Source: Candidatus Gottesmanbacteria bacterium RIFCSPLOWO2_01_FULL_42_22
GTDB taxonomy: Bacteria; Patescibacteriota; Microgenomatia; 2-02-FULL-39-11
DNA length: 64,000 nucleotides
Assembly (NCBI GenBank): GCA_001779315.1
Contig: MFJU01000042.1
Location: 747-64,746 of the forward strand
Reading direction: 5' to 3'
A model generated the notes under the pieces. The model did not search any database. It saw only the letters and a program-made list of their open reading frames with translations, and was not told where the DNA came from. Made by a program: the position numbers and the translations under genes. Below are positions 1-64,000 of this stretch, in pieces (within the stretch, counting starts at the first letter, position 1; each line of letters opens with the position of its first letter).

Positions 1-202
1 ATTCATGTTAATATATTATAAAACTTACCAAGCTATTGATCCACACAAAGAATGGATGTTCATAACATAAAAAATGTTGAAATTAGAATAGAATAGTCCG
101 AAAATCGTCTTTTTAGTCCTCGTAGCTTTAGCGAAGTGGACCATCAGGGATGCCGAGTTTTTTTAGAGCTTCATAACTGTCTAAATAGTTAACTTCTCCA
201 TT

Positions 203-211
203 TGTTATAAT
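203..211 (+). promoter_or_regulatory. extended -10 promoter element TGTTATAAT upstream of 218-703
   Basis: TGnTATAAT 7 nt before the ATG; same 9-mer as in repeat right modules D and F. Confidence 0.45.
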
Positions 212-217
212 AATTTC

Positions 218-703
218 ATGAATAAAAAACAACCTATCGCTTATGTTATTTGCGGATTTATCGGAGCAGGTAAGACGACTTTTGCCAGAAAACTGGAAAA
301 GGAAACAAAAGCAATAAGAATTACTAAAGACGAATGGATAATAAAAATTTTCGGAAATAAAATAACGTCAGACAAAAACTTTGAAGTGTATGACAAAAAT
401 ATAACTGAGTTGGCAACGAATATTGCTTTCAAAATTCTGAAAGCCGGTAAAGATGTGATTTTAGATGAAGGTTTTTGGGTTAAATCCCAAAGAGATGATA
501 TAAAGAAGAAAATACTTCAAGTAGGAGCAAAGCCAATTTTTTATTATGTCGAAACCTCGGTAGAGAAAATGAAAGAAAGGGTTATTAACCGAAGCAATAA
601 TCCCACAAAAGATTCATTTGAAATAAATGAAGAAATGTTTGATAAATATTTAAAATATTGGGAACCACCAAAGAAAGAAGAAGGTATTCTTTTAGCTGCT
701 TAA
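218..703 (+). CDS. P-loop NTPase / predicted kinase (AAA_33-like)
   Basis: Walker A GFIGAGKTT near the N-terminus; 161 aa; TGTTATAAT extended -10 at 203-211 just upstream. Confidence 0.6.
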   Translation: MNKKQPIAYVICGFIGAGKTTFARKLEKETKAIRITKDEWIIKIFGNKITSDKNFEVYDKNITELATNIAFKILKAGKDVILDEGFWVKSQRDDIKKKILQVGAKPIFYYVETSVEKMKERVINRSNNPTKDSFEINEEMFDKYLKYWEPPKKEEGILLAA

Positions 704-784
704 CGAATTAAAGTTCGGATTGCTTCAGCTAGGGGAAGCGAGAATTAAGTATAGATTGTCACAACGATCTAGTATATTAGAAAG

Positions 785-1660
785 TCAATCTTTAGAAGCA
801 ATAAAATCTCGCAGTTTTTCCGCAGTATTAAAATCAGGATTGACCGACAATGCTGCTGCAACCCTTGCTGTCATTAATGCCTTATCCATGGGATTTAAAA
901 CATCAGGAAAGTCCATTCTTGATGCTTCTTCTTGCATTTCTGATCCAGGAAATCCATTCAGAAATGCTGCGATTTGATCATGTACAAGTTCAACATTACA
1001 TACAACATCCCTTCTTATTTTTGCAGTAGGTGAACTTAACAAGCTGTTATTTTCTTCAGATGCAGGAGATATAAACCGTCCGGTTTCCAGCTGAATTTTA
1101 TCAAGTTGATCCAAAGTTAATCGTGATTTGGTTCTCGGTTGCTCAGTTGGTACATTTTCCGCAATTTTAAAATCACCTTTAAGCACTCCGGCATCTTTTA
1201 ATTGATCAATTACCTGCTGAACTTTTTGTCGAGCAAGAGGAGAATTATTTAGTAATTCTATAAGTGTTCTTGGGTGAACTTGAAAATAGGTCGCCATTCC
1301 CAAATTAAATTTAAAATCACAACTTCTCAGTATGATATGTTCCGGATCGGACTTACTTGTCTCAACAAGGAGAGCATCTGGTATTTTTAAGGATCCTGCT
1401 TGTTTTTTAACTGCCTGATCTACATCCAACGAAATTATATGGCTTATTTCATGATCACCTTCTAATCTAAGAGCAAATCGAGCAAGCTCTGGTTGTGACC
1501 GAAATTCTTCCAGTCGAGGAAGGCACACTCTTTCTTCCCATGCCTTACCTATCCAGTTGCTGAATCCATTTCCTTTTGCATCAGCAGCTTCTCTTAACGC
1601 TTTTAATCCTTGTTGTCCAAAATGGACTTCTACTTTTCCTTCTGGTGATGAACTTAACAT
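785..1660 (-). CDS. hypothetical protein with HExxH motif (possible metallopeptidase-like)
   Basis: 291-aa ORF; GDHEISH (HExxH) motif; no other recognisable family signature. Confidence 0.35.
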   Translation of the reverse strand: MLSSSPEGKVEVHFGQQGLKALREAADAKGNGFSNWIGKAWEERVCLPRLEEFRSQPELARFALRLEGDHEISHIISLDVDQAVKKQAGSLKIPDALLVETSKSDPEHIILRSCDFKFNLGMATYFQVHPRTLIELLNNSPLARQKVQQVIDQLKDAGVLKGDFKIAENVPTEQPRTKSRLTLDQLDKIQLETGRFISPASEENNSLLSSPTAKIRRDVVCNVELVHDQIAAFLNGFPGSEMQEEASRMDFPDVLNPMDKALMTARVAAALSVNPDFNTAEKLRDFIASKD

Positions 1661-1814
1661 ATTTCAAAATTATTACTTAATCTATTTATAATTCAAAACT
1701 CACAATATGACAATAATTACCAGGATTCAAAAGTGGTTCGAAAATCGTCAAAGAATCAAGTTCTTTGTAAACCCATCCCGGAAGCTAAACCTGAGTATAA
1801 AAAATTCAAACATC

Positions 1815-1868
1815 GTCCATCCCTCGGAGCAATTTCAACGGTTTTCTATGGAATTCTTCGGATTTTAT
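1815..1868 (+). repeat. intergenic repeat copy A (right module only, degenerate)
   Basis: CGGAGCAATTTCAACGGTTTTCTATGGAATTCTTCGGATTTT. Confidence 0.6.
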
Positions 1869-1913
1869 TTTTTACCACATTTTCATCCGTGAATAATTTG
1901 TTAAAATAACAAT

Positions 1914-2525
1914 ATGAACAAAATAAAAGTTACCTCTGGGATGGCAATGTCCCTTGATGGGTTCACTGCTGGCCTAAATCAAAGTTTCGAAAAACCATTT
2001 GGAGACAATTTCGATTTAGACTTACTGGAGCGTTGGATGTTTGCTGAGCCGGAAAAGCATAAACATAAAAAAGAAATCGACGCTATTTTGGATGCAGGTG
2101 CGTTCATAATGGGTAATAATATGTTTGGCCCTAAAGACAGAAGAGACAATCCAGAATGGAAAGGGTGGTGGGGTGATAATCCCCCGTATCACGCTCCCGT
2201 TTTTGTGCTCTCCCACAAGGAGCGAGAACCGATAGAAATGGAAGGCGGAACGACATTCTTTTTTGTGACTGACGGTATTGAATCTGCTCTTTTACAAGCG
2301 AAAGAAGCAGCAGGTAATCGGAATGTAAAGATTAATGGAGGAGCAAATACCGTCAATCAATATTTAAAAGCTGGCTTTATCGATGAGCTATGGTTACATA
2401 TAGTTCCCGTAACCATTGGCGCAGGCACTCGACTTTTTGAGGAAGTGCCTCCTCTCAATCTCGAACCGATTGAAGTGAGTGGGACCAGTATGGTGACACA
2501 CATTAGATACAAAGTTTTAAAATAG
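1914..2525 (+). CDS. RibD C-terminal domain / dihydrofolate-reductase-like protein (YwjB family)
   Basis: 203 aa; N-terminal VTSGMAMSLDGF and C-terminal NGGANTVNQYLKAGFIDELWLHIVPV are typical of RibD_C reductases. Confidence 0.6.
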   Translation: MNKIKVTSGMAMSLDGFTAGLNQSFEKPFGDNFDLDLLERWMFAEPEKHKHKKEIDAILDAGAFIMGNNMFGPKDRRDNPEWKGWWGDNPPYHAPVFVLSHKEREPIEMEGGTTFFFVTDGIESALLQAKEAAGNRNVKINGGANTVNQYLKAGFIDELWLHIVPVTIGAGTRLFEEVPPLNLEPIEVSGTSMVTHIRYKVLK

Positions 2526-2548
2526 GGATTTCCACTGTATTAGCTTTT

Positions 2549-2665
2549 AGCTTCTTTATTTCATTCCATCTTTGTCTGAGTTCTCCAATATATCGTAAGT
2601 CCTGAAAAGCATGGATAATTGAGGCGTAATCAATAGTTATATTAATCCTAGGGATGGGGAGCAAG
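2549..2665 (+). repeat. intergenic repeat copy B (left module)
   Basis: ...TTCCATC...GTCCTGAAAAG...TATTAATCCTAGGGATGGGGAGCA. Confidence 0.8.
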
Positions 2666-2739
2666 TTAGACCCATAAAATTCCTTGTTGTAACTTTTTAT
2701 TAATAAAAGTATAAAATCCTGATATAATACATAATAATT

Positions 2740-3051
2740 ATGTATACCCTAGATCAGTTATTCACCTTTGGAAATTGGTTTGTGAAACTAGGCAAGGAAG
2801 AAGATTTTAAGAAGGAATGGAAAGAGTTTGCGGACTGGAGTATACGAAATAAACTAGGATCTAATACTCCATATCTCCTCCAAGATATTACCAATGTAAG
2901 ACACTTCATTTCTTTTGGTCCTTGGCCTGATGTACAAACAATCAAAAAATGGCGGCAAACGGAAGAGTTTCAACTTTTTGTAGAAAAAGCAAAAGAACTT
3001 TGCGAGAGATTTGAACCCAACACCCTAAAACTTGTAGCTCTGGGAGAGTAG
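2740..3051 (+). CDS. small hypothetical protein (possible ABM/Dabb-like ferredoxin-fold protein)
   Basis: 103-aa ORF bounded by repeats B and C; TGATATAAT promoter at 2720-2728. Confidence 0.35.
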   Translation: MYTLDQLFTFGNWFVKLGKEEDFKKEWKEFADWSIRNKLGSNTPYLLQDITNVRHFISFGPWPDVQTIKKWRQTEEFQLFVEKAKELCERFEPNTLKLVALGE

Positions 3052-3096
3052 ACTTCATAACTAACATTTTCAGAAATAAAAATCGTTATTTTGTAA

Positions 3097-3228
3097 CTTC
3101 TTTATCTCCTCCCACCTCTGCCTCAATTCACCAACCTGCCTGCCGGCAGGCAGGTATACCTTATGTCCTGAAAAACCCGGATAATTGAACTGAAATCTCG
3201 GGTTTATTAATCCTAGGGATGGGGAGTA
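3097..3228 (+). repeat. intergenic repeat copy C (left module with 20-bp palindrome)
   Basis: CTCCTCCCACCTCTG...CCTGCCTGCCGGCAGGCAGG (3135-3154)...AAAACCCGGATAATTGAACTGAAATCTCGGGTTTATTAATCCTAGGGATGGGGAG. Confidence 0.85.
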
Positions 3229-3256
3229 AAACAAATAATAATTAATAACCTCAATA

Positions 3257-3286
3257 TTGACATTCTGACAAATTCATCTGTATAAT
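3257..3286 (+). promoter_or_regulatory. sigma70-like promoter TTGACA-N18-TATAAT upstream of brnT
   Basis: TTGACA 3257-3262 and TGTATAAT ending at 3286; ATG at 3298. Confidence 0.5.
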
Positions 3287-3297
3287 GCAGTATATAC

Positions 3298-3594
3298 ATG
3301 AGGATTCTTAAAGAGCCATTGGAATTTCAGTGGGACAAAGGAAACGTAGGAAAAAGTTATAAGAAACATAAAGTAAAAGACAAAGAAGCGGAAGAGCCAT
3401 TTTTTGATAAAAGACATAAAATCTTCAAGGACAAGCTGCATTCTAAGGGTGAAGAAAGAAACAGAATTGCAGGTAAAACAAAAAAAGGGAGACTTTTATT
3501 TATAGTATTTACCATAAGAGAAAACAGAATAAGGATAATATCTGCTCGTGATATAAATAAAAAGGAGGTGTATCTATATGAAGAAAAGGCTTAA
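3298..3594 (+). CDS. brnT: BrnT-like toxin (DUF497) of type II TA system
   Basis: 98 aa; EFQWDKGN...KHKV...EAEE...RIISARDINKKE matches the BrnT signature; overlaps the downstream antitoxin by 17 nt. Confidence 0.75.
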   Translation: MRILKEPLEFQWDKGNVGKSYKKHKVKDKEAEEPFFDKRHKIFKDKLHSKGEERNRIAGKTKKGRLLFIVFTIRENRIRIISARDINKKEVYLYEEKA

Positions 3595-3844
3595 ACTGCC
3601 CGTCTTTAAAAACGAAGACGAAGAAAGAAAATTCTGGGCGAAAGTTGATTTGTCTGAATATTATGATGCTAATGATCTAGAGTTAGTCAGTTTTCCTAAT
3701 TTAAAACCGACAACTAAACCTGTATCAATCAGAATTCCTGAATATTTACTCAACAGAGTTAAAGAGGAGGCAAATGAACTTAATATTCCTTATCAGACAT
3801 TAATTAAACAGTATATTCAAAAAGGTGTTTTTTCTTCTCAATAA
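3578..3844 (+). CDS. brnA: BrnA-like antitoxin
   Basis: 88 aa; N-terminal KLPVFKNEDEERKFW and C-terminal RHH-like region; paralog of 7278-7559. Confidence 0.75.
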   Translation: MKKRLKLPVFKNEDEERKFWAKVDLSEYYDANDLELVSFPNLKPTTKPVSIRIPEYLLNRVKEEANELNIPYQTLIKQYIQKGVFSSQ

Positions 3845-3878
3845 ATCCGAATTAGGTTAAGAAGGGTTCATTTCTTAA

Positions 3879-4000
3879 AAGTTCGGATAATATCCCACAG
3901 GGGGAGCAATTTCTACGGATTTCTTCGGATTTTTTATTTTTATATACTCCATTCGGTTTTCACAGGGTTCAAACTTGGGTATTGTTATAATACTTGATAA
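3879..4000 (+). repeat. intergenic repeat copy D (truncated left module plus full right module with promoter)
   Basis: GGGGGAGCAATTTCTACGGATTTCTTCGGATTTT...TGTTATAAT (3983-3991). Confidence 0.8.
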
Positions 4001-4699
4001 ATGCTTCTTAATGCTAAACCTCTAATCTCTTGCGTTATTCCTTTTTGGAATGAAGGCTCTCGTCTCTATGCAGTACTAGATGAGGTAAGTAAAACTAAAA
4101 ATATTTTTGAAGTAATTTGTGTTGATGATGCTTCATATGAAAATAATTCAGATGAAATACGAAAACACTATCCTAATTTTAAACTTCTTCGGCTAAAAAA
4201 GAACTATGGAAAGTCCGGTGCTATCCTTGAAGGATTAAAGATAGTAAAGGGTAATTTAATTTTACTTCTCGATGCCGACATTCGTAACCTTAATCATAAT
4301 GAAATTGAAAAAGCAATAAAAATTGTCCAACAAAATCCAGACGTAGACATGCTTATCTTAAGAAGAATTAAAGCACCATTATTTGTAAAACTTACTCGAG
4401 GTGATGTTTTGGCATCAGGAGAAAGAATTGTTAAATTAAATTACTTGATGAATGTTTTAAAAAATTCAACGAAAGGATGGGAGCTTGAATCAAAAATAAA
4501 TCTGTTTATGTTTAATAATAATAAGAAAGTTTACTGGTTTCCACATTCTGGGATTAATACTCATTGGAAATGGGGCATAAAAGCGGATTTTAAATATCAT
4601 AAGAAAAAGATAGCTGATATTTACTCAATCGGTTTTACTAATCTACTTAAATTATTCTTATTTTTTGGAAAAGAAGAAGTAAAATACCAAAAAATCTAA
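4001..4699 (+). CDS. family 2 glycosyltransferase (GT-A fold)
   Basis: ISCVIPFWNE...VICVDDAS...LLLDADI motifs; paralog of 29604-30284. Confidence 0.7.
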   Translation: MLLNAKPLISCVIPFWNEGSRLYAVLDEVSKTKNIFEVICVDDASYENNSDEIRKHYPNFKLLRLKKNYGKSGAILEGLKIVKGNLILLLDADIRNLNHNEIEKAIKIVQQNPDVDMLILRRIKAPLFVKLTRGDVLASGERIVKLNYLMNVLKNSTKGWELESKINLFMFNNNKKVYWFPHSGINTHWKWGIKADFKYHKKKIADIYSIGFTNLLKLFLFFGKEEVKYQKI

Positions 4700-4763
4700 G
4701 AATATAAAAAATTGAAAGTTAGACTGTTTTGGAAAAGATAATCTCGCAAGTAGTTTTCAGTTC

Positions 4764-4826
4764 TGATAATGACCGATTGGGGGAGTAATTTCTACGGATT
4801 TCTCCGTTTTTCTTCGGATTTTATAA
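4764..4826 (+). repeat. intergenic repeat copy E (junction plus right module)
   Basis: GGGGGAGTAATTTCTACGGATTTCTCCGTTTTTCTTCGGATTTT. Confidence 0.75.
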
Positions 4827-4868
4827 ATTAATATACAATTATATACTTATCACCTATAATAACCCTTA

Positions 4869-6032
4869 ATGTTAAGAAAAGTATTCCCATTGATATTATT
4901 TTTACTTATTACAACTCCTGTTCAGGCTGTTAGTTGGCCGCCTGAGGTCAAACCGGAACAGGGAAGAGCATCCGGTACGCTAGGAATCGGGGATGATGAC
5001 AAGCTAAACGTCACCATCGACTTTTGGAATGTGGGGGTGGTGGGCGGCGGTGATTACGGGAAAGTCATAGTTGACCTCGGATGTACGCAAAAAACTATTG
5101 GTGATGGGTGGCAATGTGTAGCAGATGATGAGCCTCCTGAAATTGGAACTTTTAGCGGTGGGCCTAATGGGGAAATTACCATAAACGGAGAAACAAGCAT
5201 CCAACTGGTTAATGGAACTTATTTTAAATCTAATCTTGATAAAACATTCCAGGCAACTGTAGAGAATCCTGAAATATTTTCAAAATACAGATGGAGTATG
5301 GATGAATCGGTTCCGATCCCCGAAATTAAGGAAGGGAAATATGAGGTAGAAACCGCCGGTGCTGCAGTATTTAATGATCTTTATGGGCAGGTGGAAGTTA
5401 ATATTCCTCGTCCGGACGGAACCTATGATGAAGAGGAATGGAATCTAGCTAAAATAGACATGAAGTTGCCACCCGGCACGCGCATTAAAGTGAGTGAAAA
5501 AAGCGGTTTGATGCTTGCATTCACCGATAATCAAACAAATATTACCGTAGGACCGGAAACAGAAATCGTGCTGGTTGCAGTGGAACCGCAAGATACCGTG
5601 ATTAAACTGCTGTGGGGGAATCTGAAGGCCAATGTCAAAAAGATGATGAAGGACGGATCAATGGAAGTAGAAATGAGCCAGGCAGTTGCGGGAATTAAAG
5701 GAACCCAATTTATCTTAAATGAGACAAAGACAGAGTCTTCAATTTGGGTTACCGAAGGAACTGTTAAATTCACCAGCAAGAGTACAGGCAAATCGGTGGA
5801 TGTATCCAGAGGAGAAGCAGTAATTGCATCTGCCAAAGGTCTGTCAGAAAAAACAATCTTTGATCCGGTTGAAGAAGAAAAGAAATGGCAGGAGTTTGCA
5901 GATAATTTTAAGAAAACAAATACTTCTATTGCCGGTAATAACAATAGTATGTATATAGTAGTGGGAATTGTTTTTGCTGCTGCAATAATTGGTTTCCTTA
6001 TATTAAAAGTTAGGAAAACTAAGCGAGCTTGA
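4869..6032 (+). CDS. secreted protein with C-terminal TM anchor; C-terminal domain shared with paralogs
   Basis: N-terminal signal peptide; C-terminal hydrophobic anchor MYIVVGIVFAAAIIGFLIL; the last ~130 aa are homologous to 6324-6680 and to a relic at ~18296. Confidence 0.45.
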   Translation: MLRKVFPLILFLLITTPVQAVSWPPEVKPEQGRASGTLGIGDDDKLNVTIDFWNVGVVGGGDYGKVIVDLGCTQKTIGDGWQCVADDEPPEIGTFSGGPNGEITINGETSIQLVNGTYFKSNLDKTFQATVENPEIFSKYRWSMDESVPIPEIKEGKYEVETAGAAVFNDLYGQVEVNIPRPDGTYDEEEWNLAKIDMKLPPGTRIKVSEKSGLMLAFTDNQTNITVGPETEIVLVAVEPQDTVIKLLWGNLKANVKKMMKDGSMEVEMSQAVAGIKGTQFILNETKTESSIWVTEGTVKFTSKSTGKSVDVSRGEAVIASAKGLSEKTIFDPVEEEKKWQEFADNFKKTNTSIAGNNNSMYIVVGIVFAAAIIGFLILKVRKTKRA

Positions 6033-6049
6033 GAGAGGAGGCGCGCAAT

Positions 6050-6256
6050 AATTTCCTTATTTCCACCCATCCCTGTCTTAATTCCCCAATATATCTTAAA
6101 TCCTGAAATACCCGGGTAATTGAACTGTAATCTGCGCTTATATTAATCCTAGGGACGGGGAGCACTTTCTACCGATTTCTGCGGATTTTTTATTTTCATA
6201 AACTCCATTCGGTTTTCACAGGGTTCAAACTTGGGTATTGTTATAATACTTGATAA
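6050..6256 (+). repeat. intergenic repeat copy F (full left and right modules)
   Basis: CCACCCATCCCTG...TATTAATCCTAGGGACGGGGAGCACTTTCTACCGATTTCTGCGGATTTT...TGTTATAAT (6239-6247); right part about 96% identical to copy D. Confidence 0.85.
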
Positions 6257-6323
6257 ATGCTTCTTAATGCTAGGGACTAAGGATCCAAAATCTGGATTTA
6301 ATAAAGAGTACGACAGTTTTGAA

Positions 6324-6680
6324 ATGCAGATGGCCAAGCTCAGTGCAAAATTGAAAGGCACGACAGTAGTCGTAAAAGAAGATGGAGAAACCAGCAGCAT
6401 AAAAGTGATCGAAGGTGTGGCAGAAGTCACGGACATACAAACTGGCAAAACAGTTGAGATAAGCGAGGGTAAGATGATTGCCGCGACGGATACAGGCATC
6501 GGCGAGGTACAGGCTTTTGATGTCAACGCTGAAAACGAAAAGTGGCAGGATTTTACAGACGAAATAGGTAAAACAGGTACCAATCAAAAAAACTATCTGT
6601 ATATCTTAGTAATTCCGATAATACTGTTAGCTACTATAATCGCTGTTGTATTAGCATTAAAAAAGAAAAAAAGCGCTTAA
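6324..6680 (+). CDS. truncated paralog of the 4869-6032 C-terminal domain with TM anchor
   Basis: EKWQDFTDEIGKT vs EEKKWQEFADNFKKT plus a C-terminal TM helix. The track ORF at 6231 starts inside the repeat, so start at internal Met 6324 is preferred. Confidence 0.4.
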   Translation: MQMAKLSAKLKGTTVVVKEDGETSSIKVIEGVAEVTDIQTGKTVEISEGKMIAATDTGIGEVQAFDVNAENEKWQDFTDEIGKTGTNQKNYLYILVIPIILLATIIAVVLALKKKKSA

Positions 6681-6714
6681 AGAATTTCACTATTTAAAGA
6701 GTGCCTTCAGGTTG

Positions 6715-6860
6715 AAGTTTTTTAATCTCCTCCCACCTCTGTCTCTGCACTCCAATAAACCGAAAATCCTGAAAAACCCGGATAATTAAACTGAATGAAA
6801 TCGCGGGTTTATTAATCCTAGGGACGGGGAGCAATTTCTACGAATTTACTATGGAGATTG
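6715..6860 (+). repeat. intergenic repeat copy G
   Basis: CTCCTCCCACCTCTG...AAAACCCGGATAATTAAACTGAATGAAATCGCGGGTTTATTAATCCTAGGGACGGGGAGCAATTTCTACGAATTT. Confidence 0.85.
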
Positions 6861-6879
6861 CTTCTAATTTTTAACTTCC

Positions 6880-6888
6880 TGATATAAT
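6880..6888 (+). promoter_or_regulatory. extended -10 TGATATAAT upstream of the YciI-like gene
   Basis: Same 9-mer at 2720-2728 (before 2740) and 20061-20069 (before 20076). Confidence 0.4.
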
Positions 6889-6914
6889 CACCTTATTATT
6901 AACTTCAAAAACTT

Positions 6915-7256
6915 ATGCAATTTCTTGTAATCGGAAAAGACGGCAAAGATGAAAAGGCGCTGGAGCGAAGACTGGTAGCTCGAGAAGCTCATATTAAGTT
7001 GGGTGATGAGATGGAGAAATCAGGTGATCGATGGTATGGAGCGGTTCTTTTGGACGATAACAATAAAATGATAGGGTCTTTGGCAGTGATGGATTTTCCT
7101 TCTGAAAAAGAGTTATATGAATGGCTGAAGCGTGAGCCTTATATAACTGGTAAAGTCTGGGAAACAGTGGAAGTTTATAAATGCAATGTTAAAAATCCCT
7201 GGAAGTTTAGCCGTCCGGAATCTTTCTTTAAGGAAAGAGAAAAACTGAATAAGTAA
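6915..7256 (+). CDS. YciI-like protein
   Basis: 113 aa; MQFLVIGKDGKDEKALERRLVAREAHIK...LLDD pattern typical of YCII-related domain. Confidence 0.55.
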   Translation: MQFLVIGKDGKDEKALERRLVAREAHIKLGDEMEKSGDRWYGAVLLDDNNKMIGSLAVMDFPSEKELYEWLKREPYITGKVWETVEVYKCNVKNPWKFSRPESFFKEREKLNK

Positions 7257-7277
7257 ATTTTCAACTGATGCAATATT

Positions 7278-7559
7278 TTACTGATTCAGGCCAAGTTCCT
7301 GTTTTACCTTCTCACTTAATATAATTTTCACCAGAGATTGATAGGGAACGTCTCTTTTGTTAGCCAGAGTTTTAAGAGCCGCAATAAGCGACTCGGGTAA
7401 TCTGATGGAAACCGTTCTGGTTGACGGTTTAAGATTTTGTAAGACCGGATTAATAATAGCCTGACTCATATCAAAATAATCAGTTAAATCATGGCGTGCA
7501 AAGAAATCTCTTTCCTCATCCTCATTTTTAAATTTAGGTAATTTTTTAATTTGTTTCAT
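7278..7559 (-). CDS. brnA: BrnA-like antitoxin (second copy)
   Basis: KLPKFKNEDEERDFF N-terminus; overlaps BrnT start by 4 nt. Confidence 0.75.
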   Translation of the reverse strand: MKQIKKLPKFKNEDEERDFFARHDLTDYFDMSQAIINPVLQNLKPSTRTVSIRLPESLIAALKTLANKRDVPYQSLVKIILSEKVKQELGLNQ

Positions 7560-7906
7560 TTTGATTTATCACCTCTTTTCTTAATTTGTTTATTGTTTAA
7601 ACTTTCAGCTAATTTATAAGCCAGTTTGTCTTTTTTACCCTGATCCCTTGCCGAAATAATTCTGATTTTGTCTTTTCGAATTGTAAAATATACAGCTAGT
7701 TGTCTGCCTTTGTTAGTTTTACCCAATGCACCCCACCTGTTTTCAGTCTGTGAATGTTGTTTGTTTTCAATGAAAACAAGTGGGTTATTACTGAAAATTT
7801 CTTCACATTCCCGATACTCAACATTATGTTTTGCTTGATTTTTTTTAATATTAGCTTCATCCCAATCAAAACCATGCAACTTATTTAAATCAAAACTTTT
7901 ACTCAT
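7556..7906 (-). CDS. brnT: BrnT-like toxin (second copy)
   Basis: FDWDEANIKKNQAKHNV...RIISARDQGKKD; DUF497 signature. Confidence 0.75.
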   Translation of the reverse strand: MSKSFDLNKLHGFDWDEANIKKNQAKHNVEYRECEEIFSNNPLVFIENKQHSQTENRWGALGKTNKGRQLAVYFTIRKDKIRIISARDQGKKDKLAYKLAESLNNKQIKKRGDKSK

Positions 7907-7950
7907 AGGCTATTTATGTATACAATGGTACAATACATTTAGCCTCATGT

Positions 7951-8050
7951 CAAGGTATGGATAATAGATGTGTAGTCGATGGTTATATTAATCCTAGGGA
8001 CGGGGAGCAAATTCTATGGATTTCTTTGGGTTTCTTCGGATTTATTCGAA
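7951..8050 (+). repeat. intergenic repeat copy H (5'-truncated)
   Basis: TATTAATCCTAGGGACGGGGAGCAAATTCTATGGATTTCTTTGGGTTTCTTCGGATTT. Confidence 0.8.
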
Positions 8051-8054
8051 TTTT

Positions 8055-8393
8055 TCAACCGCTTTTTAATTCACTTTTATAGTACTTCTCAGCAAATTTC
8101 GCGATCTCATTAATAATGGGGAGTATGCCACGCCCTTTTTTAGTTAGTTCATAAACAACTGAAATTTTATCAAGAGTTTCTTCTTTTCTAATGACTATTT
8201 GCTCTTTTTCAAGTTTTTTTAATCTGTCTGCCAGAGTTGTGGGGTTTATGCCAGATATCGACCGTTGAATTTCATTAAACCGCATTGAGCTATTACCTAA
8301 ATTGCTTATTATGCATAAAATCCACGCATCACCAATCATATTGATTGCGTTGTTTAATTCTTCCGGAATATGGCGATTATTACTTGTTGACAT
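8055..8393 (-). CDS. HxlR-family transcriptional regulator
   Basis: 112-aa wHTH; divergent from the quinone oxidoreductase. Confidence 0.7.
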   Translation of the reverse strand: MSTSNNRHIPEELNNAINMIGDAWILCIISNLGNSSMRFNEIQRSISGINPTTLADRLKKLEKEQIVIRKEETLDKISVVYELTKKGRGILPIINEIAKFAEKYYKSELKSG

Positions 8394-8469
8394 ACTATAA
8401 ATAGTGTAGTACTCTATTTTTTAGACTGCTATAAATTATATACTAAATTTTAGGAATAGTCTAACTCTT

Positions 8470-9408
8470 ATGAAAGCTATACAGATTAATAGATACGGCG
8501 GAAACGATGTTTTGGAACTTAACAATAATGCTCCAAAGCCCACCATAAAACAGGGGCAAATATTACTGGAAAATTACGCAGCCAGCGTAAATCCAATTGA
8601 TTGGAAGTTCCGGGCAGGATATTTGCAGAAAATGGCACCGGTTCCTTTGCCGGTTACTCTTGGAGGGGATTTTGCAGGCAAAATCTCAGAAGTAGGAACA
8701 GGTGTTTCTGAATTTAAGGTAGGTGACGAGGTATACGGGCAAGCAATTATTTTAAATGGTGGTTCCGGATCATTTGCTGAACAAGTTTCAGCAAATGCCG
8801 AAAATACCGCTCTTAAACCAAAAACAGCGAGTTTCGAGGAAGCAGGAGCTTTGCCACTTGTTGGAGTCAGCGCTTTGCAAGCTTTAGGAGAGCATATCAA
8901 ATTGAAAAGTGGGCAAAAAATCCTTGTCCATGGTGGAGCAGGAGGTATTGGACACATGGCGGTCCAATTGGCAAAAGTGTTTGGTGCATATGTTGCAACA
9001 ACCATAAAGACAGATGATGTGGAGTTTGTAAAAAATCTTGGTGCGGATCAAGCGATTGATTACAAAACTCAAAAATTTGAAAATATTCTTAAAGACTTTG
9101 ATGCGGTTTTTGATACAGTAGGTAGTGAAACAACAGATAAATCATTTGGAGTTCTCAAAAAAGGAGGAGTAATTGTATCTATGTTTGGAGAGCCGAATCA
9201 AGAGTTGGCACAAAAATATGGAGTTACTGCTATTGGGCAAGGAACACGAACTGATACTGTTCATTTAGCTCGCATCGCAGAAATTGTTGATAGTGGAAAA
9301 ATAAAAGTGCATCTTGATAAAGTTTTTTCGTTCGAAAACGCGAAAGAAGCATTTATATATCAGGAAGAAGTTCATCCTCGAGGTAAAGTTGTCATAAAAA
9401 TCAAATAA
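8470..9408 (+). CDS. NADPH:quinone oxidoreductase (MDR / zinc-ADH superfamily)
   Basis: MKAIQINRYGG...GGAGGIGHMAVQLAK Rossmann motif; 312 aa. Confidence 0.75.
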   Translation: MKAIQINRYGGNDVLELNNNAPKPTIKQGQILLENYAASVNPIDWKFRAGYLQKMAPVPLPVTLGGDFAGKISEVGTGVSEFKVGDEVYGQAIILNGGSGSFAEQVSANAENTALKPKTASFEEAGALPLVGVSALQALGEHIKLKSGQKILVHGGAGGIGHMAVQLAKVFGAYVATTIKTDDVEFVKNLGADQAIDYKTQKFENILKDFDAVFDTVGSETTDKSFGVLKKGGVIVSMFGEPNQELAQKYGVTAIGQGTRTDTVHLARIAEIVDSGKIKVHLDKVFSFENAKEAFIYQEEVHPRGKVVIKIK

Positions 9409-9429
9409 ATACCGGTCTTTTTGTCTTTT

Positions 9430-9468
9430 TAACCCCATCCCTTCTCAGTCTCAATTCTCCTATATACC
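9430..9468 (+). repeat. intergenic repeat copy I (left-end fragment only)
   Basis: AACCCCATCCCTTCTCAGTCTCAATTCTCC resembles the 5' end of copies B and F. Confidence 0.45.
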
Positions 9469-9514
9469 TTGTTGACATCATAGTGGACATACTATATGAT
9501 ATTTACATATAGAT

Positions 9515-9889
9515 ATGCCAAAAGTAACAATTTCAAAACCAAGATCATTTGGTAATGTTGAAAAGTTTATTGAGCCTTGTATTCTTCTTCTTTTATCTAA
9601 AGATTCCTCTCACGGGTATGGTCTCATGGATGGTTTGGGGAAACATTGCGGTCACAATGTTGATATCGGCAATCTTTACCGCACGCTACGTAAGATGGAG
9701 AAAAATAAATGGATAGTTTCCGACTGGCAAAAGAATAAGATAGGACCTGATAAACGGACATACAAAATTTCTCCAAACGGAGTGACGATATTACACGAAG
9801 CGGCTTCATCGCTTAAAACCGCACAGCGTCTTCTCTCCCGGTTTCGAAATGGTTATAACAGGATTTATGATAATGGAGTAACTGTATGA
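9515..9889 (+). CDS. PadR-family transcriptional regulator
   Basis: LLLLSKDSSHGYGLMDGL...YRTLRKMEKNKWI pattern. Confidence 0.6.
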   Translation: MPKVTISKPRSFGNVEKFIEPCILLLLSKDSSHGYGLMDGLGKHCGHNVDIGNLYRTLRKMEKNKWIVSDWQKNKIGPDKRTYKISPNGVTILHEAASSLKTAQRLLSRFRNGYNRIYDNGVTV

Positions 9890-10209
9890 AGCTTACAATT
9901 GTGCTTTCCACAACTCATACAGAAACCAACTGGAATGCTTTAAGACTAGCCAATCTGGCTTTGAAAAAGGGAGATGAGGTGAGTTTATTTCTTTTAGGTG
10001 AAGCAGTTGAGTATGAAAATGCCAGTAGTGATAGGTTTAATATAAAGCAGCAAATTGATACTTTTCTAAAATCAGATAAAGCAAAAATTGTCGCCTGCGG
10101 AACCTGTATGAATTTAAGAAACCAGGAAAGCACGCAAACCTGTCCTAGGGGAGGATTGGAGGATTTTTATTCTCTTATATCAACAAGTGACAAAGTATTA
10201 ACATTTTAA
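9886..10209 (+). CDS. DsrE/DsrF-like protein
   Basis: 107 aa; KIVACGTCMNLR; overlaps the PadR stop. Confidence 0.55.
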   Translation: MKLTIVLSTTHTETNWNALRLANLALKKGDEVSLFLLGEAVEYENASSDRFNIKQQIDTFLKSDKAKIVACGTCMNLRNQESTQTCPRGGLEDFYSLISTSDKVLTF

Positions 10210-10217
10210 ATTACAGA

Positions 10218-10832
10218 ATGAAAAAGTTAATCGTACTCGTTTTGCTTGCTGCATTTCTTATTAATCCTTCTGCAATTTTTGCCCAACCAATGACAGGTAA
10301 GCAATTTCAATCTGCTACTGATGATCATACAGCCGGTGAAGAAGCGGAGGGAAAAGAAATATGGGAAAGATTACAGTCGAAGCAAATAATTTGCAATGAA
10401 CTTTCATATGGAAACTTCGGTTCTTTAGGAGAATACTATATGGGTCAAATGGTAGGAGATACCGGCAGGCATGCAGTGATGAATCAAATGATGACGGCAA
10501 TGTTAGGAGAGACAAGCGAAGAAAAGATGCATGTAGTAATGGGGAAAAGAATGAGCGGTTGTTATACCGGGACGAAGGGAGGTGGTAATCCGATGATGGG
10601 TTATGGTTGGAATAACATGATGGGCGGTTGGGGAGGTTTTGGTTTAGGCTGGGTATTTATGATTTTATTCTGGGCGCTGATTATTTTGGGCGTAGTTGGA
10701 CTTATTCGTTATTTAAGCGGGCAACACAATGCGGATAAGGGTAAAACCCCTCTGGATATTCTTAGAGAACGCTATGCAAAAGGCGAGGTAGACAAAAAGG
10801 AATTTGAAGAAATGAAGAAGGATTTAAGATAA
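10218..10832 (+). CDS. secreted/membrane Gly/Met-rich protein with C-terminal SHOCT domain
   Basis: Signal peptide; TM helix; C-terminal LRERYAKGEVDKKEFEEMKKDL. Confidence 0.5.
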   Translation: MKKLIVLVLLAAFLINPSAIFAQPMTGKQFQSATDDHTAGEEAEGKEIWERLQSKQIICNELSYGNFGSLGEYYMGQMVGDTGRHAVMNQMMTAMLGETSEEKMHVVMGKRMSGCYTGTKGGGNPMMGYGWNNMMGGWGGFGLGWVFMILFWALIILGVVGLIRYLSGQHNADKGKTPLDILRERYAKGEVDKKEFEEMKKDLR

Positions 10833-10876
10833 AATTTTTAAGAAAATCAGACCGGGTTTGCAGTCTCTTTATCTCT

Positions 10877-11242
10877 TCATAACCTTTTATTGGCCATTGC
10901 ATCAGCGCGTTTTTTACCCCAGTCACAGGCAAGTTTTAGAATAGGTGTTAAAGTTTGTCCTGCAGGTGTTAATGAATATTCAACTTTTGGAGGAATTTGT
11001 CTATATATTTTTCTTGAAACGATATTATCTCCTTCGAGTTCCCGTAGCTGGCGAGTCAGCATCCTTTGACTGCAATCTGGTATAAGTTTTCGCAATTCTC
11101 CAAATCGCTTTTTGCCATCAACTAGGTTCCAAAGAATTAGTGTTTTCCACTTGCCTCCAATTAACTCAAGTGTAAATGCAATGTAGCAGAAGTAATTTTT
11201 ATCCCCGACAGTGAAGTTTGCCATTGGTATACAAAATGTCAC
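10877..11242 (-). CDS. HxlR-family transcriptional regulator
   Basis: LELIGGKWKTLILWNL...RMLTRQLRELEGDNIVSRK. Confidence 0.7.
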   Translation of the reverse strand: MTFCIPMANFTVGDKNYFCYIAFTLELIGGKWKTLILWNLVDGKKRFGELRKLIPDCSQRMLTRQLRELEGDNIVSRKIYRQIPPKVEYSLTPAGQTLTPILKLACDWGKKRADAMANKRL

Positions 11243-11320
11243 TATACAACAATTTTGTGCGTACTTGCAAGAATAAAATTAGGGTTTAACATAAATAAAA
11301 GATAAGGAGGTGAATATAAA

Positions 11321-11683
11321 ATGGATAAGAAAATGGAAGTAAAAAATTTTACCTCTCCGGATGAAGTGAGGACATTCGAAAAGGGAAAGGTAGAACTGGT
11401 TAAAATCGGAGGCGCAATGGTTGGCAAAGCAACTTTTGAACCGGGATGGAAATGGTCTTTACATGTAAAATCACTGGCTAAAACTGAATGGTGCGAAGCT
11501 CCCCATTTCCAATACCTTATTTCGGGAACATTACACGTAGTAATGGCTGACGGTACTGAAACAGACTTAAAACCCGGCAGTGTATCCCTGCTGCCATCAG
11601 GCCATGATGCTTGGGTGGTTGGAAACGAACCGGTAGTTGGGGTAGATTTTCAGGGAATGGTTGACTACGCAAAAAAAGCTTAA
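11321..11683 (+). CDS. cupin domain protein
   Basis: 120-aa cupin_2-like; divergent from HxlR; Shine-Dalgarno AAGGAGG upstream. Confidence 0.6.
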   Translation: MDKKMEVKNFTSPDEVRTFEKGKVELVKIGGAMVGKATFEPGWKWSLHVKSLAKTEWCEAPHFQYLISGTLHVVMADGTETDLKPGSVSLLPSGHDAWVVGNEPVVGVDFQGMVDYAKKA

Positions 11684-11785
11684 AGACCAAATTATTAGAA
11701 TACACAACGTATATGATTGCAAGTAGCCCATCGGAAAAATTCGAAGGGTTGCTTTATGAAAAATTAACTATTGTCCGGATTGCAG

Positions 11786-11900
11786 TTTCCTAATCTTCTC
11801 CCACTGTTGTCGTAATTCCCCAATAATCTTCAAGTCCTGAAAAACCCGGATTATTGAGGTAAAATCGCGGGTTTATTAATCCTCAGGTACGGGGAGCATT
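11786..11900 (+). repeat. intergenic repeat copy J (left module)
   Basis: CTTCTCCCACTGTTGTCGTAATTCCCCAATAATCTTCAAGTCCTGAAAAACCCGGATTATTGAGGTAAAATCGCGGGTTTATTAATCCTCAGGTACGGGGAGCA. Confidence 0.85.
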
Positions 11901-12006
11901 TGATATCCCTCTGTTTGGAGTCAGGATGGTGTGAGCTCCCGAATGAGGGATTATTTAAGGAGAAAATAGAAAAAGAAAATGACTAAATTTGAAGCTAAAA
12001 GAGAAC

Positions 12007-12034
12007 CGTCCCCTATACTACGTCCCCTATACTA
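12007..12034. repeat. tandem 14-bp direct duplication CGTCCCCTATACTA x2
   Basis: Seen directly, immediately left of the GC-richer 12.1-14.9 kb segment. Confidence 0.7.
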
Positions 12035-12107
12035 TAATTACAGTTAACCTGATATTTCGTAATAGGAAGCCGAAATAGGCAGTCTCTCACTGCTGGGCTC
12101 AGCTGTC

Positions 12108-12695
12108 TTACCAGTCTTTCGGATCTGACCAGTGGGTTCTAGCCATCACCGCTACTTCGAAATTCGGATCATCTTTGGCTTGTAATCCAACCTTTGCTAC
12201 CGGATTGTTTCCGCCTCCGAAATTTCTGGTGACCACTTTAGCACCAAGGCTGTCCGCTGCAGAATTTGCACTCTCCAGCAATTTATCCAGCAAGCCCTGC
12301 GGGTCATCAGTGACGAAATCCAGATGCATCCCTCTCACGCCATTGCCTTCTTTTCCGGCTCTATGGAATTCAACGAATATATCTTGGCCGCCCTCAACCG
12401 GAATCCTCAGGTATCTTCTGAAATGGGTGACGCCGCCGGCAACCAGGTTATTGGCGATAAGCTTGTCACCGAATTGGCCTGTTGCTTCTTCAAATGATTT
12501 ATTATCGGGATAAGTTATGCCGATGTGATGGTAAAAAGTAGGGTGACCGGCTGCCCATTCGCTGACAGGAGTCAGCAGGGCATTGAGAAAATCAGGTCTT
12601 TCGATAATTTTTTCCGCAGGGCTCATTCCCTCCCTGATGGTTTCGTCTCTTAACCCGGTAATGGAGCTGACTGTATTTAAAATATTTTCATTCAT
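12108..12695 (-). CDS. hypothetical protein
   Basis: 195-aa ORF in a locally GC-richer segment; no family recognised. Confidence 0.3.
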   Translation of the reverse strand: MNENILNTVSSITGLRDETIREGMSPAEKIIERPDFLNALLTPVSEWAAGHPTFYHHIGITYPDNKSFEEATGQFGDKLIANNLVAGGVTHFRRYLRIPVEGGQDIFVEFHRAGKEGNGVRGMHLDFVTDDPQGLLDKLLESANSAADSLGAKVVTRNFGGGNNPVAKVGLQAKDDPNFEVAVMARTHWSDPKDW

Positions 12696-12721
12696 AGAGT
12701 TTTATATAATATTGATAATGA

Positions 12722-13723
12722 TTACCGGACGACCCTTACCTCCAGGGGCAGCTCGATATTATGTTCTTTTAATACTACTTCCTGGATTAAGTCCGCGACT
12801 CTTAGATAACCCTCTGCCGAGCCGCTGCCTGTATTCCCGATAATATTGGCCGTAGATTTTGCATGGACCATTCCGCCGATCATGATAGTCTCCGGAAGTC
12901 TTCCGGTCATGCCGATAAGCTGCGTGGCCGATATTCCGTTGTATCCGGGATGGTTAAGCACGAATGTATAACCCAATGTTGCGCCGACCGACCACGGGTT
13001 TTTTTCCTTGTTCTTTTTCCTCATTTCCTGACGGCCTAAATTGATGACCGTTCTGGCTTTGGCGATTTTTTCCGGATCTCCTTCTGCCAGCTGGAACATC
13101 ACGTTAAGGACTATTTTTGTATTATCCGGTTGCGAAAAAACACTTTGGCGGTCATGCATTTCCAGCTGTGACGTGTCCATCCGCACGACATCACCGTTTT
13201 CATCGACAACCTCGACCCAACTCAAAACCTGTCTTATAGATTCAGGCAGTTCGGTATCAGTGATCCCAAACGCTTCGAAGATTTTCGTATAGTTATGAAT
13301 CGGATGCCAGGCATCCGTCACTACCGCCCCGGCTGTGCTGCCGGGAATATCCCTGGCAAATTCCAGTCCGGTTAGATTACCACTTGCCGATTCTCTGGAA
13401 ACTGCCGAAATTTTAGTTCCGCCCCCCGCGCAGATTTGTGCGGTTCCTATATTCAGATGGATACCGTTCATCTTACGGCTGTCAATTACGACAGTTTTCA
13501 TGGGATCCAGTTCGGTACCCATTAAAAGCGTATTGCTGCCACCGCCGTGAACATGAAAGGTCTGCTGGTGATCATTAAGCAGCCGGTGTAATGTGGAAGC
13601 CTGTTCTGTATTGGGATAGACAACCAGCTGCGCCCGGCTTTTGAGCAGGGTTGAGCTTACTTCCGCATTATTGACAAAATCAATACCCAATGATTGCAGG
13701 CCTGTCTCCAGTCTTGAAAGCAT
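12722..13723 (-). CDS. murB: MurB-like FAD-binding oxidoreductase (UDP-N-acetylenolpyruvoylglucosamine reductase family)
   Basis: HVHGGGSNTLL and LTGLEFARDIPGSTAGAV motifs match the MurB FAD-binding domain; C-terminal MurB_C-like region. Confidence 0.6.
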   Translation of the reverse strand: MLSRLETGLQSLGIDFVNNAEVSSTLLKSRAQLVVYPNTEQASTLHRLLNDHQQTFHVHGGGSNTLLMGTELDPMKTVVIDSRKMNGIHLNIGTAQICAGGGTKISAVSRESASGNLTGLEFARDIPGSTAGAVVTDAWHPIHNYTKIFEAFGITDTELPESIRQVLSWVEVVDENGDVVRMDTSQLEMHDRQSVFSQPDNTKIVLNVMFQLAEGDPEKIAKARTVINLGRQEMRKKNKEKNPWSVGATLGYTFVLNHPGYNGISATQLIGMTGRLPETIMIGGMVHAKSTANIIGNTGSGSAEGYLRVADLIQEVVLKEHNIELPLEVRVVR

Positions 13724-13930
13724 AGACCTATAATATACACATATATATATTATAAGTCAAACTATAAATGATTACCCGAAATTACTTTAATATCTGGAAA
13801 TAAGCATTATTAGTTGACCTTTATGAAAATATATGATAAAATCAACGAACCTTATAATAGAATTTATAAGGTTATTTAATATAATAATGTATCCCTCAGT
13901 AAGTCGGGGGATTTTTTTAATAAACGAAAT

Positions 13931-14887
13931 ATGTTCAAAGGCGAATTACAACCGGACGGAGTCTCCCTGATAGCGGGACCCTGTTCCATAGACCCGGAAA
14001 ATGTCCATCAGATTTACCAGATGGCCGATATCCGGATCAGGAACAAGAAAGGTGACTGGGTGCCCGCCCTGGCCGGAGCCAGGATTGTCGGCCTTAAATC
14101 AAGGACGGAATTCAATGCCACAGGTGATGGAATGGGTATCGATTTTCAGATCCTTGACGGTTTTATAACCAACAAAAATATCGGTGAGACCCCTCCCAGT
14201 GTCCTGATGGCTAAAGAATTCATAAAGGAAACCGGCATGGGCACTGCTGCGGAAGTCATGATCCCTGAAGCTCAAATGTACTATTATGAACAGAATCTTT
14301 CCAAAGGCAAGTTTTTTCCCTGGACTCCTGCCGTAAGCGCACTCGGTTGGCCGGCCAGGCAGATAGGCATCACCGCAGCCAGAAATGACTGGACTGTCGG
14401 GCTGAAGAATCCTAAGTGGCTTGGCCAGAGCCTGGATGACATCGAAAAAGGCAAATGCCAGACAATGAGTTCCATGGAAAAAACCTGGCGTGGCCTGGCT
14501 AATTTTGCCTCTTCTGCGGGTGCGGAAATCGCTTTCGTACACAGGGGTGTCGACATAGATGGCAAAGGAAAAATGAGGAATGCGCTGGTTCATGAAATAG
14601 TCCGGAGTCTAGCCAGGACTGCCCCTCAGACCGGCCGGTATTTTGACCCCAGCCACAGTTATGGACCTGACATGCAGGACTGCATAGTCGCCGAAACAAT
14701 CAGGACAATGAAGATGAGGGTAAACGGTGACAACGGACCGTATCTTTATACCGGCATATTGGTCGAAGTGGGTGATTCCACGACCGATACCAAACAGCAT
14801 ATCTCAGTCAGCGATTTGCAGAACTTAGCCAGGGAAATTTCTCAATTTAGGCCTTTTATTGTCCCCAAATCACATTACCTAATGTAA
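13931..14887 (+). CDS. DAHP synthase / KDO8P synthase family PEP-aldolase
   Basis: LIAGPCSID, VGLKNPKW and DPSHSYG motifs characteristic of class I-beta DAHPS/KdsA family. Confidence 0.55.
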   Translation: MFKGELQPDGVSLIAGPCSIDPENVHQIYQMADIRIRNKKGDWVPALAGARIVGLKSRTEFNATGDGMGIDFQILDGFITNKNIGETPPSVLMAKEFIKETGMGTAAEVMIPEAQMYYYEQNLSKGKFFPWTPAVSALGWPARQIGITAARNDWTVGLKNPKWLGQSLDDIEKGKCQTMSSMEKTWRGLANFASSAGAEIAFVHRGVDIDGKGKMRNALVHEIVRSLARTAPQTGRYFDPSHSYGPDMQDCIVAETIRTMKMRVNGDNGPYLYTGILVEVGDSTTDTKQHISVSDLQNLAREISQFRPFIVPKSHYLM

Positions 14888-15044
14888 GTCTGCAGTCAGT
14901 TCGGGGTAGCAATTCTAAATTTCAGCACGATTGTTTCCAAAAGGGATTCTCATAACTTCATTATTGTTCTCCGGTGTCAGTACATCCTTATTATTATGCT
15001 TATCTGTTTGTGGGGGATATCATTAGCAAATCCATTATTTCAAT

Positions 15045-15263
15045 GTGTCCGTTGTATGGAGGAGATTTAATATCAGCGACAGAATGATTCAGAAAATCAT
15101 CGGGGAAGAGGCAACAGAGACGGTTATTGCGGCTAAAAATAATAAGAAGAAAAGAATTATTGAAGAAACTGCTGATTTATTCTTCCACTTGCTTGTACTT
15201 CTTTCTCAATTTGATATAAAACCGGATGAAATGGAAATGGAATTACAAAAGCGGAAAAAATAG
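15045..15263 (+). CDS. HisE/MazG-like NTP pyrophosphohydrolase fragment
   Basis: GEEATETVIAAKNNKKKRIIEETADLFFHLLVLL resembles phosphoribosyl-ATP pyrophosphatase. GTG start; too short for full HisE, so possibly truncated. Confidence 0.4.
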   Translation: MSVVWRRFNISDRMIQKIIGEEATETVIAAKNNKKKRIIEETADLFFHLLVLLSQFDIKPDEMEMELQKRKK

Positions 15264-15289
15264 CTTTTAAAATTTAATATGTAGGTAGT

Positions 15290-15483
15290 AGCTTCCTAAT
15301 CTCCTCCCACTGTTGTCGTAATTCCCCAACCTGCCTGCCGGCAGGCAGGTATACTTCAAGTCCTGAAACACCCGGATAATTAAGGTGAAATCGCGGGTTT
15401 TTTAATCCCAGGGACGGGGAGCACATTCACTTCGTTCAGTATAAACAATTTCTACGGATTTCTTTGGGTTTCATCGGAATTTC
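15290..15483 (+). repeat. intergenic repeat copy K (full, with palindrome 15330-15349 and 24-bp insertion at junction)
   Basis: CTCCTCCCACTGTTGTCGTAATTCCCCAACCTGCCTGCCGGCAGGCAGG...CGCGGGTTTTTTAATCCCAGGGACGGGGAGCA...ATTTCTACGGATTTCTTTGGGTTTCATCGGAATTT. Confidence 0.85.
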
Positions 15484-15916
15484 ATTTGACGTCTTTTTGG
15501 AGTACATCTTTAAGAAAATTCCTTGCTTTCATAATTTTAATTCCCTCATAATCTCCAATATCAAGTAAATCTCTGTCTCCTGAAATTATATATGAAGCAG
15601 ATCCTTCTATTGCTGCTGCGATAAATTTATTATCATCGGGATCATCCTTGACGATGTCAACTTCTAAAGCTCCGGAAGTAATTATTGTTTGAGTTGATAG
15701 TGCTTGAATCATATCTTGAATGTCCTCAGGTTTAAGAAAGAAATGAGATTGTATTTCTTTCCGATCCAGGACTTCTTTTATTTCTGAAAGAATTGGAATT
15801 GAAGTGATTAATAAAAATTCTTTCTTACGCCATCCCTCAAGTAAACGATGGGGTATAGTATTTGATTTAGCGGTACCGGAAATAACCAGATTTGTATCAA
15901 TAACCACTCTTAGCAT
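15482..15916 (-). CDS. PIN-domain toxin (VapC-like)
   Basis: VVIDTNLVISG N-terminus, conserved acidic residues; overlaps the upstream antitoxin. Confidence 0.7.
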   Translation of the reverse strand: MLRVVIDTNLVISGTAKSNTIPHRLLEGWRKKEFLLITSIPILSEIKEVLDRKEIQSHFFLKPEDIQDMIQALSTQTIITSGALEVDIVKDDPDDNKFIAAAIEGSASYIISGDRDLLDIGDYEGIKIMKARNFLKDVLQKDVK

Positions 15917-16211
15917 GTTTTGTTCTTCTGACAGCTTTTACAGCCTCATTTACAATCCGTTCCACTTCTTTAGCAGGGATGCCTTTTGTCCTGGCACGAA
16001 TTCTATCAAAAACTTTAAATCCTTTTTTCCATTCCTCATTGGTGAATCTTTTAGTGGGATCTGTTAAAAATTCATACTCTTTGTAATCTATAAGAACAGC
16101 CTGGGGTTTATTAAAGCGGGTGATAATCACTTTTGTTTTCCCATAGACAGCAGTATTCAGTATCTCTGAGAACTTGTTTCTGGCATCCTGAGCGCTTACT
16201 GTTTGTGTCAT
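15897..16211 (-). CDS. Phd/YefM-type antitoxin
   Basis: SAQDARNKFSEILN...VIITRFNKPQAVLI. Confidence 0.65.
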   Translation of the reverse strand: MTQTVSAQDARNKFSEILNTAVYGKTKVIITRFNKPQAVLIDYKEYEFLTDPTKRFTNEEWKKGFKVFDRIRARTKGIPAKEVERIVNEAVKAVRRTKHAKSGY

Positions 16212-16320
16212 AAAATCCTCCTGTAGGCTACATACTAGTACAAAATGTAAGTATTGTCAAGAAGTTACAAAATAGACAGAGAATTGCTACCAAAAGCTCA
16301 TTTAGAATTTAGAATATTTC

Positions 16321-16458
16321 AGCTTCTTTATTTCCTCCCATCTTAGCCTAAACTCTCCAACCTGCCTGCCGGCAGGCAGGTATACTTCAAATTCTAAAAA
16401 GCCCGGATAAGTGAAGTGAAATCGCGGGTTTATTAATCCTCAGGAGGGGAGCAGGTTG
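16321..16458 (+). repeat. intergenic repeat copy L (left module with palindrome 16361-16380)
   Basis: ...CCAACCTGCCTGCCGGCAGGCAGGTATACTTCAAATTCTAAAAAGCCCGGATAAGTGAAGTGAAATCGCGGGTTTATTAATCCTCAGGAGGGGAGCA. Confidence 0.8.
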
Positions 16459-16551
16459 GTTCTTGCGCAAAGGGATTGCGCCTGAGGCAGAATACATAAA
16501 TTGACTTTCATGCCTAGTTTTGCCAAACTATTTATAAAGGAGGTGATTTAA

Positions 16552-16743
16552 ATGAATATGAATGCAATGTTTAAAGAATGTGTGAAACCGCACGCACTTG
16601 TACATTCACTTACGGGAGCTGCTGTTGCTTTTTTACTTTTATATTTTGTCCCGGGCTTAATTGATAAGCTATTAGTGCTCGGCATAATATTATTTGTTGC
16701 AGCCTTTATTTTGGAGTTTTTTGTTAACCCAGCACGAAAATAA
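16552..16743 (+). CDS. small membrane protein
   Basis: 63 aa with two hydrophobic helices; Shine-Dalgarno AAGGAGG upstream. Confidence 0.3.
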   Translation: MNMNAMFKECVKPHALVHSLTGAAVAFLLLYFVPGLIDKLLVLGIILFVAAFILEFFVNPARK

Positions 16744-16875
16744 TAATTTAAGAAGCGATTAAAAATGTTCCCCTTGCAGCGTTTTTCCATCCAAAGTCAT
16801 TAAATTATCTCCGATCATATTCGGAACATGTGCTGCAAGTCCTATTCCTGCGATTGGGCTAAACGCATCCTTAAC

Positions 16876-18087
16876 TTATAGCTCGCACTGAGTTTCGGCT
16901 TCGGCGCTGCAGGTATCTGTCGCTGCGCCGCCGTTCGCATAGTCGCTGCCCTGTTGACCGTCAAGCATATCGTTGCCTGTCTCGCCTTTGAGAGAATCAG
17001 ACCCGATGCCTCCCCAAAGATCATCATTGCCCGCATTGCCGTTAAGCGCGTCATTCCCATCTTCTCCGTATAAGTCATCCTGACCGGCGTTTCCGCTAAG
17101 ACTGTCGCCGTCAGTTCCTCCCAGGATGACATCGTTACCTGCGCCTCCTTTTAAATCATCGCCTCCGGTTCCCCCGACAATACAATCATTACCGCCATTG
17201 CCATTGACGATATCACTGCTGCCTTTGGCTAATATCAAATCAGGTCCACCCGTACCGTTGAGTATTTCGCTTCCGTTTGTACCTTCGATTAAATTATAGG
17301 CAACAGATTGGTTGCACTCTAAAGGTACCGGGAATGGGTTAATCGGATCCGCTGTAACTTTAATATGGTAAGGATTTATCGCATCATTGCTCCAGGCGGA
17401 TTCGTCAGGAGAAGAGTTTTTTGCCTTCACCCGGAGGTAATAATCACCGGGTGGCGTCCCCGGTGTCGGAATTTCAGAAGCAGATAACCAACCGCTTAGA
17501 TATACGGAACTTGTGTAAATGGCATCGGAAAAAGCTTCATATTGATACTCAAAAGGCGGGTTAAAGCCTGTAGAATCCGTCCAATCAACTTTTATTAAAG
17601 CAGATTGTGTAACAGTTACTCCGTTTCCGGGAGTGTGTATTAAAGGAACGGAAACTCCTTTTGTAATACTCCAAGTGCCCGTTCTGGTGCCGCCGAAATC
17701 ATCCGTCCAAGTACCGGAAACTGTTCCATCAGGAGCTACAGTACCTGTCATACTCATTATTGTTCCCGCTGCGCCCAAATCATAAGCAACGGTAAGACTA
17801 AGTGTATCTGCTGTTTGCGTACCGGAGGTGACATTCCAATGGAAAGTATCTCCGCCGCTTGCCGGAAATCCTCCGTCCCCGGTAACAGTTGTTGAGCTCT
17901 GGGCTAGTGTCGCATGATGAACGTAAGGTGTAGCCGATAGATCTCCATCCAGAAAAAAGGTGATTTCGTAATTGCCCGTCACATTCCAGGGTGCTACAGC
18001 AGTAGCTGATATGGCAAAATTAACAAGAAGCAAAACTGAAGCTATAAAAACGGTAAAAAAAAGTTTTATTTTATTCATATTTATCAC
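16876..18087 (-). CDS. secreted calcium-binding protein with RTX-like GGxGxD repeats
   Basis: N-terminal signal peptide; C-terminal tandem GNGGNDCIVGGTGGDDLKGGAGNDVILGGTDGD repeats. Confidence 0.6.
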   Translation of the reverse strand: MINMNKIKLFFTVFIASVLLLVNFAISATAVAPWNVTGNYEITFFLDGDLSATPYVHHATLAQSSTTVTGDGGFPASGGDTFHWNVTSGTQTADTLSLTVAYDLGAAGTIMSMTGTVAPDGTVSGTWTDDFGGTRTGTWSITKGVSVPLIHTPGNGVTVTQSALIKVDWTDSTGFNPPFEYQYEAFSDAIYTSSVYLSGWLSASEIPTPGTPPGDYYLRVKAKNSSPDESAWSNDAINPYHIKVTADPINPFPVPLECNQSVAYNLIEGTNGSEILNGTGGPDLILAKGSSDIVNGNGGNDCIVGGTGGDDLKGGAGNDVILGGTDGDSLSGNAGQDDLYGEDGNDALNGNAGNDDLWGGIGSDSLKGETGNDMLDGQQGSDYANGGAATDTCSAEAETQCEL

Positions 18088-18121
18088 CTCCTTTCAACAG
18101 AAATTATTGAGTGTCATTGCC

Positions 18122-18156
18122 AAAAAAAAAGACAACCGGAGGTTGTCTAAAGATAC
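18122..18156 (-). terminator. rho-independent terminator-like hairpin on the minus strand
   Basis: Minus-strand GACAACCTCCGGTTGTC followed by T9 (plus strand A9 at 18122-18130, hairpin at 18131-18147). Confidence 0.45.
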
Positions 18157-18295
18157 GAGCAGTAAAGCAATTTCATAGGCAGGCCTGATATATTATACGA
18201 TTGCCTTCTTTATCACTGTCAATCCCGTCAATCGATATATTTTTGTATATTACAAATATCTTACCCCATAATTCCTCGATGCGGAACATTTTGCA

Positions 18296-18360
18296 GAAGA
18301 AAATAAATGGCAGGTACTTTCAGATAATTTTAAGAAAACAAAGACTAACGCAACAGTTCC
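18296..18360 (+). pseudogene. relic of the C-terminal domain of the 4869-6032 paralog family
   Basis: Nucleotide similarity of 18296-18350 to 5873-5930; encodes AEENKWQVLSDNFKKTKTN vs EEEKKWQEFADNFKKTNTS; no intact ORF. Confidence 0.4.
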
Positions 18361-18899
18361 CGGAGTGTATTTTGGTTTTCAGGTGTAATAAGTTCCATAA
18401 GTCTGTTCAAATCCCGGTCATTTAGATTAATTGCCTGATTAAAAAACAATTGGAGTGTCAAGGCGCTTACCGCTATTGAAACATCAGTCAGGACAAGGCA
18501 AATGATTGCCGCATTTCTGTCATTAAAACTTCGTTCTCCGAAGAAGAAATACTTAATAAAATAGAAAAGTCCAAAAGGAGGAAAAATACACTCACCATAT
18601 ATGCTTTTAAATGGTTTGTTTTACTTTTTAACTTTTGCTGCTGATTGTTAAGTTCCAGAATGGCTGCCAAATCGTCAGGACCGAGCGCTTCCTTATTTAT
18701 GACGGTTGTATTCTCCGGCATTGTTTTTTTAAATCAGTTTAATAGTATACCCTTAAAAATTCTATCAGTTGACTTTATCTTTAGCCAGTATCTTATGAAT
18801 ATGGAAAAAAATAAATAAAAAAAGCATAGGGAGAAGTAAAACGGTGATATTTCAGCATATTTTCAGGAAGTAACTGATAAAAATAATTAAGACTACCAT

Positions 18900-19964
18900 A
18901 TGGACAGGCGTTTAGTAATTATTTATCTTATGGCTATTGGAATACTTGCCGGTATTACGGCTTATAATCGTTTTTTCAAATACGCTTCTAAGTCTAGTAT
19001 AGCTTTGGACCAAAATGCCCAACCGGCAGAACCCGGTGGGCTAATAAATGAACCCAACCCGCTTTCAATTGAATACATGCGGGGGCAGGCATATCCGGGG
19101 AGCGGCATTGACATAGAACAAACACTGCCATCCGGGACAAATTACAATAAGTATATTGCTTCTTACAATTCAGACGGTTTGAAGATTTACGCATTGCTTA
19201 CGGTGCCGCAAGGGGAAAAGCCCAAAACCGGCTGGCCGGTCATTATTTTCAATCACGGCTATATCCAGCCGGAGCAGTACCGGACAACCGAGAAATATCT
19301 TGTTTACACCGATGCTTTTTCCCGAAATGGATATATTCTGTTTAAACCTGATTACCGAGGACATGGAAATTCAGAAGGAAAACCGGAGGGAGCGTATTAT
19401 TCTTCGGCATATACAGTTGATGTATTAAATGCTGTTTCTTCGGTGAAAAAATATAAAGATGCTGACCCGGAAAGAATCGGCATGTGGGGACATTCAATGG
19501 GTGGAATGCTGACTTTAAGGTCGATGGTCGTCACCAAAGATATTAAAGCCGGTGAAATCTGGGCCGGAGTTGTCGCTTCGTATCAAGATTTAACCAATAA
19601 TTGGCATCACCCGGATCTTAATCCTCGACCTTTTGTTCCTTCCCAGAGAGAACAGGCGGCCAGAGGGCCGGGAAGACAGGTTCTCGTTGACAAATACGGC
19701 AGCTTTGAAGCAAATCCCCAGTTTTGGCAGTCCATCTCGCCCATAGCGTTTGTCAAAGATATTTCCGGCCCCGTCCAGCTCCAGCATGGGACTATCGACG
19801 ACGAAGTTCCGCTTCTTTTCAGCCATAAATTAGATGAAGCGTTAAGAAGGGTCGGCAAGCCTGTAGAACTATATACTTATGAGGGAGACGACCATAATCT
19901 TTCCAATAGTTTAAGTACCGCCTTAAAAAGGTCAGTTGATTTCTTTGATAAATACCTCAAATAA
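18900..19964 (+). CDS. alpha/beta hydrolase (S9 peptidase / esterase-like)
   Basis: GHSMGG nucleophile elbow and DDHN near the C-terminus; N-terminal TM or signal. Confidence 0.65.
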   Translation: MDRRLVIIYLMAIGILAGITAYNRFFKYASKSSIALDQNAQPAEPGGLINEPNPLSIEYMRGQAYPGSGIDIEQTLPSGTNYNKYIASYNSDGLKIYALLTVPQGEKPKTGWPVIIFNHGYIQPEQYRTTEKYLVYTDAFSRNGYILFKPDYRGHGNSEGKPEGAYYSSAYTVDVLNAVSSVKKYKDADPERIGMWGHSMGGMLTLRSMVVTKDIKAGEIWAGVVASYQDLTNNWHHPDLNPRPFVPSQREQAARGPGRQVLVDKYGSFEANPQFWQSISPIAFVKDISGPVQLQHGTIDDEVPLLFSHKLDEALRRVGKPVELYTYEGDDHNLSNSLSTALKRSVDFFDKYLK

Positions 19965-20075
19965 AACGATATATGAAAACAATGCAAGTACTTTTTTACT
20001 CTTTCATCTAGCGGTTTAATCTTCAAAAAATACAGGCAATCACTCTAGGGTTGGGACCTCTGATATAATTTCCTC

Positions 20076-20498
20076 ATGAATGCAAAATCCCCAAAAGCTG
20101 GTCTAAACATACTTATCCTAAAAAATAAGCAAGTATTATTGGGTTTATTAACCAAAAAATGGCTATATCATGGTAAACAGGTATTTGGAGTTCCGGGCAG
20201 AGATTTGCATTTTAAGGAAACAATCGGAAATGGTGTCAAGAGAAATATTAAAGACGAATTAGGTGTAGCAGTGACAACTTATGAAATAATCAGCGTCAAT
20301 GCCAACTATGAATATGGAAATCACTATATCGGTATTGGAGTCGTTGCGAAGATTAAAGGCGAAATTAAACATCTAAAAAAAGAAGACTGGGAAAAATGGC
20401 AGTGGTTTGATATAAATCAGATCCCGGATAATTTATTTCCGGATGCCAAAAACCTGATAAAATGCTATTTGGAAAATAAAGTTTGCGTGGCTTACTAA
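20076..20498 (+). CDS. NUDIX hydrolase
   Basis: Nudix box G..DLHFKETIGNGVKRNIKDELGV. Confidence 0.55.
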   Translation: MNAKSPKAGLNILILKNKQVLLGLLTKKWLYHGKQVFGVPGRDLHFKETIGNGVKRNIKDELGVAVTTYEIISVNANYEYGNHYIGIGVVAKIKGEIKHLKKEDWEKWQWFDINQIPDNLFPDAKNLIKCYLENKVCVAY

Positions 20499-20561
20499 CA
20501 ACAGATTTTCCATTCCGGATACAGGAAAATCATCGTGAAAAAGTGATGACTGAATAAAAAT

Positions 20562-21272
20562 ATGATATCTGTAGTTATTCCTGCCTATAATGAAGAAAAA
20601 TATATTTCAAATTGTCTGGATTCAATAGTTCGTCAGGAATCTGCTCAAAACCTGGAAGTAATTGTTGTGGATAATAATTCCACAGATAATACTCTTAAGG
20701 TTATACAAAAATTCAGAGACAGATTAAATCTTAAAATAGTTATTGAAAAGAAAAAAGGCCGAGGTGCTGCCAGAAGCCGGGGATTTCAGACAGCAAAAGG
20801 AGATATAATTCTTGGTACAGAAGCTGATACTATAGTCCCACCTGATTGGATAGAAGAATTATCCAGCAAATTAATTGATAAAAATGTCGTAGCTGTTACC
20901 GGACCGTGTAAATTTGAAGATTGTTCTTTATTAATAAAAATTATTATGAACCAGTTTCAACCGTTTGGAATGGTTTTATACAGAGTTTTATTCGGCTATT
21001 ATTGGTTGAGTGGATTTAACTTTGCCATAAAAAAATCAGCCTATTTAAAATCTGGAGGATTTAATCCGGAATTAAATACTTTTGATGATATAGAGTTAGG
21101 TGAAAAAATAAAAAGATTCGGTAAAGTTGTATTCATCAGAAATACACCGGTAATAGTATCAGGAAGAAGATTTAAAAAGGGATTATTTGAAGGATTATCT
21201 TCATATTTTAAACCGTTTATTGAGTATTCCTTATTCCATAAAAAATCAGTCTCTTTGGATGATCCTAGATAA
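20562..21272 (+). CDS. family 2 glycosyltransferase
   Basis: ISVVIPAYNEEKYI...VIVVDNNSTD. Confidence 0.7.
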   Translation: MISVVIPAYNEEKYISNCLDSIVRQESAQNLEVIVVDNNSTDNTLKVIQKFRDRLNLKIVIEKKKGRGAARSRGFQTAKGDIILGTEADTIVPPDWIEELSSKLIDKNVVAVTGPCKFEDCSLLIKIIMNQFQPFGMVLYRVLFGYYWLSGFNFAIKKSAYLKSGGFNPELNTFDDIELGEKIKRFGKVVFIRNTPVIVSGRRFKKGLFEGLSSYFKPFIEYSLFHKKSVSLDDPR

Positions 21273-21328
21273 AAGTGATTAGCTTAAGTAACCCAGTGAC
21301 GATCTCAATATGATAAACTGGAATTGGG

Positions 21329-21793
21329 ATGAGGAGTTTATTTATATTTCTTTTTATACTGACGTTTCCTCTCTTTTTTAAACCTCCGGCAATTCAGGCT
21401 CAAATTTATACTACGGAAAAGCTGATTACCGTTGATTTGGGATCACAGACTCTGACTGCCTGGGAAGGAGGCAAAATCCAGCATCAAACCAGAGTCTCAA
21501 CAGGCATGAAATTGACTCCGACAGTCAAAGGCAGTTTTAAGATTTATTTGAAATACCCCGTCAAAGATATGAAAGGGCCATCCCCTTATAAGAAAATTTA
21601 TCCCAGCGGCAAATATCATCTGAAAAATGTCCCTAACATCATGTATTTTTACCAAGGGTATGCCATTCACGGAGCATACTGGCATAATAATTTCGGAAGG
21701 GTAGCCAGCCACGGCTGTGTCAATGTGCCCCTGTCTTCAGCCCAGTGGCTCTTTAATTTTGCTTCCAATGGTACCAGAGTCGAAATCTTCTAA
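21329..21793 (+). CDS. L,D-transpeptidase (YkuD domain)
   Basis: Signal peptide; HGAYW...ASHGCVNV catalytic motif. Confidence 0.75.
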   Translation: MRSLFIFLFILTFPLFFKPPAIQAQIYTTEKLITVDLGSQTLTAWEGGKIQHQTRVSTGMKLTPTVKGSFKIYLKYPVKDMKGPSPYKKIYPSGKYHLKNVPNIMYFYQGYAIHGAYWHNNFGRVASHGCVNVPLSSAQWLFNFASNGTRVEIF

Positions 21794-22018
21794 AGGAAAT
21801 AATATATCCTATAGTCTTATTGACTTCCGGGAGCGGCTAAGGTATACTTGACTTAATTAACAAACAGATTTAAAGTAATTAATCTGTTTAAATTGGAATT
21901 GGTTTAACGAATCCTAAGATAAAGATATCCTATTTTTTCCTTCTTTATATCTTTCTTCTTTTTTTAAAGCAACTTCACGATTTAGGCAGATTTATTAGTT
22001 TAAATTTTTCAATATATT

Positions 22019-23218
22019 ATGTTTAACAGACCATTCTCCCGGGGAAAATTCCGGAAATACCAAAAATTCCATTCAAACAGGCGTCTGTCAAACGGACACA
22101 ATCAGCGCTCTAAAAAAACGGTCAACCCGTCGCTTTATATCAGTAAAGCCGATATCGCTCCGGCAGAAGAAATGGCTGCAGTTAAAAATAAATTCACTGA
22201 TTTCCGGATAGATCAAAGGCTGAAACAGAATATTTTCAACCGGGGCTATTCAATTCCCACACCGATTCAGGACCAGGCGATACCGCATATACTTTCCGGC
22301 CGCGATGTTATCGGCATTGCCAATACCGGAACGGGCAAAACAGCCGCTTTTTTGGTGCCGCTTCTTAATAAAATGATACAGCGAAATAATGAAAAAGCGC
22401 TGGTTGTGGTGCCGACCAGGGAGCTGGCCGTGCAGATAAATAGCGAACTGAAGTTTTTTTCCAAATCACTGAATATATTTTCCGTACTGGTTATCGGTGG
22501 AGCCAGCATAAACCGTCAGTTGTCGGAACTGCGGAGAAACCCCCATTTTATTATCAGCACCCCCGGCAGACTGAAAGATTTGGTCAACAGGCAATTTATT
22601 GATCTGGGTTCATTTCAAAATATAGTTCTTGATGAAGTCGACAGAATGGTCGATATCGGTTTTATCAATGAAATTAAATTTATAATTTCCCGATTGCCCA
22701 AAGTCAGACAGTCTCTGTTTTTCTCAGCTACAGTTCCGATTGAGGTGTCCAATATTATTCACTCCTTTCTGCGTAATCCCGTGACGGTTTCTGTAAAAGT
22801 GACGGAAACAGTCAGGAGTATAGATCAGGATATAATCCGCTTTAAAAACAAGGAAGATAAGATTGAAAAACTGCAGGAATTGTTGCGCCGGGAGGAATAT
22901 AAAAAGGTTTTGGTTTTCGGCAGGACAAAATGGGGCGTGGAAAGATTGTCCAGACACCTTTCCGAAAACGGTTTTTCAGTGGCCTCCATTCACGGCAATA
23001 AAACTCAAAACCAAAGATTGAAAGCGCTCAACCTTTTCCGCTTAAACCAGCTGCAGGTACTGGTGGCGACCGATGTCGTGGCCAGAGGCATGGATATAGA
23101 AGATGTTTCCCATGTGGTCAATTATGACGAGCCGGAATCCTACACGGATTATGTCCACCGCATAGGCAGAACCGGCCGGGCCAATAAATCCGGCAAAGCC
23201 CTGACCTTTGTCGGATGA
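22019..23218 (+). CDS. DEAD-box ATP-dependent RNA helicase
   Basis: Q-motif PTPIQ, Walker A ANTGTGKT, DEVD, SAT, ARGMDI and HRIGRTGRA motifs. Confidence 0.85.
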   Translation: MFNRPFSRGKFRKYQKFHSNRRLSNGHNQRSKKTVNPSLYISKADIAPAEEMAAVKNKFTDFRIDQRLKQNIFNRGYSIPTPIQDQAIPHILSGRDVIGIANTGTGKTAAFLVPLLNKMIQRNNEKALVVVPTRELAVQINSELKFFSKSLNIFSVLVIGGASINRQLSELRRNPHFIISTPGRLKDLVNRQFIDLGSFQNIVLDEVDRMVDIGFINEIKFIISRLPKVRQSLFFSATVPIEVSNIIHSFLRNPVTVSVKVTETVRSIDQDIIRFKNKEDKIEKLQELLRREEYKKVLVFGRTKWGVERLSRHLSENGFSVASIHGNKTQNQRLKALNLFRLNQLQVLVATDVVARGMDIEDVSHVVNYDEPESYTDYVHRIGRTGRANKSGKALTFVG

Positions 23219-23236
23219 CAGCTCATCATCTGTAAA

Positions 23237-24412
23237 TTACTTATTTCCTTTTTTCCAATGGTTGATTTCTATATGGGATTTAATTCCTGTTGAATTATTA
23301 AGAATTTGTTCCCGCCAGTCTTGAGCATTTTTAATCGACTCAATTCTTGAATCCAGAAGTAAATCCAATTCTTTTCCCTGTTGGTTTCTATTAATTATAC
23401 AAACATACTCATTATCCCAAATACCAAAATCTTCTTCCGTAGATAAAGTTTTAAAAACATCATATTTTATAAACCTGACTTTGATACAGGCCTTAAGATC
23501 CAATTCTATCTGTTTTTGTAAAACTTTCCTGTTCAGATCATTAATACTCTTGATAATAAAAACCCGGGTAAAATCCACTCCGCGCATTCGAGCTTTTCTG
23601 CCGCTGGTAAAATAATCACTTTCCGGATTCCACTCTTCAGAGTTGGAAACAAAAGTGGCAAAACCTGATTTACTGATATTCATAAAGTGAAACCTGCCTT
23701 CAGCCTGGCCTTCCTCCGGGGTGATGGTCATATATTTTCTGCTGGAATTAATTATATTTTCCACGAGGGAGTGTTTACTTCTCCCTAGAATATAGCGTTG
23801 GTACAAATCCAAATCCAGTCTGGTAACACAAAGGTCAAATACCAATGGGAATTCATTTAAATTTGCTTCGGAATTCAAATGTCCGGCCCGTCTTACAAAA
23901 ATTGGTGAACTTTCCATTACTTTGGCAAAGTGTAAAGCCCGCCGCGATTCAATGTACGGATCATTATCCGAATATAGAACATATGAAGTCGAAACAAGAT
24001 TAACCAATTCTTCAAAATCAAAATCAGTTTTATAAAAAGTCGAATTTACTAAATCATATTGCCAGGGTATCAAATTTAATTTATCTAAACAGGGAGAAAC
24101 AAAAATAGCGCAGTCCAATTTTATTTTATGTTTCGCTAAAACATGCAAAATAAAAAGATTTCCCAAAGAATGGCCGATAAAACAGATTTTTCCAGTCTTT
24201 GATAATTGAGGCAAAACTACTTTTTCGAAAGTTTTCATCCATGAATTCAGGTTTTGTTTACTTTTTGATTTTTTTGTGATTTCACTGAAGTTGTCGACCG
24301 GATATTGGGGGCAAATCACCTGCTGTCCCATATCGGATAATTTTTTTTTAAGATCCGGAAACCAGTTACCTTCTTTTGAACCTAATGAACCGTGAAATAT
24401 AACAAATTGCAT
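23237..24412 (-). CDS. serine hydrolase (RBBP9/YdeN-like) fused to a C-terminal domain of unknown function
   Basis: N-terminal FIGHSLGN nucleophile motif; about 200-aa unrecognised C-terminal extension. Confidence 0.5.
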   Translation of the reverse strand: MQFVIFHGSLGSKEGNWFPDLKKKLSDMGQQVICPQYPVDNFSEITKKSKSKQNLNSWMKTFEKVVLPQLSKTGKICFIGHSLGNLFILHVLAKHKIKLDCAIFVSPCLDKLNLIPWQYDLVNSTFYKTDFDFEELVNLVSTSYVLYSDNDPYIESRRALHFAKVMESSPIFVRRAGHLNSEANLNEFPLVFDLCVTRLDLDLYQRYILGRSKHSLVENIINSSRKYMTITPEEGQAEGRFHFMNISKSGFATFVSNSEEWNPESDYFTSGRKARMRGVDFTRVFIIKSINDLNRKVLQKQIELDLKACIKVRFIKYDVFKTLSTEEDFGIWDNEYVCIINRNQQGKELDLLLDSRIESIKNAQDWREQILNNSTGIKSHIEINHWKKGNK

Positions 24413-24555
24413 ATAATTTATAAGCGGTATTTAGCATATTATACAAAAACTGACATCAGTACACATAATCCCGGAGTGAATTCCCAATTTCTTAAACTTT
24501 TCTAACATTTTATTAAGTCTTGACTGAATTAAGCGGAATATATTAATATCCATCT

Positions 24556-24723
24556 ATGGATTTATTTGCCGCTTTGGCTGATCCCACCAGACGTCACATT
24601 ATTGAAATACTGGCCGGCAAAGACCAACTGTCCGCCACGGAAATCTCAGACAGATTTAATATGTCACCGCCGGCTGTCTCCCAGCATTTGAAAGTCTTTA
24701 GGGAAACCGGATGAAAGGAGCTG
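24556..24723 (+). pseudogene. truncated ArsR/SmtB-family HTH regulator (55 codons)
   Basis: MDLFAALADPTRRHIIEILAGKDQLSATEISDRFNMSPPAVSQHLKVFRETG then stop; roughly half the normal length. Below the track's 60-aa cutoff. Confidence 0.5.
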
Positions 24724-24730
24724 ATTACCC

Positions 24731-25240
24731 ATGACGGAAACGAACGGAATTGTTATTGAACGGATTTTTAACGCACCCCGCGAATTGGTTTGGAAAGCCT
24801 GGACGGATCCGGAAACGGCCAAAAAATGGTGGGGTCCGAAGGATTTTACCGCACCAAGCATCAAAATAGATTTGCGGGAAGGCGGAAAATATGTTTTTGC
24901 CATGCACGGACCGAAAGGCAGTGAGTGGGATAAGGACATATACAGCGCCGGTGTCTATAAGAGAATCATCCCAAATGAAAAACTGGTGGTAACCGACTAT
25001 TTTTCGGATGAGAACGGCAATATGATCTCACCCGCGGATTCGGGATTGGAAGACCCCGATTTCCCCACGGAATCTACAGTCACAGTCTTATTTGAAGATA
25101 TCGGAGGCGGCAAAACCATGTTGTCGATAATTTACCCGAAACCGGAATCGGAAAAAGAGTTCCAGGCTATGCTGAAAAGCGGCATGAAGGATGGCTGGAA
25201 TTCATCCCTGGACAAACTGGTCGCTATTTTGGAAAGTTAA
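24731..25240 (+). CDS. SRPBCC-superfamily protein (AHSA1/Aha1-like)
   Basis: IVIERIFNAPRELVWKAWTDPE; classic ArsR-SRPBCC pairing. Confidence 0.65.
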   Translation: MTETNGIVIERIFNAPRELVWKAWTDPETAKKWWGPKDFTAPSIKIDLREGGKYVFAMHGPKGSEWDKDIYSAGVYKRIIPNEKLVVTDYFSDENGNMISPADSGLEDPDFPTESTVTVLFEDIGGGKTMLSIIYPKPESEKEFQAMLKSGMKDGWNSSLDKLVAILES

Positions 25241-25312
25241 AAAAATTATAAGAGAAAATTGTATGTAAAAAATTGTTCCCCATAGATGAAATTGATAAGG
25301 AGGTGAACGGAT

Positions 25313-25747
25313 TTGATAAAGCTGAATACTTATCTGAACTTTGCCGGCAATACGGAGGAAGCCATGAAATTTTACCAGTCGGTTTTAGGGGGAGATCTGA
25401 CCCAGATAGTCCGCTTCAAGGATATGCCGATTGAGGGGGTGAAAATTCCCAAGACAGATGGAAATAAAGTGATGCATATGGGATTAGCTTTCGGAAACAA
25501 CCAGATGCTGATGGCAACAGACACTCTCGAGTCTCTGGGACAAAAACTTATTCCGGGCAACAATTTCTATATTTCAATCCATCCGGAGAGTAAAAAAGAG
25601 GCGGATCGGATTTTTAAGGCACTCTCTAAAGGAGGCAAAGTGGAAATGGCTCTGTCCGATCAGCTGTGGGGTGACTACTACGGTAGTTTTAAAGACAAAT
25701 TCGCTGTGCAGTGGATGGTGAATTACTCATATCCGAAAGAGAAATGA
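25313..25747 (+). CDS. VOC/glyoxalase-family protein (PhnB-like)
   Basis: MIKLNTYLNFAGNTEEAMKFYQSVLGG N-terminus typical of the PhnB-like VOC fold; Shine-Dalgarno AAGGAGG upstream. Confidence 0.6.
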   Translation: MIKLNTYLNFAGNTEEAMKFYQSVLGGDLTQIVRFKDMPIEGVKIPKTDGNKVMHMGLAFGNNQMLMATDTLESLGQKLIPGNNFYISIHPESKKEADRIFKALSKGGKVEMALSDQLWGDYYGSFKDKFAVQWMVNYSYPKEK

Positions 25748-25788
25748 CCAAGAGCTAAGTTGACAAGCCTGGCTGATAATTTTAAGCT

Positions 25789-26727
25789 TTGTCTATAATG
25801 AAAAAAAGAAAAAAAAGATCCAGTCCAAGATTTGTCTTTTCCAAAACATTTTATTATTTGGGAGGCGGGGCACTTTTATTGATTCTTATCTCTATTTTTA
25901 CCAATAAAGCAAAACCTGCCTATCTAACCCGGCAGGATTTCCTATCTTCCGGTCAAAATGTCCTGGGTGAGGAAGAAAAGAAGGATGAGGAGGAAAATGA
26001 AGATAAAGAGGATGAAAAGCTGAAAGCCGGCGGCTCTTCAGGTAAGAACGGCACTCTGGAGTTGAAGACTCAGGATACCGGCAACGGTAGGGAGACAGAA
26101 ATTGAAACGGAAGACGGGCAGAAAATCAAAACCAAGGTCGAAGATGACGGCAGTTCAAAAATCGAAATCGAACACAATGATTATAAGATTAAATATGAAT
26201 TACAGAACGGCCAAGTCGTTACTAAAACCGAAGACGGAAAGGGAGAGGAAGTAGAGCTGGAAAATGAGGAAATGGAAGATCTGGAAGATGAAGTTGAGAA
26301 CGAATTGGAGGATGACGGTATTAAAATTGCCACTGAGGGATCCGGCAGGCTTACTTTTGAAGACAGCCGGATTTCCGCATCCACCAACTTTCCACTCTCA
26401 ATTGATGTGGGTACAAAACAGCTCGTTGTTAATACTCCTGCCGGTCAAAAAATAGTAACTGTTTTACCTGATGAGGCTGTTAACAATTTATTAATGAGCG
26501 GTATTATCAGCAAGTTAAATAACCGTATAAAAACAAAGGCTAATCTTGAGTTTAAAATCAGAAATAACGAACCGGTTTATGAAATAGACGGGTTAAAAAC
26601 ATACCGCCTTTTTGCCCTTATTCCTGTTTCAAGACCATTGTTGGTGGTCGTATCATCTGAGACAGGAGAAGTCATAACTACCGAAAAATCATTCCTGACC
26701 AACGCCGTAGACTTCCTGTCCCCTTGA
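25789..26727 (+). CDS. secreted acidic (Glu/Asp/Lys-rich) protein
   Basis: N-terminal TM or signal; long low-complexity acidic region. Confidence 0.4.
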   Translation: MSIMKKRKKRSSPRFVFSKTFYYLGGGALLLILISIFTNKAKPAYLTRQDFLSSGQNVLGEEEKKDEEENEDKEDEKLKAGGSSGKNGTLELKTQDTGNGRETEIETEDGQKIKTKVEDDGSSKIEIEHNDYKIKYELQNGQVVTKTEDGKGEEVELENEEMEDLEDEVENELEDDGIKIATEGSGRLTFEDSRISASTNFPLSIDVGTKQLVVNTPAGQKIVTVLPDEAVNNLLMSGIISKLNNRIKTKANLEFKIRNNEPVYEIDGLKTYRLFALIPVSRPLLVVVSSETGEVITTEKSFLTNAVDFLSP

Positions 26728-27413
26728 TGAAATTCATTTATTTGGAGATTTTGTTCCTTTCAGGTGTAATTATCCACGGTTTATATTTTTTCGGACCGCC
26801 GATTTTATCCCTTTTATGTTTTACTTATATTTTCTCGACCGTTGCCGAACTTATAAGTCTTAAAACTCCAATATCTTGTTTCGGAGTTAAATACAGATAT
26901 AACCTGGTTCACCCCCTCTTTGCTTCAAAGATTTTTCTTTTGGGAGTCTATCCGCTGGAGGTTTCATTCGCCTGGGTAATCCTAAAATATATTTCATTTT
27001 GCCTGGGCATATTAATTGTTTCAGCTTTCTCTTTACCTATAATTGCGGAAATAGTGTTGGTACCGCTTATTTTGGTTTCCATGGATTTTATTCTCGATCC
27101 GGTTGCCGTAAATTATGATAAGCTCTGGCATTGGGAAAAAGGCAGCTTTTATTTCGGAATTCCACTGAGGAATTTTCTCGGCTGGTATCTGGTCGGTTTA
27201 TTATCAACTCTGCTTTTTGTTTTCACCGTTAAAAGCCGGCCGTTATCCTTCAATATATTTTATTTGCTGCCGATTATTGCTTATGCTTTCATTTTAGATA
27301 ACGTCCCAAAACTCTACAGAAGGAACAAATTCCTGACCGTAATCGGAGTGTCCCCGGCTGTTGCATGGATCATCTTGAGCACAGTCGGTTTAATTATTAT
27401 GGTATATTATTAA
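26724..27413 (+). CDS. polytopic membrane protein (DUF422/carotenoid-biosynthesis-membrane-protein-like?)
   Basis: 6-7 predicted TM helices; start overlaps the upstream stop. Confidence 0.4.
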   Translation: MMKFIYLEILFLSGVIIHGLYFFGPPILSLLCFTYIFSTVAELISLKTPISCFGVKYRYNLVHPLFASKIFLLGVYPLEVSFAWVILKYISFCLGILIVSAFSLPIIAEIVLVPLILVSMDFILDPVAVNYDKLWHWEKGSFYFGIPLRNFLGWYLVGLLSTLLFVFTVKSRPLSFNIFYLLPIIAYAFILDNVPKLYRRNKFLTVIGVSPAVAWIILSTVGLIIMVYY

Positions 27414-27416
27414 AGT

Positions 27417-27587
27417 ATGAAGCATTATATTTGTACCGGAGGATGCCGGGGTGTGGCTGAGATACCCGGAACTTGCCAGACAGAAGGGTGCCCCAAGCAT
27501 AAACAACCTTTGATGGTTTGCGATTGCCGGGACGATAAACATCAGGAAGTATACACACGGGAAAAATCGGTAGAGGATCATGAATGA
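27417..27587 (+). CDS. small Cys/His-rich protein (putative metal-binding)
   Basis: 56 codons, MKHYICTGGCRGVAEIPGTCQTEGCPKHKQPLMVCDCRDDKHQ, with 7 Cys and 4 His; stop overlaps the cupin start. Below the track's 60-aa cutoff. Confidence 0.35.
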   Translation: MKHYICTGGCRGVAEIPGTCQTEGCPKHKQPLMVCDCRDDKHQEVYTREKSVEDHE

Positions 27588-27894
27588 TCTTATCACTCCT
27601 TCGCTAATCTCGGATTTGGTGAAATACCAGGAAGGTTCTGTGGTCAGCCGGGAAGTAATCAAAAAACCGGGAGGGACATTCACTCTTTTCGCTTTTGACC
27701 AGGGACAGGGTTTAAGCGAGCACAGGACTCCATATGACGCCCTTGTCATTCTTTTGGCTGGGGAAGCAGAGATTACTGTTTCAGGTAAAGCCAATTTGGT
27801 TAAAGAAGGCCAAATTCTGATGATGCCTGCTAATCATCCCCACAGCCTGAAAGCAGTAAAAAAATTTAAAATGGGTTTGATGATGATAAAGTAG
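27580..27894 (+). CDS. cupin domain protein
   Basis: Cupin-like GQGLSEH...ANHPHSL metal-binding-type motifs. Confidence 0.55.
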   Translation: MNDLITPSLISDLVKYQEGSVVSREVIKKPGGTFTLFAFDQGQGLSEHRTPYDALVILLAGEAEITVSGKANLVKEGQILMMPANHPHSLKAVKKFKMGLMMIK

Positions 27895-27910
27895 GAGGAG
27901 GTGAGAGTAA

Positions 27911-28336
27911 ATGAATTTAATGATTAAAAGGGCATTATTGGCAGGCACTGCTAATTTAATCCTGGGTTTTGTCCTCAATTGGATTTTCGCTATAATTTTT
28001 CCTTCAATCACCCGGGAATATATGACCGGCAGTTTATTCCGTCCATGGACAGACCCGTTAATGACTGTTTATTTTTTATATCCGTATATTTTGGGTTTCT
28101 CAATGGCATATTTTTGGCCGATAATCGAGAAAAATTTAAAAGGCAAAGACGTACTTTCCAAAGCAGGAGAGTTTGCCAAACTGTATTTTATCATAGCTAC
28201 AGTTCCGGGCATGTTCATTACTTATACCAGCTTTAACATTTCTCTTTTGATGGTTTGCGTATGGGCATTAACCGGTTTTCTGCAGGCATTTCTGTACGGT
28301 CTCGTTTTTTTCAAAGTGAATAAAAAAATCCGATAA
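27911..28336 (+). CDS. membrane protein
   Basis: 141 aa, 4 predicted TM helices; Shine-Dalgarno GGAGGAGG upstream. Confidence 0.4.
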   Translation: MNLMIKRALLAGTANLILGFVLNWIFAIIFPSITREYMTGSLFRPWTDPLMTVYFLYPYILGFSMAYFWPIIEKNLKGKDVLSKAGEFAKLYFIIATVPGMFITYTSFNISLLMVCVWALTGFLQAFLYGLVFFKVNKKIR

Positions 28337-29197
28337 ATGCGGCAGAATAAAAAATTATTTTTCATCATATCAGTACTTTTACTGCTGATTGCAGCGGTCG
28401 TTCTTGTTAAAGCAGAAGTGTTTTTCAAGAGGAACCTGTCAGAAAAACCGCATGTTTTAGGATTTTTGAATCAATATCTTTCTCCGACTCCAGAACCGAC
28501 CTCTACTCCGGTTCCTTTTTCAATAAGTTTGATAAACGGGCCGAAAGAAATTTTTGAAGACGAAACAGCCACCTTCACCTGGGCTGTAAACGGGTTGCCG
28601 GCAACCATAAAGACGACATCAGTTTATTTCGGTCCCAAGAGCATCCCCGATTTATTAGTCACAGGTATATCACCTGATAATACTGAATACAGCGATTATG
28701 TAAAAGAATTTATTGACGGGCAATATAAAATACCCTTAACTTTTGTCGGTAATGCCGCCAATTTCCTGCCCGGTTTCTATTTTTACCGTTCATATGCTAA
28801 TATCAACGGCAGGCATTTTTGGAGTGAAGAAAAAACTTTTACGGTTAAAAGGGTATTGGAGAATGAAATTAAGGTGGTTGATTTTCCCGAAAAAGTCCGC
28901 CTTCATGAAAACGCCGCTTTTACCTGGGAGATAAGCGGACCCAAAAACAAGACTTCGTACACTGTTATAGCAGGAGGCAAGGAATCAAAGGGAGGCAGGT
29001 TGGCATCAGCCATTGATATACAGGCCACTCCTTATAAGGTTTTGGTATCGGAATTTATCCATATTGAAAATGACGTTCCTTTAAGGTTTATCGGCAATAC
29101 CGCTTTTTCCCAGGCAGGCATCTTTTATTTCCGGGCGCTGGCTGTTATCAATAACAAAAATATCTGGTCGGATGAATATTCCCTGACTGTCGAATAA
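28337..29197 (+). CDS. secreted protein with internal tandem ~95-aa duplication
   Basis: Signal/TM N-terminus; two repeats FTW..NG...Y.VL...FI......PL.F.GN.A....G.FYFR. Confidence 0.4.
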   Translation: MRQNKKLFFIISVLLLLIAAVVLVKAEVFFKRNLSEKPHVLGFLNQYLSPTPEPTSTPVPFSISLINGPKEIFEDETATFTWAVNGLPATIKTTSVYFGPKSIPDLLVTGISPDNTEYSDYVKEFIDGQYKIPLTFVGNAANFLPGFYFYRSYANINGRHFWSEEKTFTVKRVLENEIKVVDFPEKVRLHENAAFTWEISGPKNKTSYTVIAGGKESKGGRLASAIDIQATPYKVLVSEFIHIENDVPLRFIGNTAFSQAGIFYFRALAVINNKNIWSDEYSLTVE

Positions 29198-29202
29198 TTT
29201 AG

Positions 29203-29607
29203 ATGGAAAAAATAAATATTATTATTCTTTCAATTACCTGTTTTTTCTTCAGCCTGTTAGTCATCAGCGCTTTAATAATCGGCCGGGCGGTGAAGAATCA
29301 ATGTCATGAGGCAATAAAGTTAAACAGCGGCGATTGCGTCAGCGCTTTAATAAAGGTTTTAAATGATGACAGCAACAGCTTCAGGGAAAGAAATTCAGCT
29401 GTCTGGGCTATGGGTCAGTTGGGAGACAGGAAAGCTCTGTCTTATTTACGGCAATATTACAGCGGAAATATTCCCAAGAGGGAATCTTTGGATAAAGGAT
29501 TAAGCCAATATGAGTTGAAAAAAGCCATCAATCTTGCCTCAGGGGGCATCAATATCACCTCCATATTCTGGAGAAACTCATTTTTTCTTAAAACCACTGA
29601 AAGATGA
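29203..29607 (+). CDS. HEAT/PBS-lyase-like repeat protein with N-terminal TM
   Basis: ALIKVLNDDSNSFRERNSAVWAMGQLGD repeat. Confidence 0.45.
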   Translation: MEKINIIILSITCFFFSLLVISALIIGRAVKNQCHEAIKLNSGDCVSALIKVLNDDSNSFRERNSAVWAMGQLGDRKALSYLRQYYSGNIPKRESLDKGLSQYELKKAINLASGGINITSIFWRNSFFLKTTER

Positions 29608-30284
29608 AAAAAATCAGTTGTATCATCCCTTTTTATAACGAATCATACAAACCTATTCATGTGGTGGAATCGGTGATGAAACTTAAACCCATGCCTCAAA
29701 TCATTGCCGTGGATGACGGCTCTGAGAATCAGTTTACTTACAAAAAACTTCTGCAGAAATTTCCGGATATTATTATCAGGAGAATTTCCGAAAATAAAGG
29801 AAAAGCTTATGCTGTAAGGTTTGGTTCGACTTTCGCAAAACGTGACTATGTTCTTTTACTCGACGGGGATTTAATCGATATTAAAGTTCGGGATCTGACT
29901 AAAGCTATAAGAAAGATCATGAAAAATCCGGATATCGACATGATTATTCTGCGCAGGGTAGCGGATAAAACAGCTGCTATTATTCCATGGCTGAGGGACG
30001 ATATTGTTCTTTCCGGCCAAAGAATATTAAAAACCGAAGATTTAAGAGAAGTTTTTGACAGGAAAATCGACGGCTATAAACTGGAATCTTATATTAACAG
30101 ATATATGATGGAAAAAAAGAAAAAAGTCTTCTGGATGCCCTTTTCCGTGCAAAATATCCATAAACAGCATAAATGGGGTTATTGGGAAGGAATGAAAATC
30201 GGCATTCCCGGATTTATCCAATATATGTTTTCTTTCACTATGGTCCGGCAGATTTTGTATTTCTGCAAGGAGGAAGCCGTTTAA
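29604..30284 (+). CDS. family 2 glycosyltransferase (paralog of 4001-4699)
   Basis: ISCIIPFYNE...IIAVDDGS...LLLDGDL; same architecture and length as the cassette-region GT2. Confidence 0.65.
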   Translation: MKKISCIIPFYNESYKPIHVVESVMKLKPMPQIIAVDDGSENQFTYKKLLQKFPDIIIRRISENKGKAYAVRFGSTFAKRDYVLLLDGDLIDIKVRDLTKAIRKIMKNPDIDMIILRRVADKTAAIIPWLRDDIVLSGQRILKTEDLREVFDRKIDGYKLESYINRYMMEKKKKVFWMPFSVQNIHKQHKWGYWEGMKIGIPGFIQYMFSFTMVRQILYFCKEEAV

Positions 30285-30448
30285 TTAGCAACCATGATTG
30301 ATGAAAGATTTATTATTGTCGGAGTTTTTTTAAGCCTGGTCGGGGGCTTGAATTTCCAGCATTATGCTTTTCCTGTTTATATACTGCTGCTTTGCCTTGT
30401 ATTGTATATTCTGGTCAGATTCAAAATCGGCAAAAGAAATCAGCGCTA

Positions 30449-32413
30449 ATGAATAGGCTTCATCCCCCGCCACGATTAAGTGTTTTGGATGGTTTGAAAG
30501 GCATTGCCATTTTGGCTGTGATGTTGACCCACATGCCTTTGGCTGTTTGGTATCAATCCACCCCTGATTTTTTTCACCGTTTTTTGAGGGTGGCAATCGG
30601 CGGAGGCGGAGTCGGGGTGACGATTTTTTTTATCATCAGCGGCTTTCTGATGGGATTGAGATATCCCGGGCAAGTTTCTGTTTTTGGATTTATATCCCGC
30701 AGATACAACAGACTTTTTCCGCCGTTTTTAGTGATAGTTTTGAGTTTTACTTTACTTCGTTTCAGCGGTTATCGCTATCCGTATTTACCAATACTGACCG
30801 TCTTTTTTTCAGCCTTTATTGTAAACAGAATTTTGGCGGGAATTGATAGGAAGCGAAACGGGTGCCACCTGTTTACAAAAATAATATTAGTATTGCAGAC
30901 AGCTGCAGCTTTAAGTTATGTATTTTTTCTAACAAAAATTCCCTCCGCGGTTTATTATGAAATTTGGCCAAAATATCTTCAAACCCTGATCAGTTTTCTG
31001 GTGAATGCTACTCTGACATTGCCCTTCGGCCAATATATCGGACAGCTCGACGGGATATATTGGGCTTTAGCTTTGGAAGTTTTATTCTATCTGCTTTATC
31101 CGGTTTTAATAATCCCGTTATATCCATCGCTCGGAAAAGCCTCAAAAATCCTTAAAGTGGTTTTACTTTTGAGTTTATTCCCTTTTTTCATCGGCCTTAA
31201 TCTTGCTACTGAGAGGATTTTGGGATTCGGCATGCTCCGGCTGCATTTGTTTATTTATTTCATCGCAGGTTTGCTTATCAGCCGGAATTTCAACCAGATA
31301 AGGAAAAAAACCGCGGGAATCAGAAATTTATTGATCAATCCCGCGGTGTTCGGCATGGCTTTAATATTATTGTTCAGTCCCGTCATCTTCCAGGACTTTA
31401 TTCCGGAATCTGTCAGCGTACAGGTCCAAACAATGATGGTAATACCTGCTGCTTTAGTCTTGATCTTGGCCATAGAGGGGGGAAATAAGATATTGAAAGC
31501 TCCCGCCCTGACTTTTTTGGGAAAATACAGCTATGTCCTTTTTTTGGTCCACTCACTGGTTATTCAGACTGTCTTGCGTTTTATCACGCCGGATAATCCT
31601 GTATCGGCTGCCAAAATATTACTGTTATCCCTGGGAGGGTCCGTTTTGCTTGCCTATTGCCTGCATATACTGACCGAACGGAGGTATTTTATAGGAACTG
31701 CTGTTTCTGCTCCATTGACAGTCGGAGGAAAAAAGATCTATTCAGCTAAAGTTACCACCGCGATATTTTCGGTAAGCGTTTTGCTACTGTTATACCTTGC
31801 CTTCAAACCGCCGGTTTCTTTATTTACTTTTGTGATACGTCACTCACAACAATCTATTTTACCCGCCACAAGAGATATCTCCGTAATTCTGACAGACCGG
31901 CCGCTTGAAATGAATTTTCTTTCCGGAGAAAGTAATATGGGTATGATTCTGACCCATTTGAAAAATGAAAAAATTCCTGGAATAACCGGAGGATTCGTTC
32001 CCTTCAGATTGAAAATGAAGTTGTTAAATGAAGATCATCAGCTGATATCCGAGAGCATCTTTAATGCATATGAAATTATTGACAGCCGCTATCATCCTTT
32101 TGGATTTCCCATACAATTTGATTCCGAAGGCAAAACATATGCTGTTCAATTTCAATTGACTGAAAATAGTCCTTCTCAGCGTATCAGACTTATTTCCGAT
32201 GAAGCTGATTTGCTCTCCATATATTTTGCCGACCGGAAAATTCTTTTTCATTATCCTCTTCTTCTGGCGACTTGGTTTATGCATAAATTGAGAGAGCCGA
32301 TGACTAATATAAAATTCTGGTTTACCCTGATACATCTACTGCCTTTTTTAACTGTTTTAATTTACCGGAACTTATTATCCATTTCTTACAAAAGCCGGTT
32401 GAGAGGTTTTTGA
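30449..32413 (+). CDS. acyltransferase family 3 (OatA-like) membrane protein with ~290-aa C-terminal domain of unknown function
   Basis: About 10 TM helices and LDGLKGIAILAVML N-terminus. Start at Met 30449 preferred over the track's 30392. Confidence 0.6.
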   Translation: MNRLHPPPRLSVLDGLKGIAILAVMLTHMPLAVWYQSTPDFFHRFLRVAIGGGGVGVTIFFIISGFLMGLRYPGQVSVFGFISRRYNRLFPPFLVIVLSFTLLRFSGYRYPYLPILTVFFSAFIVNRILAGIDRKRNGCHLFTKIILVLQTAAALSYVFFLTKIPSAVYYEIWPKYLQTLISFLVNATLTLPFGQYIGQLDGIYWALALEVLFYLLYPVLIIPLYPSLGKASKILKVVLLLSLFPFFIGLNLATERILGFGMLRLHLFIYFIAGLLISRNFNQIRKKTAGIRNLLINPAVFGMALILLFSPVIFQDFIPESVSVQVQTMMVIPAALVLILAIEGGNKILKAPALTFLGKYSYVLFLVHSLVIQTVLRFITPDNPVSAAKILLLSLGGSVLLAYCLHILTERRYFIGTAVSAPLTVGGKKIYSAKVTTAIFSVSVLLLLYLAFKPPVSLFTFVIRHSQQSILPATRDISVILTDRPLEMNFLSGESNMGMILTHLKNEKIPGITGGFVPFRLKMKLLNEDHQLISESIFNAYEIIDSRYHPFGFPIQFDSEGKTYAVQFQLTENSPSQRIRLISDEADLLSIYFADRKILFHYPLLLATWFMHKLREPMTNIKFWFTLIHLLPFLTVLIYRNLLSISYKSRLRGF

Positions 32414-33600
32414 AACCGGAAATTACGGATAGCCCAATAGGCCATAAAGATCCACAATAAGACTGAACTTGTATCTTTCAGCCAAAGAGGCAGGGCCGGC
32501 GGCTGGTAGTGAAAATTAAAAATATAAGCGGAATTAAGGATAGTAAAAAGTCCTACGGCAAGGAAAAATTCCTTTTTAAGGACAGTTTTATTGATCAATA
32601 TTAACGGCAGTATCCAGACAAAATAATGGATGGAGAGCCCGAATGAAAAAAGATAAAGGGCCAAGATAAGCCATTGGGTAGTCAGGAAGATATTTTTATT
32701 TTTAAAGCGGCTGAAGATAAAAAAAAGAATTCCCAGGGTGAAAATTTTGGAAAAAAAAGCCGGTACAGTCAGTATTTTCCGATGATAAGTGATTTGAGCC
32801 AGATGAAAAAAAATAACCGAAGGCCCCCACCAGCCGATTGAACTTTCATAAAGTATAATCGCCAAAACCATCGTTGCGAGATTTGAAGCGGGAATCAGCA
32901 GTTTATAAAAAAGGGAAACAGCCAGCGGTACCGTCAATGCCAGTACCAATAATTTTTCACCTTCCCGCCGATTGGGGGCTTTAAAAAGAATTAATGGTGT
33001 GAAAATAAGCGGCCAGGGTTTAAATGCAACGCCGATGCCAAGCAGTAAAGCGCTGAATGGGAGTGAGTTTTGATTTGCCAGATATAAAGATGACATAGTA
33101 AAGAACAGGGGGATGGCATCAAATTGTCCGGATATTGAGGAGATTACGCTTATCGGGGAAAGGGCATAGAGGAGACCCCCCTTGAGATTGCGGCTGACTT
33201 TGGCGATGATAAGGGGAATAAGCGAATCAAAAACAGAAGCTGACAATTTGAAGAAAACGACAGGATCCAAGCGGCTTAATTTTAAAAAAAGGGCGGTTAT
33301 CATACCGAATGTCGGCAAGAAAGCATAATATTCCCTTACATTGAGACTCCAATAGATGTCCTGTCCGTTTTTAATTTTTTCTGCCGCCCATAGAAAAGCT
33401 TTCACATCATAGCCGACGGCAAACGGAAATACGGCTATTATCAGAAATCTTACGAATATACTTATAGTGGATAACAGAATCAGATTTCGTCCGGAAGTTT
33501 TGATATCGGGTAAAAAAATAAAACTCAGATAATTTACCAAAAGCAAAATCAAACACCAGCCTAAAAAAATATAGAAATTTGCATTGGTCGGATTCAGCAT
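32386..33600 (-). CDS. polytopic membrane protein, putative GT-C-fold glycosyltransferase (DUF2029-like)
   Basis: About 11 TM helices; convergent with and overlapping the acyltransferase gene. Confidence 0.4.
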   Translation of the reverse strand: MLNPTNANFYIFLGWCLILLLVNYLSFIFLPDIKTSGRNLILLSTISIFVRFLIIAVFPFAVGYDVKAFLWAAEKIKNGQDIYWSLNVREYYAFLPTFGMITALFLKLSRLDPVVFFKLSASVFDSLIPLIIAKVSRNLKGGLLYALSPISVISSISGQFDAIPLFFTMSSLYLANQNSLPFSALLLGIGVAFKPWPLIFTPLILFKAPNRREGEKLLVLALTVPLAVSLFYKLLIPASNLATMVLAIILYESSIGWWGPSVIFFHLAQITYHRKILTVPAFFSKIFTLGILFFIFSRFKNKNIFLTTQWLILALYLFSFGLSIHYFVWILPLILINKTVLKKEFFLAVGLFTILNSAYIFNFHYQPPALPLWLKDTSSVLLWIFMAYWAIRNFRFQKPLNRLL

Positions 33601-33964
33601 CTATTTATATTATCCCGCCACGATTACCCCGAAAGCAACCTCATTTTGAAGATAGCTCTGAGGGGAATGCGAGTTAATAGACTGACGGACGGTGGGCAAC
33701 GGAAATAATAATAATTTTTTTGCCTTTGATCTCATAAACATTTCTGTAAGGCCATGAACGCAGAGATCTTAATCCTTCAAGTTCTCCTTTAAGCGGTTTT
33801 CCGATCATGGGATTCTCGGGGAGAAAGCGGTATAGGTTTTCATGTTGAAAATTATACTCATCCTAAACTAGGCGTACGATAATACGTACGAGTTGTCAAT
33901 GGTCGGCATTACGAAAGATAAACACAGATGGAAAAGACGAGCTAAAAGGAGTAACACTTTACTG

Positions 33965-34471
33965 TTATTGGGAACAGTTTGGCCAGGCAGCACGGCCATT
34001 TAAAGCCAGTTTGTACGCCGCGGTCTTTATGGCTTCCTCGGCATTGAAACGCAATGCCGGATTCGTATCAAGGTTCATTATTCTTCTTAAAGATTGCCAG
34101 GAATTTTCCGAAAATTGGAACAAGCCGCCGTAAATTCCGTTTCTGGCTGCCGGGTTAAAGCCTGATTCGCAAACGGCAATTTTTTTCAATAAATCCCGGT
34201 CGACACTTTCCTTTTCGGCATATTTGCTGAAAAAGGCTTCCAAATCTCCGGCGGAAATTCTGTTAGGAGTCGGAGTCACGGTTGCGCTCGGGCGGGGAGT
34301 TGCCGAAGGAACAGGAGTTTCAGTTATAACCGTATATTCGATAACAGACGGAACAGTAGAAATCCGGGTGGGAATGGGAGGGAGAGTTTGACGTTTTAAA
34401 CTTTGTATATTAAGAATCAGTAAACCTAGAGTTAACAGACAAAGTAAAACAAAAATATAAAGTTTAGTCAT
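33965..34471 (-). CDS. Rpf-like transglycosylase (lysozyme-like domain) with N-terminal TM and Pro/Thr linker
   Basis: IAVCESGFNPAARNGIYGGLFQFSENSW motif. Confidence 0.55.
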   Translation of the reverse strand: MTKLYIFVLLCLLTLGLLILNIQSLKRQTLPPIPTRISTVPSVIEYTVITETPVPSATPRPSATVTPTPNRISAGDLEAFFSKYAEKESVDRDLLKKIAVCESGFNPAARNGIYGGLFQFSENSWQSLRRIMNLDTNPALRFNAEEAIKTAAYKLALNGRAAWPNCSQ

Positions 34472-34586
34472 CTTATAATTTAGGAAATATTATACAGGAA
34501 GTCTAATTTCCGTTTTCTCTCTCCCCCAGATGGGTTGATTCCTGCCGGGATAGATTTTTCTGATAACAGACACTAAGATATGAGAT

Positions 34587-35234
34587 ATGGAAAAGAGGCA
34601 GCGGGTGGTAATTTTTGCTGCAGGGCAACTGTATGCGGAATACCTTAAGACCCTAAAAAAGAATGATATCGTTATTGGTGTTGACAGAGCTACACTTTGG
34701 TTAATAAAACACGGGCTGATGCCTAATTACGGTATAGGGGACTTTGATTCAGTAACCTCTACCGAATTAAAAGAAATAAAATTAAAAGTTAAAAATCTCC
34801 TGGAATATCCGCGGGAGAAAGATGCCACAGATTTGGAACTTGCCCTGGACTTTGTTCTAAAAATCAATCCCCAAGATGTTTTAATATACGGGGCAATCGG
34901 CGACCGCTTAGATCAATCGATCGGTTCTGTCTTTCTTCTGGAAAAATTGTTAAAGCATGGAATCAAGGCAGAGATTGCCGACAGAAACAACTCTCTTAGG
35001 CTGATTAAAGAAAGAACTTCTATTAAGCGAAAATATAAGTTTAAATATCTCTCCGTGCTTCCCTTTTCATCAACTGCAGTAGTGAGCGTTTCCGGCTGCC
35101 GCTATAATCTTTTGAGAAAAAAGCTAAATAGAAGAGCGTCTTTAGGGATAAGCAACGAAATAGTAGGAAAAACCGCGGAAGTTGCCGTCCATCAGGGTTT
35201 AGTCCTTCTGATACAAAGCCGGGATTTATCTTAA
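34587..35234 (+). CDS. thiamine pyrophosphokinase
   Basis: GVDRAT...GIGDFDS...DATDLELAL...GAIGDRLDQ motifs. Confidence 0.65.
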   Translation: MEKRQRVVIFAAGQLYAEYLKTLKKNDIVIGVDRATLWLIKHGLMPNYGIGDFDSVTSTELKEIKLKVKNLLEYPREKDATDLELALDFVLKINPQDVLIYGAIGDRLDQSIGSVFLLEKLLKHGIKAEIADRNNSLRLIKERTSIKRKYKFKYLSVLPFSSTAVVSVSGCRYNLLRKKLNRRASLGISNEIVGKTAEVAVHQGLVLLIQSRDLS

Positions 35235-36038
35235 AAACAGCAGAAAAAAGTAGGCGGCTAAAATTATCCTATAGAACCCGAAAACCATAAAAGAATGCCG
35301 GTGCAGAAAATAGAGGAAAAAACGGATGACTGCCAAAGCTACCAGGAAAGAAACTGAAAATCCGGTCAGCAATAATAAAAATTCATTTGCCGTAAAAGTC
35401 CGGCCGTTTTTCATAATATCCAGTCCTGAAGCTGCTGCCATCGTCGGCACTGCCAATATAAATGAAAATTCGGCTGCTGTTTTCCTGTCCAGTCCTAAAA
35501 ACCGTCCGCCGATTATGGTGGCTGCCGCCCGGGAAACTCCCGGCACCATAGAGATTGTTTGAAACAAACCGATAGCCGCCGCCTTTTTTAAGGTTATCGC
35601 CGATAAATTATTAAGAGGCTTTTTCAGATTTCTATCCATCATCTCAATCATTATCATCACCAGACCACCGGCAAACAGCATAACGATTAAAAGCGGTCGA
35701 TTGTCAAAGAAGCTTCTGATATAAGGATAAAGTAGCAGGCCGGTAACAGCGCTGGGTAAAAAACCGATGAGTGACAGCATAAGTATTTTCCTGTCCGTAA
35801 ATTTTCTGAGATATACCGCAACCACAGCTAAAATTGCTCCCAGCTGAATAATAATTTCAAAACTTTTGACAAAAAAGGATTGGCTGATACCCAGAATATA
35901 AGCAGTTAAAATCATATGGGCAGTTGAAGAAACCGGCAGAAATTCTGTTACACCTTCCACAACTGCCAAAACGACGGAATCAAGGAAAGTCATAGATTCA
36001 ATAATAACATCTGAAATTGGGAACAGAAAATAGTACAA
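35226..36038 (-). CDS. uppP: undecaprenyl-diphosphatase
   Basis: EGVTEFLPVSSTAHM signature; 270 aa, polytopic. Confidence 0.8.
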   Translation of the reverse strand: MYYFLFPISDVIIESMTFLDSVVLAVVEGVTEFLPVSSTAHMILTAYILGISQSFFVKSFEIIIQLGAILAVVAVYLRKFTDRKILMLSLIGFLPSAVTGLLLYPYIRSFFDNRPLLIVMLFAGGLVMIMIEMMDRNLKKPLNNLSAITLKKAAAIGLFQTISMVPGVSRAAATIIGGRFLGLDRKTAAEFSFILAVPTMAAASGLDIMKNGRTFTANEFLLLLTGFSVSFLVALAVIRFFLYFLHRHSFMVFGFYRIILAAYFFLLFLR

Positions 36039-36047
36039 TAATTACCG

Positions 36048-36362
36048 ATGCTACTTATTCTGCTGACTGTTATTATTCTTCTTTGGCTGGTTGGTTTTAT
36101 TTCCATACCCACGACCTCATTCTTAACATCTCCTTTTTTTTATCTTAACGGACGCCCGATAGGTCTTTGGGATTTAATAGTTTTTTCCGTTTTAATCTGG
36201 GTGGTCAGTATTTTGCCCCAACCGGTTAAAGGCGGAGTGATACTCCTATTGTTGTTATGGATATTATCCCTGTTGGGAATTCTAGTTTTTAGCGGAATGG
36301 GGAGCGTTCTCCTTTTATTATTGATTGTTGCAGTAATCCTTCACATCTTAGGATTAGTTTGA
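36048..36362 (+). CDS. small membrane protein
   Basis: 104 aa, 3 hydrophobic helices. Confidence 0.3.
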   Translation: MLLILLTVIILLWLVGFISIPTTSFLTSPFFYLNGRPIGLWDLIVFSVLIWVVSILPQPVKGGVILLLLLWILSLLGILVFSGMGSVLLLLLIVAVILHILGLV

Positions 36363-36749
36363 TCGTTTAACCAGATAGACTGCTGTGGTCAGAAAAATTC
36401 CCAAAATGACTGCTATCAAATAAGAAGATATGCCAAAACCCGTCATTGAAGAAAATCTGCCCGTCAGCCAGACACCCGCCGTGTTTACCCCCGCCATCAA
36501 TAATAAGTTAAGCGCTTCTGACTTGTACTTTCTGACTTGAGTTGTCTTTGTGATTAGCAGGCTAAGATATTGGAACATAAGGAATAAAGCTGCTGCTATT
36601 AAAAGTCCGAAATAAAACCTGGTACTATCGTTGCCGACTACAATTTGGTTCGGATAGAGAATTTGACCGAAAAAGATGATAAAAAGATCGGCAACGGCAA
36701 GTAGAAAATACTGCCGGGATGATAAAGAATATTTCTTCAGATTAATCAC
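36354..36749 (-). CDS. membrane protein
   Basis: 131 aa, 4 TM helices; Shine-Dalgarno GGAGG upstream. Confidence 0.3.
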   Translation of the reverse strand: MINLKKYSLSSRQYFLLAVADLFIIFFGQILYPNQIVVGNDSTRFYFGLLIAAALFLMFQYLSLLITKTTQVRKYKSEALNLLLMAGVNTAGVWLTGRFSSMTGFGISSYLIAVILGIFLTTAVYLVKRSN

Positions 36750-36854
36750 CTCCTTTCTATTAATACTTTATCTTCAGTTTATTAAATTTATTTGTATTTT
36801 GGCAACCGGCACATGAAATTGCCTTCAAAAGTTTTTTTCTCTATACTATAGTCC

Positions 36855-37406
36855 ATGAACCCTGAGACAGTAACCGCTATTTTAGCAGTTCTGACTGTTA
36901 TGGGATTGGCAGCTGGGGTTTTTCTGGCTGCAATTTATCTGGCAATTAAACAGTCAAGGCACTGGCAAAAAGTCCTGAAAGGGGTAAATAAAATTTTATT
37001 GAAATATTCCTTCCATCTGGCTTTGATAGTGTCCCTGACGGCAACATTAGGCAGTTTGTATTATTCGGAAATTGCAGGATATGAACCCTGCAAATTGTGC
37101 TGGTATCAGAGAATATTAATGTACCCTCAAGTATTGCTGTTGTCAGTCTCTATTCTGAGACGGGAATTTTTCATCAAATGGCATCTGACGGGTTTGTCAA
37201 TCTTGGGAGCGGTAATTGCTGCATACCATTATTACCTTCAATGGGGCGGTAATCCGTTGGTACCCTGCTCGACTGTCGGTTATTCAGTTGACTGTGCCAA
37301 GACTTTTATTTTGGAATTCGGTTTTATCTCGATACCTTTTATGGCTTTGACAGCCTTTTTATTGATTACACTTTTAATGCTGTTTTCTCCTGATCAGTCC
37401 AGCTAA
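36855..37406 (+). CDS. disulfide bond formation protein B family (DsbB/BdbC-like)
   Basis: YEPCKLCWYQRILMYP with 4 TM helices and a second Cys pair C..C. Confidence 0.6.
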   Translation: MNPETVTAILAVLTVMGLAAGVFLAAIYLAIKQSRHWQKVLKGVNKILLKYSFHLALIVSLTATLGSLYYSEIAGYEPCKLCWYQRILMYPQVLLLSVSILRREFFIKWHLTGLSILGAVIAAYHYYLQWGGNPLVPCSTVGYSVDCAKTFILEFGFISIPFMALTAFLLITLLMLFSPDQSS

Positions 37407-37435
37407 AATATTTCCTGCCAGTTGACAAAGTACGG

Positions 37436-37993
37436 TTATTGGGGATTTTCGGCCGCAGGTGTTGTTGCCGGTTGAGAAGAAGATGATTGAGAAACAGGCT
37501 GCTGATAGGGTGGTTGAACTACGGGAACTGAAGGTGTTGCTGCAGCAACCGGGATAGAGGCCGGGGCTGGAACTGCTGTTTCTGCCGACGGTACTGCAGG
37601 TTGGTTTTGCATTTCTTTCATTTGCTGAAAAAAAGCATCCACTTCCCTGACTATATCCAGAGGCGTGAATTGGGCTTTAATGAGATAGCCGTCCGCGCCT
37701 ATTTTAAAGGCTTCTTTGATAATATCTTCCTGGCCTAAATTGGTTATCAGAATAATCGGTGTATCTTTGGTAGGCGAAGTCGGAGCTCTCATCGCCCTTA
37801 AAACATCAATGCCGGTAACTTTGGGCAGCATAATATCCAGAAGAATAAGATCATAAATATGGCTGCCCAGTTTAACCAGGGCTTCCTGCCCGTCTGAAGC
37901 GGTTTCCACAGTATAATTGCCGGTTTTAATAAAAGTGGTGCGGTAGATTTCCTGGATATGGAAATCGTCTTCAACTAAAAGTATTGTTTTCAT
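37436..37993 (-). CDS. response regulator (receiver domain plus Pro/Ala/Gln-rich tail)
   Basis: ILLVEDD...DLILLDIMLPK..G; no DNA-binding domain. Confidence 0.7.
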   Translation of the reverse strand: MKTILLVEDDFHIQEIYRTTFIKTGNYTVETASDGQEALVKLGSHIYDLILLDIMLPKVTGIDVLRAMRAPTSPTKDTPIILITNLGQEDIIKEAFKIGADGYLIKAQFTPLDIVREVDAFFQQMKEMQNQPAVPSAETAVPAPASIPVAAATPSVPVVQPPYQQPVSQSSSSQPATTPAAENPQ

Positions 37994-38000
37994 ATTAATC

Positions 38001-39524
38001 TTAATTTGAACTGAACCTGCCGGCCATCCTCTGGGATAATCTCTCCGGATTAATCATAATCCCTTTTCCTGTTTTAGTTAATCCTCCAAATTGAGCCGCG
38101 CTTTGCGCCGTCTGGGCACTCGTGGCTACAGGCAGGGTAAAACTGAATGTTGATCCTTTGCCTACCTCGCTTTCAACGTTGATTTCTCCGCCGTGCATGG
38201 CAATGATGGATTTGGATATAAACAGACCTAAACCGGTTCCTTTTGATCCCTGTTCCAGAACGCTGGAAACACGGAAGAACTTGGTAAAGAGCTTCGATAA
38301 AGCTTCCTTGGGGATACCGATGCCGGTATCCTGTACAGAAACTGAGACTAAAGAACCTTGGGGGGTTACTGACACTTTTATTGATTCTCCGACCGGAGTA
38401 TAGGTTATGGCATTGGTTATCAGATTGGAAATAACCTGGTTAATGCGTGATGAATCAGCCATAACCATAGGTATTTTTTCAGCAGATTCGACAAAAGATA
38501 AATTTTGCCCTTTACTGTTTGCCTGATCAAGCAAATCAGTAACCGCATTTTTAACCAATGAAACCAAATCTAAAGATTGAGGTTCAATTTTATAAGAACC
38601 CCGCTCAATTCTGGAGACGTTAAGGAGATTATCAATTAAAGTTCCTAAATTGGCGGCATTAAATTCCAGGCGATGGAGGTGCTCCTGATGCTCCGGGGAT
38701 AATTTATCACCAAGCTCGGAATTTAACAATTCCGCGTATCCTCTAATAACCGTCAGCGGAGTTCTCAACTCATGGGCAGCCATGGAGACGAAATCCAATT
38801 TCATTTCTTCGAGAGCTTTTTGGTTGGTTTCATCGTAGAAAGTTAAAATAAAACCGTGATTTTCTTCATCGGTGAAGACAACGGACGTTACCGAGACGGC
38901 GATATGAAAAATTTTACCGTCCTGTGATCTTATCTGGAGGCCTCTTTCGCGGTGAATGGTAGCCAGTTCATCGGGTTTGGCGAGATAGTTGGATATAATA
39001 ATTTTTTCATCCCCGCCGTAAATATGGAGGATTTCGTCGATATGTTTGCCGACTACCATTTGGGCGGTAAAACCGGTAAATTTTTCGGAGGTCTTATTGA
39101 AAATAAGCACTTTACCGCCCTGGTCCAAGGCGATAACCGCCTCGGATAAAGCCTGCAGAAGAGTTTCCATTTTTTTCTCCTGTTTATTGAAATTTCCTTC
39201 CCTCTGCTGGATTTGTTCCGTGATCAGGGAAAAAGTATTTGTCAGATGTTCCAAATCATGGTCAGCCACACCGATGCCGGAATTAAACTGGTCTTTTTCC
39301 AGTTTTTCCAGGATGGCAGCCATTTTTTTGGCCCCTTGGGTGTAAAAGTAGGATATCAAATAAGTTGAAATCAGAATAAAAAGGCTTCCCACACCCCCGA
39401 CCAACAAGATAGTCGTGTCGGCACCGGCCGAAAGATATATTATCAGGGAAATTATGCCTAACAGAATAACCAGAATTAAGGATAAAAGAAAACTTTTGGC
39501 ACGGATAGCTAATTTCATAAACAA
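38001..39524 (-). CDS. sensor histidine kinase (TM, PAS, HisKA, HATPase)
   Basis: H-box HELRTPLTVIRGY; G-boxes; overlaps/abuts the response regulator gene. Confidence 0.8.
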   Translation of the reverse strand: MFMKLAIRAKSFLLSLILVILLGIISLIIYLSAGADTTILLVGGVGSLFILISTYLISYFYTQGAKKMAAILEKLEKDQFNSGIGVADHDLEHLTNTFSLITEQIQQREGNFNKQEKKMETLLQALSEAVIALDQGGKVLIFNKTSEKFTGFTAQMVVGKHIDEILHIYGGDEKIIISNYLAKPDELATIHRERGLQIRSQDGKIFHIAVSVTSVVFTDEENHGFILTFYDETNQKALEEMKLDFVSMAAHELRTPLTVIRGYAELLNSELGDKLSPEHQEHLHRLEFNAANLGTLIDNLLNVSRIERGSYKIEPQSLDLVSLVKNAVTDLLDQANSKGQNLSFVESAEKIPMVMADSSRINQVISNLITNAITYTPVGESIKVSVTPQGSLVSVSVQDTGIGIPKEALSKLFTKFFRVSSVLEQGSKGTGLGLFISKSIIAMHGGEINVESEVGKGSTFSFTLPVATSAQTAQSAAQFGGLTKTGKGIMINPERLSQRMAGRFSSN

Positions 39525-39612
39525 TCCCCCCGGAATATAGACGGTTCATAAATTAGCATAAGTCAAAACAGCATAATTTGTAAACATCCAATCCATCTGC
39601 TATCTTCTTCTT

Positions 39613-40092
39613 ATGAAGAAATTAAGGATAGGCTGGTTTTCCTTTTCCTGCTGTGAAGATTCGACCATTATTTTTACTGAACTTTTAAATGAGCATTTTG
39701 CCCAATGGCGCAAGCTCCTCGATATTAGAGCCATGCTGGTTTTACAGAAAAAAGAAGATATGACTTCACTGGATGTCGCCTTTGTCGAAGGGGCGGTAAC
39801 CTCCCGTGACCAGTCGGATAAATTGAAATTGATCAGAAACAGAGCCAAAAAACTGGTAGCCATCGGATCATGCGCCTGTATCGGCATGCCCTCAGCTCAG
39901 AGAAACCTTTTTAATGCGGAAACTAAAGCCGAGATTGAGGCTATATTGACCCGCTTTAAGTATTCGGAAAAAGTGCTGAAATTATCGGAAGTTGTCCCAA
40001 TCGATGACCAGGTGCCCGGCTGTCCCATGAATGAGAAAATTTTTCTGAATATTCTGGATAAATATTTAAAGGAATTTAAAATAGATGCATAA
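39613..40092 (+). CDS. [NiFe]-hydrogenase small subunit-like (NuoB-fold, proximal-cluster-only)
   Basis: SCCEDS, GSCACIG and PGCP cysteine motifs like NuoB/hydrogenase small subunits; 159 aa. Confidence 0.55.
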   Translation: MKKLRIGWFSFSCCEDSTIIFTELLNEHFAQWRKLLDIRAMLVLQKKEDMTSLDVAFVEGAVTSRDQSDKLKLIRNRAKKLVAIGSCACIGMPSAQRNLFNAETKAEIEAILTRFKYSEKVLKLSEVVPIDDQVPGCPMNEKIFLNILDKYLKEFKIDA

Positions 40093-41374
40093 TCTTGATT
40101 TGTCACTCTCCGATATCTCAAAGATTGAAGGCAAAGCCAGTTGTGATATCAAAATCCGCCATGGCAAAGTCGAGGACGTAAAATTTTCAATTAGCGAATT
40201 TAAACGTTTTTATACCCGGGCCATCAAAGGGAAGGACATAGTAGCGCTTCCCCAGCTGACCTGCCGGATCTGCGGTACCTGCTCCAATGCCCATTTGCTG
40301 TGTGCAATCAAAGCCTGCGAAAAAATTTTAGATATTCATGTTTCCGAGCAAACTGTGAAACTGCGGCGGCTTCTCAATTTCGGGCTTTTAATAAGAGACC
40401 ACGCTTTGCATTTATATATTTTTGTCATGCCGGATTTTTTCGGCCATGATTCGATTTTGGAATTTAAGGAAGATGACAGCCTGGAGCATAAATTTCTGCA
40501 CGATGCTTTCCAGGTAAAGGCGGTCGGCAATCATCTGAGCATTGCCGTTGGCGGCAGAAGTGTACACGCGCCTTATGCGGTGGTTGGCGGTTTCACCAGG
40601 TTACCAAACGGGGAAGAATTGAAAAAATGCAGCGATGAGCTGTCGGGTTTGAGAAACACGGTCATTGATCTGATCAAACTTTTTAAAGAAAAAGATAAAA
40701 CTTTAATTAGGCCCGATCTTCAATTTGCCGCGCTTTTGGATAGCGAATATTCATTTTTAGACGGAGAGATTTACCACTCAAAGGGCCGGGAAAGGGCTGG
40801 AAAATACGGGGATAATCTGGAATATGTTTCCATTCCTTATTCCCACGCTTCCGGCTTCAGGTTTAAAGGAAAAACCTATATGACAGGTGCTTTGGCCCGG
40901 CTGAATTTAGGCAAAGACAAGCTCCACCCCAAAACCCGCCAAAGCCTGAATTCAATTTTGGACCTCTTTCCCTCAAATAATATCTACCATAATAATTTGG
41001 CCCAAGCCATAGAGATTCTTCATTGTCTTGATTCGGCGGCTGATATTATTAAAAATTTTGTTATCAAAGAGGAGAAACCGCTACCCATAAACAGAAAGGC
41101 CGGGACAGGCGCGGGCGTCATCGAAGCACCGCGGGGTATTCTTTATTACCGTTTGTCAGTTGATGGTGGGGGAAAGGTTATAAAGGGTGAAATTGTCGTA
41201 CCAACCGGCCAAAATCAGATAGGCATAGAAGAATCAATCAGGCTTTACCTGGAAAACAATTTAACGAAATTTAAAGAAAAAGAAGATTTGGAAAAAGAAA
41301 TTGAATCAATTGTCCGCGCTTACGACCCCTGCATGAGCTGCGCTTCGCACTTTCTCAAAACCCGCTACAGCTGA
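40085..41374 (+). CDS. [NiFe]-hydrogenase large subunit
   Basis: N-terminal RICGTCSNAH (RxCGxCxxxH) and C-terminal DPCMSCASH (DPCxxCxxH) Ni-Fe ligating motifs. Confidence 0.75.
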   Translation: MHNLDLSLSDISKIEGKASCDIKIRHGKVEDVKFSISEFKRFYTRAIKGKDIVALPQLTCRICGTCSNAHLLCAIKACEKILDIHVSEQTVKLRRLLNFGLLIRDHALHLYIFVMPDFFGHDSILEFKEDDSLEHKFLHDAFQVKAVGNHLSIAVGGRSVHAPYAVVGGFTRLPNGEELKKCSDELSGLRNTVIDLIKLFKEKDKTLIRPDLQFAALLDSEYSFLDGEIYHSKGRERAGKYGDNLEYVSIPYSHASGFRFKGKTYMTGALARLNLGKDKLHPKTRQSLNSILDLFPSNNIYHNNLAQAIEILHCLDSAADIIKNFVIKEEKPLPINRKAGTGAGVIEAPRGILYYRLSVDGGGKVIKGEIVVPTGQNQIGIEESIRLYLENNLTKFKEKEDLEKEIESIVRAYDPCMSCASHFLKTRYS

Positions 41375-41742
41375 TTTTCCAGAATTTTACATATATAGGC
41401 CACCGCTTTTTTTTTAGATGTACGGACCGGCACTCCGATGATGAGAAAATCGTCCAGCTGTTTTAATTTTTTCCTCAAAGATAAATCCAGATAAAGGTCA
41501 TAATCATGAACAGATATTAAGGGAGAGGCGGCAAAAGCAGACAGAGAGTTAAAAACCGTGATTTTTTTAATCCCGAGAACCGTATCGATAAAAATCAATT
41601 TGCCTTTTGGGGAATTAAGTTCTTCCGCCGGATCGTATTTTTGAAAATTTAAATCAGGTAGTTTTTTCTTTAAAAGAGGCATGATTTCAGACGGAAGAGA
41701 GTCTTTTTTATCGGCCTCATTTCCCAGACAGAAGATAATCAT
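41365..41742 (-). CDS. putative hydrogenase maturation protease (HycI/HoxW-like)
   Basis: 125 aa; N-terminal IIFCLGNE and internal LIFIDTV resemble the endopeptidase family; context next to the large subunit. Confidence 0.4.
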   Translation of the reverse strand: MIIFCLGNEADKKDSLPSEIMPLLKKKLPDLNFQKYDPAEELNSPKGKLIFIDTVLGIKKITVFNSLSAFAASPLISVHDYDLYLDLSLRKKLKQLDDFLIIGVPVRTSKKKAVAYICKILENQL

Positions 41743-42494
41743 GTGTTTATCACATTCAAGGAATAGCGGGTATAATATTTCAGATCATTCAATTGCCTGA
41801 GTGAAAGTTTTTGGCAAAAATATCCCCAGTGGCAGGAAATATAATCTCCCTTTTTTAGATTATTCCTGAGAATGTCATCTTTGCCCTGGAAGATTACGGA
41901 TCTGATTATTTTTTTCTTGAAGCACATCTTTCCCTTACAAAATTCCAGTTTTTGGGATTCGATTTTAATCGATTGATTTCCGTCAAAACCCAGTATTTTC
42001 CCCCAATTAATTAGACAGGCATCCATTGTTTCCAGAGTGTGGGGAATATCAAGATGGCCGGTCCTGCGCCAGACAGCTAAGACGTGGAAGGAATGGTGGG
42101 GTAGGGGAATTTGCGGAAAAAAATTAAAAATACGTTTCAGCTGCCGAGGTTTCATTTTTTTCAGCATAAGCTTATCTTTTAAAAGATCAGCGAAATTGCG
42201 GGTTTTGACTTTTTCCAATAAGGCATTACCCAGCCAGTAGGCTTCAATAACCTGCCGGTCAAGCGGATTGCGGATATTGTTTTGATAGGCAATCAGGCAA
42301 AGATAAGGATAAAGGGTGGAAAAATTCTGCAGAATTTCCCCTGTACCTTTGTCAATGAGGGCAGTGGCAGAGTAATATGACAGCTCTTCATGTCTATCAG
42401 GCCCGCACAAAGAAAGGGAGTTCGGCGGATAAGCATAACGGCTGCAAAGAAAGACCCCGTCAGCGGTTAAGACTCGGTTGGTGGCGGAAAACAT
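41739..42494 (-). CDS. hypothetical protein
   Basis: 251-aa ORF, Cys-containing C-terminus; no family recognised. Confidence 0.3.
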   Translation of the reverse strand: MFSATNRVLTADGVFLCSRYAYPPNSLSLCGPDRHEELSYYSATALIDKGTGEILQNFSTLYPYLCLIAYQNNIRNPLDRQVIEAYWLGNALLEKVKTRNFADLLKDKLMLKKMKPRQLKRIFNFFPQIPLPHHSFHVLAVWRRTGHLDIPHTLETMDACLINWGKILGFDGNQSIKIESQKLEFCKGKMCFKKKIIRSVIFQGKDDILRNNLKKGDYISCHWGYFCQKLSLRQLNDLKYYTRYSLNVINT

Positions 42495-43341
42495 AGACCA
42501 AAAAAATACCGGAGAGTGAAAACAGCAGATTGTATATTTGGACCGTAGGGATAATTGATCCCGACCAAACCGTTTGAAGTAAATTGGTTACCGGTGTAGC
42601 CAAAATAAGGATGGCCGTTACCTGTATTGCCGGAGCGTATTTTAGCGCTGAAAAAAGAGAAAAGACATAGAGTGACAGCAGAATAATCGAGGGAAAAAGC
42701 GCTATTAAGACCGCCGGATCCAGGGAAAAAAGCAGTGCTAATTTTGTTTGCCAGGCGGCTATCCCAATCAGAAGAAGAGTGCCCATAAACATCCGGCTCC
42801 AGGCAACAGTCAGGCTGCCGGTTTTTTTCAATACTTTTTTGGCGATGATATACTCGCCTGACCAAAAAAGGGTAGCCAGAAGAATCAGTGCTTCGCCGCG
42901 GTTAAAATCGAATCCGGCAAAACCCAAAATGAAATTGGAAAGAGCGATCAGGACAAATCCGGCAACCTGGTAAAATCCGACTTTTTCTTTCAGAATGGGC
43001 ATGGCCATGAGGGTCACCCAAATAAACAGCGATTTATGGATTAAATTAGCATTGACGGCAGAGGCAGACTGTAAACCGCTAAAGTAAAGAATAAACGGCA
43101 GGCTGCCTCCAATGACTGCCAAAACCAATAGTTCTTTCCAGGATTTTTTAAAATCCGCCAAAGTCCGCGCCAGACCGCCGCCTTTAAAAATAAAGAGCGA
43201 TAAAATCATTGCTGTCCCTGCGTTTTTAACAATGTTGAGAATTAACGGATCAATACCCTTTATCAAAAGCTGTTTGTTGTAGAAAATGGAAACACCGGAG
43301 ATAAATGCAGTCAGAATAGCCAATTTTATGCCTTTGTTCAT
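42460..43341 (-). CDS. EamA/DMT-family transporter
   Basis: 10 predicted TM helices in two repeats. Confidence 0.55.
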   Translation of the reverse strand: MNKGIKLAILTAFISGVSIFYNKQLLIKGIDPLILNIVKNAGTAMILSLFIFKGGGLARTLADFKKSWKELLVLAVIGGSLPFILYFSGLQSASAVNANLIHKSLFIWVTLMAMPILKEKVGFYQVAGFVLIALSNFILGFAGFDFNRGEALILLATLFWSGEYIIAKKVLKKTGSLTVAWSRMFMGTLLLIGIAAWQTKLALLFSLDPAVLIALFPSIILLSLYVFSLFSALKYAPAIQVTAILILATPVTNLLQTVWSGSIIPTVQIYNLLFSLSGIFLVYVFRHQPSLNR

Positions 43342-43344
43342 ATT

Positions 43345-43545
43345 TTATGAAAGAGATTTTATTAATAAGCGGACTTTCAAGCCTTCCTGCCTGTTTAGCC
43401 TGGCGACCGCCGCGTCACCAATCACTTGAAGATATTCCCCTTTTTTTACGGATATATCACCGGTCAGGACAACCGTCTTTCCCCCTTCGATGACGGCCTT
43501 TTTGCCGGCTACTTTCAATACTTTAACGGGAATGGTAAAACACAT
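43345..43545 (-). CDS. hypC: hydrogenase assembly chaperone HypC/HupF
   Basis: MCFTIPVKV N-terminus (MC[LI]xxP motif); 66 aa. Confidence 0.65.
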   Translation of the reverse strand: MCFTIPVKVLKVAGKKAVIEGGKTVVLTGDISVKKGEYLQVIGDAAVARLNRQEGLKVRLLIKSLS

Positions 43546-43596
43546 ATTTGAATTGCAGTACTCCTAAATATATAATATCTCAATCTATAAATAAAT

Positions 43597-44028
43597 ATGG
43601 CACGTACAGCAAAAACAGTAGTTTATAACCGGATTGTCTTTGTATTCTCCCTGATAGGGTTAGTTATCGCCGCTTATGTCACGCAAAGTTTTTTGCGGCA
43701 AACCTCGATTGTCTGTCTGAATTCCGGCTGCGAGATTGTCCGCAAAAGCCCCATGAGTTACCCATTGGGTATTCCGGTTCCGGCAGTGGGTTTGGCCGGT
43801 TATGCTTTTCTGTCTGTTCTGGCTTTTTTAAGAACAACGTCATCTAAACGAAATTTAATTCCGCTGATTTTGGGCATGTCGGCCTTTGGCGTGGTTTTTG
43901 TCAGTTGGTTTACTTATACGGAACTCTTTGTGATAAAAGCTATCTGTACCTGGTGTGCTGTTTCAGCCGTCAATATGCTGGTAATCTTTACAATTTCATT
44001 ATTAATGTACAAGGAGGCTAAAAAATGA
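43597..44028 (+). CDS. vitamin K epoxide reductase (VKOR) family protein
   Basis: CxxC (CLNSGC) and CTWC active-site pairs in a 4-TM scaffold. Confidence 0.65.
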   Translation: MARTAKTVVYNRIVFVFSLIGLVIAAYVTQSFLRQTSIVCLNSGCEIVRKSPMSYPLGIPVPAVGLAGYAFLSVLAFLRTTSSKRNLIPLILGMSAFGVVFVSWFTYTELFVIKAICTWCAVSAVNMLVIFTISLLMYKEAKK

Positions 44029-44648
44029 ACTTAACAGGGGAAAGCAAATTTTTTATCGGAATTATTCTTGCGACAGTTGCCATAATTATCGGCGGCGTCT
44101 TTTTCATGTCCAAACCGGAAAAGCTTTTGGAAAAAAGCGAGTTAATCCCTGCCGGCAGCCAAATTAAAGGAAATTCAGAAGCCTCAGATTATCTGGTCGA
44201 GTTTTCAGATTTCCAGTGTCCGGCCTGCGGTGCTTTTTATCCCCAGGTAAAATCTTTAGTTAATGCCAATAAGGATAAATTATCCTTAAGTTACCGGCAT
44301 TTCCCTCTTGATCAGCACAAAATGGCCGTCCCTGCCGCCCTGGCAGCCGAAGCGGCCGCCGAACAGGGCAAGTTTTGGGAAATGCATGACTATATTTTCG
44401 AAAACCAGGCCGGACTTTCCGAGGAAATGCTTCTTTCAGCCGGCGAAAAACTGGGCCTGGACAAAGCCAAATACGAGGAGGCTTACAAAAATAAAAAGTA
44501 TCAGGAAAAAGTTTCCAAGGACCTGGCCGACGGTAAGCGTTTCAGCGTCAATGCCACCCCGACCTTTTTCCTGAACGGCAAAAAACTGAATCCGGTCAAC
44601 TTTGACGACCTCAAACGCTCTGTCGAAGAGGAATTGAAGAAGAATTAA
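44025..44648 (+). CDS. DsbA-like thioredoxin-fold oxidoreductase
   Basis: FSDFQCPACGAFYP CxxC motif; N-terminal TM; translationally coupled to VKOR. Confidence 0.65.
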   Translation: MNLTGESKFFIGIILATVAIIIGGVFFMSKPEKLLEKSELIPAGSQIKGNSEASDYLVEFSDFQCPACGAFYPQVKSLVNANKDKLSLSYRHFPLDQHKMAVPAALAAEAAAEQGKFWEMHDYIFENQAGLSEEMLLSAGEKLGLDKAKYEEAYKNKKYQEKVSKDLADGKRFSVNATPTFFLNGKKLNPVNFDDLKRSVEEELKKN

Positions 44649-44650
44649 CT

Positions 44651-47434
44651 CTAATTTTTCTTTTTAATGGCTTTAATGACCAGCATCTCGGGGTAATTTT
44701 TATCCGGATGCATTCGCAATGACGGGTCTTGACCTTCTTGAAACCGGGCAAGGATAAAACTATCTGTGAAGTACTGTGATAAATATTCCCCCAATGTGTG
44801 CTGAGGTTCAGGTATTGTCAATTTTTCACCTAGCTTAGTATTTACTTTACGCCTGCCAAAATAGTCATGAGGGTTATCGCTGAAAGCCATTTGGCTCATT
44901 GGATGATGAGCAAAAAATATCAAAGTTCCATCAGGCTTCAAACATCTAATAATTTCCCGAAAGATGGTATCGATATTTTCATTTTCATTAATGACATATT
45001 TACTGATTATTATGTCAAAGGTTTCGTCATCAAATGGCAATATAGACACATCGTTTTCCCGGAAACGATCAGCTAATTCCGGATATTTTTCTATTGTCTG
45101 GCTAATCATTTTCGAAGATCCATCTATCCCATATACATCAGCTCCATTATTATTCAGAAGATGCACTTCATTACCAGATCCGCAACCGTCATCTAATACT
45201 TTTTTACCGTTAAGTTCGGTTCCTAGCCATTCCAATAAGATTTCCTGTTCAATCGAACCGACTTCCTTCAATAAAGCATCCATTTGTTGAGTGTATATAT
45301 CGGCAGTTTCAGCATCATAACCGCCGACAGATTTTTCACCCGATATATATTTTTGTACTAAAGCATCAGGCAAATTTCTGTCACCCAGCTGATACCAAAG
45401 AAAATTGAATAATTCTTCTTCCATTTCCGGCATACCGATAATAATTTCATCCGGGGGAGGATTTAATCCTTGGACTAAACTATCGCTTGAAAGAATATTT
45501 ATTGAGCCGATAGAGGAAGCAGAAGGAATACCACAGAAAATCCTTGCTAATTGAAAATGCCTGATATATAAGGCAGTGGCCGGGTCGGGTTCCCTGAGAG
45601 TGTATAAGGTATAGCCGGCCATTTTCTGATTAGCAGTATCAACGTACAACTCGTAAAGAGCAATTTTAGCAGCACGCTCATCGAATCTCTTTATAAAATG
45701 CTTATTTACTCTGTCATGAGCATAAGATGATTTTGCTCCGGCTTTCACTAAAAAGGCAGCTGATGCTTCTTCTCGATTAAGGACGGCAAAGGCAGCCAGC
45801 CCTTTGCATAGTTTCATATAATAAATATCTGATTGACTACTCTCTTTTGCCGGCCGGAAATCCCGGCTTGCGGAAATATCGGGTAACAAATCAATCAGCC
45901 TTGTCCAATACCCAATATCAGATTCAGATGATTGCCTTTTATATCTACTCTCTTCAGGTAAAGAAGCATCAACTGCCCGGCAGAATGCTTCCTTTCCGTC
46001 TGATGACTGCCTATAAAAAGACAACAGTAAATTTTCAAAATTTTGATAATCCTGAATGCCTTTTAAGGCAGGAAAGACATCCTTTAAACCTATTGCCACC
46101 ATGAATTTCCATAAATTGTGCGGGTTTTTCTCAACTGCTTTGGTTAATTGAAGTATAAAATTACCTAAATCTTTCCAGGTATTTTGATCTCTCCATAAAC
46201 TTTCGTATAAAAGAAATTCAATCGGTGAATATATATTAAATACAGATGTGTTAATGTATTTTTCGTTTCCGTACGCCTTGTCCAAAATATGAAATTGGTA
46301 TTCAATATCTCCTCGAGTTTCTTCTGATAATACAGACAGTTCAGGTTCCTCTGGAATTTCATACGTTGCCTCTTCAGGTAATTTTCCTTCTTTTTCAACT
46401 GCTAAGTTTGCCAGTTCTGCGGATAAGTTCAAAAGTTTTAAATAGTAAATTGGCCTATAATATCTGAACATTTCTTCTCTTTTTATAAAATCGGTTGTAT
46501 ATGGAATATGACGTTCTAGCATCCTCCCTGATACGCTATAAATGGAAATCGGTGAATTTAATATTTTGATGGTATCCTCGGATATATGACCATATGATTC
46601 TGCTTCGCCAAAAATCCAGTTTACTCTAGCCCGCGGACTTAAGGCAGGATTATGACAGGAATGATAATAATCTGAAAACATTAAATCCTCCGTAGCTTCG
46701 CCGACAAGGTCTTTTAATTTAATGGTGAATAGAGTTCTTAATTTTGAATATTCCTGAACTGCTCCAGTTTCTGTATCCGTTTCAACTGCAATCCTTAATT
46801 CAATACGATCTGAATCAGTTATAGATGCGGTTTTCTCCAAAATTAAAATTGGCGAAATCTTTTTCGATTCGGAGCTCATGCTAAGCGGTTTCACACTTAA
46901 CAAGTTTTCATCTCCGGCTAATCTATATAAAACCGCGGCAGGATTTAATCCGTATTTTTCCGGCTCAAGCTGGCTGGCGGCAAAACGCTTCTCCAGGCTT
47001 TCCTGGATTGCTTCTTTTGTATGTGTAAGATTATTAAAATGGTTATGCCCGTTTTTATATCCTATATAGAAGGTTAAAGGGGATCCCTGTAATAATTTCA
47101 TTTGCAGATTAAATGCCTGACTTTGAGGATCAGCAGCAAATAAATTGATCCTGTTTGCATTTTCACCTGATGAAACGGATTGCTTTCTAATAAAGGGAAG
47201 AATATTTGAAGCAGACAAATAATAAGTCACGTCTGCGCTGGAAAGCAGTTCATTGCATAAGTGAAGTAATTTATTCATTTCATCCTTTTGGACAGGTGAA
47301 CCGTCAGGGAAAAATGAATCAACCAGTTGAGTCAGGGTAAGATCGAATCCGTCCCGAATCTCAAGTTCTTGGGAAATTCCGGTTTTCAAATTTAATTGTT
47401 CAAGCGCAACTGCCATAGATTTAGCCGAAAACAA
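44651..47434 (-). CDS. large protein with ~680-aa N-terminal region of unknown function and C-terminal class I SAM-dependent methyltransferase
   Basis: VLDDGCGSGNEVHLL (motif I), VYGIDGS, Methyltransf_11-like; no DNA-MTase NPPY motif. Confidence 0.6.
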   Translation of the reverse strand: MFSAKSMAVALEQLNLKTGISQELEIRDGFDLTLTQLVDSFFPDGSPVQKDEMNKLLHLCNELLSSADVTYYLSASNILPFIRKQSVSSGENANRINLFAADPQSQAFNLQMKLLQGSPLTFYIGYKNGHNHFNNLTHTKEAIQESLEKRFAASQLEPEKYGLNPAAVLYRLAGDENLLSVKPLSMSSESKKISPILILEKTASITDSDRIELRIAVETDTETGAVQEYSKLRTLFTIKLKDLVGEATEDLMFSDYYHSCHNPALSPRARVNWIFGEAESYGHISEDTIKILNSPISIYSVSGRMLERHIPYTTDFIKREEMFRYYRPIYYLKLLNLSAELANLAVEKEGKLPEEATYEIPEEPELSVLSEETRGDIEYQFHILDKAYGNEKYINTSVFNIYSPIEFLLYESLWRDQNTWKDLGNFILQLTKAVEKNPHNLWKFMVAIGLKDVFPALKGIQDYQNFENLLLSFYRQSSDGKEAFCRAVDASLPEESRYKRQSSESDIGYWTRLIDLLPDISASRDFRPAKESSQSDIYYMKLCKGLAAFAVLNREEASAAFLVKAGAKSSYAHDRVNKHFIKRFDERAAKIALYELYVDTANQKMAGYTLYTLREPDPATALYIRHFQLARIFCGIPSASSIGSINILSSDSLVQGLNPPPDEIIIGMPEMEEELFNFLWYQLGDRNLPDALVQKYISGEKSVGGYDAETADIYTQQMDALLKEVGSIEQEILLEWLGTELNGKKVLDDGCGSGNEVHLLNNNGADVYGIDGSSKMISQTIEKYPELADRFRENDVSILPFDDETFDIIISKYVINENENIDTIFREIIRCLKPDGTLIFFAHHPMSQMAFSDNPHDYFGRRKVNTKLGEKLTIPEPQHTLGEYLSQYFTDSFILARFQEGQDPSLRMHPDKNYPEMLVIKAIKKKN

Positions 47435-48755
47435 AGCCTTTCTTTTTTACGGTTTTCAATAAGTTTTCATCGATTCCGACAGCATTTAGTTTTTTCCTCA
47501 CCCGGTGGGCAAGAACATCTATCGCCCAATCGGAATATTTTTCCTCCCAACAGTCACCCCAAATAGTTTGGGCGATCACTTCACGGGATATGATTTTCTT
47601 TTTGGAATTAAGGAGAAGAAGCATCAGTAATTTTTCTTTATTGGTCAGTGTGTTAGTCAGATTATTTTTTCCGAGCATGATTTGGTCATGCTTGACGTGA
47701 ATAATATCCAGCTTCATTTCCTTTTCAATGATCTTTGAAAGAAGGGGCAGTCCGAGTTCAATACGATCCGATTTTTCTATAATGACCCTAATACTTTTTA
47801 AATATTCATATTCATGAGTCAGAGAATCGGTCTGTTCAATATTGCCCAGATATATCTTTCTGATGATATTTTTTTCTTCAGCTGTAAATTTGCCCCAAAT
47901 TACTTCCAGTTTGTTCAAAAGCAAAATATCCGTGCAGGCTTCATATACTGATAGTTGGAAATCATCCCTCAGGTTTCTGATGGCCTGATGGACAAGCCAG
48001 TGGTATCCGCCGCATATCCGATAAATTTCTTTGGCTGTTTTTTCCGGCAAAGTAACATTCCAGAGGTCACAGTAGAAATTGATAAATTGCAGCACATCCG
48101 GTTCATCGTACAAAGGGTATTTAATGATGTGATCAAAGAGGAATGAACACTTATCGGCTAAAACTTTATATTTATCATCGGTAATATCCAGTTCTGAAAA
48201 AACGATGACAGACAGATTTTTACTGGTCTGGACAAGCAGTTCCAAATCGATTAAAGGCTGATAATTTTTATAATTCAAGACCGGAACAATATGGGCTAAG
48301 AATAAACCGACTTCATAACCGCTTCCGGCAATCAAGTTCAATAACTCAATATTTGATAAGCTATTTAATGATTTTTTGTGACCAATCTTTCTTGAAAGAT
48401 AAAGTTCAACTAATGATTCATTGATCGTTTTGAGGAGATCCTTTTGGTCGATGGGGATGTATTTTAAGAGGTATTTTCGGTAATATGGACCAAAGTATTT
48501 TCTTAAGAGGTGCTTATTGTTAATTACCTCTGTCACACTGTATTCGCAGTCGTCCTGTAGTTGGATAATTGTTCCCGATTCAGTATAACGGATAATATTC
48601 AGCCACTTCTTAGCATTCGCCTCGATTGTTTTAACCGTTAAATCAGTTAAACACTTATTTGGATCTTTATAGCCGGCAGTCGAAAAAATACTCCACCACT
48701 GCCTGGCATTCTCCGATCCAATGTTAGTCTGTTTCTTTTGAGCGGTTCTATTCAT
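47421..48755 (-). CDS. protein with C-terminal OmpR/PhoB-type winged-helix DNA-binding domain, no receiver
   Basis: C-terminal EVIAQTIWGDCWEEKYSDWAIDVLAHRVRKKL...KTVKKKGFVF; N-terminal 350 aa unrecognised; 14-nt overlap with the downstream MTase gene. Confidence 0.5.
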   Translation of the reverse strand: MNRTAQKKQTNIGSENARQWWSIFSTAGYKDPNKCLTDLTVKTIEANAKKWLNIIRYTESGTIIQLQDDCEYSVTEVINNKHLLRKYFGPYYRKYLLKYIPIDQKDLLKTINESLVELYLSRKIGHKKSLNSLSNIELLNLIAGSGYEVGLFLAHIVPVLNYKNYQPLIDLELLVQTSKNLSVIVFSELDITDDKYKVLADKCSFLFDHIIKYPLYDEPDVLQFINFYCDLWNVTLPEKTAKEIYRICGGYHWLVHQAIRNLRDDFQLSVYEACTDILLLNKLEVIWGKFTAEEKNIIRKIYLGNIEQTDSLTHEYEYLKSIRVIIEKSDRIELGLPLLSKIIEKEMKLDIIHVKHDQIMLGKNNLTNTLTNKEKLLMLLLLNSKKKIISREVIAQTIWGDCWEEKYSDWAIDVLAHRVRKKLNAVGIDENLLKTVKKKGFVFG

Positions 48756-49014
48756 TTTAGACGGTCATAACAACCCAAACGTAAAAATGTAAGGATTTTG
48801 GCGGATTATACCCTTTTTTGTAAGGAAGTCAAATTTTCCTGACAAATTATGACAAGCAAAATATAACCTCTTCCTATACTCTATGGGCTGAATTTCTTTC
48901 TTTACGGGGTGGACCCGAAAAAAAAGGACGAAGTTCAGCTCTTTGACAGGAAGGAACCAATCAAGCCAGGATGCGCCCTGACTTGAAAATCTAAGTTTCC
49001 AACGGAGGAAAAAA

Positions 49015-49842
49015 ATGAACACCAGTAAGCTTTACATCCTATTGATTGTGTTGGTCACTCTGACTTCGTGCGCTTCGCCAGGCTCAACCCAAGTACCCCC
49101 TGCTTCTGTAAAAGCAGAATATGAACAGGAGACCTTCGAGCTGGGAAGTTTCGGAATGGTGGCTGTCCAAGCAGGGATTCTTGAGGCCGGAAACTACTAC
49201 TTCGTGCCCAGTGCAACCGCAGTCAGCGGCGGCATCTCCGTTTACTCCCTGACCCAGGGAACCGTGATCGGATTCCTAATCGAGAGGTTGGTTGAGGTCG
49301 GCCCCGGAATAATTCAGGATATGGTAGAGGGTCCGAGAACCTTCTACTGGGACGGCCAGATAACAACCATCAACCGGGCAACCGGAGAAATTCGGGTTTA
49401 CGCCCTCGAAGATGCCGATACTGCCGAGGCCGAAAATGCTAAAACTGATGAGGAGGCTCAGGCGAAAGCCGGAGAGGAGGAAAAAGTGAGCCAATATCAG
49501 AGTGATCCGATTATCCATGTCGATGATGATCCGACGTGGATAAGAATTGGAGCAGAAATCATAGGACCTACAATGGTCTTTAACGATTGCGAGTCTTTAA
49601 TCTCAGCGTTACAGGCTAATCCTGCTTTACATGGCCGTGCCTATATTGTTGACAACGATTTGGGTCCAGGAAAAATGAAAGGTCCTCAATGCGTGCAGCA
49701 GATTTTGGCCTTAAGGCCAGGGTCGGTCATCATTGGCCTCTCGGGAGGTTTCAATGATCCGGGGTTTGTAAACTCAGGTGCGAAAACCTGGGTGAGCAAA
49801 ACTAAAGTTGACTTCAAAACTTTCCGAGATCTACTGCCGTAA
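49015..49842 (+). CDS. putative lipoprotein with C-terminal receiver-like (CheY-fold) domain
   Basis: Lipobox LTSC after a signal peptide; IIHVDDDP...YIVDNDL...IIGLSGG resembles a receiver; locally GC-richer. Confidence 0.4.
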   Translation: MNTSKLYILLIVLVTLTSCASPGSTQVPPASVKAEYEQETFELGSFGMVAVQAGILEAGNYYFVPSATAVSGGISVYSLTQGTVIGFLIERLVEVGPGIIQDMVEGPRTFYWDGQITTINRATGEIRVYALEDADTAEAENAKTDEEAQAKAGEEEKVSQYQSDPIIHVDDDPTWIRIGAEIIGPTMVFNDCESLISALQANPALHGRAYIVDNDLGPGKMKGPQCVQQILALRPGSVIIGLSGGFNDPGFVNSGAKTWVSKTKVDFKTFRDLLP

Positions 49843-49951
49843 GTTAAACGTCTTTCCTGTCGTCTGACAGGGATCGGTGGCCATCAGAGGCGCTTCTCAT
49901 TCCATCGATTCCTGTCAATTTTTTTAAGTGATGAGATCGGGGAAGCGGGGA

Positions 49952-50383
49952 TTAAAACTCATTGATACTTCTTAGATACTGAAGGAAATTTCCCGGTTTG
50001 ATTATTAAAATCCCCAAATCATTTTCGATTTTGTTTGCTTTGTAATGCCGGCTGTTATGGGACAGTAAGAATTTAGACTTTGATAGGTAAGCTCCGGCAA
50101 CCACATGTGAATCTTCTTCATCAATGACATAATCCCCATAATTTTTGATTAAATCTTTTTTGGTTATATCAAAAGCGATTGTTCTGAGATTGTTGAGGAT
50201 TTTTACGGTGCTCCCAGCTTCAATATTAAGTCTTTTTCCCACTTCTTTTACCTCTTCTGCAACGGTATTGGTAATTATTTTTTCAATTTTGGGAATTTTG
50301 ATGACGTTAAAGGAAGCGCCGGTTTTTGAAAGCAGGGAGGAGATAATGACATCAGTGTCTAAAAAGACCCGGATTTTTGCCAT
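49952..50383 (-). CDS. PIN-domain protein (toxin-like)
   Basis: IRVFLDTDVIISSL N-terminus. Confidence 0.6.
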   Translation of the reverse strand: MAKIRVFLDTDVIISSLLSKTGASFNVIKIPKIEKIITNTVAEEVKEVGKRLNIEAGSTVKILNNLRTIAFDITKKDLIKNYGDYVIDEEDSHVVAGAYLSKSKFLLSHNSRHYKANKIENDLGILIIKPGNFLQYLRSINEF

Positions 50384-50634
50384 AGCTTTTGACGGACATT
50401 TCTGATAGTTTCATTCACTTTTTCCAATCCAGCTTCATCCGTCTTCTGGGCTTTTAATATATCCTCATCCATCCCGGTGAAGACAAAGGAAATTGAACTT
50501 GCGGGAATTCGATACACCTTTCCGATTTTTTTGGCAATAATTTCTCCTCTGCCGATCAGCTCATAAATGGTGTTTTTGCTCAACTGGAGTATTTCTGCGA
50601 CTTGTTCCGGTGTGTACGTTCTTGGATGTAACAT
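50359..50634 (-). CDS. HTH (excisionase/MerR-like HTH_17) putative antitoxin
   Basis: YTPEQVAEILQLSKNTIYELIGRGEI; overlaps the PIN gene. Confidence 0.5.
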   Translation of the reverse strand: MLHPRTYTPEQVAEILQLSKNTIYELIGRGEIIAKKIGKVYRIPASSISFVFTGMDEDILKAQKTDEAGLEKVNETIRNVRQKLWQKSGSF

Positions 50635-50708
50635 GACTATTTTATATCAAACATGACTAAAAATGTCAATATAGTATAAACTCACTGTAAAGGTATGATT
50701 CCCCGAAA

Positions 50709-51080
50709 TTGTTAAATTTCGAGGATTATAAGTCCCCAAAATATGCCGAATTTAAGGAGCCGGTGGTAAACAAAGCGTTTTTACAAGACCATTATTTAGG
50801 TCTTGACATAAGACCTATATATAGGTTAAACTATTGGTATATGATTTCAACATCTATTTCTCAACTTAAAGCAAACCCATCCGCTGTGATTGAACAAGCA
50901 GCCGATTATCCGGTAGCAGTCGAAAGCCGGAATGATGTCAAAGCCTATCTCATCGGTAAAAATCTTTTTGAAAAAATGATTGCATTTATTGAAAATTATG
51001 CAGATGCCGAAGCTGTTAAAAAGGCAGACTTCAAAAGCGGAAAAGACTTAGAAGAAGTAGCCAAAGAACTTGGGATATGA
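50709..51080 (+). CDS. Phd/YefM-type antitoxin
   Basis: ISQLKANPSAVIEQAADYPVAVESRNDVKAYLI; the true start may be the internal Met near 50844. Confidence 0.5.
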   Translation: MLNFEDYKSPKYAEFKEPVVNKAFLQDHYLGLDIRPIYRLNYWYMISTSISQLKANPSAVIEQAADYPVAVESRNDVKAYLIGKNLFEKMIAFIENYADAEAVKKADFKSGKDLEEVAKELGI

Positions 51081-51340
51081 AGATTGTTTTATCTCCTAGG
51101 ACGGAAAAACAGCTCAGAAATCTACCGAAATTTGACCAGATAGCTATAGCAGAGAAAATCCGCAATTTGCCTCAAAGTCAACAGTCAGGGGAAGAAAAAC
51201 TGTCCGGTTTCCCCGGCATCTACAGGGTAAGGGTAGGAAATTACCGAATTGTTTATAAAAAGCTGGCTGATTCTTTCTATATTGTTATAATTCGTCATCG
51301 ACGGGATGTCTACCGCTTAGTCAAAGATTTATTGGGCTAG
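51077..51340 (+). CDS. RelE/ParE-family toxin
   Basis: 87 aa; IYRVRVGNYRIVYKKLADSFYIVIIRHRRDVY; overlaps the antitoxin stop. Confidence 0.7.
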   Translation: MKIVLSPRTEKQLRNLPKFDQIAIAEKIRNLPQSQQSGEEKLSGFPGIYRVRVGNYRIVYKKLADSFYIVIIRHRRDVYRLVKDLLG

Positions 51341-52598
51341 CATACAGATCTTCCAGTTCCTTGACCCCGCCGAAGGCGATGCGGTCAAGAACAAGATCAT
51401 CCATGCCGAGCATTAAAGCAGGGGTAATGACAAATTCGCCGAAACGGTTATTGATTTTGTCGGCGGCATCGGTGACGTCCCTGTTTTTGCTTTTTTCTGT
51501 CCGGAAAAGCTCCTCCTGGACAAATTTTTTCTCGAAGAGTTTAAAACAGCTGACGGCCAGTTTAGCCACTTTTTTCGAAGGATGCGTTTGGTTGTTAAAG
51601 ACCAGCATGACCTTTTTGAACAGTTCTCCCGTGGTATACATTTCGGTCGCAAAAGTTTCCCCCCGGTGCCAATGGGTGTAGTCGGTATAGATAACGGCAA
51701 CATGGATGCCCAAAGCTGTATAACCGTGGCGGCGCAATCTTCGGCCCATTTTTTCCGTCAGTTTCATTAACAACCGGGCCAGCTCTCTTTTATCAGAGGT
51801 GAATTTGCCCAAGGCATAGGACTGTCCGAAGCTTTTGCGCTCAAACTCAATCGCATCAATCTCCCAGCCGCGCAATCTCAAATACCAGTAATGGCCGACA
51901 ATGCTCTGGAAAACCTCTTTGATAAGAAGTTCGCGTGAAGCTTTCAAAAAATCCAAAGGAGTAAAAATGTCCCGGGCGTTGAGTCTGGCCTGAAAGCGCG
52001 TATTGATGCCGCAAAGATCAATCAAAGTTACCCTGTCATAAACTTCCTCCAGGTTTTGCCAGTTGATCGTCTGAAGCCCGTCCGGCTTTTTTAAAGAAGC
52101 CGCCAGTTTGGCCAGAAAGCGGTTGGTGGAGATGCCGACTGAAACGCTAATCCACTCGCCGATTTCCCGTTTAATCCGTTTTTTTATTTCACTGCCGACA
52201 TCCTCAAGGCTTTTATTTTTTATTTGGCAGCCGCTAAAATCCAGGACTGCCTCGTCAATAGATTTGGGAAAAACGTCGGGTGAATATTCCTTGAAGATCC
52301 GGCTGAATTTCAAATGAACATCCCTGTATTTGGGAGGATCAGGCGGCCGCACGATTATTTGAGGACAAAGAAGTCGGGCTTCCCGCACCGTCATGCCGAC
52401 CCTAACCCCGTACCTTTTAGCTTCAATTGAGGGAGCGATGACACAGCCGTTGCCGGTGGTGTAGGCAGCTACAGCTACCGGTTTGCCGCGCAGCAGTGGA
52501 TTGGCCTGCTGTTCGGCGGTGGCAAAACAGGAGTTCATGTCAATATGCATGACCAGGGGCAAGTTGCGGTTAAGAGGCAAGTCCATCGCTGACCTCAT
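51321..52598 (-). CDS. Y-family DNA polymerase (DinB/UmuC-like)
   Basis: MHIDMNSCFATAEQQANPLLRGKPVAV N-terminal catalytic motif. Start placed at Met 52598 or 52586; the track's 52724 start overlaps the upstream ORF. Confidence 0.8.
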   Translation of the reverse strand: MRSAMDLPLNRNLPLVMHIDMNSCFATAEQQANPLLRGKPVAVAAYTTGNGCVIAPSIEAKRYGVRVGMTVREARLLCPQIIVRPPDPPKYRDVHLKFSRIFKEYSPDVFPKSIDEAVLDFSGCQIKNKSLEDVGSEIKKRIKREIGEWISVSVGISTNRFLAKLAASLKKPDGLQTINWQNLEEVYDRVTLIDLCGINTRFQARLNARDIFTPLDFLKASRELLIKEVFQSIVGHYWYLRLRGWEIDAIEFERKSFGQSYALGKFTSDKRELARLLMKLTEKMGRRLRRHGYTALGIHVAVIYTDYTHWHRGETFATEMYTTGELFKKVMLVFNNQTHPSKKVAKLAVSCFKLFEKKFVQEELFRTEKSKNRDVTDAADKINNRFGEFVITPALMLGMDDLVLDRIAFGGVKELEDLYASPINL

Positions 52599-52842
52599 CA
52601 AGTCTCCAAAAAAGAGTTTCCGTATCCAGTTCAAGCCGGAAAGCCAGCGAATTGTTGGAGACTGAGAAAATATGGAGAAGTTTTTTGCCCTGTTTGACTT
52701 TGTGGTGGTAGCCGATCTTGTCAATTATGTAGATGCGGCCCTGCCATTTGATTTTTTGGGGCATGACCGTCCTTTTTTCCCGGTCAAAAACCGTCACCAC
52801 GCTGATTTTTTCGTTGATTTTTTCGTTCATAAAATCGCTCAA
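52570..52842 (-). CDS. small protein between lexA and the Y-family polymerase (possible polymerase accessory, YolD-like?)
   Basis: 90-aa ORF in operon position; no confident family. Confidence 0.3.
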   Translation of the reverse strand: MSDFMNEKINEKISVVTVFDREKRTVMPQKIKWQGRIYIIDKIGYHHKVKQGKKLLHIFSVSNNSLAFRLELDTETLFWRLDEVSDGLAS

Positions 52843-52860
52843 AATGACACGTAACTCTTT

Positions 52861-53433
52861 TCAGTGATATTTCCGGATGACCGAGATGACAATGCCGAAA
52901 ATGATGAGATTTTCTTTCGGATACAGGGGTTTGTATTTGCTGTTGCCTGCTGAGAGAAAAACGAGATTATCTTTTTTGCGGAAATACTTGAGAGTGAATT
53001 CATCATCAATTGCCGCCACCACGATATCGCCCTCTTTAGGTTGGCGGCCCTTTTCCACAATCACCATATCGCCTTCGTGGATGCCGGCCTCAATCATCGA
53101 ATCCCCTGAAACCCTAAGAAGATATGATCTTTCGGGGCGGGCAATCAGATAGTCATCAAAGGAAACGGCAGACAGAAGCTGCTCTTCGGCGGCTGTCGGA
53201 CTGCCGGCGCGGATAATACCTAAAACAGGCAGGGAGGGAAAAAGCTGTTTCGGCATAAGTTTGCCGGTAGAGTCCTTCCCCAATATGCCGGCTTCGATGA
53301 GTTTGGCCGCCAATTTAAAACTGGCTCCCTTGGAAGAGAAACCGAAAAGACGGCACATTTCCTGATAAGAGGGGAGACGCTTGTTTTTGCGGAAAAAGCG
53401 GCGGATTTTCTGTACAGCAGACTCAAGATTCAT
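52861..53433 (-). CDS. lexA: LexA repressor
   Basis: N-terminal wHTH; S24 peptidase motifs VSGDSM and GDIVVAAIDDEFTLK; perfect GAAC-N4-GTTC box upstream. Confidence 0.8.
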   Translation of the reverse strand: MNLESAVQKIRRFFRKNKRLPSYQEMCRLFGFSSKGASFKLAAKLIEAGILGKDSTGKLMPKQLFPSLPVLGIIRAGSPTAAEEQLLSAVSFDDYLIARPERSYLLRVSGDSMIEAGIHEGDMVIVEKGRQPKEGDIVVAAIDDEFTLKYFRKKDNLVFLSAGNSKYKPLYPKENLIIFGIVISVIRKYH

Positions 53434-53452
53434 AGCTTACAAGATTATCATA

Positions 53453-53468
53453 GTGAACGATCGTTCAC
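53453..53468. promoter_or_regulatory. LexA box (Cheo-type GAAC-N4-GTTC), perfect 16-bp palindrome GTGAACGATCGTTCAC
   Basis: Lies 20 bp upstream of the lexA start codon, in the divergent lexA/flavodoxin intergenic region. Confidence 0.7.
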
Positions 53469-53515
53469 CTGTCAAGGGGAAGAAGCGCTTGTCAGAAAAA
53501 GTCAGGTATAGTAGT

Positions 53516-53992
53516 ATGGAGAATATGAAAATTCTGATTGTTTATGCTACCAATTCCGGCGGGACACAACTGGCCGCCCAGATAGTCCAGGAAACCCTGG
53601 TCAAACACAGTCTGACGGCAGAACTTAAAGAAGTCAGGGATACTTCGGCTGATGAATTTGCGGGATATGATTTAGTGATTCTTTCTTCTCCGAGTTGGGA
53701 TGATGAAGGAGCTGAAGGACAGCCTCATCCTGACTGGCGGCCGTTTATGGAGAAAGCAAAAGGCAAGGATATGTCGGGCAAAAAATTTGCCGTCATAGGA
53801 CTGGGAGATTCCTCTTATACTTATTTTTGCGGTGCGGTAAAAATTTTGGAAGATTTCATCAAATCCCTCAAAGGCGAACTGCTGACGGAATCCCTTAAAA
53901 TTGACGGATTCTATCTAGACCAGCAGAAAAGTTCCCTTCAACTGACAGATTGGACAGACAATTTGGCATCACGGCTTCAAGGGGCATCCTAA
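53516..53992 (+). CDS. flavodoxin
   Basis: KILIVYATNSGGTQ...LVILSSPSWDDEG. Start at Met 53516 preferred over the track's 53381. Confidence 0.7.
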   Translation: MENMKILIVYATNSGGTQLAAQIVQETLVKHSLTAELKEVRDTSADEFAGYDLVILSSPSWDDEGAEGQPHPDWRPFMEKAKGKDMSGKKFAVIGLGDSSYTYFCGAVKILEDFIKSLKGELLTESLKIDGFYLDQQKSSLQLTDWTDNLASRLQGAS

Positions 53993-54000
53993 AATAAGCT

Positions 54001-54564
54001 ATGGGAAAAACACCCGCCAAGCTTGCCCACAGAATTATCACCATCTCCGGTAGGGTAGCCAGCGGCGCCACAACTCTCTCCAGGCATCTTGCTCATAAAC
54101 TTAATTGGACCCTTTGGAACGGCGGGGAAATATACCGCAAATATTCCAAAGATGCTGATATTCCTTTGGAGAGGACTGATCTGTCAGCGGATGATTACCA
54201 TTTAAAACTGGATAATTATATTAAGGAAAAACTTAAAACGGAAAAAAATTTAATCATGGAATCATGGTTGTCAGGATTTAATGCCCAAGGCATCGCAGGA
54301 ATTTTTAAAATATTCGTCATCTGTTCGGTCGATTCCGTCAGAGTGGACAGGTTGGTCAACAGGGAAAATATTACCATCGATGCGGCTAAAGAGCATCTTA
54401 AAAGGCGGGAAGAAGAGAATTTTAAAAAATGGCAAAGGTTATATAAAACGGCTAATTTCTGGAACCGGCGGTTTTATGATCTTGTTATTGATACCTACAC
54501 CAACGGACCCACCCAAACCCTGGAAATTGCCCTCCGGGCAATCAGCTATTACCCCCCAAACTAA
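54001..54564 (+). CDS. cytidylate-kinase-like family protein with degenerate P-loop
   Basis: ITISGRVASGATTLS at the Walker A position, Lys replaced. Confidence 0.5.
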   Translation: MGKTPAKLAHRIITISGRVASGATTLSRHLAHKLNWTLWNGGEIYRKYSKDADIPLERTDLSADDYHLKLDNYIKEKLKTEKNLIMESWLSGFNAQGIAGIFKIFVICSVDSVRVDRLVNRENITIDAAKEHLKRREEENFKKWQRLYKTANFWNRRFYDLVIDTYTNGPTQTLEIALRAISYYPPN

Positions 54565-54573
54565 ATAACCGGA

Positions 54574-54606
54574 GGTGTCTAGCAAGTGCACCCGGGGGGT
54601 GAACAG
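54574..54606. repeat. imperfect direct repeat of the 55057-55091 element (GGTGTCTAGCAAGTGCACCCGGGGGGTGAACAG)
   Basis: Shares GGTGT(GT)CTAGC(A/T)AG...CAC...GGTG(TG)AACAG with the copy on the other side of dtd. Confidence 0.45.
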
Positions 54607-55037
54607 ATCATTAGAGTTACCGGACCGTCGTTAACCAGTTCAATTTGCATAAAAGCTCCGAAACGGCCACTAGCCACTTTTTTCACTCCCTGTTTTTTAA
54701 GACATTCGATAAAATACTCATATAATTTTTCCGCTTTGGCCGGTTCCGCGCTATTGATAAATGACGGCCGCCGGCCGGCAGAAGTATCGGCATAGAGAGT
54801 AAACTGGCTGACCGCTAATATTTCACCGGTAACATCCAAAACAGACAGATTCATCTTATTTTCTTTATCCGACATAATTCGAAGATTGACCGTCTTTACA
54901 GCTAAATTTTCAGCGTCTTTTTCATTATCATCTTTGGCAACACCCACCAGAACCAAAAGGCCTTTAGCAATTTCGCCTAAAAGAGTTCCTTCTGCCGATA
55001 CTTTTGCCCGGCTGACTCTCTGGATCAGAATTCTCAT
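54579..55037 (-). CDS. dtd: D-aminoacyl-tRNA deacylase
   Basis: MRILIQRV...SQFTL...NDGPVT motifs; C-terminus runs into a flanking repeat. Confidence 0.8.
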   Translation of the reverse strand: MRILIQRVSRAKVSAEGTLLGEIAKGLLVLVGVAKDDNEKDAENLAVKTVNLRIMSDKENKMNLSVLDVTGEILAVSQFTLYADTSAGRRPSFINSAEPAKAEKLYEYFIECLKKQGVKKVASGRFGAFMQIELVNDGPVTLMICSPPGCTC

Positions 55038-55047
55038 AACATACTAA

Positions 55048-55091
55048 GACACACCAGGTGTGTCTAGCTAGCACACACCTGGTGTGAACAG
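55048..55091. promoter_or_regulatory. pair of CACACC-N-GGTGTG palindromes upstream of dtd / downstream of the pilin gene
   Basis: GACACACCAGGTGTGTC (55048-55064) and CACACCTGGTGTG (55074-55086). A related 33-bp direct repeat lies at 54574-54606. Confidence 0.45.
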
Positions 55092-55112
55092 TTTGCTTAA
55101 AAAATTAATTCC

Positions 55113-55577
55113 TTATCTGGTTACAGAAATATCAACGGCTGGTATTTCGGTAAAAGGCGCCGAGACTGTTACCCTATTATCTGCTGTTTGCACAACCTGA
55201 TATCCGGTGTTATAGGCTGATCCTACCGTACAGTCTGTAATATTGTTTCCTCCAAGAGATGGATCTGGATCTTGTGGAAGAGCAGCAATATAGCGGGTGA
55301 TCAGATCCGTGCAAATATTGGCACCGGCTTCACTGATATTTTGGGCAGTGCCTGTAATACCAACTGGTAGAGCTCCCTTGTTATCTGCTGCATACTGATG
55401 GATGGCGTTTAAAATAGTATTAACATCACTGGCTCTTTTTGTGTCATTCGCCTGGGAGAATTGCCTGGCCGGATTAATGGCGATTAAGGTGATAGCCAAA
55501 AGCGTGGCCAGAATTCCGATAACAACCAGGAGTTCGATTAAGGTAAAACCCCGGTTGCGGGCAGAGAATTTTTTCAA
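55113..55577 (-). CDS. type IV pilin (PilA-like)
   Basis: Prepilin leader and GFTLIELLVVIGI N-terminal helix. Confidence 0.7.
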   Translation of the reverse strand: MKKFSARNRGFTLIELLVVIGILATLLAITLIAINPARQFSQANDTKRASDVNTILNAIHQYAADNKGALPVGITGTAQNISEAGANICTDLITRYIAALPQDPDPSLGGNNITDCTVGSAYNTGYQVVQTADNRVTVSAPFTEIPAVDISVTR

Positions 55578-55675
55578 AATTAATCACCCCCCTTCGCCCC
55601 GATTTAATCGGGGCAAATCCTTCTATTTCCAGGCTACTATGGATTTGAGCTTGTTGTCAAGATGAATTAGCAATT

Positions 55676-56359
55676 TTATCCGGCTGACTGACGGTAGAGC
55701 ATAAAAAGCAGAAAGGAAAAAAGCAGGACAAAGACACCCAGAAGGAGGTAAACCCGGTTTAAACCCATGACCTTTTTTTCCGGTTCTTTCGGTTTGTGTG
55801 CTTCCTCTGCCAAACCGGCGATCATAGTCTGCTCTTTGAGGTAATCAGTTTTGGCCAATAAAAAACCGACGGACGGTGCATCTAAAGTCGTAAGATTCAT
55901 GCCGGTTACAGAAGACGGAATGACTGTAAAAACGGTAAAACCGCGATTTTTGAAAGTTTCCATAAATACCTGCAGAAAATCAATATTGGCGGCCGATAGC
56001 AAAAACCCTTTTTCCAGTTTGTAAATCTTATGAACATTATTTTCGAAAGGCAGATGATAAAGGAAATCTTCGATGATATTTTTCTGAAGATCCTCTTTCT
56101 CTTCGCTGAAATTTTTTTCAAAGGTAATCTGGGGGGATAAAATAAAGATGAGCCTGGCCGGAGGCAGTTTGTGGTAATTGATAAAAAGCTTCAATTGCAT
56201 TTCCAGCTCTTTACTGTTGACAATTTCCATAAACCTAACCAGTTTGTCCGGGTAATTATAGACGGCTATTTGGTTGTTTACCGAGTTAAAATAAACGAGT
56301 TTGTCTCTGTCCAAAAAAACAACGGCTAAATTTTGAAGGCTTTTCATATCAGGGAACAT
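55676..56359 (-). CDS. hypothetical pilus-associated protein with C-terminal TM anchor
   Basis: Position in the pilus operon; one TM helix. Confidence 0.3.
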   Translation of the reverse strand: MFPDMKSLQNLAVVFLDRDKLVYFNSVNNQIAVYNYPDKLVRFMEIVNSKELEMQLKLFINYHKLPPARLIFILSPQITFEKNFSEEKEDLQKNIIEDFLYHLPFENNVHKIYKLEKGFLLSAANIDFLQVFMETFKNRGFTVFTVIPSSVTGMNLTTLDAPSVGFLLAKTDYLKEQTMIAGLAEEAHKPKEPEKKVMGLNRVYLLLGVFVLLFSFLLFMLYRQSAG

Positions 56360-56729
56360 CCTTCCAAGAGATTAGGCTGATTATATTATTATTCAAATTA
56401 AGATTTACCTCCACCCTTTTTTTCTTATTGCCGTAGTTGGCTTGGGCTGAAACAGTCTTGTCGGTTAATCCTGTAACGGTGATTTGGCAGTTTCCCTCAT
56501 TGATATCCAGTGATTCTCCCGAATAGGCAGGATTGCGGATAAGGCGGATAATGGCATTTTCAATACAGGAATCGGCAATGGATTTGGCACTGTCACCTGA
56601 AATTAATAAAGTCGATGAGGCAGAACCCAGAATCATTAAAGATACGGCCGCCGTGATAACGGTGACAGCCAAAACCATCAGAAACATTAATATTACCAGA
56701 GCGAATCCGCCCGAATTATTTTTTTTCAT
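56349..56729 (-). CDS. pseudopilin-like protein
   Basis: N-terminal hydrophobic helix GFALVILMFLMVLAV. Confidence 0.4.
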   Translation of the reverse strand: MKKNNSGGFALVILMFLMVLAVTVITAAVSLMILGSASSTLLISGDSAKSIADSCIENAIIRLIRNPAYSGESLDINEGNCQITVTGLTDKTVSAQANYGNKKKRVEVNLNLNNNIISLISWKDVP

Positions 56730-57211
56730 CTTAAAGATGCGGTTAAAGCGTAATTTGCAGTTCTCGCCTCTCCCGCTTCCAAAATCAGACTTTGCAATTC
56801 AAATTCTATTTTGACAGCCGGTTTTCCCGTAATATTGCCGATTCTTCTGACTGTAAAACTGTTTAAAGCCGTACCATAGCCGTTTAATTTTCCGCTGACA
56901 ATACCATTATTATAGAAAAGATTGGATCCTGAAAGGAAAAAATCGTGTGTCTGGCCTGCCTGTTCGAGAGAAATATCGGATGCGACATCTCCGGGATTAG
57001 CCGGAACTTGGATATTATCGGCCTGATATATTTCATTGGTCAGTTTTTTAATAATAAACATGGCGTCCTGGGAGCTTAAAGAGGTGGAAGCCGATTCTTT
57101 TTGCAGATCAAGAACTGAGGCGATCAGCTGAGCGACAATAATCAGAAAGGAAAAAAGCAGAAAACCATAGAGAATTGTTTCGATTAAGGTTGAGCCTTTA
57201 TTGAATTTCAT
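56726..57211 (-). CDS. minor pilin/pseudopilin
   Basis: STLIETILYGFLLFSFLII prepilin-like N-terminus. Confidence 0.5.
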   Translation of the reverse strand: MKFNKGSTLIETILYGFLLFSFLIIVAQLIASVLDLQKESASTSLSSQDAMFIIKKLTNEIYQADNIQVPANPGDVASDISLEQAGQTHDFFLSGSNLFYNNGIVSGKLNGYGTALNSFTVRRIGNITGKPAVKIEFELQSLILEAGEARTANYALTASLR

Positions 57212-59133
57212 GGTGAATAATTGACGGAAACATCATATAACACCGGACTGAAAGATGAATCCGCTGATGTCAGTTCGGCCTTGTAGCGAAAACACCTGCC
57301 GGGATTAACATATGGTAGATTTATAATCAATGGTATGGGACCGGCCGCGCTAAAATAAGTATCAGCCGCTCCGTCTGGTCCGACGTATGAATATTGCGCT
57401 TCCGAACAGTTATTATTGACAGCTTCTGAAGAAGCTACCTGGAGAGCGAGACTGGTTTGGGTAGGCCGGTCAAAATTAAAGTCAAAGCGGTTGAAAGCAA
57501 CGGTTTGGCCGGCATCAAACGGCGCAGATTCAAAAGTTCCCTGTGAGGAATACTCACCGCCGGGTCCGCCGGCAATTATTTTAAGTTCGGAAGTTGAATC
57601 ACCGGTGATGATATAAGAATAGGCATCCCCGTCCGTTTCCAGAACGGAGAAGACTCCGTTGATACCTGAATCAATATTTAAACCGCCGCATCTGGACAGA
57701 GGAGGATTAACCGATTCACTCGAAATATTAATAACCTGATATTCTTCGCCTCCGGTTCCGACCAAGATAGCCCTGTTTCCGGGAACAACGGTAATACCCT
57801 GCGGATTCATACCGTTGGCTTCATAAACTGCCACAACCTGCCTTTGCCCGCTTTTATTTTCAATATCAAGAACAAACAACTCAAACTTGTTAGATGATGC
57901 TTCCGTAGCCAAATATGCCCGGGTGGCTGAAGAATTGACAAAAATGTCTTTGCCGTCGTCAGCATTCAAATTTGCCCAACCGACGATGTTTAAAGTTTGG
58001 CCCCCGTTTGTAACCTCAATAATTTGCATCTGGGTTGTCTCGGATTCCACGGCCACATAAGCATAATTACCCAAAACGATAACCTGTTCACCTTTTCCGG
58101 CTAAAGCAACAGAGCCTAATTTCAGTCTGGAGCCTGTTTTTAAGTCTAAATTAAACGTATACAGGGTGTTGCCGGCAGTGGCAAAACCGATATTGCCCGA
58201 TGTAAAAACACTTTCTCCGTCTGTAATCCCCGGAGCATCAAAAAAACCGACCTCGGCAAATTTTCCGTTAACCTGGTTATTTAAATCCATAATGACAATT
58301 TCTTTACTGTTGGTGTCTGTAGCTATGTAAGCATAATTTTCTTCACCAAAGACATCATTGGTTTTATAGCCGTCAAATGTCCCGTTAATCGTGCCCGAAG
58401 GCGATGAGGGTGGAGGCGGATTGCTGATATCAACCCGGGCAAAAGACACCCCCGAAGCATTATTGCCGGTACCGGCCACGACCTGACCTTCGATGGCGGA
58501 CACGGCGTTGGCGACACCGTTTTTGGGTAAATCGACAGCTTCGATAGAAAGATTGGGATCACACCAGCTGGATATACCGCCTGAACCGAGCATAATTTCT
58601 CCTCCTAAATCAGCAGAAATAACCGTACCCGTCAGGCTGCCTTTCTCAAAATCAGCCACCGAAGTTTCCGTATGTGATCCGTTATTAAGGAATCTTGTTA
58701 AATACCATGTTTGGGAAATATTGCCCGAGTGAGGCAAAGACCAGCTGACGTCAACCGTTATTTTTTTCGTCGAAGGATCGCTAGTGCCGCTTGCAGATAA
58801 TACGCCTGCGCTATCCCTGAGAGCGTCTTCAATGGTAAGTGCCCTGGTAAAGCCGTTGATTGTTTCGGGACCGCTGTTTAAAACAAAGCTGTTAGCGGAG
58901 ACGGCCGGATGATAGCTGCCGTTTACTTCGATTTCATGCCAATTGCGCTCCCTTATCATTCTGACTGCTTCTTCCGCTTCCCGAGTCAGGGAAAAAGCAT
59001 TTAACCTTTGGGCGAGCATGCTTCGGCCGTCTCTTCCGGCTATAATCCCGGAAAAAAGGGCGGGAAAGAGAATAGCCATTAAAGTCACAGCTACTAAAAG
59101 TTCAATAATCGACTGGCCTTGGGTTTTCAGCAT
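57208..59133 (-). CDS. large minor pilin / pilus tip adhesin-like protein (641 aa)
   Basis: Prepilin-like QSIIELLVAVTLMAIL N-terminus followed by a large repeat-rich domain. Confidence 0.5.
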   Translation of the reverse strand: MLKTQGQSIIELLVAVTLMAILFPALFSGIIAGRDGRSMLAQRLNAFSLTREAEEAVRMIRERNWHEIEVNGSYHPAVSANSFVLNSGPETINGFTRALTIEDALRDSAGVLSASGTSDPSTKKITVDVSWSLPHSGNISQTWYLTRFLNNGSHTETSVADFEKGSLTGTVISADLGGEIMLGSGGISSWCDPNLSIEAVDLPKNGVANAVSAIEGQVVAGTGNNASGVSFARVDISNPPPPSSPSGTINGTFDGYKTNDVFGEENYAYIATDTNSKEIVIMDLNNQVNGKFAEVGFFDAPGITDGESVFTSGNIGFATAGNTLYTFNLDLKTGSRLKLGSVALAGKGEQVIVLGNYAYVAVESETTQMQIIEVTNGGQTLNIVGWANLNADDGKDIFVNSSATRAYLATEASSNKFELFVLDIENKSGQRQVVAVYEANGMNPQGITVVPGNRAILVGTGGEEYQVINISSESVNPPLSRCGGLNIDSGINGVFSVLETDGDAYSYIITGDSTSELKIIAGGPGGEYSSQGTFESAPFDAGQTVAFNRFDFNFDRPTQTSLALQVASSEAVNNNCSEAQYSYVGPDGAADTYFSAAGPIPLIINLPYVNPGRCFRYKAELTSADSSFSPVLYDVSVNYSP

Positions 59134-59134
59134 C

Positions 59135-59629
59135 TTAATTTACGGATATAACCGCCCCCCAGGCATTCAATGTCAGAGTTTGTCTGTCATTGGTAATGCT
59201 GTTTGATAAAGAAAGCGTATTTTGTCCGGAATCATAAGCGGTCACTTCACCTGTCAGGGCAGAAAAAACTACGGACTGTTGGGGCAGATTTACATTATCG
59301 AACGTCAAATTATCATTTAAATTAACCGTAATGTTTGAAGGTGATGCGTCAGAATAAGACGTCCCTGAAAAAAGGGTATAAGAATTCGGGGAAAAATAAA
59401 TTCCATATGCGGAAGATATACCTTCGCTTGTTTGCCCTGCCAATGCTTTTAGCTGCTGATTTTTGATATCCGAAACCAGTGTCGTCATTTGGGTTGTCAG
59501 AGATGAATGTTCCGGGGTTTGGGAAATATTGACGGACAAAATTGCATATAAAACCAGGAGAATTGCCATGACGATAACCAGCTCTATGAGGGTAAATCCT
59601 TTTTGATGCGGGAAAGGTTTTTTTTTCAT
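59135..59629 (-). CDS. pilin/pseudopilin
   Basis: KGFTLIELVIVMAILLVL prepilin N-terminus. Confidence 0.55.
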   Translation of the reverse strand: MKKKPFPHQKGFTLIELVIVMAILLVLYAILSVNISQTPEHSSLTTQMTTLVSDIKNQQLKALAGQTSEGISSAYGIYFSPNSYTLFSGTSYSDASPSNITVNLNDNLTFDNVNLPQQSVVFSALTGEVTAYDSGQNTLSLSNSITNDRQTLTLNAWGAVISVN

Positions 59630-59634
59630 TAAAA

Positions 59635-60687
59635 TTATCTGACGCCTACCTGGCCGATAAGACCGTAAATAGGAGCAATAATGGCCATCATCATACCTCC
59701 GACCAGAACGCCGACAACCAAAAGCATGACAGGTTCGAGAAGTGCGGTGAACATTCTCAATGAATTGGAGACCTGGTAGTCCATATATTCGGAGATATCC
59801 TGCATGGATTTTTCCAAAGCTCCGCTTTTTTCACCAACCTCCATCAGTTTAACCATGATTGAAGGAATAACCCCTTTTGATTCTTTAAAACCTTCCGATA
59901 ATTTTTGTCCGGAAGCCACCATTTCTGCCGAATTACTGATGACTTTGTAAGTATCCCGGCTGATGACCACATCCTTTGACAGATCAAGAGCGTTAATGAT
60001 CGGTACACCGGCATGAAGAAGCAGGGAAAAACTTCTGGAAAATCTGGTCAGGTCGATTTCCCTGACCAGATTGGAGATGATGGGAAGATGATAGAGAGGA
60101 GAGAGGATTGTTTGGCGGTGTTTTTTGAAAAGATAAATGACGATAACAGCCAGCCCCGTCAAAACAGCTAACAGTGCCAAGGTATTATTAACTACCAAAT
60201 CAGAGAGTCTAATCAATATTTTGGTCGGCAAAGGCAAATCCATGCGTAATCTTAAAAAAACGGAAGAGATTTTGGGCACGACGACAACCAGCATCAAAAG
60301 AAGCACTCCGGCAAAAACCAGGCCGATTAAAAAAGGATAAATCATGGCAGATTTCACTTTATCTGAAAATTCCATCTCTTTCTGGATATTTTTTTTCAGA
60401 TCATGAAGAGTAGTTTCCAGCGTTCCGGCTTCCTCAGAAGCTTTAAGCAAATTAACGGTCACTTTGTCAAAAACCAGCGGAAACCTGGTAAATGACTGGT
60501 AAAGATGGTTTCCCTGGATGATGTCTTCCCTGACAATTTCCAGAAATTTTTTATGCTTGCCACGGGCATCCTCCAAAAGAGCGTCAATTGCTTCCAGAAT
60601 GGATATGCCGGCAGTGAGCATGGTAGACAGATTTTGGATAAAGGAAATCTTCTCACCGTTTGACAAGCTGATAGAAGATGATTTCAT
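59635..60687 (-). CDS. pilC: type IV pilus assembly platform protein PilC (GspF family)
   Basis: Two T2SSF repeats, 3-4 TM helices. Confidence 0.8.
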   Translation of the reverse strand: MKSSSISLSNGEKISFIQNLSTMLTAGISILEAIDALLEDARGKHKKFLEIVREDIIQGNHLYQSFTRFPLVFDKVTVNLLKASEEAGTLETTLHDLKKNIQKEMEFSDKVKSAMIYPFLIGLVFAGVLLLMLVVVVPKISSVFLRLRMDLPLPTKILIRLSDLVVNNTLALLAVLTGLAVIVIYLFKKHRQTILSPLYHLPIISNLVREIDLTRFSRSFSLLLHAGVPIINALDLSKDVVISRDTYKVISNSAEMVASGQKLSEGFKESKGVIPSIMVKLMEVGEKSGALEKSMQDISEYMDYQVSNSLRMFTALLEPVMLLVVGVLVGGMMMAIIAPIYGLIGQVGVR

Positions 60688-62369
60688 ACGGATTCCACTT
60701 TGGTTGCCCTAAGCACTTCTTCGATGGTGGTAATGCCCTGGGCGGCTTTATTAAGACCGTCTGCCAGCATGGTTTTCATGCCTTCTTTGATGGCTAGCCT
60801 GTTGATTTGATCAGCATCACAGCGTGTAGTTATCAATTTGCGGATTTCCGGTGAAATTTCCAAAGCTTCAAAAACACCGATTCTTCCTTCATAGCCGGTG
60901 TTATGGCAGATTTTGCAGCCGCGGCCTTTGTAAACCATCAGACTGTTTTGGTTGGGGAAAATTTGCAGAAGCATGTCCGACGGTATCTGCATTGCCAGTT
61001 CATTCATTGTCAAAGTAACTGGCATCCGGCACATGTCGCAAATTTTTCTGACCAGTCTTTGGGCGATGATGAGATTGACGGTGGAGGCTACCAGGAAAGG
61101 CTCAACGTTCATATCGATCAGTCTGGGGATGGAAGTCGCTGCATCATTGGTATGCAATGTCGAAAAAACTAAATGTCCGGTGAGAGCGGCATTAACGGCA
61201 ATACCGGCTGTTTCATTATCACGGATTTCACCGACAAAAATAACATTGGGATCCTGTCTTAATATGGATCGAAGACCATTGGCAAAGGTTAGATTAGTTT
61301 TGGTATTAACCTGTATCTGATTGGCTCCGGGAATACGGTATTCAATAGGATCTTCAATTGTCGTAATATTTCTTTCCCTGACATTGATTTGTTTAAGAAG
61401 AGTGTAAATAATGGTTGTTTTGCCTGATCCGGTAGGGCCAGTTGACAGGATCATGCCGTATGATTTGCCCAGCGCTTTGTTGATTTTTTTAAGTTCTGAA
61501 GTCTCAACACCGAGATTGGTCAGGCTGAATTGTTTTTTCTTTGATGAAAGGAGTCTTAAGACTGCTTTCTCTCCGTCGGCAACAGGGATCACCGAAACCC
61601 TGATATCCAAAACTTCATAAGGGGTGGTCAACCTCATTTTGCCGTCCTGGGCGCTCAAATGTTCATCAGTTCTCAATTTGCTCAAAACTTTGATACGGGC
61701 AATTATCCGGCCGTGTAAATTCTTCGGCAATCTCAAAGCATCATGCAGCAGGCCGTCAATGCGGAATCTGACCAGCGAGTCTTTCTCTTCCGGCTCGATA
61801 TGGATATCGGAGGCTTTATCCTCATAAGCATAATCAACTATGAGATCAAAGATTTTGGAGATAGGCGCTTCATCCACAATCAGGGCCTTGGTTTGGTCGA
61901 TTTCCTTATTGATAAGATTCTCACAGGCAGTCTGCAAATCCTTACGGAACAGTCTCAAGGCATTTTGTATATCTTTTTCGGTAGCGTAATAAGGAATTAC
62001 TTTCGAGCCTGTTTTTTTGGAGATCATCTCGATGGTTTTTTCATCCTCCGGATCATTCATGGCTACTTTTAGACCTTCGGCATCCTTGGCAAAGGCGATA
62101 GTTTTGAGTTTCCGCGCGACTTTTTCCGGAGTTACCTGAAACAATTCTTCAGGGATTGCTGTACGGGACAAAATAACAAAAGGAAAACCTAAGAATTGGG
62201 CAATCATCTGGCCGATATTCTCATCTGTCACGATATTTTTATCGAGAATGGCATCATAAAAACTGACATTGGAGCTTTTGGCCATAACAGCGATATCGTC
62301 GAGCTCGCTTTCCTTGGCCAGGGCGTTTTGAATTAAGAGAGTTTTGATTTGTGTATCGGGCAATAACAT
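60684..62369 (-). CDS. pilB: type IV pilus assembly ATPase PilB (GspE family)
   Basis: Walker A GPTGSGKTT, Asp/His boxes, tetracysteine CDMC...CKIC motif. Confidence 0.85.
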   Translation of the reverse strand: MLLPDTQIKTLLIQNALAKESELDDIAVMAKSSNVSFYDAILDKNIVTDENIGQMIAQFLGFPFVILSRTAIPEELFQVTPEKVARKLKTIAFAKDAEGLKVAMNDPEDEKTIEMISKKTGSKVIPYYATEKDIQNALRLFRKDLQTACENLINKEIDQTKALIVDEAPISKIFDLIVDYAYEDKASDIHIEPEEKDSLVRFRIDGLLHDALRLPKNLHGRIIARIKVLSKLRTDEHLSAQDGKMRLTTPYEVLDIRVSVIPVADGEKAVLRLLSSKKKQFSLTNLGVETSELKKINKALGKSYGMILSTGPTGSGKTTIIYTLLKQINVRERNITTIEDPIEYRIPGANQIQVNTKTNLTFANGLRSILRQDPNVIFVGEIRDNETAGIAVNAALTGHLVFSTLHTNDAATSIPRLIDMNVEPFLVASTVNLIIAQRLVRKICDMCRMPVTLTMNELAMQIPSDMLLQIFPNQNSLMVYKGRGCKICHNTGYEGRIGVFEALEISPEIRKLITTRCDADQINRLAIKEGMKTMLADGLNKAAQGITTIEEVLRATKVESV

Positions 62370-62449
62370 AAGGCAATCAAGGAGATGTTCATCTCCCTAC
62401 ATTTATAATAGAACAATTCGGGCAAGGTACGCTATACTGGTTATGTATT

Positions 62450-63655
62450 ATGGAAACACATTTTTTTATTCTGGGACGGTATCCTTCCCTTTCTCTGGCT
62501 GAAATAATAGCTGTTTTAGATCTGAAAAAGCTGCCGTATTCCCTTGATTTTCGATCTGTGGAGGCAGCCGTTTTTTCAGTAGGCTCGGAATTTAATTTAA
62601 AAGAGTTTTGTGCTGATTTAGGCGGTACTGTCAAATCGGGCAGGCTAATCGATAAGGTTTTATATAGCGATCCTGAAGACAGATTCCAAAATTTATTTTC
62701 CTCCACTTTTTTGAAAGACTCGGGCTTTATTGCCGGCAAAGGGAAAATTAAGTTTGCCATCAGTCTCTATGATTTAAATTCCGATCCCCTGTTATTGAAA
62801 AGACTGGAAAAAAGACTGACCGGTTTTCATGCCACCTTAAAAGATAATTTACAGGCACAAAATCTCAAAGTAGGCTTTATCAAGATCAAACACCGTTTCA
62901 CCTCCAGTGTTTCTTTGGTAAAGAACGGCGTTCTAAAAAACGGTTTTGAGATGAGTTTACTCGCCGGAAAGGAACAAATCATAGCCGGCCGGACATTATG
63001 GGTCCAGGATTACGAGAGTTTTACCCGCCGTGATTTTTTCAAACCTGCCAAAGATAAACGGTCAGGCATAATGCCGGTAAAACTGGCCAGGATGATGCTG
63101 AATTTAGCCGGAAAAGAGCGGAACTCGACCATAATGGATCCTTTTTCCGGTTCCGGAACTATTATTTTGGAAGCTTATGAGATGGGTTTTTTCAAAATTT
63201 TGGGAAGTGATATCAGTATCAAGGCCGTCAGCGATACCAAGCAAAATTTAGCCTGGTTGACCGGCTCAAAAATAGAAAATAAAGTCGGACTTTTAGTAAC
63301 TGATGTGGTACAACTCTCAACAAAAATTCCCCCGCAGTCGGTAGATGCCGTGGTGACAGAACCTTTTTTAGGCAAGCCTCTGCACAAAGTGCCCGATGTT
63401 TTTACGGTCAGGCAGATTTTTGCCGATCTTAAGCCGCTTTATATTGCCGCGTTTAAAAATTTTAATGCGGTTTTAAAAAAAGACGGAAGGATAGTTTTCA
63501 TATTCCCGGCTTTTCAGGTTAAAGGCAGCCTGATGTTGTTTGATATTGAACCTTTTTCAAATAACTTCAGATTGCTCTCCTCCCGCAGCACTTTTCTATA
63601 CCGGAGCAAAGATCAGTTTTTAATCCGGGAAATAGCTGTCTTTGCCAGGAAATAA
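62450..63655 (+). CDS. putative RNA (guanine-N2) methyltransferase, UPF0020/Trm11-like
   Basis: DPFSGSGTIILEA SAM motif and TEPFLG (D/NPPY-like) motif. Confidence 0.5.
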   Translation: METHFFILGRYPSLSLAEIIAVLDLKKLPYSLDFRSVEAAVFSVGSEFNLKEFCADLGGTVKSGRLIDKVLYSDPEDRFQNLFSSTFLKDSGFIAGKGKIKFAISLYDLNSDPLLLKRLEKRLTGFHATLKDNLQAQNLKVGFIKIKHRFTSSVSLVKNGVLKNGFEMSLLAGKEQIIAGRTLWVQDYESFTRRDFFKPAKDKRSGIMPVKLARMMLNLAGKERNSTIMDPFSGSGTIILEAYEMGFFKILGSDISIKAVSDTKQNLAWLTGSKIENKVGLLVTDVVQLSTKIPPQSVDAVVTEPFLGKPLHKVPDVFTVRQIFADLKPLYIAAFKNFNAVLKKDGRIVFIFPAFQVKGSLMLFDIEPFSNNFRLLSSRSTFLYRSKDQFLIREIAVFARK

Positions 63656-63703
63656 TATAATGGCTTTACATTTAGCTATTTTGAATTTATACTTTTGACT
63701 CCA

Positions 63704-64000
63704 ATGCTGCTTAACAAATTGAGGGAGGATATGACCGCTGCCCTGAAAAAGGGTGACAAAACTACTCTTTCGGTATTGCGCTATGTTTTATCCGAATTAA
63801 ATTATTCGGCAATTGATAAAAGGGGGGAACTGACTGATGAAGAGATAATTAAGCTTTTATACAAAGAAATTAAAAAAAGGCAAGAAGCCATTCTTTTATA
63901 CCGCCAAGGCAAAAGGGAAGAACTGGCTGAAAAAGAATCAAAGGAAATTGATATCATTAAGCAATATTTACCCGCCCAAATTCCTGACAGGGAGATTATT
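63704..64000 (+). CDS. GatB/YqeY domain protein (partial, runs off window end)
   Basis: Typical YqeY N-terminus LSVLRYVLSELNY...IIKQY. Confidence 0.55.
   Translation, partial: MLLNKLREDMTAALKKGDKTTLSVLRYVLSELNYSAIDKRGELTDEEIIKLLYKEIKKRQEAILLYRQGKREELAEKESKEIDIIKQYLPAQIPDREII

What the first reader, a model, noticed from the sequence alone, without database searches (positions are those of the whole stretch)
12007..14900. GC-richer segment with MurB-like reductase, DAHP/KDO8P-synthase-family aldolase and an unknown 195-aa protein, bounded by a 14-bp tandem duplication
The segment ~12.1-14.9 kb is visibly more GC-rich than its neighbours. It carries:
- A divergent pair of a MurB-like FAD oxidoreductase (GGGSN, LTGLEFARDIPGSTAGAV) and a PEP-utilising DAHPS/KdsA-family enzyme (LIAGPCSID, VGLKNP, DPSH).
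- An unknown ORF.

A PEP-aldolase next to an enolpyruvyl/FAD reductase suggests a small sugar-acid or enol-ether pathway rather than canonical aromatic biosynthesis, which reduced genomes usually lack. A tandem repeat CGTCCCCTATACTA x2 sits at 12007-12034 at the left boundary, and repeat copies J and K flank the whole block.

The alternative is that these are simply conserved housekeeping genes, in which case the higher GC reflects conservation and murB lies oddly outside a dcw cluster.
Basis: partly seen in the sequence, partly recalled or inferred. Interest (0 to 1): 0.55.

Follow-up and report, generated by a model that had tools for sequence, protein, structure and literature searches.

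The report
Rare MurB-like enzyme pair beside DAHP synthase
In this candidate-phyla-radiation (Gottesmanbacteria) genome, an ordinary-looking but very divergent DAHP synthase gene sits next to a rare, always-paired MurB-like flavin reductase and a new glyoxalase-fold metal enzyme; the three probably form an uncharacterised small pathway, and the segment is neither a mobile island nor plain cell-wall housekeeping.

Summary
There are three intact genes:
- A, 12108-12695 (-)
- B, 12722-13723 (-)
- C, 13931-14887 (+)

Their GC is 0.48-0.50, against a window gene mean of 0.41. An exact 14-bp x2 tandem sits at 12007-12034.

**C** is a type I-beta DAHP synthase of a CPR-specific clade, not KdsA. It has the right fold and all four metal ligands. 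Its relatives sit inside complete shikimate/aromatic operons.

**B** has the MurB fold and keeps the catalytic Arg and Glu. It scores far below the MurB equivalog cut-offs, and its Ser loop, NAGAYG motif and HANF His are remodelled. It belongs to a tiny family: 11 clusters in 5.8 billion proteins.

**A** is a new VOC-fold protein with an invariant His/Glu/His. It lies next to B in every locus recovered.

Of 8 lineages, a DAHPS gene lies beside the pair in 5, from two unrelated DAHPS lineages. A D-2-hydroxyacid dehydrogenase lies beside it in 5.

The substrate is unknown.

The tandem repeat is one-sided. The flanking repeats belong to an 8-copy intergenic family with no integrase nearby. The module's GC tracks the host GC in the other loci. 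This is not a recent island.

Whether the genome has another murB could not be tested.

The parts
13931..14887 (+). Gene C: a 318-aa metal-dependent DAHP synthase, type I-beta-like, of a CPR-specific clade
   Evidence: - The protein itself has no Pfam or NCBIfam hit.
- 182 homologues were found in Microgenomates, many carrying PF00793.
- The family profile hits only DAHPS I-beta among PDB sequences.
- The AF2 model has pLDDT 91.6.
- Invariant residues C18, K56-S-R58-T59, K159, R205, H242, E279 and D286 align with the Cys/His/Glu/Asp metal ligands of the T. maritima and P. furiosus enzymes.
- Relatives lie in aromatic operons.
12722..13723 (-). Gene B: a 333-aa MurB-fold FAD-dependent reductase of a small divergent subfamily
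   Evidence: - Pfam FAD_binding_4 at 2e-15 plus MurB_C at 3e-8.
- All NCBIfam murB equivalogs score far below their cut-offs.
- It is 24-33% identical to canonical MurB.
- Only 11 clusters were found in 5.8e9 proteins, and 1 of 185,579 species genomes.
- R192 and E328 are conserved. The NAGAYG motif is replaced by DAWHPIHNY plus an 18-aa insert. The Ser loop carries a 6-aa insert. The HANF His is replaced by Thr.
12108..12695 (-). Gene A: a 195-aa protein of a new VOC-fold (glyoxalase/dioxygenase-like) family with a putative metal site. It is the obligate neighbour of B.
   Evidence: - No Pfam, NCBIfam or PDB sequence hit, even with a profile.
- 10 relatives were found among 1.84e9 representative proteins.
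- The AF2 model has pLDDT 88.6.
- Invariant residues: H57, G59, R93, Y95, E109, H124 and D126.
- It is adjacent to B in all loci recovered.
13724..13930 (.). Divergent control region between B and C. It holds promoter-like hexamers on both strands and a two-hairpin leader before C.
   Evidence: - On the - strand, TTGACT-17-TATATT lies at 13760-13732 and ends 8 nt before the ATG of B.
- On the + strand, TTGACC-17-(TG)TAAAAT lies at 13814-13842.
- A terminator-like hairpin at 13891-13912 followed by a T-run lies just upstream of the ATG of C.
- The leader at 13843-13935 folds into two hairpins, with a z-score of -2.6.
- These are consensus matches only. Function is inferred. No Rfam family matches.
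12007..12034 (+). Exact 14-bp tandem duplication (CGTCCCCTATACTA x2) in the spacer downstream of A. It was checked and is judged incidental, not a boundary.
   Evidence: It is unique in the window and present on one side only. Other short 2-copy tandems occur elsewhere, for example at 52803-52827 and 62204-62237.

Best explanation
**Where the segment comes from.** It lies on a chromosomal contig of a Candidatus Gottesmanbacteria (CPR, Microgenomates) genome. It holds three functional enzyme genes.

**Gene C (shown by sequence and structure).** C is the lineage's DAHP synthase. It is a metal-dependent type I-beta enzyme that condenses PEP with erythrose-4-phosphate. It belongs to a CPR-specific clade so divergent that standard profiles miss it.

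**Genes B and A (shown by comparative genomics).** They form a rare, co-inherited two-enzyme unit. In other genomes this unit is usually joined by a D-2-hydroxyacid dehydrogenase. It is repeatedly placed next to a DAHPS gene from either of two unrelated DAHPS lineages. I read this as an accessory pathway fed by DAHPS, not the peptidoglycan MurB step.

**Proposed mechanism (inferred).**
- All the partners handle a carboxylate with an oxygen on C2: a 2-oxo acid, a 2-hydroxy acid, or an enol ether.
- A binds the carboxylate and 2-oxo/2-oxy oxygens on a His57/Glu109/His124 metal site. It promotes enolisation, isomerisation or elimination, as VOC enzymes do.
- B takes a hydride from NAD(P)H via FAD and reduces the C=C of the resulting 2-O-substituted acrylate (enolpyruvyl-type) group. 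It uses the retained Arg192/Glu328 pair to stabilise the enolate, as MurB does.
- Where present, the 2-hydroxyacid dehydrogenase interconverts the 2-oxo and 2-hydroxy forms.
- The substrate is most likely DAHP, or an enolpyruvyl ether made further down the shikimate pathway (EPSP or chorismate).

**Repeats and GC.** The GC excess is ordinary gene-to-gene heterogeneity. The 14-bp tandem and the flanking repeats are unrelated intergenic features.
For: **Identity of the genome.** All three proteins match hypothetical proteins A3J20_05065, A3J20_05070 and A3J20_05075 of Cand. Gottesmanbacteria RIFCSPLOWO2_02_FULL_42 at 100%.

**C is a DAHPS**
- Fold ranking places DAHPS I-beta first.
- The family profile hits only DAHPS I-beta in the PDB.
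- The Cys/His/Glu/Asp ligands and a K-S-R-T motif are conserved.
- Homologues at 42-50% identity lie inside trpBA-DAHPS-pheA-tyrA-aroB-aroA-aroK-aroE-aroD type operons.

**B and A form a unit**
- A homologues lie directly next to B homologues in the window and in L009, L010/13/16, L012, L014, L015, L018, L094, L095 and L096.
- Gaps are 6-26 nt when co-directional. When convergent, the 3' ends lie 4 nt apart or overlap by 4 nt.
- Their divergence is congruent. B is 54/46/45% identical and A is 50/38/35% identical to the same three loci.

**Link to DAHPS and the dehydrogenase**
- C-type DAHPS is adjacent in the window and in L009.
- A different DAHPS I-beta-like type (23-26% identical to C, no BLASTP hit) is adjacent in L010, L012 and L095.
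- The dehydrogenase is adjacent in L009, L010, L012, L094 and L095.

**B is not a standard MurB**
- It scores far below the equivalog cut-offs.
- Conserved loops are remodelled.
- The family is extremely rare.
- It was never seen next to mur genes.

**B keeps reductase chemistry.** The Arg/Glu pair that binds the enolpyruvyl carboxylate in E. coli MurB (PMC12844806) is conserved.

**A is a VOC metalloenzyme.** This rests.

**Not an island.** This rests.
Against: - No biochemical data exist, and the substrate is a guess.
- I could not check whether these genomes carry another, canonical murB. If they do not, B is probably the cell-wall enzyme.
- At least one public record names this same protein as UDP-N-acetylenolpyruvoylglucosamine reductase.
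- The dehydrogenase partner is absent from all 64 kb of this window.
- In one lineage (L014/L015/L018) the B-A pair stands alone, with unrelated neighbours. The DAHPS link is therefore frequent but not obligatory.
- Only 8 lineages were seen, and three of them (L010, L012, L095) share one gene arrangement. There are about 3 independent associations, not 5.
- The Asn equivalent to the diphosphate-binding N233 of E. coli MurB is mostly retained. A nucleotide-sugar substrate is therefore not excluded.
- C-type DAHPS linked to the module is not a separate clade. C may simply serve aromatic biosynthesis.
Confidence: 0.55

Rival explanations
1. **Plain housekeeping.** B is this lineage's very divergent peptidoglycan MurB and C is its aromatic-pathway DAHP synthase. 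A is an unrelated conserved neighbour. The adjacency is inherited synteny without shared function.
For: - B has the full MurB domain architecture and the Arg/Glu pair.
- At least one public record annotates it as MurB.
- No second murB was seen on any contig that carries B, although only a few kb to 64 kb was visible per genome.
- C relatives lie in aromatic operons.
- murB often lies outside dcw clusters in well-studied bacteria (my own knowledge).
- The module's GC is host-like in the other loci.
Against: - The B family is extremely rare. It has 11 clusters in 5.8e9 proteins, and 1 hit among 185,579 species genomes that include thousands of CPR genomes. A housekeeping MurB of Microgenomates should be common.
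- The B-A pairing survives strand inversion.
- DAHPS genes of two unrelated lineages have been recruited next to the pair. Simple inherited synteny is unlikely to produce this.
- Motifs invariant in the canonical MurBs compared here (NAGAYG, the HANF His, the Ser loop) are replaced.
Confidence: 0.25
2. **Recently acquired genomic island or cassette.** The 3.4-kb GC-rich block was inserted by recombination at the flanking ~130-nt repeats, as an integron- or MITE-like cassette. The 14-bp duplication is an insertion scar.
For: - Direct repeats at 11784-11912 and 15290-15418 flank the block.
- GC is 6 points above the rest of the window.
- The neighbourhood is rich in accessory genes: a PIN/Phd toxin-antitoxin pair, HxlR and PadR regulators, and an RTX protein.
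- The same repeat follows several small + strand ORFs, in the manner of attC sites.
Against: - The repeat has at least 8 copies in most intergenic spacers between 2.6 and 16.5 kb. Flanking this block is therefore expected.
- The repeats do not fold into attC-like long imperfect hairpins (z-scores -2.0 to +1.1).
- The candidate upstream ORF at 785-1660 has no integrase or any other Pfam domain.
- The 14-bp repeat is tandem on one side, not a pair of target-site duplications.
- Several other genes in the window are equally GC-rich.
- In seven other organisms the module's GC matches its host.
Confidence: 0.07
3. **Sugar-acid pathway for a surface glycan.** C is a KdsA/NeuB-like ulosonic-acid synthase rather than a DAHPS. 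B and A then tailor a 3-deoxy-ulosonic acid, or a lactyl-ether sugar, for a cell-surface polysaccharide.
For: - Glycosyltransferase genes lie a few genes from the module in L010. An NTP-transferase gene lies three genes beyond C in L009.
- MurB-type reductases are the expected route to lactyl-ether sugars (my own knowledge).
Against: - The family profile finds only DAHPS among PDB sequences, and no KDO8PS or NeuB.
- The motif is K-S-R-T (DAHPS KPRT-like), not KANRS (the motif assignment is from my own knowledge).
- Relatives sit in aromatic operons.
- No MurA-like enolpyruvyl transferase and no CMP-sugar synthetase is adjacent in any locus.
Confidence: 0.07

Closest known systems
MurB, UDP-N-acetylenolpyruvoylglucosamine reductase (type II, e.g. 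S. aureus 1HSK, Listeria 3TX1)
   Same: - FAD_binding_4 plus MurB_C architecture, and the GGGSN and GLEFxxxIPG motifs.
- The conserved Arg (Y-R-x-S region) and the C-terminal Glu that hold the enolpyruvyl carboxylate.
- It probably performs the same kind of flavin-mediated C=C reduction.
   Different: - Only 24-33% identical to canonical MurB, and 102 bits against a 259-bit equivalog cut-off.
- NAGAYG is replaced by DAWHPIHNY plus an 18-residue insertion.
- The catalytic Ser loop carries a 6-residue insertion.
- The HANF His is replaced by Thr.
- It is always paired with a VOC-fold protein, never seen with mur genes, and extremely rare.
Type I-beta DAHP synthase (P. furiosus 1ZCO, T. maritima 1RZM/1VR6 catalytic domain)
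   Same: - The Cys/His/Glu/Asp metal site, a KPRT-like motif, and the DPSH motif.
- An unadorned catalytic core without regulatory domains, like the P. furiosus enzyme.
- Aromatic-operon context in relatives.
   Different: - About 20% identity.
- Missed by Pfam and NCBIfam models.
- Forms a CPR (Microgenomates) clade of its own.
- In this genome it is not next to any other aro gene within 64 kb.
YecM and other single-chain VOC enzymes (glyoxalase I, methylmalonyl-CoA epimerase, the HPPD/HMS C-terminal domain, HglS/DUF1338)
   Same: - Paired beta-alpha-beta-beta-beta modules.
- Invariant His on beta1, Glu on beta4 and His on beta5, where VOC enzymes bind their metal.
   Different: - No detectable sequence similarity to any Pfam VOC family or any PDB chain.
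- An extra N-terminal helical segment.
- Additional invariant residues Arg93, Tyr95 and Asp126.
- Function and metal are unknown.
Secondary-metabolite clusters that carry their own DAHPS copy (e.g. phenazine phzC) (my own knowledge)
   Same: A DAHPS gene is placed beside tailoring enzymes, presumably to feed them.
   Different: Here the DAHPS is not a separate paralogous clade. The partners are a MurB-like reductase, a VOC protein and a 2-hydroxyacid dehydrogenase. No other pathway enzymes are adjacent.

Membership tests
MurB (UDP-N-acetylmuramate dehydrogenase) | FAD_binding_4 plus MurB_C two-domain architecture | tested here: met
   Pfam PF01565 at 2.1e-15 and PF02873 at 3e-8, both above their gathering scores.
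MurB (UDP-N-acetylmuramate dehydrogenase) | Score above the curated equivalog cut-off | tested here: not met
   PRK13905 scores 102.2 against 259. TIGR00179 scores 83 against 144.5. The five other MurB models listed also score far below their cut-offs.
MurB (UDP-N-acetylmuramate dehydrogenase) | The Arg and Glu that bind the enolpyruvyl carboxylate (E. coli R159/E325; PMC12844806) | tested here: met
   R192 aligns with S. aureus R188, and E328 aligns with E308. In the 11-member family, E is invariant and R is present in 10 of 11, with K in P0127.
MurB (UDP-N-acetylmuramate dehydrogenase) | Proton-donor Ser in the (S/C)(A/C)GS loop (E. coli S229; PMC9865890) | tested here: inconclusive
   The loop carries a 6-residue insertion (SVGKTLGYSFVLNHP). 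HMMER aligns the Ser with Y252. MAFFT aligns it with A/K248. A conserved S/T253 lies one residue away and could substitute.
MurB (UDP-N-acetylmuramate dehydrogenase) | The conserved N-A-G-A-(Y/F)-G motif and the His of the HANF motif | tested here: not met
   NAGAYG is replaced by DAWHPIHNY plus an 18-aa insertion. The His is replaced by an invariant Thr291.
MurB (UDP-N-acetylmuramate dehydrogenase) | Residues that bind the UDP diphosphate (E. coli K217, N233; PMC12844806) | tested here: inconclusive
   The position equivalent to K217 is variable (K/N/L/R). The position equivalent to N233 is Asn in 8 of 11 members. The equivalences depend on an uncertain loop alignment.
MurB (UDP-N-acetylmuramate dehydrogenase) | Only murB of a peptidoglycan-making genome, or reduces UDP-GlcNAc-enolpyruvate | not testable with these tools
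No second murB lies on the contig parts held. Activity needs an assay.
DAHP synthase type I-beta (DAHP_synth_1) | TIM-barrel fold closest to DAHPS I-beta | tested here: met
   [not shown]
DAHP synthase type I-beta (DAHP_synth_1) | Cys/His/Glu/Asp metal ligands plus the PEP- and phosphate-binding Lys/Arg | tested here: met
   C18, H242, E279 and D286 are invariant in 20 family members. They align with the ligands of the T. maritima and P. furiosus enzymes. K56-S-R58-T59, K159 and R205 are also invariant. Their roles are assigned from my own knowledge of the family.
DAHP synthase type I-beta (DAHP_synth_1) | Match to the curated family models | tested here: not met
   The window protein has no Pfam or NCBIfam hit at E <= 0.1. 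Many relatives carry a weak precomputed PF00793 hit.
DAHP synthase type I-beta (DAHP_synth_1) | Genomic context with shikimate/aromatic genes | tested here: inconclusive
   Met for relatives at 42-50% identity. Not met in this window, where no aro genes occur in 64 kb.
KDO8P synthase (KdsA) | Best sequence and structure match to KDO8PS | tested here: not met
   No KDO8PS appears among the PDB profile hits. It is structurally ranked below three DAHPS I-beta entries.
VOC superfamily (glyoxalase/bleomycin resistance/dioxygenase) | Paired beta-alpha-beta-beta-beta modules with metal ligands on beta1, beta4 and beta5 | tested here: met
   [not shown]
VOC superfamily (glyoxalase/bleomycin resistance/dioxygenase) | Sequence match to a described VOC family (PF00903, the YecM family, DUF1338 and others) | tested here: not met
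   None of the 15 family members matches any such Pfam model at E <= 1. The family profile finds no PDB chain.
Integron cassette or repeat-bounded mobile island | A recombinase nearby, attC-like folding of the repeats, and target-site duplications at both ends | tested here: not met
   The neighbouring ORFs scanned carry no integrase domain. The repeats fold weakly. The 14-bp repeat is tandem and one-sided.

The most novel reading that the evidence does not exclude
The B-A pair, with the 2-hydroxyacid dehydrogenase, is a previously unknown branch off the first step or steps of the shikimate pathway in a few CPR bacteria. On this reading B would be a second kind of enolpyruvyl (2-alkoxy-acrylate) reductase. 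Its substrate would not be UDP-GlcNAc-enolpyruvate but EPSP, chorismate or a dehydrated form of DAHP. The product would be a lactyl-ether or deoxy-ulosonate metabolite of unknown role, possibly in organisms that lack the rest of the aromatic pathway.
Probability: 0.2. Interest if true: 0.7.

Novelty: new variant of a known kind. Interest (0 to 1): 0.5.

Why it matters
MurB is regarded as a one-job enzyme: it performs the second committed step of peptidoglycan synthesis. A distinct MurB-fold subfamily that keeps the enolate-stabilising residues would extend MurB-type chemistry beyond the cell wall. This one has a rebuilt substrate pocket, an obligate VOC-fold partner and a recurrent link to DAHP synthase.

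It would also give CPR bacteria, whose metabolism is thought to be minimal, an unexpected small-molecule pathway.

Independently, the result matters for annotation:
- A whole clade of CPR DAHP synthases is invisible to Pfam and NCBIfam. Aromatic-amino-acid capacity in Microgenomates may therefore be under-called.
- B is named MurB in at least one public record without meeting the family threshold.

Tried and rejected
**Hypotheses tested and rejected**
- *Integron or cassette array.* The ~130-nt repeats follow several + strand ORFs, like attC sites. They do not fold as attC-like hairpins. The upstream ORF at 785-1660 has no integrase domain.
- *The 14-bp tandem as an island boundary.* It is unique and one-sided.
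- *Atypical GC as a sign of horizontal transfer.* Other window genes are equally GC-rich. The module's GC follows its host in seven other loci.
- *Module-linked C-type DAHPS as a neofunctionalised subclade.* The NJ tree interleaves them with aromatic-operon copies.

**Searches that found nothing useful**
- Rfam and tRNA scans of the window and of the locus found nothing.
- A search for aro genes, a canonical murB, a Mur ligase or the 2-hydroxyacid dehydrogenase in the 64-kb window found none.
- Searches of plasmid and viral collections for A or B found only canonical MurBs at 23-28% identity, or nothing.
- Literature searches for a MurB-like/DAHPS pairing, or for the CPR shikimate pathway, found nothing relevant.

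- The afdb50 fold library was unavailable.
- The first tree script timed out.
- The genomic context of the distant A homologues P0134-P0141 could not be fetched, because the look-ups were exhausted.

Full report
**What is there**

The region holds three intact, non-overlapping ORFs:
- A, 12108-12695 (-), 195 aa
- B, 12722-13723 (-), 333 aa
- C, 13931-14887 (+), 318 aa

B and A are co-directional and 26 nt apart. B and C diverge from a 207-nt spacer. All three are 100% identical to the hypothetical proteins A3J20_05065, A3J20_05070 and A3J20_05075 of Candidatus Gottesmanbacteria bacterium RIFCSPLOWO2_02_FULL_42, a CPR (Microgenomates) genome. They lie on contigs of up to 129 kb.

**The observation**

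*GC content.* The segment is GC-richer than its immediate neighbours.
- The 1-kb bins are 0.43-0.48 GC; the neighbours are 0.37-0.39.
- The genes are 0.476, 0.487 and 0.495 GC, against a mean of 0.411 (sd 0.044) over 66 ORFs.
- GC3 is 0.47-0.55, against 0.41 (sd 0.08).
- This is 1.5-1.9 sd above the mean. Several other genes in the window are equally GC-rich, for example 49015-49842, 51321-52724 and 52861-53433.

*Tandem repeat.* The exact tandem CGTCCCCTATACTA x2 is at 12007-12034. It has no other copy. It lies on one side of the block only.

*Flanking repeats.* The repeats at 11784-11912 and 15290-15418 are two of at least eight same-strand copies of a ~130-nt intergenic element scattered between 2.6 and 16.5 kb.

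**Gene C**

C has no Pfam, NCBIfam or PDB hit of its own. It has 182 homologues, and those that carry an organism name come from Gottesman-, Roizman-, Woese- and Dojkabacteria. Many carry a weak PF00793 (DAHP_synth_1) hit.

Sequence and structure place it with DAHPS I-beta:
- A profile of 20 family members finds only type I-beta DAHP synthases in the PDB (T. maritima, P. furiosus, A. pernix, Listeria, Geobacillus). It finds no KDO8PS or NeuB.
- The invariant residues C18, H242, E279 and D286 align with the Cys/His/Glu/Asp metal ligands of the solved enzymes. K56-S-R58-T59, K159 and R205 are also invariant.

Context in relatives is canonical:
- P0021 (44% identical) lies in trpB-trpA-[C]-pheA-CM/tyrA-aroB-aroA-aroK-aroE-aroD.
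- P0032 lies beside pheA, tyrA, an aminotransferase, aroA-aroK and aroC.
- P0016 (50% identical) lies beside chorismate mutase, an aminotransferase and a tyrA/pheA fusion.

C is therefore best read as the CPR version of DAHP synthase. In this window, however, no other aro gene occurs within 64 kb.

**Gene B**

B has the MurB architecture, FAD_binding_4 plus MurB_C. It scores 102 bits against a cut-off of 259 for the best murB equivalog. It is 24-33% identical to canonical MurBs.

Its family is tiny:
- 11 clusters at 43-54% identity among 5.8 billion proteins.
- One hit, a Pacebacteria MAG, among 185,579 species genomes.
- A gap down to about 30% identity with ordinary MurBs in metagenomes.

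I aligned B with six canonical MurBs and S. aureus 1HSK.
- Retained: the Arg (R192, matching S. aureus R188 and E. coli R159) and the C-terminal Glu (E328, matching E308 and E325). These hold the enolpyruvyl carboxylate (PMC12844806).
- Changed: NAGAYG is replaced by DAWHPIHNY plus an 18-residue insertion.
- Changed: the loop carrying the proton-donor Ser (E. coli S229; PMC9865890) has a 6-residue insertion, so its equivalent is ambiguous.
- Changed: the His of HANF is an invariant Thr.

B thus keeps the core of the reductase chemistry but has a rebuilt substrate site.

**Gene A**

A is an orphan by ordinary searches. It has 10 relatives among 1.84 billion representative proteins.

The invariant H57, E109 and H124 sit on the strands where VOC enzymes bind their metal. 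R93, Y95 and D126 are also invariant.

**The decisive comparative result**

Every recovered B homologue has an A homologue directly next to it.
- Co-directional, with 6-26 nt gaps: the window, L009, L014, L015, L018, L094 and L096.
- Convergent, with 3' ends 4 nt apart or overlapping by 4 nt: L010/L013/L016/L017, L012 and L095.

A D-2-hydroxyacid dehydrogenase (glyoxylate-reductase-like) is adjacent in L009, L010, L012, L094 and L095.

A DAHPS gene is adjacent in five of eight lineages.
- It is C-type in the window and in L009.
- It is a different I-beta-like type in L010, L012 and L095. That type is 23-26% identical to C and gives no BLASTP hit to it.

Three limits apply:
- In one lineage (L014/L015/L018) the pair stands alone.
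- The dehydrogenase is absent from this window.
- The module-linked C-type proteins are interleaved with aromatic-operon ones in a neighbour-joining tree.

The recruitment of two unrelated DAHPS lineages, and the persistence of B-A adjacency through inversion, argue for functional coupling rather than inherited synteny.

**Proposed mechanism (inferred)**

All four enzymes act on carboxylates that bear an oxygen on C2.
- DAHPS makes a 2-oxo-3-deoxy acid from PEP.
- VOC enzymes chelate vicinal oxygens on a metal and promote enolisation, isomerisation or elimination.
- MurB-type enzymes deliver a hydride from reduced FAD to the C=C of a 2-alkoxy-acrylate. An Arg/Glu pair stabilises the enolate.
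- 2-Hydroxyacid dehydrogenases interconvert 2-oxo and 2-hydroxy acids.

The most economical substrates are DAHP (after A-assisted enolisation or dehydration) or the enolpyruvyl ethers made further along the shikimate pathway (EPSP, chorismate). None of this has been shown.

**Rivals**

*Housekeeping MurB plus DAHPS, with A as a bystander (0.25).* This cannot be excluded, because the full MAGs could not be searched for a second murB. At least one public record does call this protein MurB. The rarity of the family, its remodelled motifs and its contexts argue against it.

*A repeat-bounded island or integron cassette (0.07).* The evidence against it:
- The repeat copy number is high.
- The repeats fold weakly.
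- No integrase is present.
- The tandem repeat is one-sided.
- The module's GC tracks host GC from 0.33 to 0.50 in seven other loci.

*A KdsA/NeuB-type sugar-acid pathway (0.07).* The DAHPS-specific evidence for C argues against it.

**Regulatory detail**

The B-C spacer has good promoter-like hexamers on both strands.
- The one for B ends 8 nt before its ATG.
- The one for C lies about 80 nt upstream of its ATG. It is followed by two hairpins, and the second resembles a terminator with a T-run.
- No Rfam family matches.

This could be an attenuator for DAHPS. That is inference only.

**Verdict**

C is a known kind of enzyme in an unrecognised clade. B plus A is a new variant of known enzyme kinds, forming an uncharacterised and very rare module. 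Interest is moderate (0.5). No literature on this pairing was found.

Noticed in passing
window 2597-2663, 3093-3226, 6090-6169, 6764-6833, 7959-8014, 11784-11912, 15290-15423, 16321-16453: A dispersed ~130-nt intergenic repeat, with all 8 copies on the + strand. It mostly lies 27-101 nt after + strand ORFs. It has a conserved 3' core (CCCGGATAATTGA...ATCGCGGGTTTATTAATCCTAGGGACGGGGAGCA). Three copies carry an optional, perfectly palindromic 22-nt insert (ACCTGCCTGCCGGCAGGCAGGT). It has no Rfam match and does not fold like an attC site. Its nature is unknown.
   Followed up: partly
window 3909-3932, 4788-4821, 6166-6188, 8012-8053: Short 10-bp tandem arrays (ATTTCTACGG / TTCTTTGGAT, 2-3.6 copies). 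Two of them lie directly at the 3' end of copies of the dispersed repeat.
   Followed up: no
window 13843-13930: The leader of the DAHPS gene has two hairpins. The second (13891-13912) is terminator-like with a T7 run, about 19 nt before the ATG. It is a possible transcription attenuator. No Rfam family matches.
   Followed up: partly
window 15482-16211 (-): A PIN-domain toxin (15482-15916) overlaps a Phd/YefM antitoxin (15897-16211), forming a type II toxin-antitoxin pair just right of the block. A 72-aa PRA-PH/MazG-like ORF lies at 15045-15263.
   Followed up: no
window 1-17000 versus 17000-64000: The left quarter of the window has markedly lower GC3 (0.21-0.39 for most genes). It is rich in small accessory genes (zeta-toxin-like kinase, RibD_C, FecR, PadR, DsrE, SHOCT, HxlR, cupin) and contains all copies of the dispersed repeat. 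It may be a flexible genome region.
   Followed up: partly
L004 5102-6897 and L005 149-1944: In another Microgenomates lineage the C-type DAHPS gene overlaps by 4 nt the end of a PfkB-family sugar kinase gene and has no aro genes nearby. This is another non-canonical context for this DAHPS clade.
   Followed up: no
protein P0135: A 1569-aa protein matches residues 44-83 of A in 13 separate stretches. This segment holds the helix that precedes the HHxG strand, plus that strand. It looks like a repeat protein built from part of the A fold.
   Followed up: no
L014 159-1064: In the lineage where the B-A pair stands alone, the upstream gene is a 301-aa ORF that I read by eye as primase-like; it was not searched. 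This hints that the pair may sit in mobile DNA there.
   Followed up: no

Follow-up and report, generated by a model that had tools for sequence, protein, structure and literature searches.

A hyd2-type [NiFe]-hydrogenase and its probable maturation genes in Candidatus Gottesmanbacteria

The locus described here very probably encodes a [NiFe]-hydrogenase of the hyd2 type together with dedicated maturation genes. It lies in a 64-kb stretch of DNA, referred to below as the window, from Candidatus Gottesmanbacteria, a member of the Microgenomates/Patescibacteria group (CPR). The fuller explanation, which we consider probable, is that the enzyme is derived from group 3b, would be coupled to ferredoxin and would be served by a dedicated maturation and metal-supply operon. 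The genes concerned are:

39613..40092, plus strand: small subunit (159 amino acids; PF01058, 65.5 bits)
40085..41374, plus strand: large subunit (429 amino acids; PF00374, 90.6 bits against a cut-off of 25.8)
41365..41742, minus strand: mini maturation endopeptidase of the HybD/HycI fold (125 amino acids)
41739..42494, minus strand: DUF6390 protein (251 amino acids; PF19927, 174 bits against a cut-off of 25, full length)
42460..43341, minus strand: EamA/DMT-family membrane transporter (293 amino acids; PF00892, 100.8 bits)
43345..43545, minus strand: short HypC-family chaperone (66 amino acids, starting with MCFTIP)

The start of the large subunit gene overlaps the 3' end of the small subunit gene by 8 nucleotides, and the protease gene converges on the large subunit gene with an overlap of 10 nucleotides. 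The accessory genes form a convergent minus-strand operon, of which the short HypC gene is the first and in which the start of the DUF6390 gene overlaps the 3' end of the EamA gene by 35 nucleotides. All the genes named in the preliminary description of this region (39613-43545) are present at the positions it gave, while the DUF6390 (41739-42494) and EamA (42460-43341) genes had been overlooked. It had also presented the hydrogenase as a two-gene module, a view that has to be widened: across 80 CPR and DPANN loci, the subunit pair recurs in the company of the other four genes. Among the 53 loci in which the hydrogenase is flanked by 4 kb of DNA or more on each side, the small subunit gene is found in 53, the protease gene in 52, the DUF6390 gene in 43, the EamA gene in 38 and the short HypC gene in 25, a count to be read in the knowledge that short open reading frames are easily missed. 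All six genes are present in 21 of these 53 loci. Gene order and orientation within the module differ in five loci (L003, L007, L055, L056 and L063).

Hydrogenase subunits

The large subunit contains both metal-binding motifs, RICGTCSNAH (residues 61-70) and DPCMSCASH (residues 414-422), which align with RICSFCSAAH and DPCISCSVH in the solved structure of the SHI alpha subunit (PDB entry 9nez_D; 208 bits, E-value 1.8e-60) and are invariant across 25 relatives. The earlier identification of a genuine [NiFe]-hydrogenase with complete Ni-Fe motifs is thus upheld. The second motif is followed by a conserved carboxy-terminal tail of seven residues (FLKTRYS); group 3b large subunits have a similarly short tail. 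By score, the closest references belong to group 3b, with 257.8 bits for ShyA and 218.8 for HydA, against 125.5 for VhuA, 97.6 for HoxH (PDB entry 5xf9_D) and 93.9 for FrhA, all of these scores being under the equivalog cut-offs. The protein is 100% identical to a Gottesmanbacteria protein, and the architecture of the locus is common to all close homologues.

Judged by its sequence, the small subunit is a shortened form of the group-3b delta-type subunit. It aligns to residues 1-151 only of the 261-residue P. furiosus SHI delta subunit and, because the alignment stops there, it does not have the part that holds the medial and distal clusters. Its best NCBIfam matches, ShyD/HydD, are likewise restricted to the amino-terminal 144-154 positions. 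A single, proximal Fe-S cluster site is left, made up of Cys13, Cys14 (or Asp16), Cys87 and Cys137, as had been proposed before, although the amino-terminal motif, previously given as CC..E, actually reads SCCEDS. In an alignment of 77 relatives (median length 167 amino acids) only three or four cysteines are conserved: Cys13, Cys87 and Cys137 in 100% of the sequences and Cys14 in 92%. Cys14 is replaced by serine in some relatives, and Asp16 is aligned to the second cysteine of the CxxC motif. The likeness to NuoB that had been suggested for this subunit was not borne out: the NuoB family model (TIGR01957) matches residues 120-145 only, with 16 bits (E-value 0.008) against a cut-off of 142.7.

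In the mechanism we propose, the enzyme would be a cytoplasmic heterodimer of the hyd2 type and of group 3b origin. The large subunit is predicted to hold a standard Ni-Fe site, and the small subunit to be a flavodoxin-like domain with the proximal cluster only. With that cluster alone, electrons would therefore pass directly to or from a separately encoded carrier, with no built-in medial and distal clusters and no beta and gamma subunits on their route.

Probable maturation genes and the DUF6390 protein

The protein encoded next to the large subunit has the characteristic HybD/HycI fold, which bears out the earlier assignment of a maturation endopeptidase. The window protein has no Pfam match, and PF01750 is matched weakly in 8 of 22 relatives (best E-value 0.004); compared with E. 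coli HycI alone, hhalign gives 1.4%. Residues D14, D53 and H79, candidates for the acidic-acidic-His metal-binding triad of the family, are invariant and occur in the expected order (GN..D, IDT, HD), an assignment that is based on order rather than on superposition with HybD. The protease would trim the seven-residue tail of the large subunit after metal insertion.

The short HypC protein, also named in the preliminary description, scores 24.4 bits with the HupF_HypC model (PF01455), under the cut-off of 28.5, and hhalign relates it to canonical HypC at 98.7% (E-value 2e-16). It keeps Cys2 and has no histidine at the position aligned to His51 (E. coli numbering). DUF6390 combines two parts, an orphan helical amino-terminal domain (about residues 10-157) and, behind it, a HypC-like OB barrel with a carboxy-terminal helix (about residues 158-250). 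Residues C30, H134, H137, C160 and H222 are invariant and C227 is nearly so. The internal HypC-like domain retains both the cysteine and the histidine of HypC, H222 being the counterpart of His51. DUF6390 is not mentioned in the literature searched. The EamA protein has no conserved histidine or cysteine; its only conserved residues are N40, K103, E119, E163, K168 and R183, which is not a typical metal-transporter signature.

DUF6390 and EamA have the look of factors that serve hydrogenase maturation or metal supply. They are fused into a single open reading frame in two loci (L023 and L031), and the EamA gene also adjoins that of DUF6390 in high-GC metagenome contigs. In these contigs DUF6390 is found beside hypC/hypA/hycI, hydrogenase genes and transporters; among the 33 of at least 5 kb, 28 contain hydrogenase or hyp genes and 20 a transporter, and HypC is encoded directly upstream of DUF6390 in 24 loci. 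Where DUF6390 is fused to a helix-turn-helix (HTH) domain, the neighbouring genes encode NiFe hydrogenase and transporters of the NikA, Fbp or MFS/NicO type. The type of transporter adjoining DUF6390 varies, with EamA in CPR and DPANN and ABC, MFS or NicO elsewhere; as these families differ in presumed substrate, "Ni or Fe" is a reading from gene context. We regard a metal-handling role for DUF6390 and EamA as possible, at somewhat below even chances. The minus-strand operon would then be a dedicated maturation and metal-supply set, in which the EamA transporter would be coupled to the Cys/His-rich DUF6390, and the latter would probably bind or sense Ni or Fe for cofactor assembly. More tentatively still, DUF6390 may be an undescribed NiFe maturation factor whose HypC-derived metal domain couples a transporter to cofactor assembly; the HTH-fused form may be a metal sensor that regulates transporters, and DUF6390, EamA, short HypC and mini-protease may constitute a streamlined CPR branch of maturation for a minimal, ferredoxin-coupled hydrogenase.

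Searches of the window with phmmer and tblastn, using E. coli and CPR queries, revealed no HypA, HypB, HypD, HypE or HypF, in line with what had been noted earlier. For HypD/E/F this counts against the explanation proposed here, since every system studied needs them to make Fe(CN)2CO. One alternative is that DUF6390, EamA and short HypC replace HypD/E/F and provide an alternative route to Fe(CN)2CO in reduced genomes. HypD/E/F are indeed encoded nearby in none of the 43 well-flanked loci that bear DUF6390, and three loci with HypD/E/F beside the hydrogenase (L030, L045 and L058) are without DUF6390 and EamA in the DNA examined. However, two loci (L012 and L013) pair DUF6390 with HypA/HypB, and in the high-GC contigs DUF6390 directly follows canonical HypC and HypA. 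Its amino-terminal domain shows no similarity to HypD/E/F, the module bears no sign of ATP-dependent cyanide synthesis, and gene order alone is no proof that HypD/E/F are absent genome-wide. We consider such a replacement quite improbable.

Electron partner

Among the open reading frames of the window that were scanned, none encodes a beta- or gamma-type (diaphorase), ferredoxin-like or membrane partner, as had been reported before. Evidence on the partner comes from the neighbourhoods of relatives. A flavoprotein of 414 amino acids with Pyr_redox_2 and Reductase_C domains is encoded near the hydrogenase in 22 loci, directly upstream and co-oriented in nine, and a single-cluster Fer4_15/13 ferredoxin (about 93 amino acids, CxxAxxC...CP) in 17. 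POR alpha/beta is found nearby in eight loci and ADP-forming acetyl-CoA synthetase in five. The presence of ferredoxin, ferredoxin:NAD(P)+ reductase, 2-oxoacid:ferredoxin oxidoreductase and acetyl-CoA synthetase beside the hydrogenase of relatives points to a ferredoxin-linked fermentative H2 metabolism. None of these four is encoded in the 64-kb window, and ferredoxin, ferredoxin reductase and POR are also missing from the vicinity of the hydrogenase in the closest relatives (at least 54% large subunit identity), so the partner in the window organism is extrapolated. For this organism, we judge the case for ferredoxin to be evenly balanced. The carrier would be a small ferredoxin as in the relatives, fed by 2-oxoacid:ferredoxin oxidoreductase, tied to NAD(P)H via a flavoprotein of the ferredoxin-reductase type, or both; H2 would be vented or taken up to balance fermentation.

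The same flavoproteins could be read differently, with a separate protein, ferredoxin-reductase-like or thioredoxin-reductase (TrxR)-like, docking directly on the small subunit in place of beta and gamma and coupling the enzyme to NAD(P)H; a thioredoxin-type disulfide would be a possible acceptor. Besides the Pyr_redox_2 protein of the 22 loci, this is suggested by a flavoprotein of about 305 amino acids encoded inside the cluster in three loci (L004, L055 and L056) and by an in-frame fusion, in L064, of the small subunit with a TrxR-like flavoprotein that has a CVSC motif. The fusion is, however, one observation from one metagenome-assembled genome, and neither the window nor the closest Gottesmanbacteria loci encode such a flavoprotein in the vicinity of the hydrogenase. 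Furthermore, the ferredoxin found beside the flavoprotein in 17 loci suggests a carrier between flavoprotein and hydrogenase. We therefore regard direct coupling as unlikely.

The flavodoxin (53381/53516-53992) that had been put forward as the partner is a Flavodoxin_1 protein (80 bits) encoded about 12 kb from the hydrogenase, and L008 has a homologue at a distance of about 6.7 kb from its hydrogenase. That is the only other locus, of about 82, where it lies near the hydrogenase, so that support from gene context is nearly absent. In the window it is flanked by LexA and a cytidylate-kinase-like gene in a separate transcription unit, and neighbourhood clustering reveals no recurring flavodoxin family. 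A partnership with this flavodoxin is very improbable.

Upstream of the hydrogenase, two divergently oriented genes are present:

38001-39524, divergent from the hydrogenase: PAS histidine kinase
37436-37993, divergent from the hydrogenase: receiver protein (response regulator)

By analogy with HoxBC-HoxJ, the enzyme might be an H2-sensing regulatory hydrogenase that signals via this pair, which lies 88 bp upstream and is also present in L010 and L008, the closest loci. The kinase is, however, missing from all other hyd2 loci, the large subunit resembles group 3b and not group 2b, and relatives sit among fermentation gene clusters. To our knowledge, regulatory hydrogenases have no carboxy-terminal extension and need no protease, whereas the tail of the large subunit and the protease gene are both conserved at hyd2 loci. 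A sensing function is thus extremely improbable, and the ferredoxin-coupled enzyme remains our preferred reading.

Comparison with known systems

Among solved and curated relatives, those of group 3b (P. furiosus SHI/SHII and T. kodakarensis Hyh) score highest for both subunits, with values that are far under the equivalog cut-offs of NCBIfam (258 against 700 and 48 against 460). Group 3b enzymes are alpha-beta-gamma-delta tetramers with a three-cluster delta subunit of about 240-260 amino acids, whereas the small subunit of the window goes no further than the proximal-cluster domain. No beta (Fe-S) or gamma (FAD/NAD(P)) subunit is encoded nearby among the open reading frames scanned. The small subunit also matches HoxY of group 3d (PDB entry 5xf9_C, 189 amino acids; E-value 3.2e-8) and, in PDB entry 7t2r, the S subunit of a NiFe hydrogenase (chain E, 179 amino acids; E-value 1.6e-5). 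Both of these contain the proximal cluster only and hand electrons to another protein, and their operons also encode diaphorase or bifurcating partner subunits, while the window hydrogenase has no partner encoded alongside. With NuoB and group-4 small subunits it has a single [4Fe-4S] site in common, and its tandem Cys-Cys resembles the ligands of NuoB cluster N2, but the locus has no membrane module.

The protease lacks about 30 residues relative to the solved HybD/HycI endopeptidases and is missed by the Pfam model. Compared with HypC/HupF chaperones, the short HypC is homologous but does not have His51; the carboxy-terminal domain of DUF6390 is also homologous, but its cysteine is internal, behind a 155-residue orphan domain.

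A CPR clade named hyd2 was described by Jaffe et al. 2020 (BMC Biol 18:69, PMC7304191). In that paper's account, the small subunit is truncated (mean 164 amino acids), beta and gamma genes are absent alongside, a hypC-like gene is a neighbour, a PF07992 family and an Fe-S family occur close to some members, and the function is called uncertain; the literature searched holds no report of activity for hyd2 enzymes. The window locus shares the CPR host, the short small subunit (159 amino acids) adjoining the large one, the absence of proximal same-strand beta and gamma genes and the hypC-like gene, and none of its features contradicts membership as the clade is described there. Because the locus fits these published features, the core finding of a stripped-down hydrogenase is not new. 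Relative to the same account, what is added here is the conservation of the genes for the protease, DUF6390 and EamA, the occurrence of the same module in DPANN-labelled loci, and the ferredoxin/POR/ACD neighbourhoods.

Gene layout and hydrogenase subunits

The hydrogenase genes lie in a cluster of six close-packed genes (39613–43545), arranged as two convergent transcription units. The minus-strand genes are listed in order of transcription, from first to last:

39613–40092, plus strand: hydrogenase small subunit, 159 aa (PF01058, 65.5 bits)
40085–41374, plus strand: [NiFe]-hydrogenase large subunit, 429 aa (PF00374, 90.6 bits)
43345–43545, minus strand: HypC-like ORF, 66 aa
42460–43341, minus strand: EamA/DMT transporter
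41739–42494, minus strand: DUF6390 protein (PF19927, 174 bits)
41365–41742, minus strand: 125-aa ORF without a Pfam match

The two subunit genes overlap by 8 nt, and the 3' ends of the large-subunit gene and the 125-aa ORF by 10 nt. The preliminary description named four of these six genes, but missed the DUF6390 and EamA genes inside the same interval. An Rfam scan of the whole window gave no matches, and neither promoters (14 versus 9.0 ± 3.0 in shuffled sequences) nor terminators (1 versus 5.8) were predicted above shuffled levels between 39300 and 43800.

The alignment between the large subunit and the solved alpha subunit of P. furiosus sulfhydrogenase I (SHI; 9nez_D, 208 bits, E 1.8e-60) runs from end to end, with RICGTCSNAH on RICSFCSAAH and DPCMSCASH on DPCISCSVH; both Ni-Fe motifs are intact and the original recognition of a hydrogenase was correct. 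In 25 relatives, the most distant at 56% identity, no variation occurs in either motif, in the amino-terminal E15-G16 or in an APRG element. Against curated models the protein scores 257.8 (ShyA), 218.8 (HydA), 125.5 (VhuA) and 93.9 bits (FrhA), and by these sequence scores, all far under the equivalog cut-offs, it ranks with group 3b. Only seven residues, FLKTRYS, follow the DPCxxCxxH histidine, a tail length that is conserved in the alignment of relatives; such a short carboxy-terminal tail is typical of group 3b enzymes. An identical protein (100%), annotated as hypothetical, is present in Candidatus Gottesmanbacteria bacterium RIFCSPLOWO2_02_FULL_42; Gottesmanbacteria belong to the Microgenomates/Patescibacteria group, i.e. 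to the CPR.

The small subunit covers only the first 144–154 positions of the 240–261-residue ShyD/HydD models and aligns to residues 1–151 of the solved 261-aa SHI delta subunit; judged by these alignments, it is without the region bearing the medial and distal clusters. In 77 relatives its length ranges from 158 to 198 aa (median 167). All of them keep Cys13, Cys87 and Cys137, 92% have Cys14 (replaced by Ser in L006, L008 and L011, three of the relatives' loci), and conservation of Glu15 and Asp16 is 90% or higher. Residues 13–16, in the SCCEDS region, are encoded at 39649–39660. Asp16 aligns with the second cysteine of the SHI delta CxxC motif, which, together with the conservation of Cys14 and Asp16, leaves either the tandem Cys or the Asp as fourth ligand; the proximal cluster may thus have an Asp ligand or tandem-Cys ligation. 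The earlier label "NuoB-like" is rejected, as the NuoB family model scores 16 bits against a cut-off of 142.7.

The locus matches all features that could be checked of hyd2, the CPR [NiFe]-hydrogenase clade with a truncated small subunit and without beta and gamma subunits. The core finding is therefore a member of a described kind, and the headline observation adds little to the published clade. Jaffe et al. (PMC7304191) conclude that the function of hyd2 "remains uncertain"; the electron partner, earlier posed as an open question, is a real one, but for this clade the literature had already stated it. No later paper on hyd2 was found in the literature searched, and the CPR group 3b enzymes treated in a 2024 paper are of the four-subunit form.

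Conservation of the module and its flanking genes

The sample of relatives consists of 80 genome loci encoding large subunits of 48–80% identity, from many CPR lineages, with some labelled Woesearchaeota, Nanoarchaeia, Aenigmatarchaeota or Micrarchaeota. Several of the TPA MAG labels are probably unreliable: among loci L005–L084 many titles are odd for a CPR/DPANN-type module ("uncultured Gammaproteobacteria", "Methanosarcinales", "Oscillospiraceae", "Bdellovibrionales"). A census with HMMs built from the six window proteins was restricted to those 53 loci that extend 4 kb or more on each side.

Table. Occurrence of the module genes in 53 hyd2 loci.
Small subunit: 53/53
125-aa protein: 52/53
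DUF6390: 43/53
EamA: 38/53
Short HypC: 25/53 (short ORFs are readily overlooked)
All six genes: 21/53

The six genes thus recur together, and the module is not the two-gene unit first proposed. Among the contigs carrying it, three are near-complete: JACPKY010000002.1 (1.12 Mb), JBMOKY010000001.1 (1.15 Mb) and JAKAGM010000001.1 (0.88 Mb). The six are found in varied orders and orientations, being all co-directional in L003 and L007, while in L055, L056 and L063 the accessory genes are located upstream; such variation points to a functional link rather than to synteny by inheritance. In two loci EamA and DUF6390 form single ORFs, with DUF6390 as the carboxy-terminal part: L023 11726–13405 (559 aa, Parcubacteria-group MAG) and L031 11642–13333 (563 aa, Kerfeldbacteria MAG). 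A decayed relic is excluded by the strictly conserved catalytic motifs, the retention of dedicated maturation genes and the occurrence in both CPR- and DPANN-labelled loci.

Divergently oriented, 88 bp upstream of the small-subunit gene, lies a two-component pair (37436–39524, minus strand): a PAS-containing histidine kinase (507 aa) and a receiver-only response regulator (185 aa, with a Pro/Ser-rich tail). Upstream of the hydrogenase the pair recurs in L010 and L008, and the regulator in L006. This adjacency, kept in the closest Gottesmanbacteria loci, would suit a hydrogenase acting as H2 sensor, but the pair occurs in no hyd2 locus beyond these two or three, and the enzyme is group-3b-like, with a conserved tail and a protease, making a sensor function unlikely.

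Genes for extracytoplasmic disulfide formation also flank the module, encoding DsbB (36855–37406), VKOR (43597–44028) and a DsbA-like protein (44025–44648). For VKOR and DsbA this association with the module recurs in seven to nine loci, mostly of Gottesmanbacteria, so it is probably lineage synteny. Further away, without connection to the hydrogenase, the window contains three minus-strand features: an RTX-repeat protein (16876–18087), a LexA (S24 peptidase) and Y-family polymerase pair (51321–53433), and a type IV pilus operon (55113–62369; PilB-like ATPase, PilC-like platform, prepilins and an LVIVD-repeat protein). The GC content is 0.35–0.37 in the first 10 kb, 0.42–0.45 at 12–18 kb and about 0.40–0.43 around the hydrogenase, indicating possible compositional heterogeneity in positions 1–18000.

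Candidate electron partners

When all neighbours in the 80 loci were clustered, two recurrent families emerged beyond the six module genes. The first is a 411–433-aa flavoprotein of the ferredoxin/rubredoxin-reductase type (Pyr_redox_2 plus Reductase_C), which shares its cluster with a TrxR-like form of about 305 aa; jointly they are present in 22/80 loci. The second, in 17 of the 80, is a ferredoxin (Fer4_15/Fer4_13, about 93 aa) showing the pattern CxxAxxC...CP. In nine loci the flavoprotein gene is directly upstream of the small-subunit gene on the same strand, in the majority with the ferredoxin gene ahead of it (in L074, 7929–8210 followed by 8225–9469). Genes for the alpha and beta subunits of 2-oxoacid:ferredoxin oxidoreductase (POR) are near hyd2 in 8/80 loci, and ADP-forming acetyl-CoA synthetase in 5/80. 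One ORF of 483 aa in L064 (8544–9995), an Aenigmatarchaeota-labelled MAG, joins a TrxR-like flavoprotein (Pyr_redox_2, with a CVSC motif) in frame to the small subunit (Oxidored_q6), a fusion that may be a Rosetta-stone hint at a flavoprotein partner.

By their gene content, these neighbourhoods appear to describe a ferredoxin-centred fermentative module. POR would produce reduced ferredoxin and acetyl-CoA, the acetyl-CoA synthetase would yield ATP, the hydrogenase would dispose of electrons as H2 and the flavoprotein would join the ferredoxin pool to NAD(P)H. The loci with these genes have large subunits of at most 53% identity to that of the window; neither the window nor the loci of its closest relatives contain genes for the ferredoxin, flavoprotein, POR or acetyl-CoA synthetase, so a ferredoxin partner here is an extrapolation. 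The flavodoxin previously put forward as partner (53381/53516–53992; 80 bits) is rejected as leading candidate, having a homologue near the hydrogenase in just one other locus. Electron exchange by a hydrogenase pared down to its catalytic subunit and a single Fe-S cluster is now testable, with three candidates offered by the relatives' contexts: the single-cluster ferredoxin, the ferredoxin:NAD(P)+ reductase, and the TrxR-like protein found joined to the small subunit. Ecologically, these contexts support H2-linked fermentation in CPR and DPANN organisms.

Maturation proteins and DUF6390

Twenty-two relatives of the 125-aa protein all retain G7, N8, D14, D53, H79 and D80, in an order we take to fit the acidic-acidic-His metal site of HybD/HycI proteases. 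The predicted structure of the 125-aa protein has a pLDDT of 87.5, and structure prediction also covered eight database homologues. Neither a profile search of PDB sequences nor hhalign against E. coli HycI gave a match; sequence methods scarcely detect this kinship and structure comparison is required. We infer that this protein cleaves the carboxy-terminus of the large subunit. The 66-aa ORF is homologous to HypC (hhalign 98.7%, E 2e-16); it keeps Cys2 and is without a His at the His51 position.

The DUF6390 model (pLDDT 83.4) consists of a helical amino-terminal domain, a beta barrel (residues 163–230) and a carboxy-terminal helix. Aligned to the canonical HypC profile, the last 95 residues give 95% probability (hhalign, E 4e-8), with the invariant C160 on HypC Cys2 and the invariant H222 on His51. 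The top three Foldseek PDB matches are HypC chains of HypCD and HypCDE complexes, with E-values of 0.02–0.03 that alone are not significant. An HMM search of PDB sequences gave one non-significant HypC match (E 0.18), which gained meaning only through the domain-level hhalign. The amino-terminal domain, with invariant PPNxLxLCGP, AYWxGN and PHHxFHV motifs, resembles none of HypA/B/D/E/F, and no relative of it was detected in the PDB. Across the EamA proteins only N40, K103, E119, E163, K168 and R183 are conserved, without any His or Cys.

An exhaustive profile search found 1,236 DUF6390 cluster representatives (E ≤0.001), some with amino-terminal GntR, PadR, ArsR or XRE DNA-binding domains. 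Four such fusions were located, all outside the CPR:

L086 1468–2499
L088 1346–2455
L089 10001–10972
L090 4413–5516

Every placed fusion adjoins a transporter (NikA-type SBP_bac_5 ABC, Fbp-type ABC, or MFS plus NicO), near [NiFe]-hydrogenase, HycI, HypA or HypC genes; context look-ups for P0330 and P0321 reached contigs of merely 1.2–1.4 kb. A metagenome scan seeded with high-GC members yielded 80 loci (GC 0.59–0.73), in 24 of which a canonical HypC gene is directly upstream of DUF6390. The neighbourhood repeatedly includes HypA, HycI, a large subunit of 434 aa, a gamma-subunit-like protein, NifU, DUF6084 and DUF5947, along with an Fbp-type ABC system, an MFS transporter and EamA (directly upstream in eight). 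Among contigs 5 kb or longer, a hydrogenase or maturation gene is found on 28/33 and a transporter on 20/33.

Canonical Hyp genes were found nowhere in the window with E. coli or CPR queries, in agreement with the earlier remark on HypA/B/D/E/F. Among the 80 hyd2 loci they are located as follows:

L030 16–3725, L058 2630–7523 and L045 11865–13187: HypC/D/E/F type
L012 13465–14452 and L013 12540–13480: HypA/HypB, directly after the module

Next to the hydrogenase, HypD/E/F are confined to L030, L045 and L058, and a long HypC to L080; in the fetched DNA these four loci are without DUF6390 and EamA, as if the latter could replace HypD/E/F. On the high-GC contigs, however, DUF6390 comes after canonical HypC/HypA, which favours an additional factor. 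We infer a metal-binding or metal-sensing role for DUF6390, as a domain linked to hydrogenases and in part HypC-derived that would work with a transporter; the metal may be Ni or Fe.

DUF6390 was not mentioned in the literature searched, and searches on it and on hyp genes in CPR gave nothing relevant; we found no prior description of the DUF6390/EamA pair or of its apparent link to hydrogenase maturation. In several phyla DUF6390 is linked, through gene order and fusions, with transporters and with genes of hydrogenase maturation. Should its role be to handle Ni or Fe for the cofactor, a maturation pathway otherwise described by HypA–F would gain a component.

Follow-up and report, generated by a model that had tools for sequence, protein, structure and literature searches.

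A candidate autoregulated gene pair of a pseudo-STAND winged-helix regulator and a scaffold enzyme with exchangeable catalytic modules in Microgenomates-group CPR bacteria

Genomes of CPR bacteria (Patescibacteria) are small and contain many unannotated genes, and their transcription regulation is little understood. The described systems closest to the gene pair reported here are the STAND regulators MalT and AfsR/SARP-LAL, the Walker-type ATPases of archaea whose C-terminus is a winged helix, the OmpR/PhoB response regulators, the TadA/ADAT2 deaminases with the inactive ADAT3/Tad3, and type II toxin-antitoxin (TA) modules. Immune and toxin systems repeatedly make use of STAND modules and also of deaminases, and enzymes acting on free bases or antibiotics, blasticidin S deaminase among them, belong to the CDA-fold family (Iyer et al. 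2011, PMC3239186). The locus analyzed here lies in a window of 64,000 nucleotides from Candidatus Gottesmanbacteria bacterium RIFCSPLOWO2_01_FULL_42_22 (contig MFJU01000042.1) and consists of a conserved two-gene pair, so far seen only in Microgenomates-group CPR bacteria, with both genes annotated as hypothetical in GenBank. Literature searches turned up no account of this cassette of a regulator and a putative base-modifying enzyme, which is undescribed.

The two open reading frames named in the initial annotation are real, with 444 amino acids (aa) encoded at 47421 to 48755 (gene 1) and 927 aa, from a TTG start, at 44651 to 47434 (gene 2), both on the minus strand. The 14-nt overlap ascribed to them is, however, an artefact of choosing the longest ORF. 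The most probable start of gene 2 is the ATG at 47416 (44651 to 47416, minus strand, 921 aa), 4 nt past the gene 1 stop, which is the start in all relatives and in gene call P0074 of JGI (921 aa); gene 2 residue numbers used here are nevertheless those of the 927-aa ORF (TTG at 47434). The resulting junction (47414 to 47423, minus strand) reads TAA of gene 1 (47421 to 47423), a 4-nt spacer and ATG of gene 2 (47414 to 47416), and this TAA-N4-ATG arrangement, also found in L001 and L060 to L063, suggests translational coupling of the two genes.

With respect to gene neighborhood, we observe that the linkage is kept in both search directions. In the wHTH-first search, 8 of 12 nonredundant close relatives of the regulator have a same-strand partner of the gene 2 family, and when contigs encoding gene 2 relatives were looked up instead, a wHTH-family gene was found directly upstream in all seven loci, mostly with the TAA-N4-ATG junction. 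Across 52 genome loci, the partner gene lies mostly 3' of the wHTH gene on the same strand, at a distance of −14 to +11 nt, and in most cases the wHTH gene has an upstream neighbor encoded on the opposite strand. From this conservation and the coupled junction we take the two genes to be a functionally linked and uncommon pair, as had been proposed, for which "regulatory or modification system" is a fair label; no well-known family accounts for the whole of either protein.

The gene 1 protein is more than an orphan wHTH protein and is built on a STAND/AAA+-like module. The OmpR/PhoB-type winged helix-turn-helix assigned to its C-terminus is there (aa 352 to 443; 47427 to 47702, minus strand), with a Pfam match to Trans_reg_C at aa 369 to 443 and no Pfam match upstream of aa 369. 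The NOD fold, with a P-loop-type alpha/beta core, a helical lid and a winged helix, is present in this protein (AF2 model, pLDDT 86). Its STAND/AAA+-like NOD module, comprising the nucleotide-binding-like core and the lid, spans aa ~40 to 320 (47796 to 48638, minus strand), and a small winged-helix-like element (aa 325 to 349; 47709 to 47783, minus strand) precedes the OmpR/PhoB-type domain. A CheY-like receiver domain with a phospho-acceptor Asp is absent from the N-terminus, in line with the earlier reading, whose further statement that the protein has no ATPase motif holds for sequence motifs and fails for the fold. The Walker A motif GxxxxGK[ST] is absent from gene 1, its position being taken by the conserved ESGTIIQLQDDCEY (aa 59 to 72, nt 48540 to 48581), where the family reads ESGT[IV]IQLQDD, and Walker B (hhhhD[DE]) is absent as well, with a beta-3 strand GLFLAHIV (aa 150 to 157; consensus GLFISHI) that has no acidic residue. 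The canonical P-loop is absent from the subfamily of the window and survives solely in P0070 and, by direct motif search, in two distant members, L036 and L031. Since both Walker motifs are degenerate, the gene 1 protein probably does not hydrolyze ATP. Furthermore, it has no C-terminal sensor repeats (TPR, WD40, LRR), the wHTH ending at aa 443.

Residues 1 to 720 of gene 2 have no match in Pfam, NCBIfam or PDB sequences. The ~680 aa previously described as unrecognized are so only in part: aa ~536 to 700 (45335 to 45829, minus strand) have the deaminase fold of the CDA/TadA zinc deaminase superfamily without its catalytic residues, whereas the rest, up to aa ~535, stays without a match. This remainder is made up of a family-specific alpha/beta N-domain (aa ~28 to 350; 46385 to 47353, minus strand), present in only some family members, and a family-specific, all-helical middle domain (aa ~371 to 535; 45830 to 46324, minus strand), with conserved YSPxE(Y/F)LxYExLW and LLPD motifs, that is common to all partner types. 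Neither domain has a Pfam match among 26 family members, and their profile returned only ubiquitin from PDB sequences (E ≥ 0.1). Within the deaminase fold, R587-A588-A589 aligns with the HAE of relatives (zinc ligand and catalytic Glu lost) and P616-D617-P618-A619-T620 with their PCxxC (zinc-binding motif lost), which marks the domain as catalytically dead by alignment; HAE is replaced by QAI in the relative at L001.

The C-terminal class I SAM-dependent methyltransferase (aa ~708 to 927; 44654 to 45313, minus strand) is as initially recognized, with Pfam matches to class I methyltransferase families at aa ~733 to 845, motif I (VLDDGCGSG) at aa 746 to 754 and D771 as the acidic residue after beta-2. 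SAM-binding residues are invariant across the seven methyltransferase members of the family, all seven of which keep the family-specific motifs KYV(L/I)NE and HHPxSQ, and the enzyme looks intact. Its best family matches are of the generic small-molecule UbiE/BioC/Methyltransf_11 type, and the nearest structures give no substrate clue. With respect to DNA methyltransferases, gene 2 matches neither N6_N4_Mtase nor DNA_methylase and does not combine such a family HMM match with a (D/N/S)PP(Y/F) or C5 PC catalytic motif. A marginal N6_N4_Mtase match (E = 0.0025) occurs in one of the 26 relatives.

Word-index searches with the N-terminal 720 aa of gene 2 and with an alignment of partners gave almost nothing, and an exhaustive HMMER search was used to collect relatives. 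Among the 26 relatives, 19 have a live deaminase and seven a methyltransferase, and none has both. Residues 380 to 685 of gene 2 are homologous to the partners at L003 to L008 (E = 1e-11 to 1e-17), which bear dCMP_cyt_deam_1/MafB19 domains, and the live-deaminase relatives are nearest to TadA (E = 3e-14), with the tRNA-editing TadA/ADAT2, and not free-base or nucleotide deaminases, as the closest enzymes. The picture of a methyltransferase with an unrecognized N-terminus is thus superseded by that of a deaminase-bearing family in which the methyltransferase holds the catalytic position. Such exchange is seen at loci with common flanking genes, where the N-domain is gained or lost and the effector swapped: L003, whose partner is a deaminase, and L061, whose partner is a methyltransferase, have flanking genes in common, with the cassette inverted relative to the common flanking block, and L062 has the flanking genes of the window with a partner of only 551 aa. 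In addition, several paralogous cassettes are found per genome, and tandem copies occur. We regard this as a clear domain displacement, in which a methyltransferase supplants a TadA-like deaminase on a common scaffold while the dead deaminase is kept, and which by that logic points to a common nucleobase or nucleic-acid substrate.

Upstream of gene 1, the predicted operon promoter consists of a −35 hexamer TTGACT (48827 to 48832) and a −10 hexamer TATAAT (48805 to 48810), both on the minus strand and separated by a 16-nt spacer (11 of 12 matches to the sigma-70 consensus; the best site in 44300 to 49300). Three operator-like half-sites on the minus strand surround it: half-site 1 (48837 to 48844; TGTCAGGA on the gene strand, TCCTGACA on the plus strand) just upstream of the −35 hexamer, half-site 2 (48819 to 48826; TCCTTACA) abutting the −35 hexamer inside the spacer, and half-site 3 (48788 to 48795; again TCCTTACA) ~10 nt downstream of the −10 hexamer. 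Half-site 1 is inverted relative to the other two and has the same position and orientation in L003, L006 to L014, L061 and L062. Three of the five copies of TCCTKACA in the window fall within these 57 nt (48788 to 48844), at the best promoter of the region. In 1,820 nt upstream of related operons, the core hexamer CTGACA/TGTCAG is found 19 times versus 0.9 expected (P = 3e-19), in a layout around the promoter that is conserved, and the clade of the window has CTTACA at the positions where related operons have CTGACA. Because of this enrichment, the TCCT(G/T)ACA half-sites suggest autoregulation, and we infer from their position and conservation that the gene 1 protein may bind them. OmpR-family domains usually bind direct repeats; half-sites 1 and 2 are inverted, which counts against that binding. 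A wider regulon in the window finds no support: across the window, the operator 8-mer is not enriched (5 copies versus 3.2 expected), the cluster at the promoter alone being conspicuous.

The reading that we favor, with somewhat better than even confidence, is that of an autoregulated bicistronic cassette, specific to the Microgenomates group, of a pseudo-STAND wHTH regulator and a scaffold enzyme with an exchangeable catalytic module. The gene 1 protein would bind the half-sites bracketing the −35 hexamer and following the −10 hexamer of its own promoter and thereby gate, most simply repress, transcription of both genes, with the NOD-like module acting as a switch that responds to a ligand or partner, by analogy with the STAND regulators MalT and AfsR. 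Gene 2, translationally coupled, would supply a scaffold of N-domain and helical middle domain bearing the exchangeable C-terminal module, which in the family is usually a zinc-dependent TadA-like deaminase. In the lineage of the window, none of the zinc ligands of the deaminase is left, nor is its catalytic Glu, and the protein has acquired a class I SAM methyltransferase; the dead deaminase may persist as a module that binds nucleobases or nucleic acids, with the methyltransferase now perhaps modifying the same substrate class, for which a base in RNA (tRNA-like), in another nucleic acid or in a nucleotide is the likeliest candidate.

On the unlikely side, in our estimate, is a TA-like or anti-phage conflict system, in which the pseudo-STAND/wHTH protein, as autorepressing antitoxin or sensor, would restrain a base-modifying effector until a trigger leads to the modification of host or invader nucleic acids. 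Such a system would fit a DNA-binding first gene with a coupled enzymatic second gene and operator-like sites over the promoter, as well as the swap between deaminase and methyltransferase and the gain or loss of the N-domain at loci with common flanks, the paralogous and tandem cassettes, and the inversion between L003 and L061, but the NTPase motifs that known STAND immune proteins require are lost and in four close relatives a co-directional partner is missing. We know of no toxin effector that is a class I methyltransferase of the small-molecule type. The surroundings of the pair are mostly housekeeping genes along with two type II TA pairs 1.2 to 2.6 kb away, which the conflict reading can claim together with the recurrence of STAND modules and deaminases in immune and toxin systems (PMC3239186); this chromosomal locus nevertheless keeps its neighbors, and the regulator is as conserved as its housekeeping neighbors or more so (70% versus 53 to 67%), unlike a fast-evolving immune sensor. 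The co-occurrence with defense islands that had been suggested as a check was not found: PADLOC run on the gene pair and 10 neighbors gave only generic methyltransferase (mad2) and HTH (mad1) matches, no relatives of the pair were found on IMG/VR viral contigs, and the PADLOC models for RADAR, dCTP deaminase and AvcID match neither protein. Membership in the methylation-associated defense system MADS (mad1 to mad8) was rejected, since the mad2 match covers the generic methyltransferase core only (aa 733 to 844) and the other mad genes are absent; the mad1 match lies 3 kb away, where it covers a 43-aa HTH within a PIN-associated antitoxin. A phage origin was likewise rejected, with generic PHROGs matches only and none in IMG/VR.

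Distant wHTH paralogues adjoin unrelated genes, encoding a HAD hydrolase, a PMT_2 glycosyltransferase, an AAA_16 protein or proteins without a Pfam match, so the wHTH family may be a general transcription-factor family rather than a dedicated two-component system. Among the close relatives, L009, L011, L013 and L014 have a convergent gene in place of a co-directional partner, which indicates that the regulator can exist without a gene 2-type partner. Both observations, the strong conservation of the regulator, the resemblance of the methyltransferase to small-molecule methyltransferases and the free-base and antibiotic deaminases of the CDA-fold family (PMC3239186) are compatible with an ordinary, lineage-expanded transcription factor of a generic Microgenomates family beside its target gene. 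With a small ligand bound in its degenerate nucleotide pocket, the factor would switch on this gene, whose product would serve in metabolism, salvage or detoxification as a nucleobase or nucleoside deaminase or as a small-molecule methyltransferase. We find this quite improbable, as ~500 aa of conserved family-specific scaffold would be odd for a simple metabolic enzyme, deaminase and methyltransferase are not interchangeable pathway steps and yet swap at loci with common flanks, the live deaminases are nearest to tRNA-editing enzymes, and a deaminase domain that is kept although dead speaks for binding to a common macromolecular substrate. Chance adjacency without a functional link, an a priori possibility only, for which PADLOC and Pfam giving no joint system could be cited, is scarcely credible, being already contradicted by linkage kept from both sides across proteins 25 to 70% identical, by the conserved TAA-N4-ATG junction and by an upstream gene that is usually on the opposite strand.

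Returning to the cassette reading, the analysis defines a sizeable, lineage-specific regulator family with a STAND-like fold without a P-loop and a C-terminal OmpR wHTH, which comes with a directly testable candidate operator sequence. A bolder version, which we consider distinctly unlikely, holds that the cassette represents a previously unrecognized class of self-regulated nucleic-acid base modification in CPR bacteria, in which a hydrolysis-independent pseudo-STAND sensor controls, and possibly docks, a scaffold with interchangeable "warheads" (TadA-like deaminase or class I methyltransferase), and which could act in immunity or addiction or form a programmable switch for RNA or DNA editing. 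Should the cassette prove to work in editing, immunity or addiction, a new type of system would be added, along with new TadA-like enzymes that bring accessory domains and would interest the search for base editors; base modification, if true, would make the family a source of new TadA-like deaminases with built-in targeting domains. Even as just a transcription factor and its target enzyme, two GenBank hypothetical proteins gain a structural annotation.

Compared with type II TA modules such as AbiEi/AbiEii, the likeness consists in a two-gene operon whose first gene is for a DNA-binding protein and whose second, coupled to it, is for an enzyme, with operator-like sites overlapping the promoter. 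Only the operon layout and this motif appear compatible with such a module. Gene 1 is far larger and STAND-like, the locus keeps its chromosomal neighbors and no TA or PADLOC model matches. The gene 1 protein differs from the STAND regulators MalT and AfsR/SARP-LAL in its degenerate Walker A and B motifs, in having neither TPR/WD40/LRR sensor repeats nor BTAD, and in its length of only ~415 to 444 aa; MalT has a LuxR-type HTH where gene 1 has an OmpR-type wHTH, and in AfsR/SARP the wHTH is N-terminal and followed by BTAD, whereas that of gene 1 is C-terminal, with no BTAD match. It has no sequence-level Pfam match to the archaeal ATPases (PDB 2qen, PAB2304; PDB 2fna, SSO1545), from which it differs in the lost P-loop, in the OmpR/PhoB-type (Trans_reg_C) C-terminal domain and in its occurrence in CPR bacteria rather than archaea. 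With OmpR/PhoB response regulators it has the C-terminal Trans_reg_C winged helix in common, but a STAND-like N-terminus replaces the receiver and its phospho-acceptor Asp. The dead domain of gene 2 has no evident active deaminase subunit as partner, unlike ADAT3/Tad3, and its fused methyltransferase is of the class I Rossmann fold, not SET. Finally, in contrast to TadA/ADAT2 and the inactive ADAT3/Tad3, the gene 2 family embeds the deaminase domain in a protein of 630 to 927 aa with two family-specific domains, encoded beside a STAND-like regulator.

Both ORFs of the initial annotation are present, at 47421..48755(-) (444 aa) and 44651..47434(-) (927 aa, TTG start), and the domains it proposed at the two C-termini are borne out: Trans_reg_C at aa 369-443 is the sole Pfam match in the first protein (gene 1), while class I methyltransferase families at aa ~733-845, with motif I VLDDGCGSG at aa 746-754, are the sole Pfam matches in the second (gene 2). 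NCBIfam and PDB-sequence searches returned nothing further for the other ~340 and ~720 residues, respectively. The 14-nt overlap reported between the genes is an artefact of choosing the longest ORF. The junction reads GGCTAAatctATGGCAG in the window and is conserved among relatives as TAA, 4 nt and ATG, so translation of gene 2 most likely begins with the ATG at 47416, for a 921-aa product that agrees with the JGI call (P0074); residue numbers below follow the 927-aa ORF. Furthermore, the window is 100% identical to a deposited Candidatus Gottesmanbacteria MAG contig (GenBank LCDD01000003.1, GCA_000998355.1) outside four blocks of ~100-140 nt that the latter lacks (48181-48303, 50987-51124, 55583-55699 and 56915-57012), these probably being assembly artefacts or population variants in the deposited MAG. 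The first leaves an in-frame 123-nt gap inside gene 1, which is why the deposited protein (P0002, named 'hypothetical protein') has 403 aa instead of 444; since all other family members contain this segment, the copy in the window is the intact one.

With respect to gene 1, a word-index search recovered ~70 full-length relatives of ~415 aa each, those with names all being Patescibacteria, and scanning a single genome for each species gave 52 loci, nearly all in Microgenomates-group lineages (Gottesman-, Roizman-, Levy-, Woese-, Shapiro-, Davies- and Dojkabacteria). AlphaFold2, run with 40 sequences, yields a confident model (pLDDT 86.4). We observe a non-canonical but conserved ESGT[IV]IQLQDD at the Walker A position and a Walker B strand, GLFLAHIV, without an acidic residue; a canonical P-loop occurs only in distant members (GLPGSGKST at locus L036, GIPGIGKSL at L031 and PAGSGKRT in protein P0070). 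The statement that gene 1 has no ATPase motif is therefore literally correct; even so, gene 1 is a pseudo-STAND regulator rather than an orphan winged-helix (wHTH) protein. Paralogues stand in tandem or closely spaced within single loci (L046:6287-8812, L030:3136-7723 and L022:1604-6445), and MAG GW2011_GWA2_43_14 carries at least two copies on two contigs (L006, L010), which indicates lineage-specific expansion. The cassette formed by the two genes, otherwise CPR-restricted, is also found in several TPA MAGs labelled 'uncultured Gammaproteobacteria/Pseudomonadales' (L007, L012, L016, L020, L032, L043, L044, L052-L054 and L056), labels that are probably taxonomic misassignments.

An exhaustive HMMER search of 1.84 billion cluster representatives with aa 1-720 of gene 2 found 28 relatives, which, when read and aligned, form a modular family with four architectures: an N-domain, a helical middle domain and a live deaminase (630-664 aa); the middle domain and a live deaminase (350-475 aa); the N-domain and/or middle domain with a methyltransferase (551-812 aa); and the N-domain, middle domain, a degenerate deaminase and a methyltransferase, as in the window, P0076 (54% identical to gene 2 over the 720-aa query) and P0100. 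By Pfam scan, dCMP_cyt_deam_1/MafB19 is found in 19/26 members and the methyltransferase in 7/26, with no member matching both. Residues ~380-685 of gene 2 align with deaminase-bearing partners (E 1e-11 to 1e-17), and TadA is the nearest in sequence to the live-deaminase relatives (E 3e-14). In the alignment, their HAE corresponds to R587-A588-A589 in the window and their (E)PCxxC to P616-D617-P618-A619-T620. Of the N-terminal ~680 aa initially described as unrecognised, aa ~536-700 can thus be assigned to a TadA-fold domain predicted to be catalytically dead, and the description stands for the N-domain (aa 28-350) and middle domain (aa 371-535), for which no Pfam match in any of the 26 members and no fold were found. 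Among the seven methyltransferase-bearing members, little or no variation is seen in the SAM-binding residues and in the family-specific motifs KYV(L/I)NE and HHPxSQ, which argues that the gene 2 methyltransferase is active; it takes the catalytic slot held by the deaminase in most relatives. Within the N-domain, aa 185-232 (46739-46882) give a weak second match to partner-family profile positions 74-123, the segment before the middle domain, which hints at an internal duplication. In addition, the N-domain profile gave marginal ubiquitin-like matches among PDB sequences (E >= 0.1, around profile positions 85-118).

The two genes are linked from both sides. The next gene in most of the 52 regulator-derived loci is encoded on the same strand, -14 to +11 nt away, with the gene upstream usually on the opposite strand, and all 7 loci found from the partner side have a wHTH-family gene directly upstream. 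In the regulator subfamilies nearest the window, the partner is a member of the deaminase/methyltransferase family; more distant subfamilies have other partner proteins, most without a Pfam match (single matches to HAD, PMT_2 and AAA_16). Four close relatives (L009, L011, L013 and L014) have no co-directional partner, and a convergent gene overlaps the wHTH 3' end instead. The cassette could be a lineage-specific transcription factor with its target enzyme, a reading favoured by the partner-less relatives and by the pairing of distant paralogues with unrelated proteins. In three of the four, from a Roizmanbacteria-type subclade, the convergent product is a conserved ~830-aa protein family not related to the gene 2 partner and without a Pfam match (minus strand, L009:2248-4761, L011:8198-10729 and L013:8181-10670; 52-56% mutual identity, overlapping by 14-24 nt).

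The best sigma-70-like site in the region (11/12 match) precedes gene 1, with -35 TTGACT at 48832-48827(-) and -10 TATAAT at 48810-48805(-), separated by a 16-nt spacer. Half-sites, given here as read on the gene strand, are found before the -35 (TGTCAGGA, 48844-48837), after the -35 (TCCTTACA, 48826-48819) and after the -10 (TCCTTACA, 48795-48788), and 3 of the 5 window copies of TCCTKACA fall inside the 57 nt that these sites span. In a set of 14 related operons, the 130-nt stretches preceding gene 1 contain 19 copies of CTGACA/TGTCAG, where 0.9 would be expected from the remainder of these loci (Poisson P ≈ 3e-19); the layout is always the same, with a copy in inverted orientation ahead of the -35, a second following the -35 and a third following the -10. 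In the clade to which the window belongs (window, L061 and L062), the homologous positions read CTTACA, which suggests that operator and regulator co-vary. This positional and comparative pattern is evidence for autoregulation, with the half-sites as putative binding sites.

The regulator and its partner appear to change in different ways. The window and L062 share the flanking genes LexA, Y-family polymerase, DsbA, VKOR and EamA; the regulators are 70% identical and the flanking neighbours 53-67%, while the 551-aa L062 partner (middle domain and methyltransferase) aligns with gene 2 over the methyltransferase only (47%). Likewise, an Aminotran_5/2-Hacid_dh/ParB_N block is common to L003, with a deaminase partner, and L061, with a methyltransferase partner, and the cassette lies in opposite orientations relative to it. 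These comparisons point to strong purifying selection on the regulator at a stable chromosomal locus, and to a partner that evolves as domains are gained, lost and replaced. That the regulator is strongly conserved and the synteny stable again favours a transcription factor with its target enzyme; the inversion of the cassette and the swapping of the effector, together with paralogy and a toxin-antitoxin-like layout, speak for a conflict or addiction module, which the cassette could also be.

The defence association raised initially found no backing: PADLOC gave one match on the pair, mad2, within the generic methyltransferase core, and none among ten neighbours except a 43-aa generic HTH match. 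No cassette relatives were found on IMG/VR viral contigs, and PHROGs gave generic matches only. The lack of defence signatures is a further point for the transcription factor reading. By Pfam, the neighbours comprise LexA, IMS polymerase, DsbA, VKOR, DUF6390 and two type II toxin-antitoxin pairs (PIN_3 toxin with HTH_17 antitoxin, 49952-50634; Phd/YefM antitoxin with ParE toxin, 50709-51340) 1.2-2.6 kb upstream of the cassette, in a stretch that looks like a variable insertion zone because the window and L062 differ there. An SOS-mutagenesis-type cassette at 51321-53433, kept beside the wHTH locus in L002 and L062, consists of a LexA-like Peptidase_S24 repressor, a 90-aa ORF and a Y-family (IMS) polymerase. 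At 39613-42494, genes for the small and large subunits of a NiFe-hydrogenase (Oxidored_q6, NiFeSe_Hases) are followed by an opposite-strand 125-aa ORF and the DUF6390 protein. A 275-aa protein transcribed divergently (49015-49842), conserved in L002 and without a Pfam or PADLOC match, begins with a hydrophobic, lipoprotein-like segment (…LVTLTSCASPG…) and also includes a low-complexity stretch of acidic character.

Taken together, the best-supported reading of the window pair is an autoregulated bicistronic cassette. The pseudo-STAND/OmpR-wHTH regulator would bind the half-sites across its own promoter, and gene 2 would be translationally coupled to it and carry a C-terminal catalytic module that can be exchanged, with a TadA-like deaminase and a class I methyltransferase as the two options; in the window, the former would be dead and the latter active. 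Because one catalytic domain displaces the other and the dead deaminase fold is kept, we infer that the substrate is likely a nucleobase in RNA (tRNA-like), another nucleic acid or a nucleotide. There are precedents: inactive deaminase domains have been proposed to serve as modules that bind RNA, Tad3 has been described in fusion with a SET methyltransferase, and the Bd3614 deaminase adjoins an rRNA methylase gene (Iyer et al. 2011, PMC3239186). The literature searched describes neither the pair nor any pseudo-STAND protein that ends in an OmpR-type wHTH. The folds are all known already; what is new is the way in which they are combined, the conserved cassette, the architecture of a dead deaminase with a methyltransferase, and the candidate operator. 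Among known systems, the cassette is best likened to a STAND-type regulator with an adjacent enzyme.
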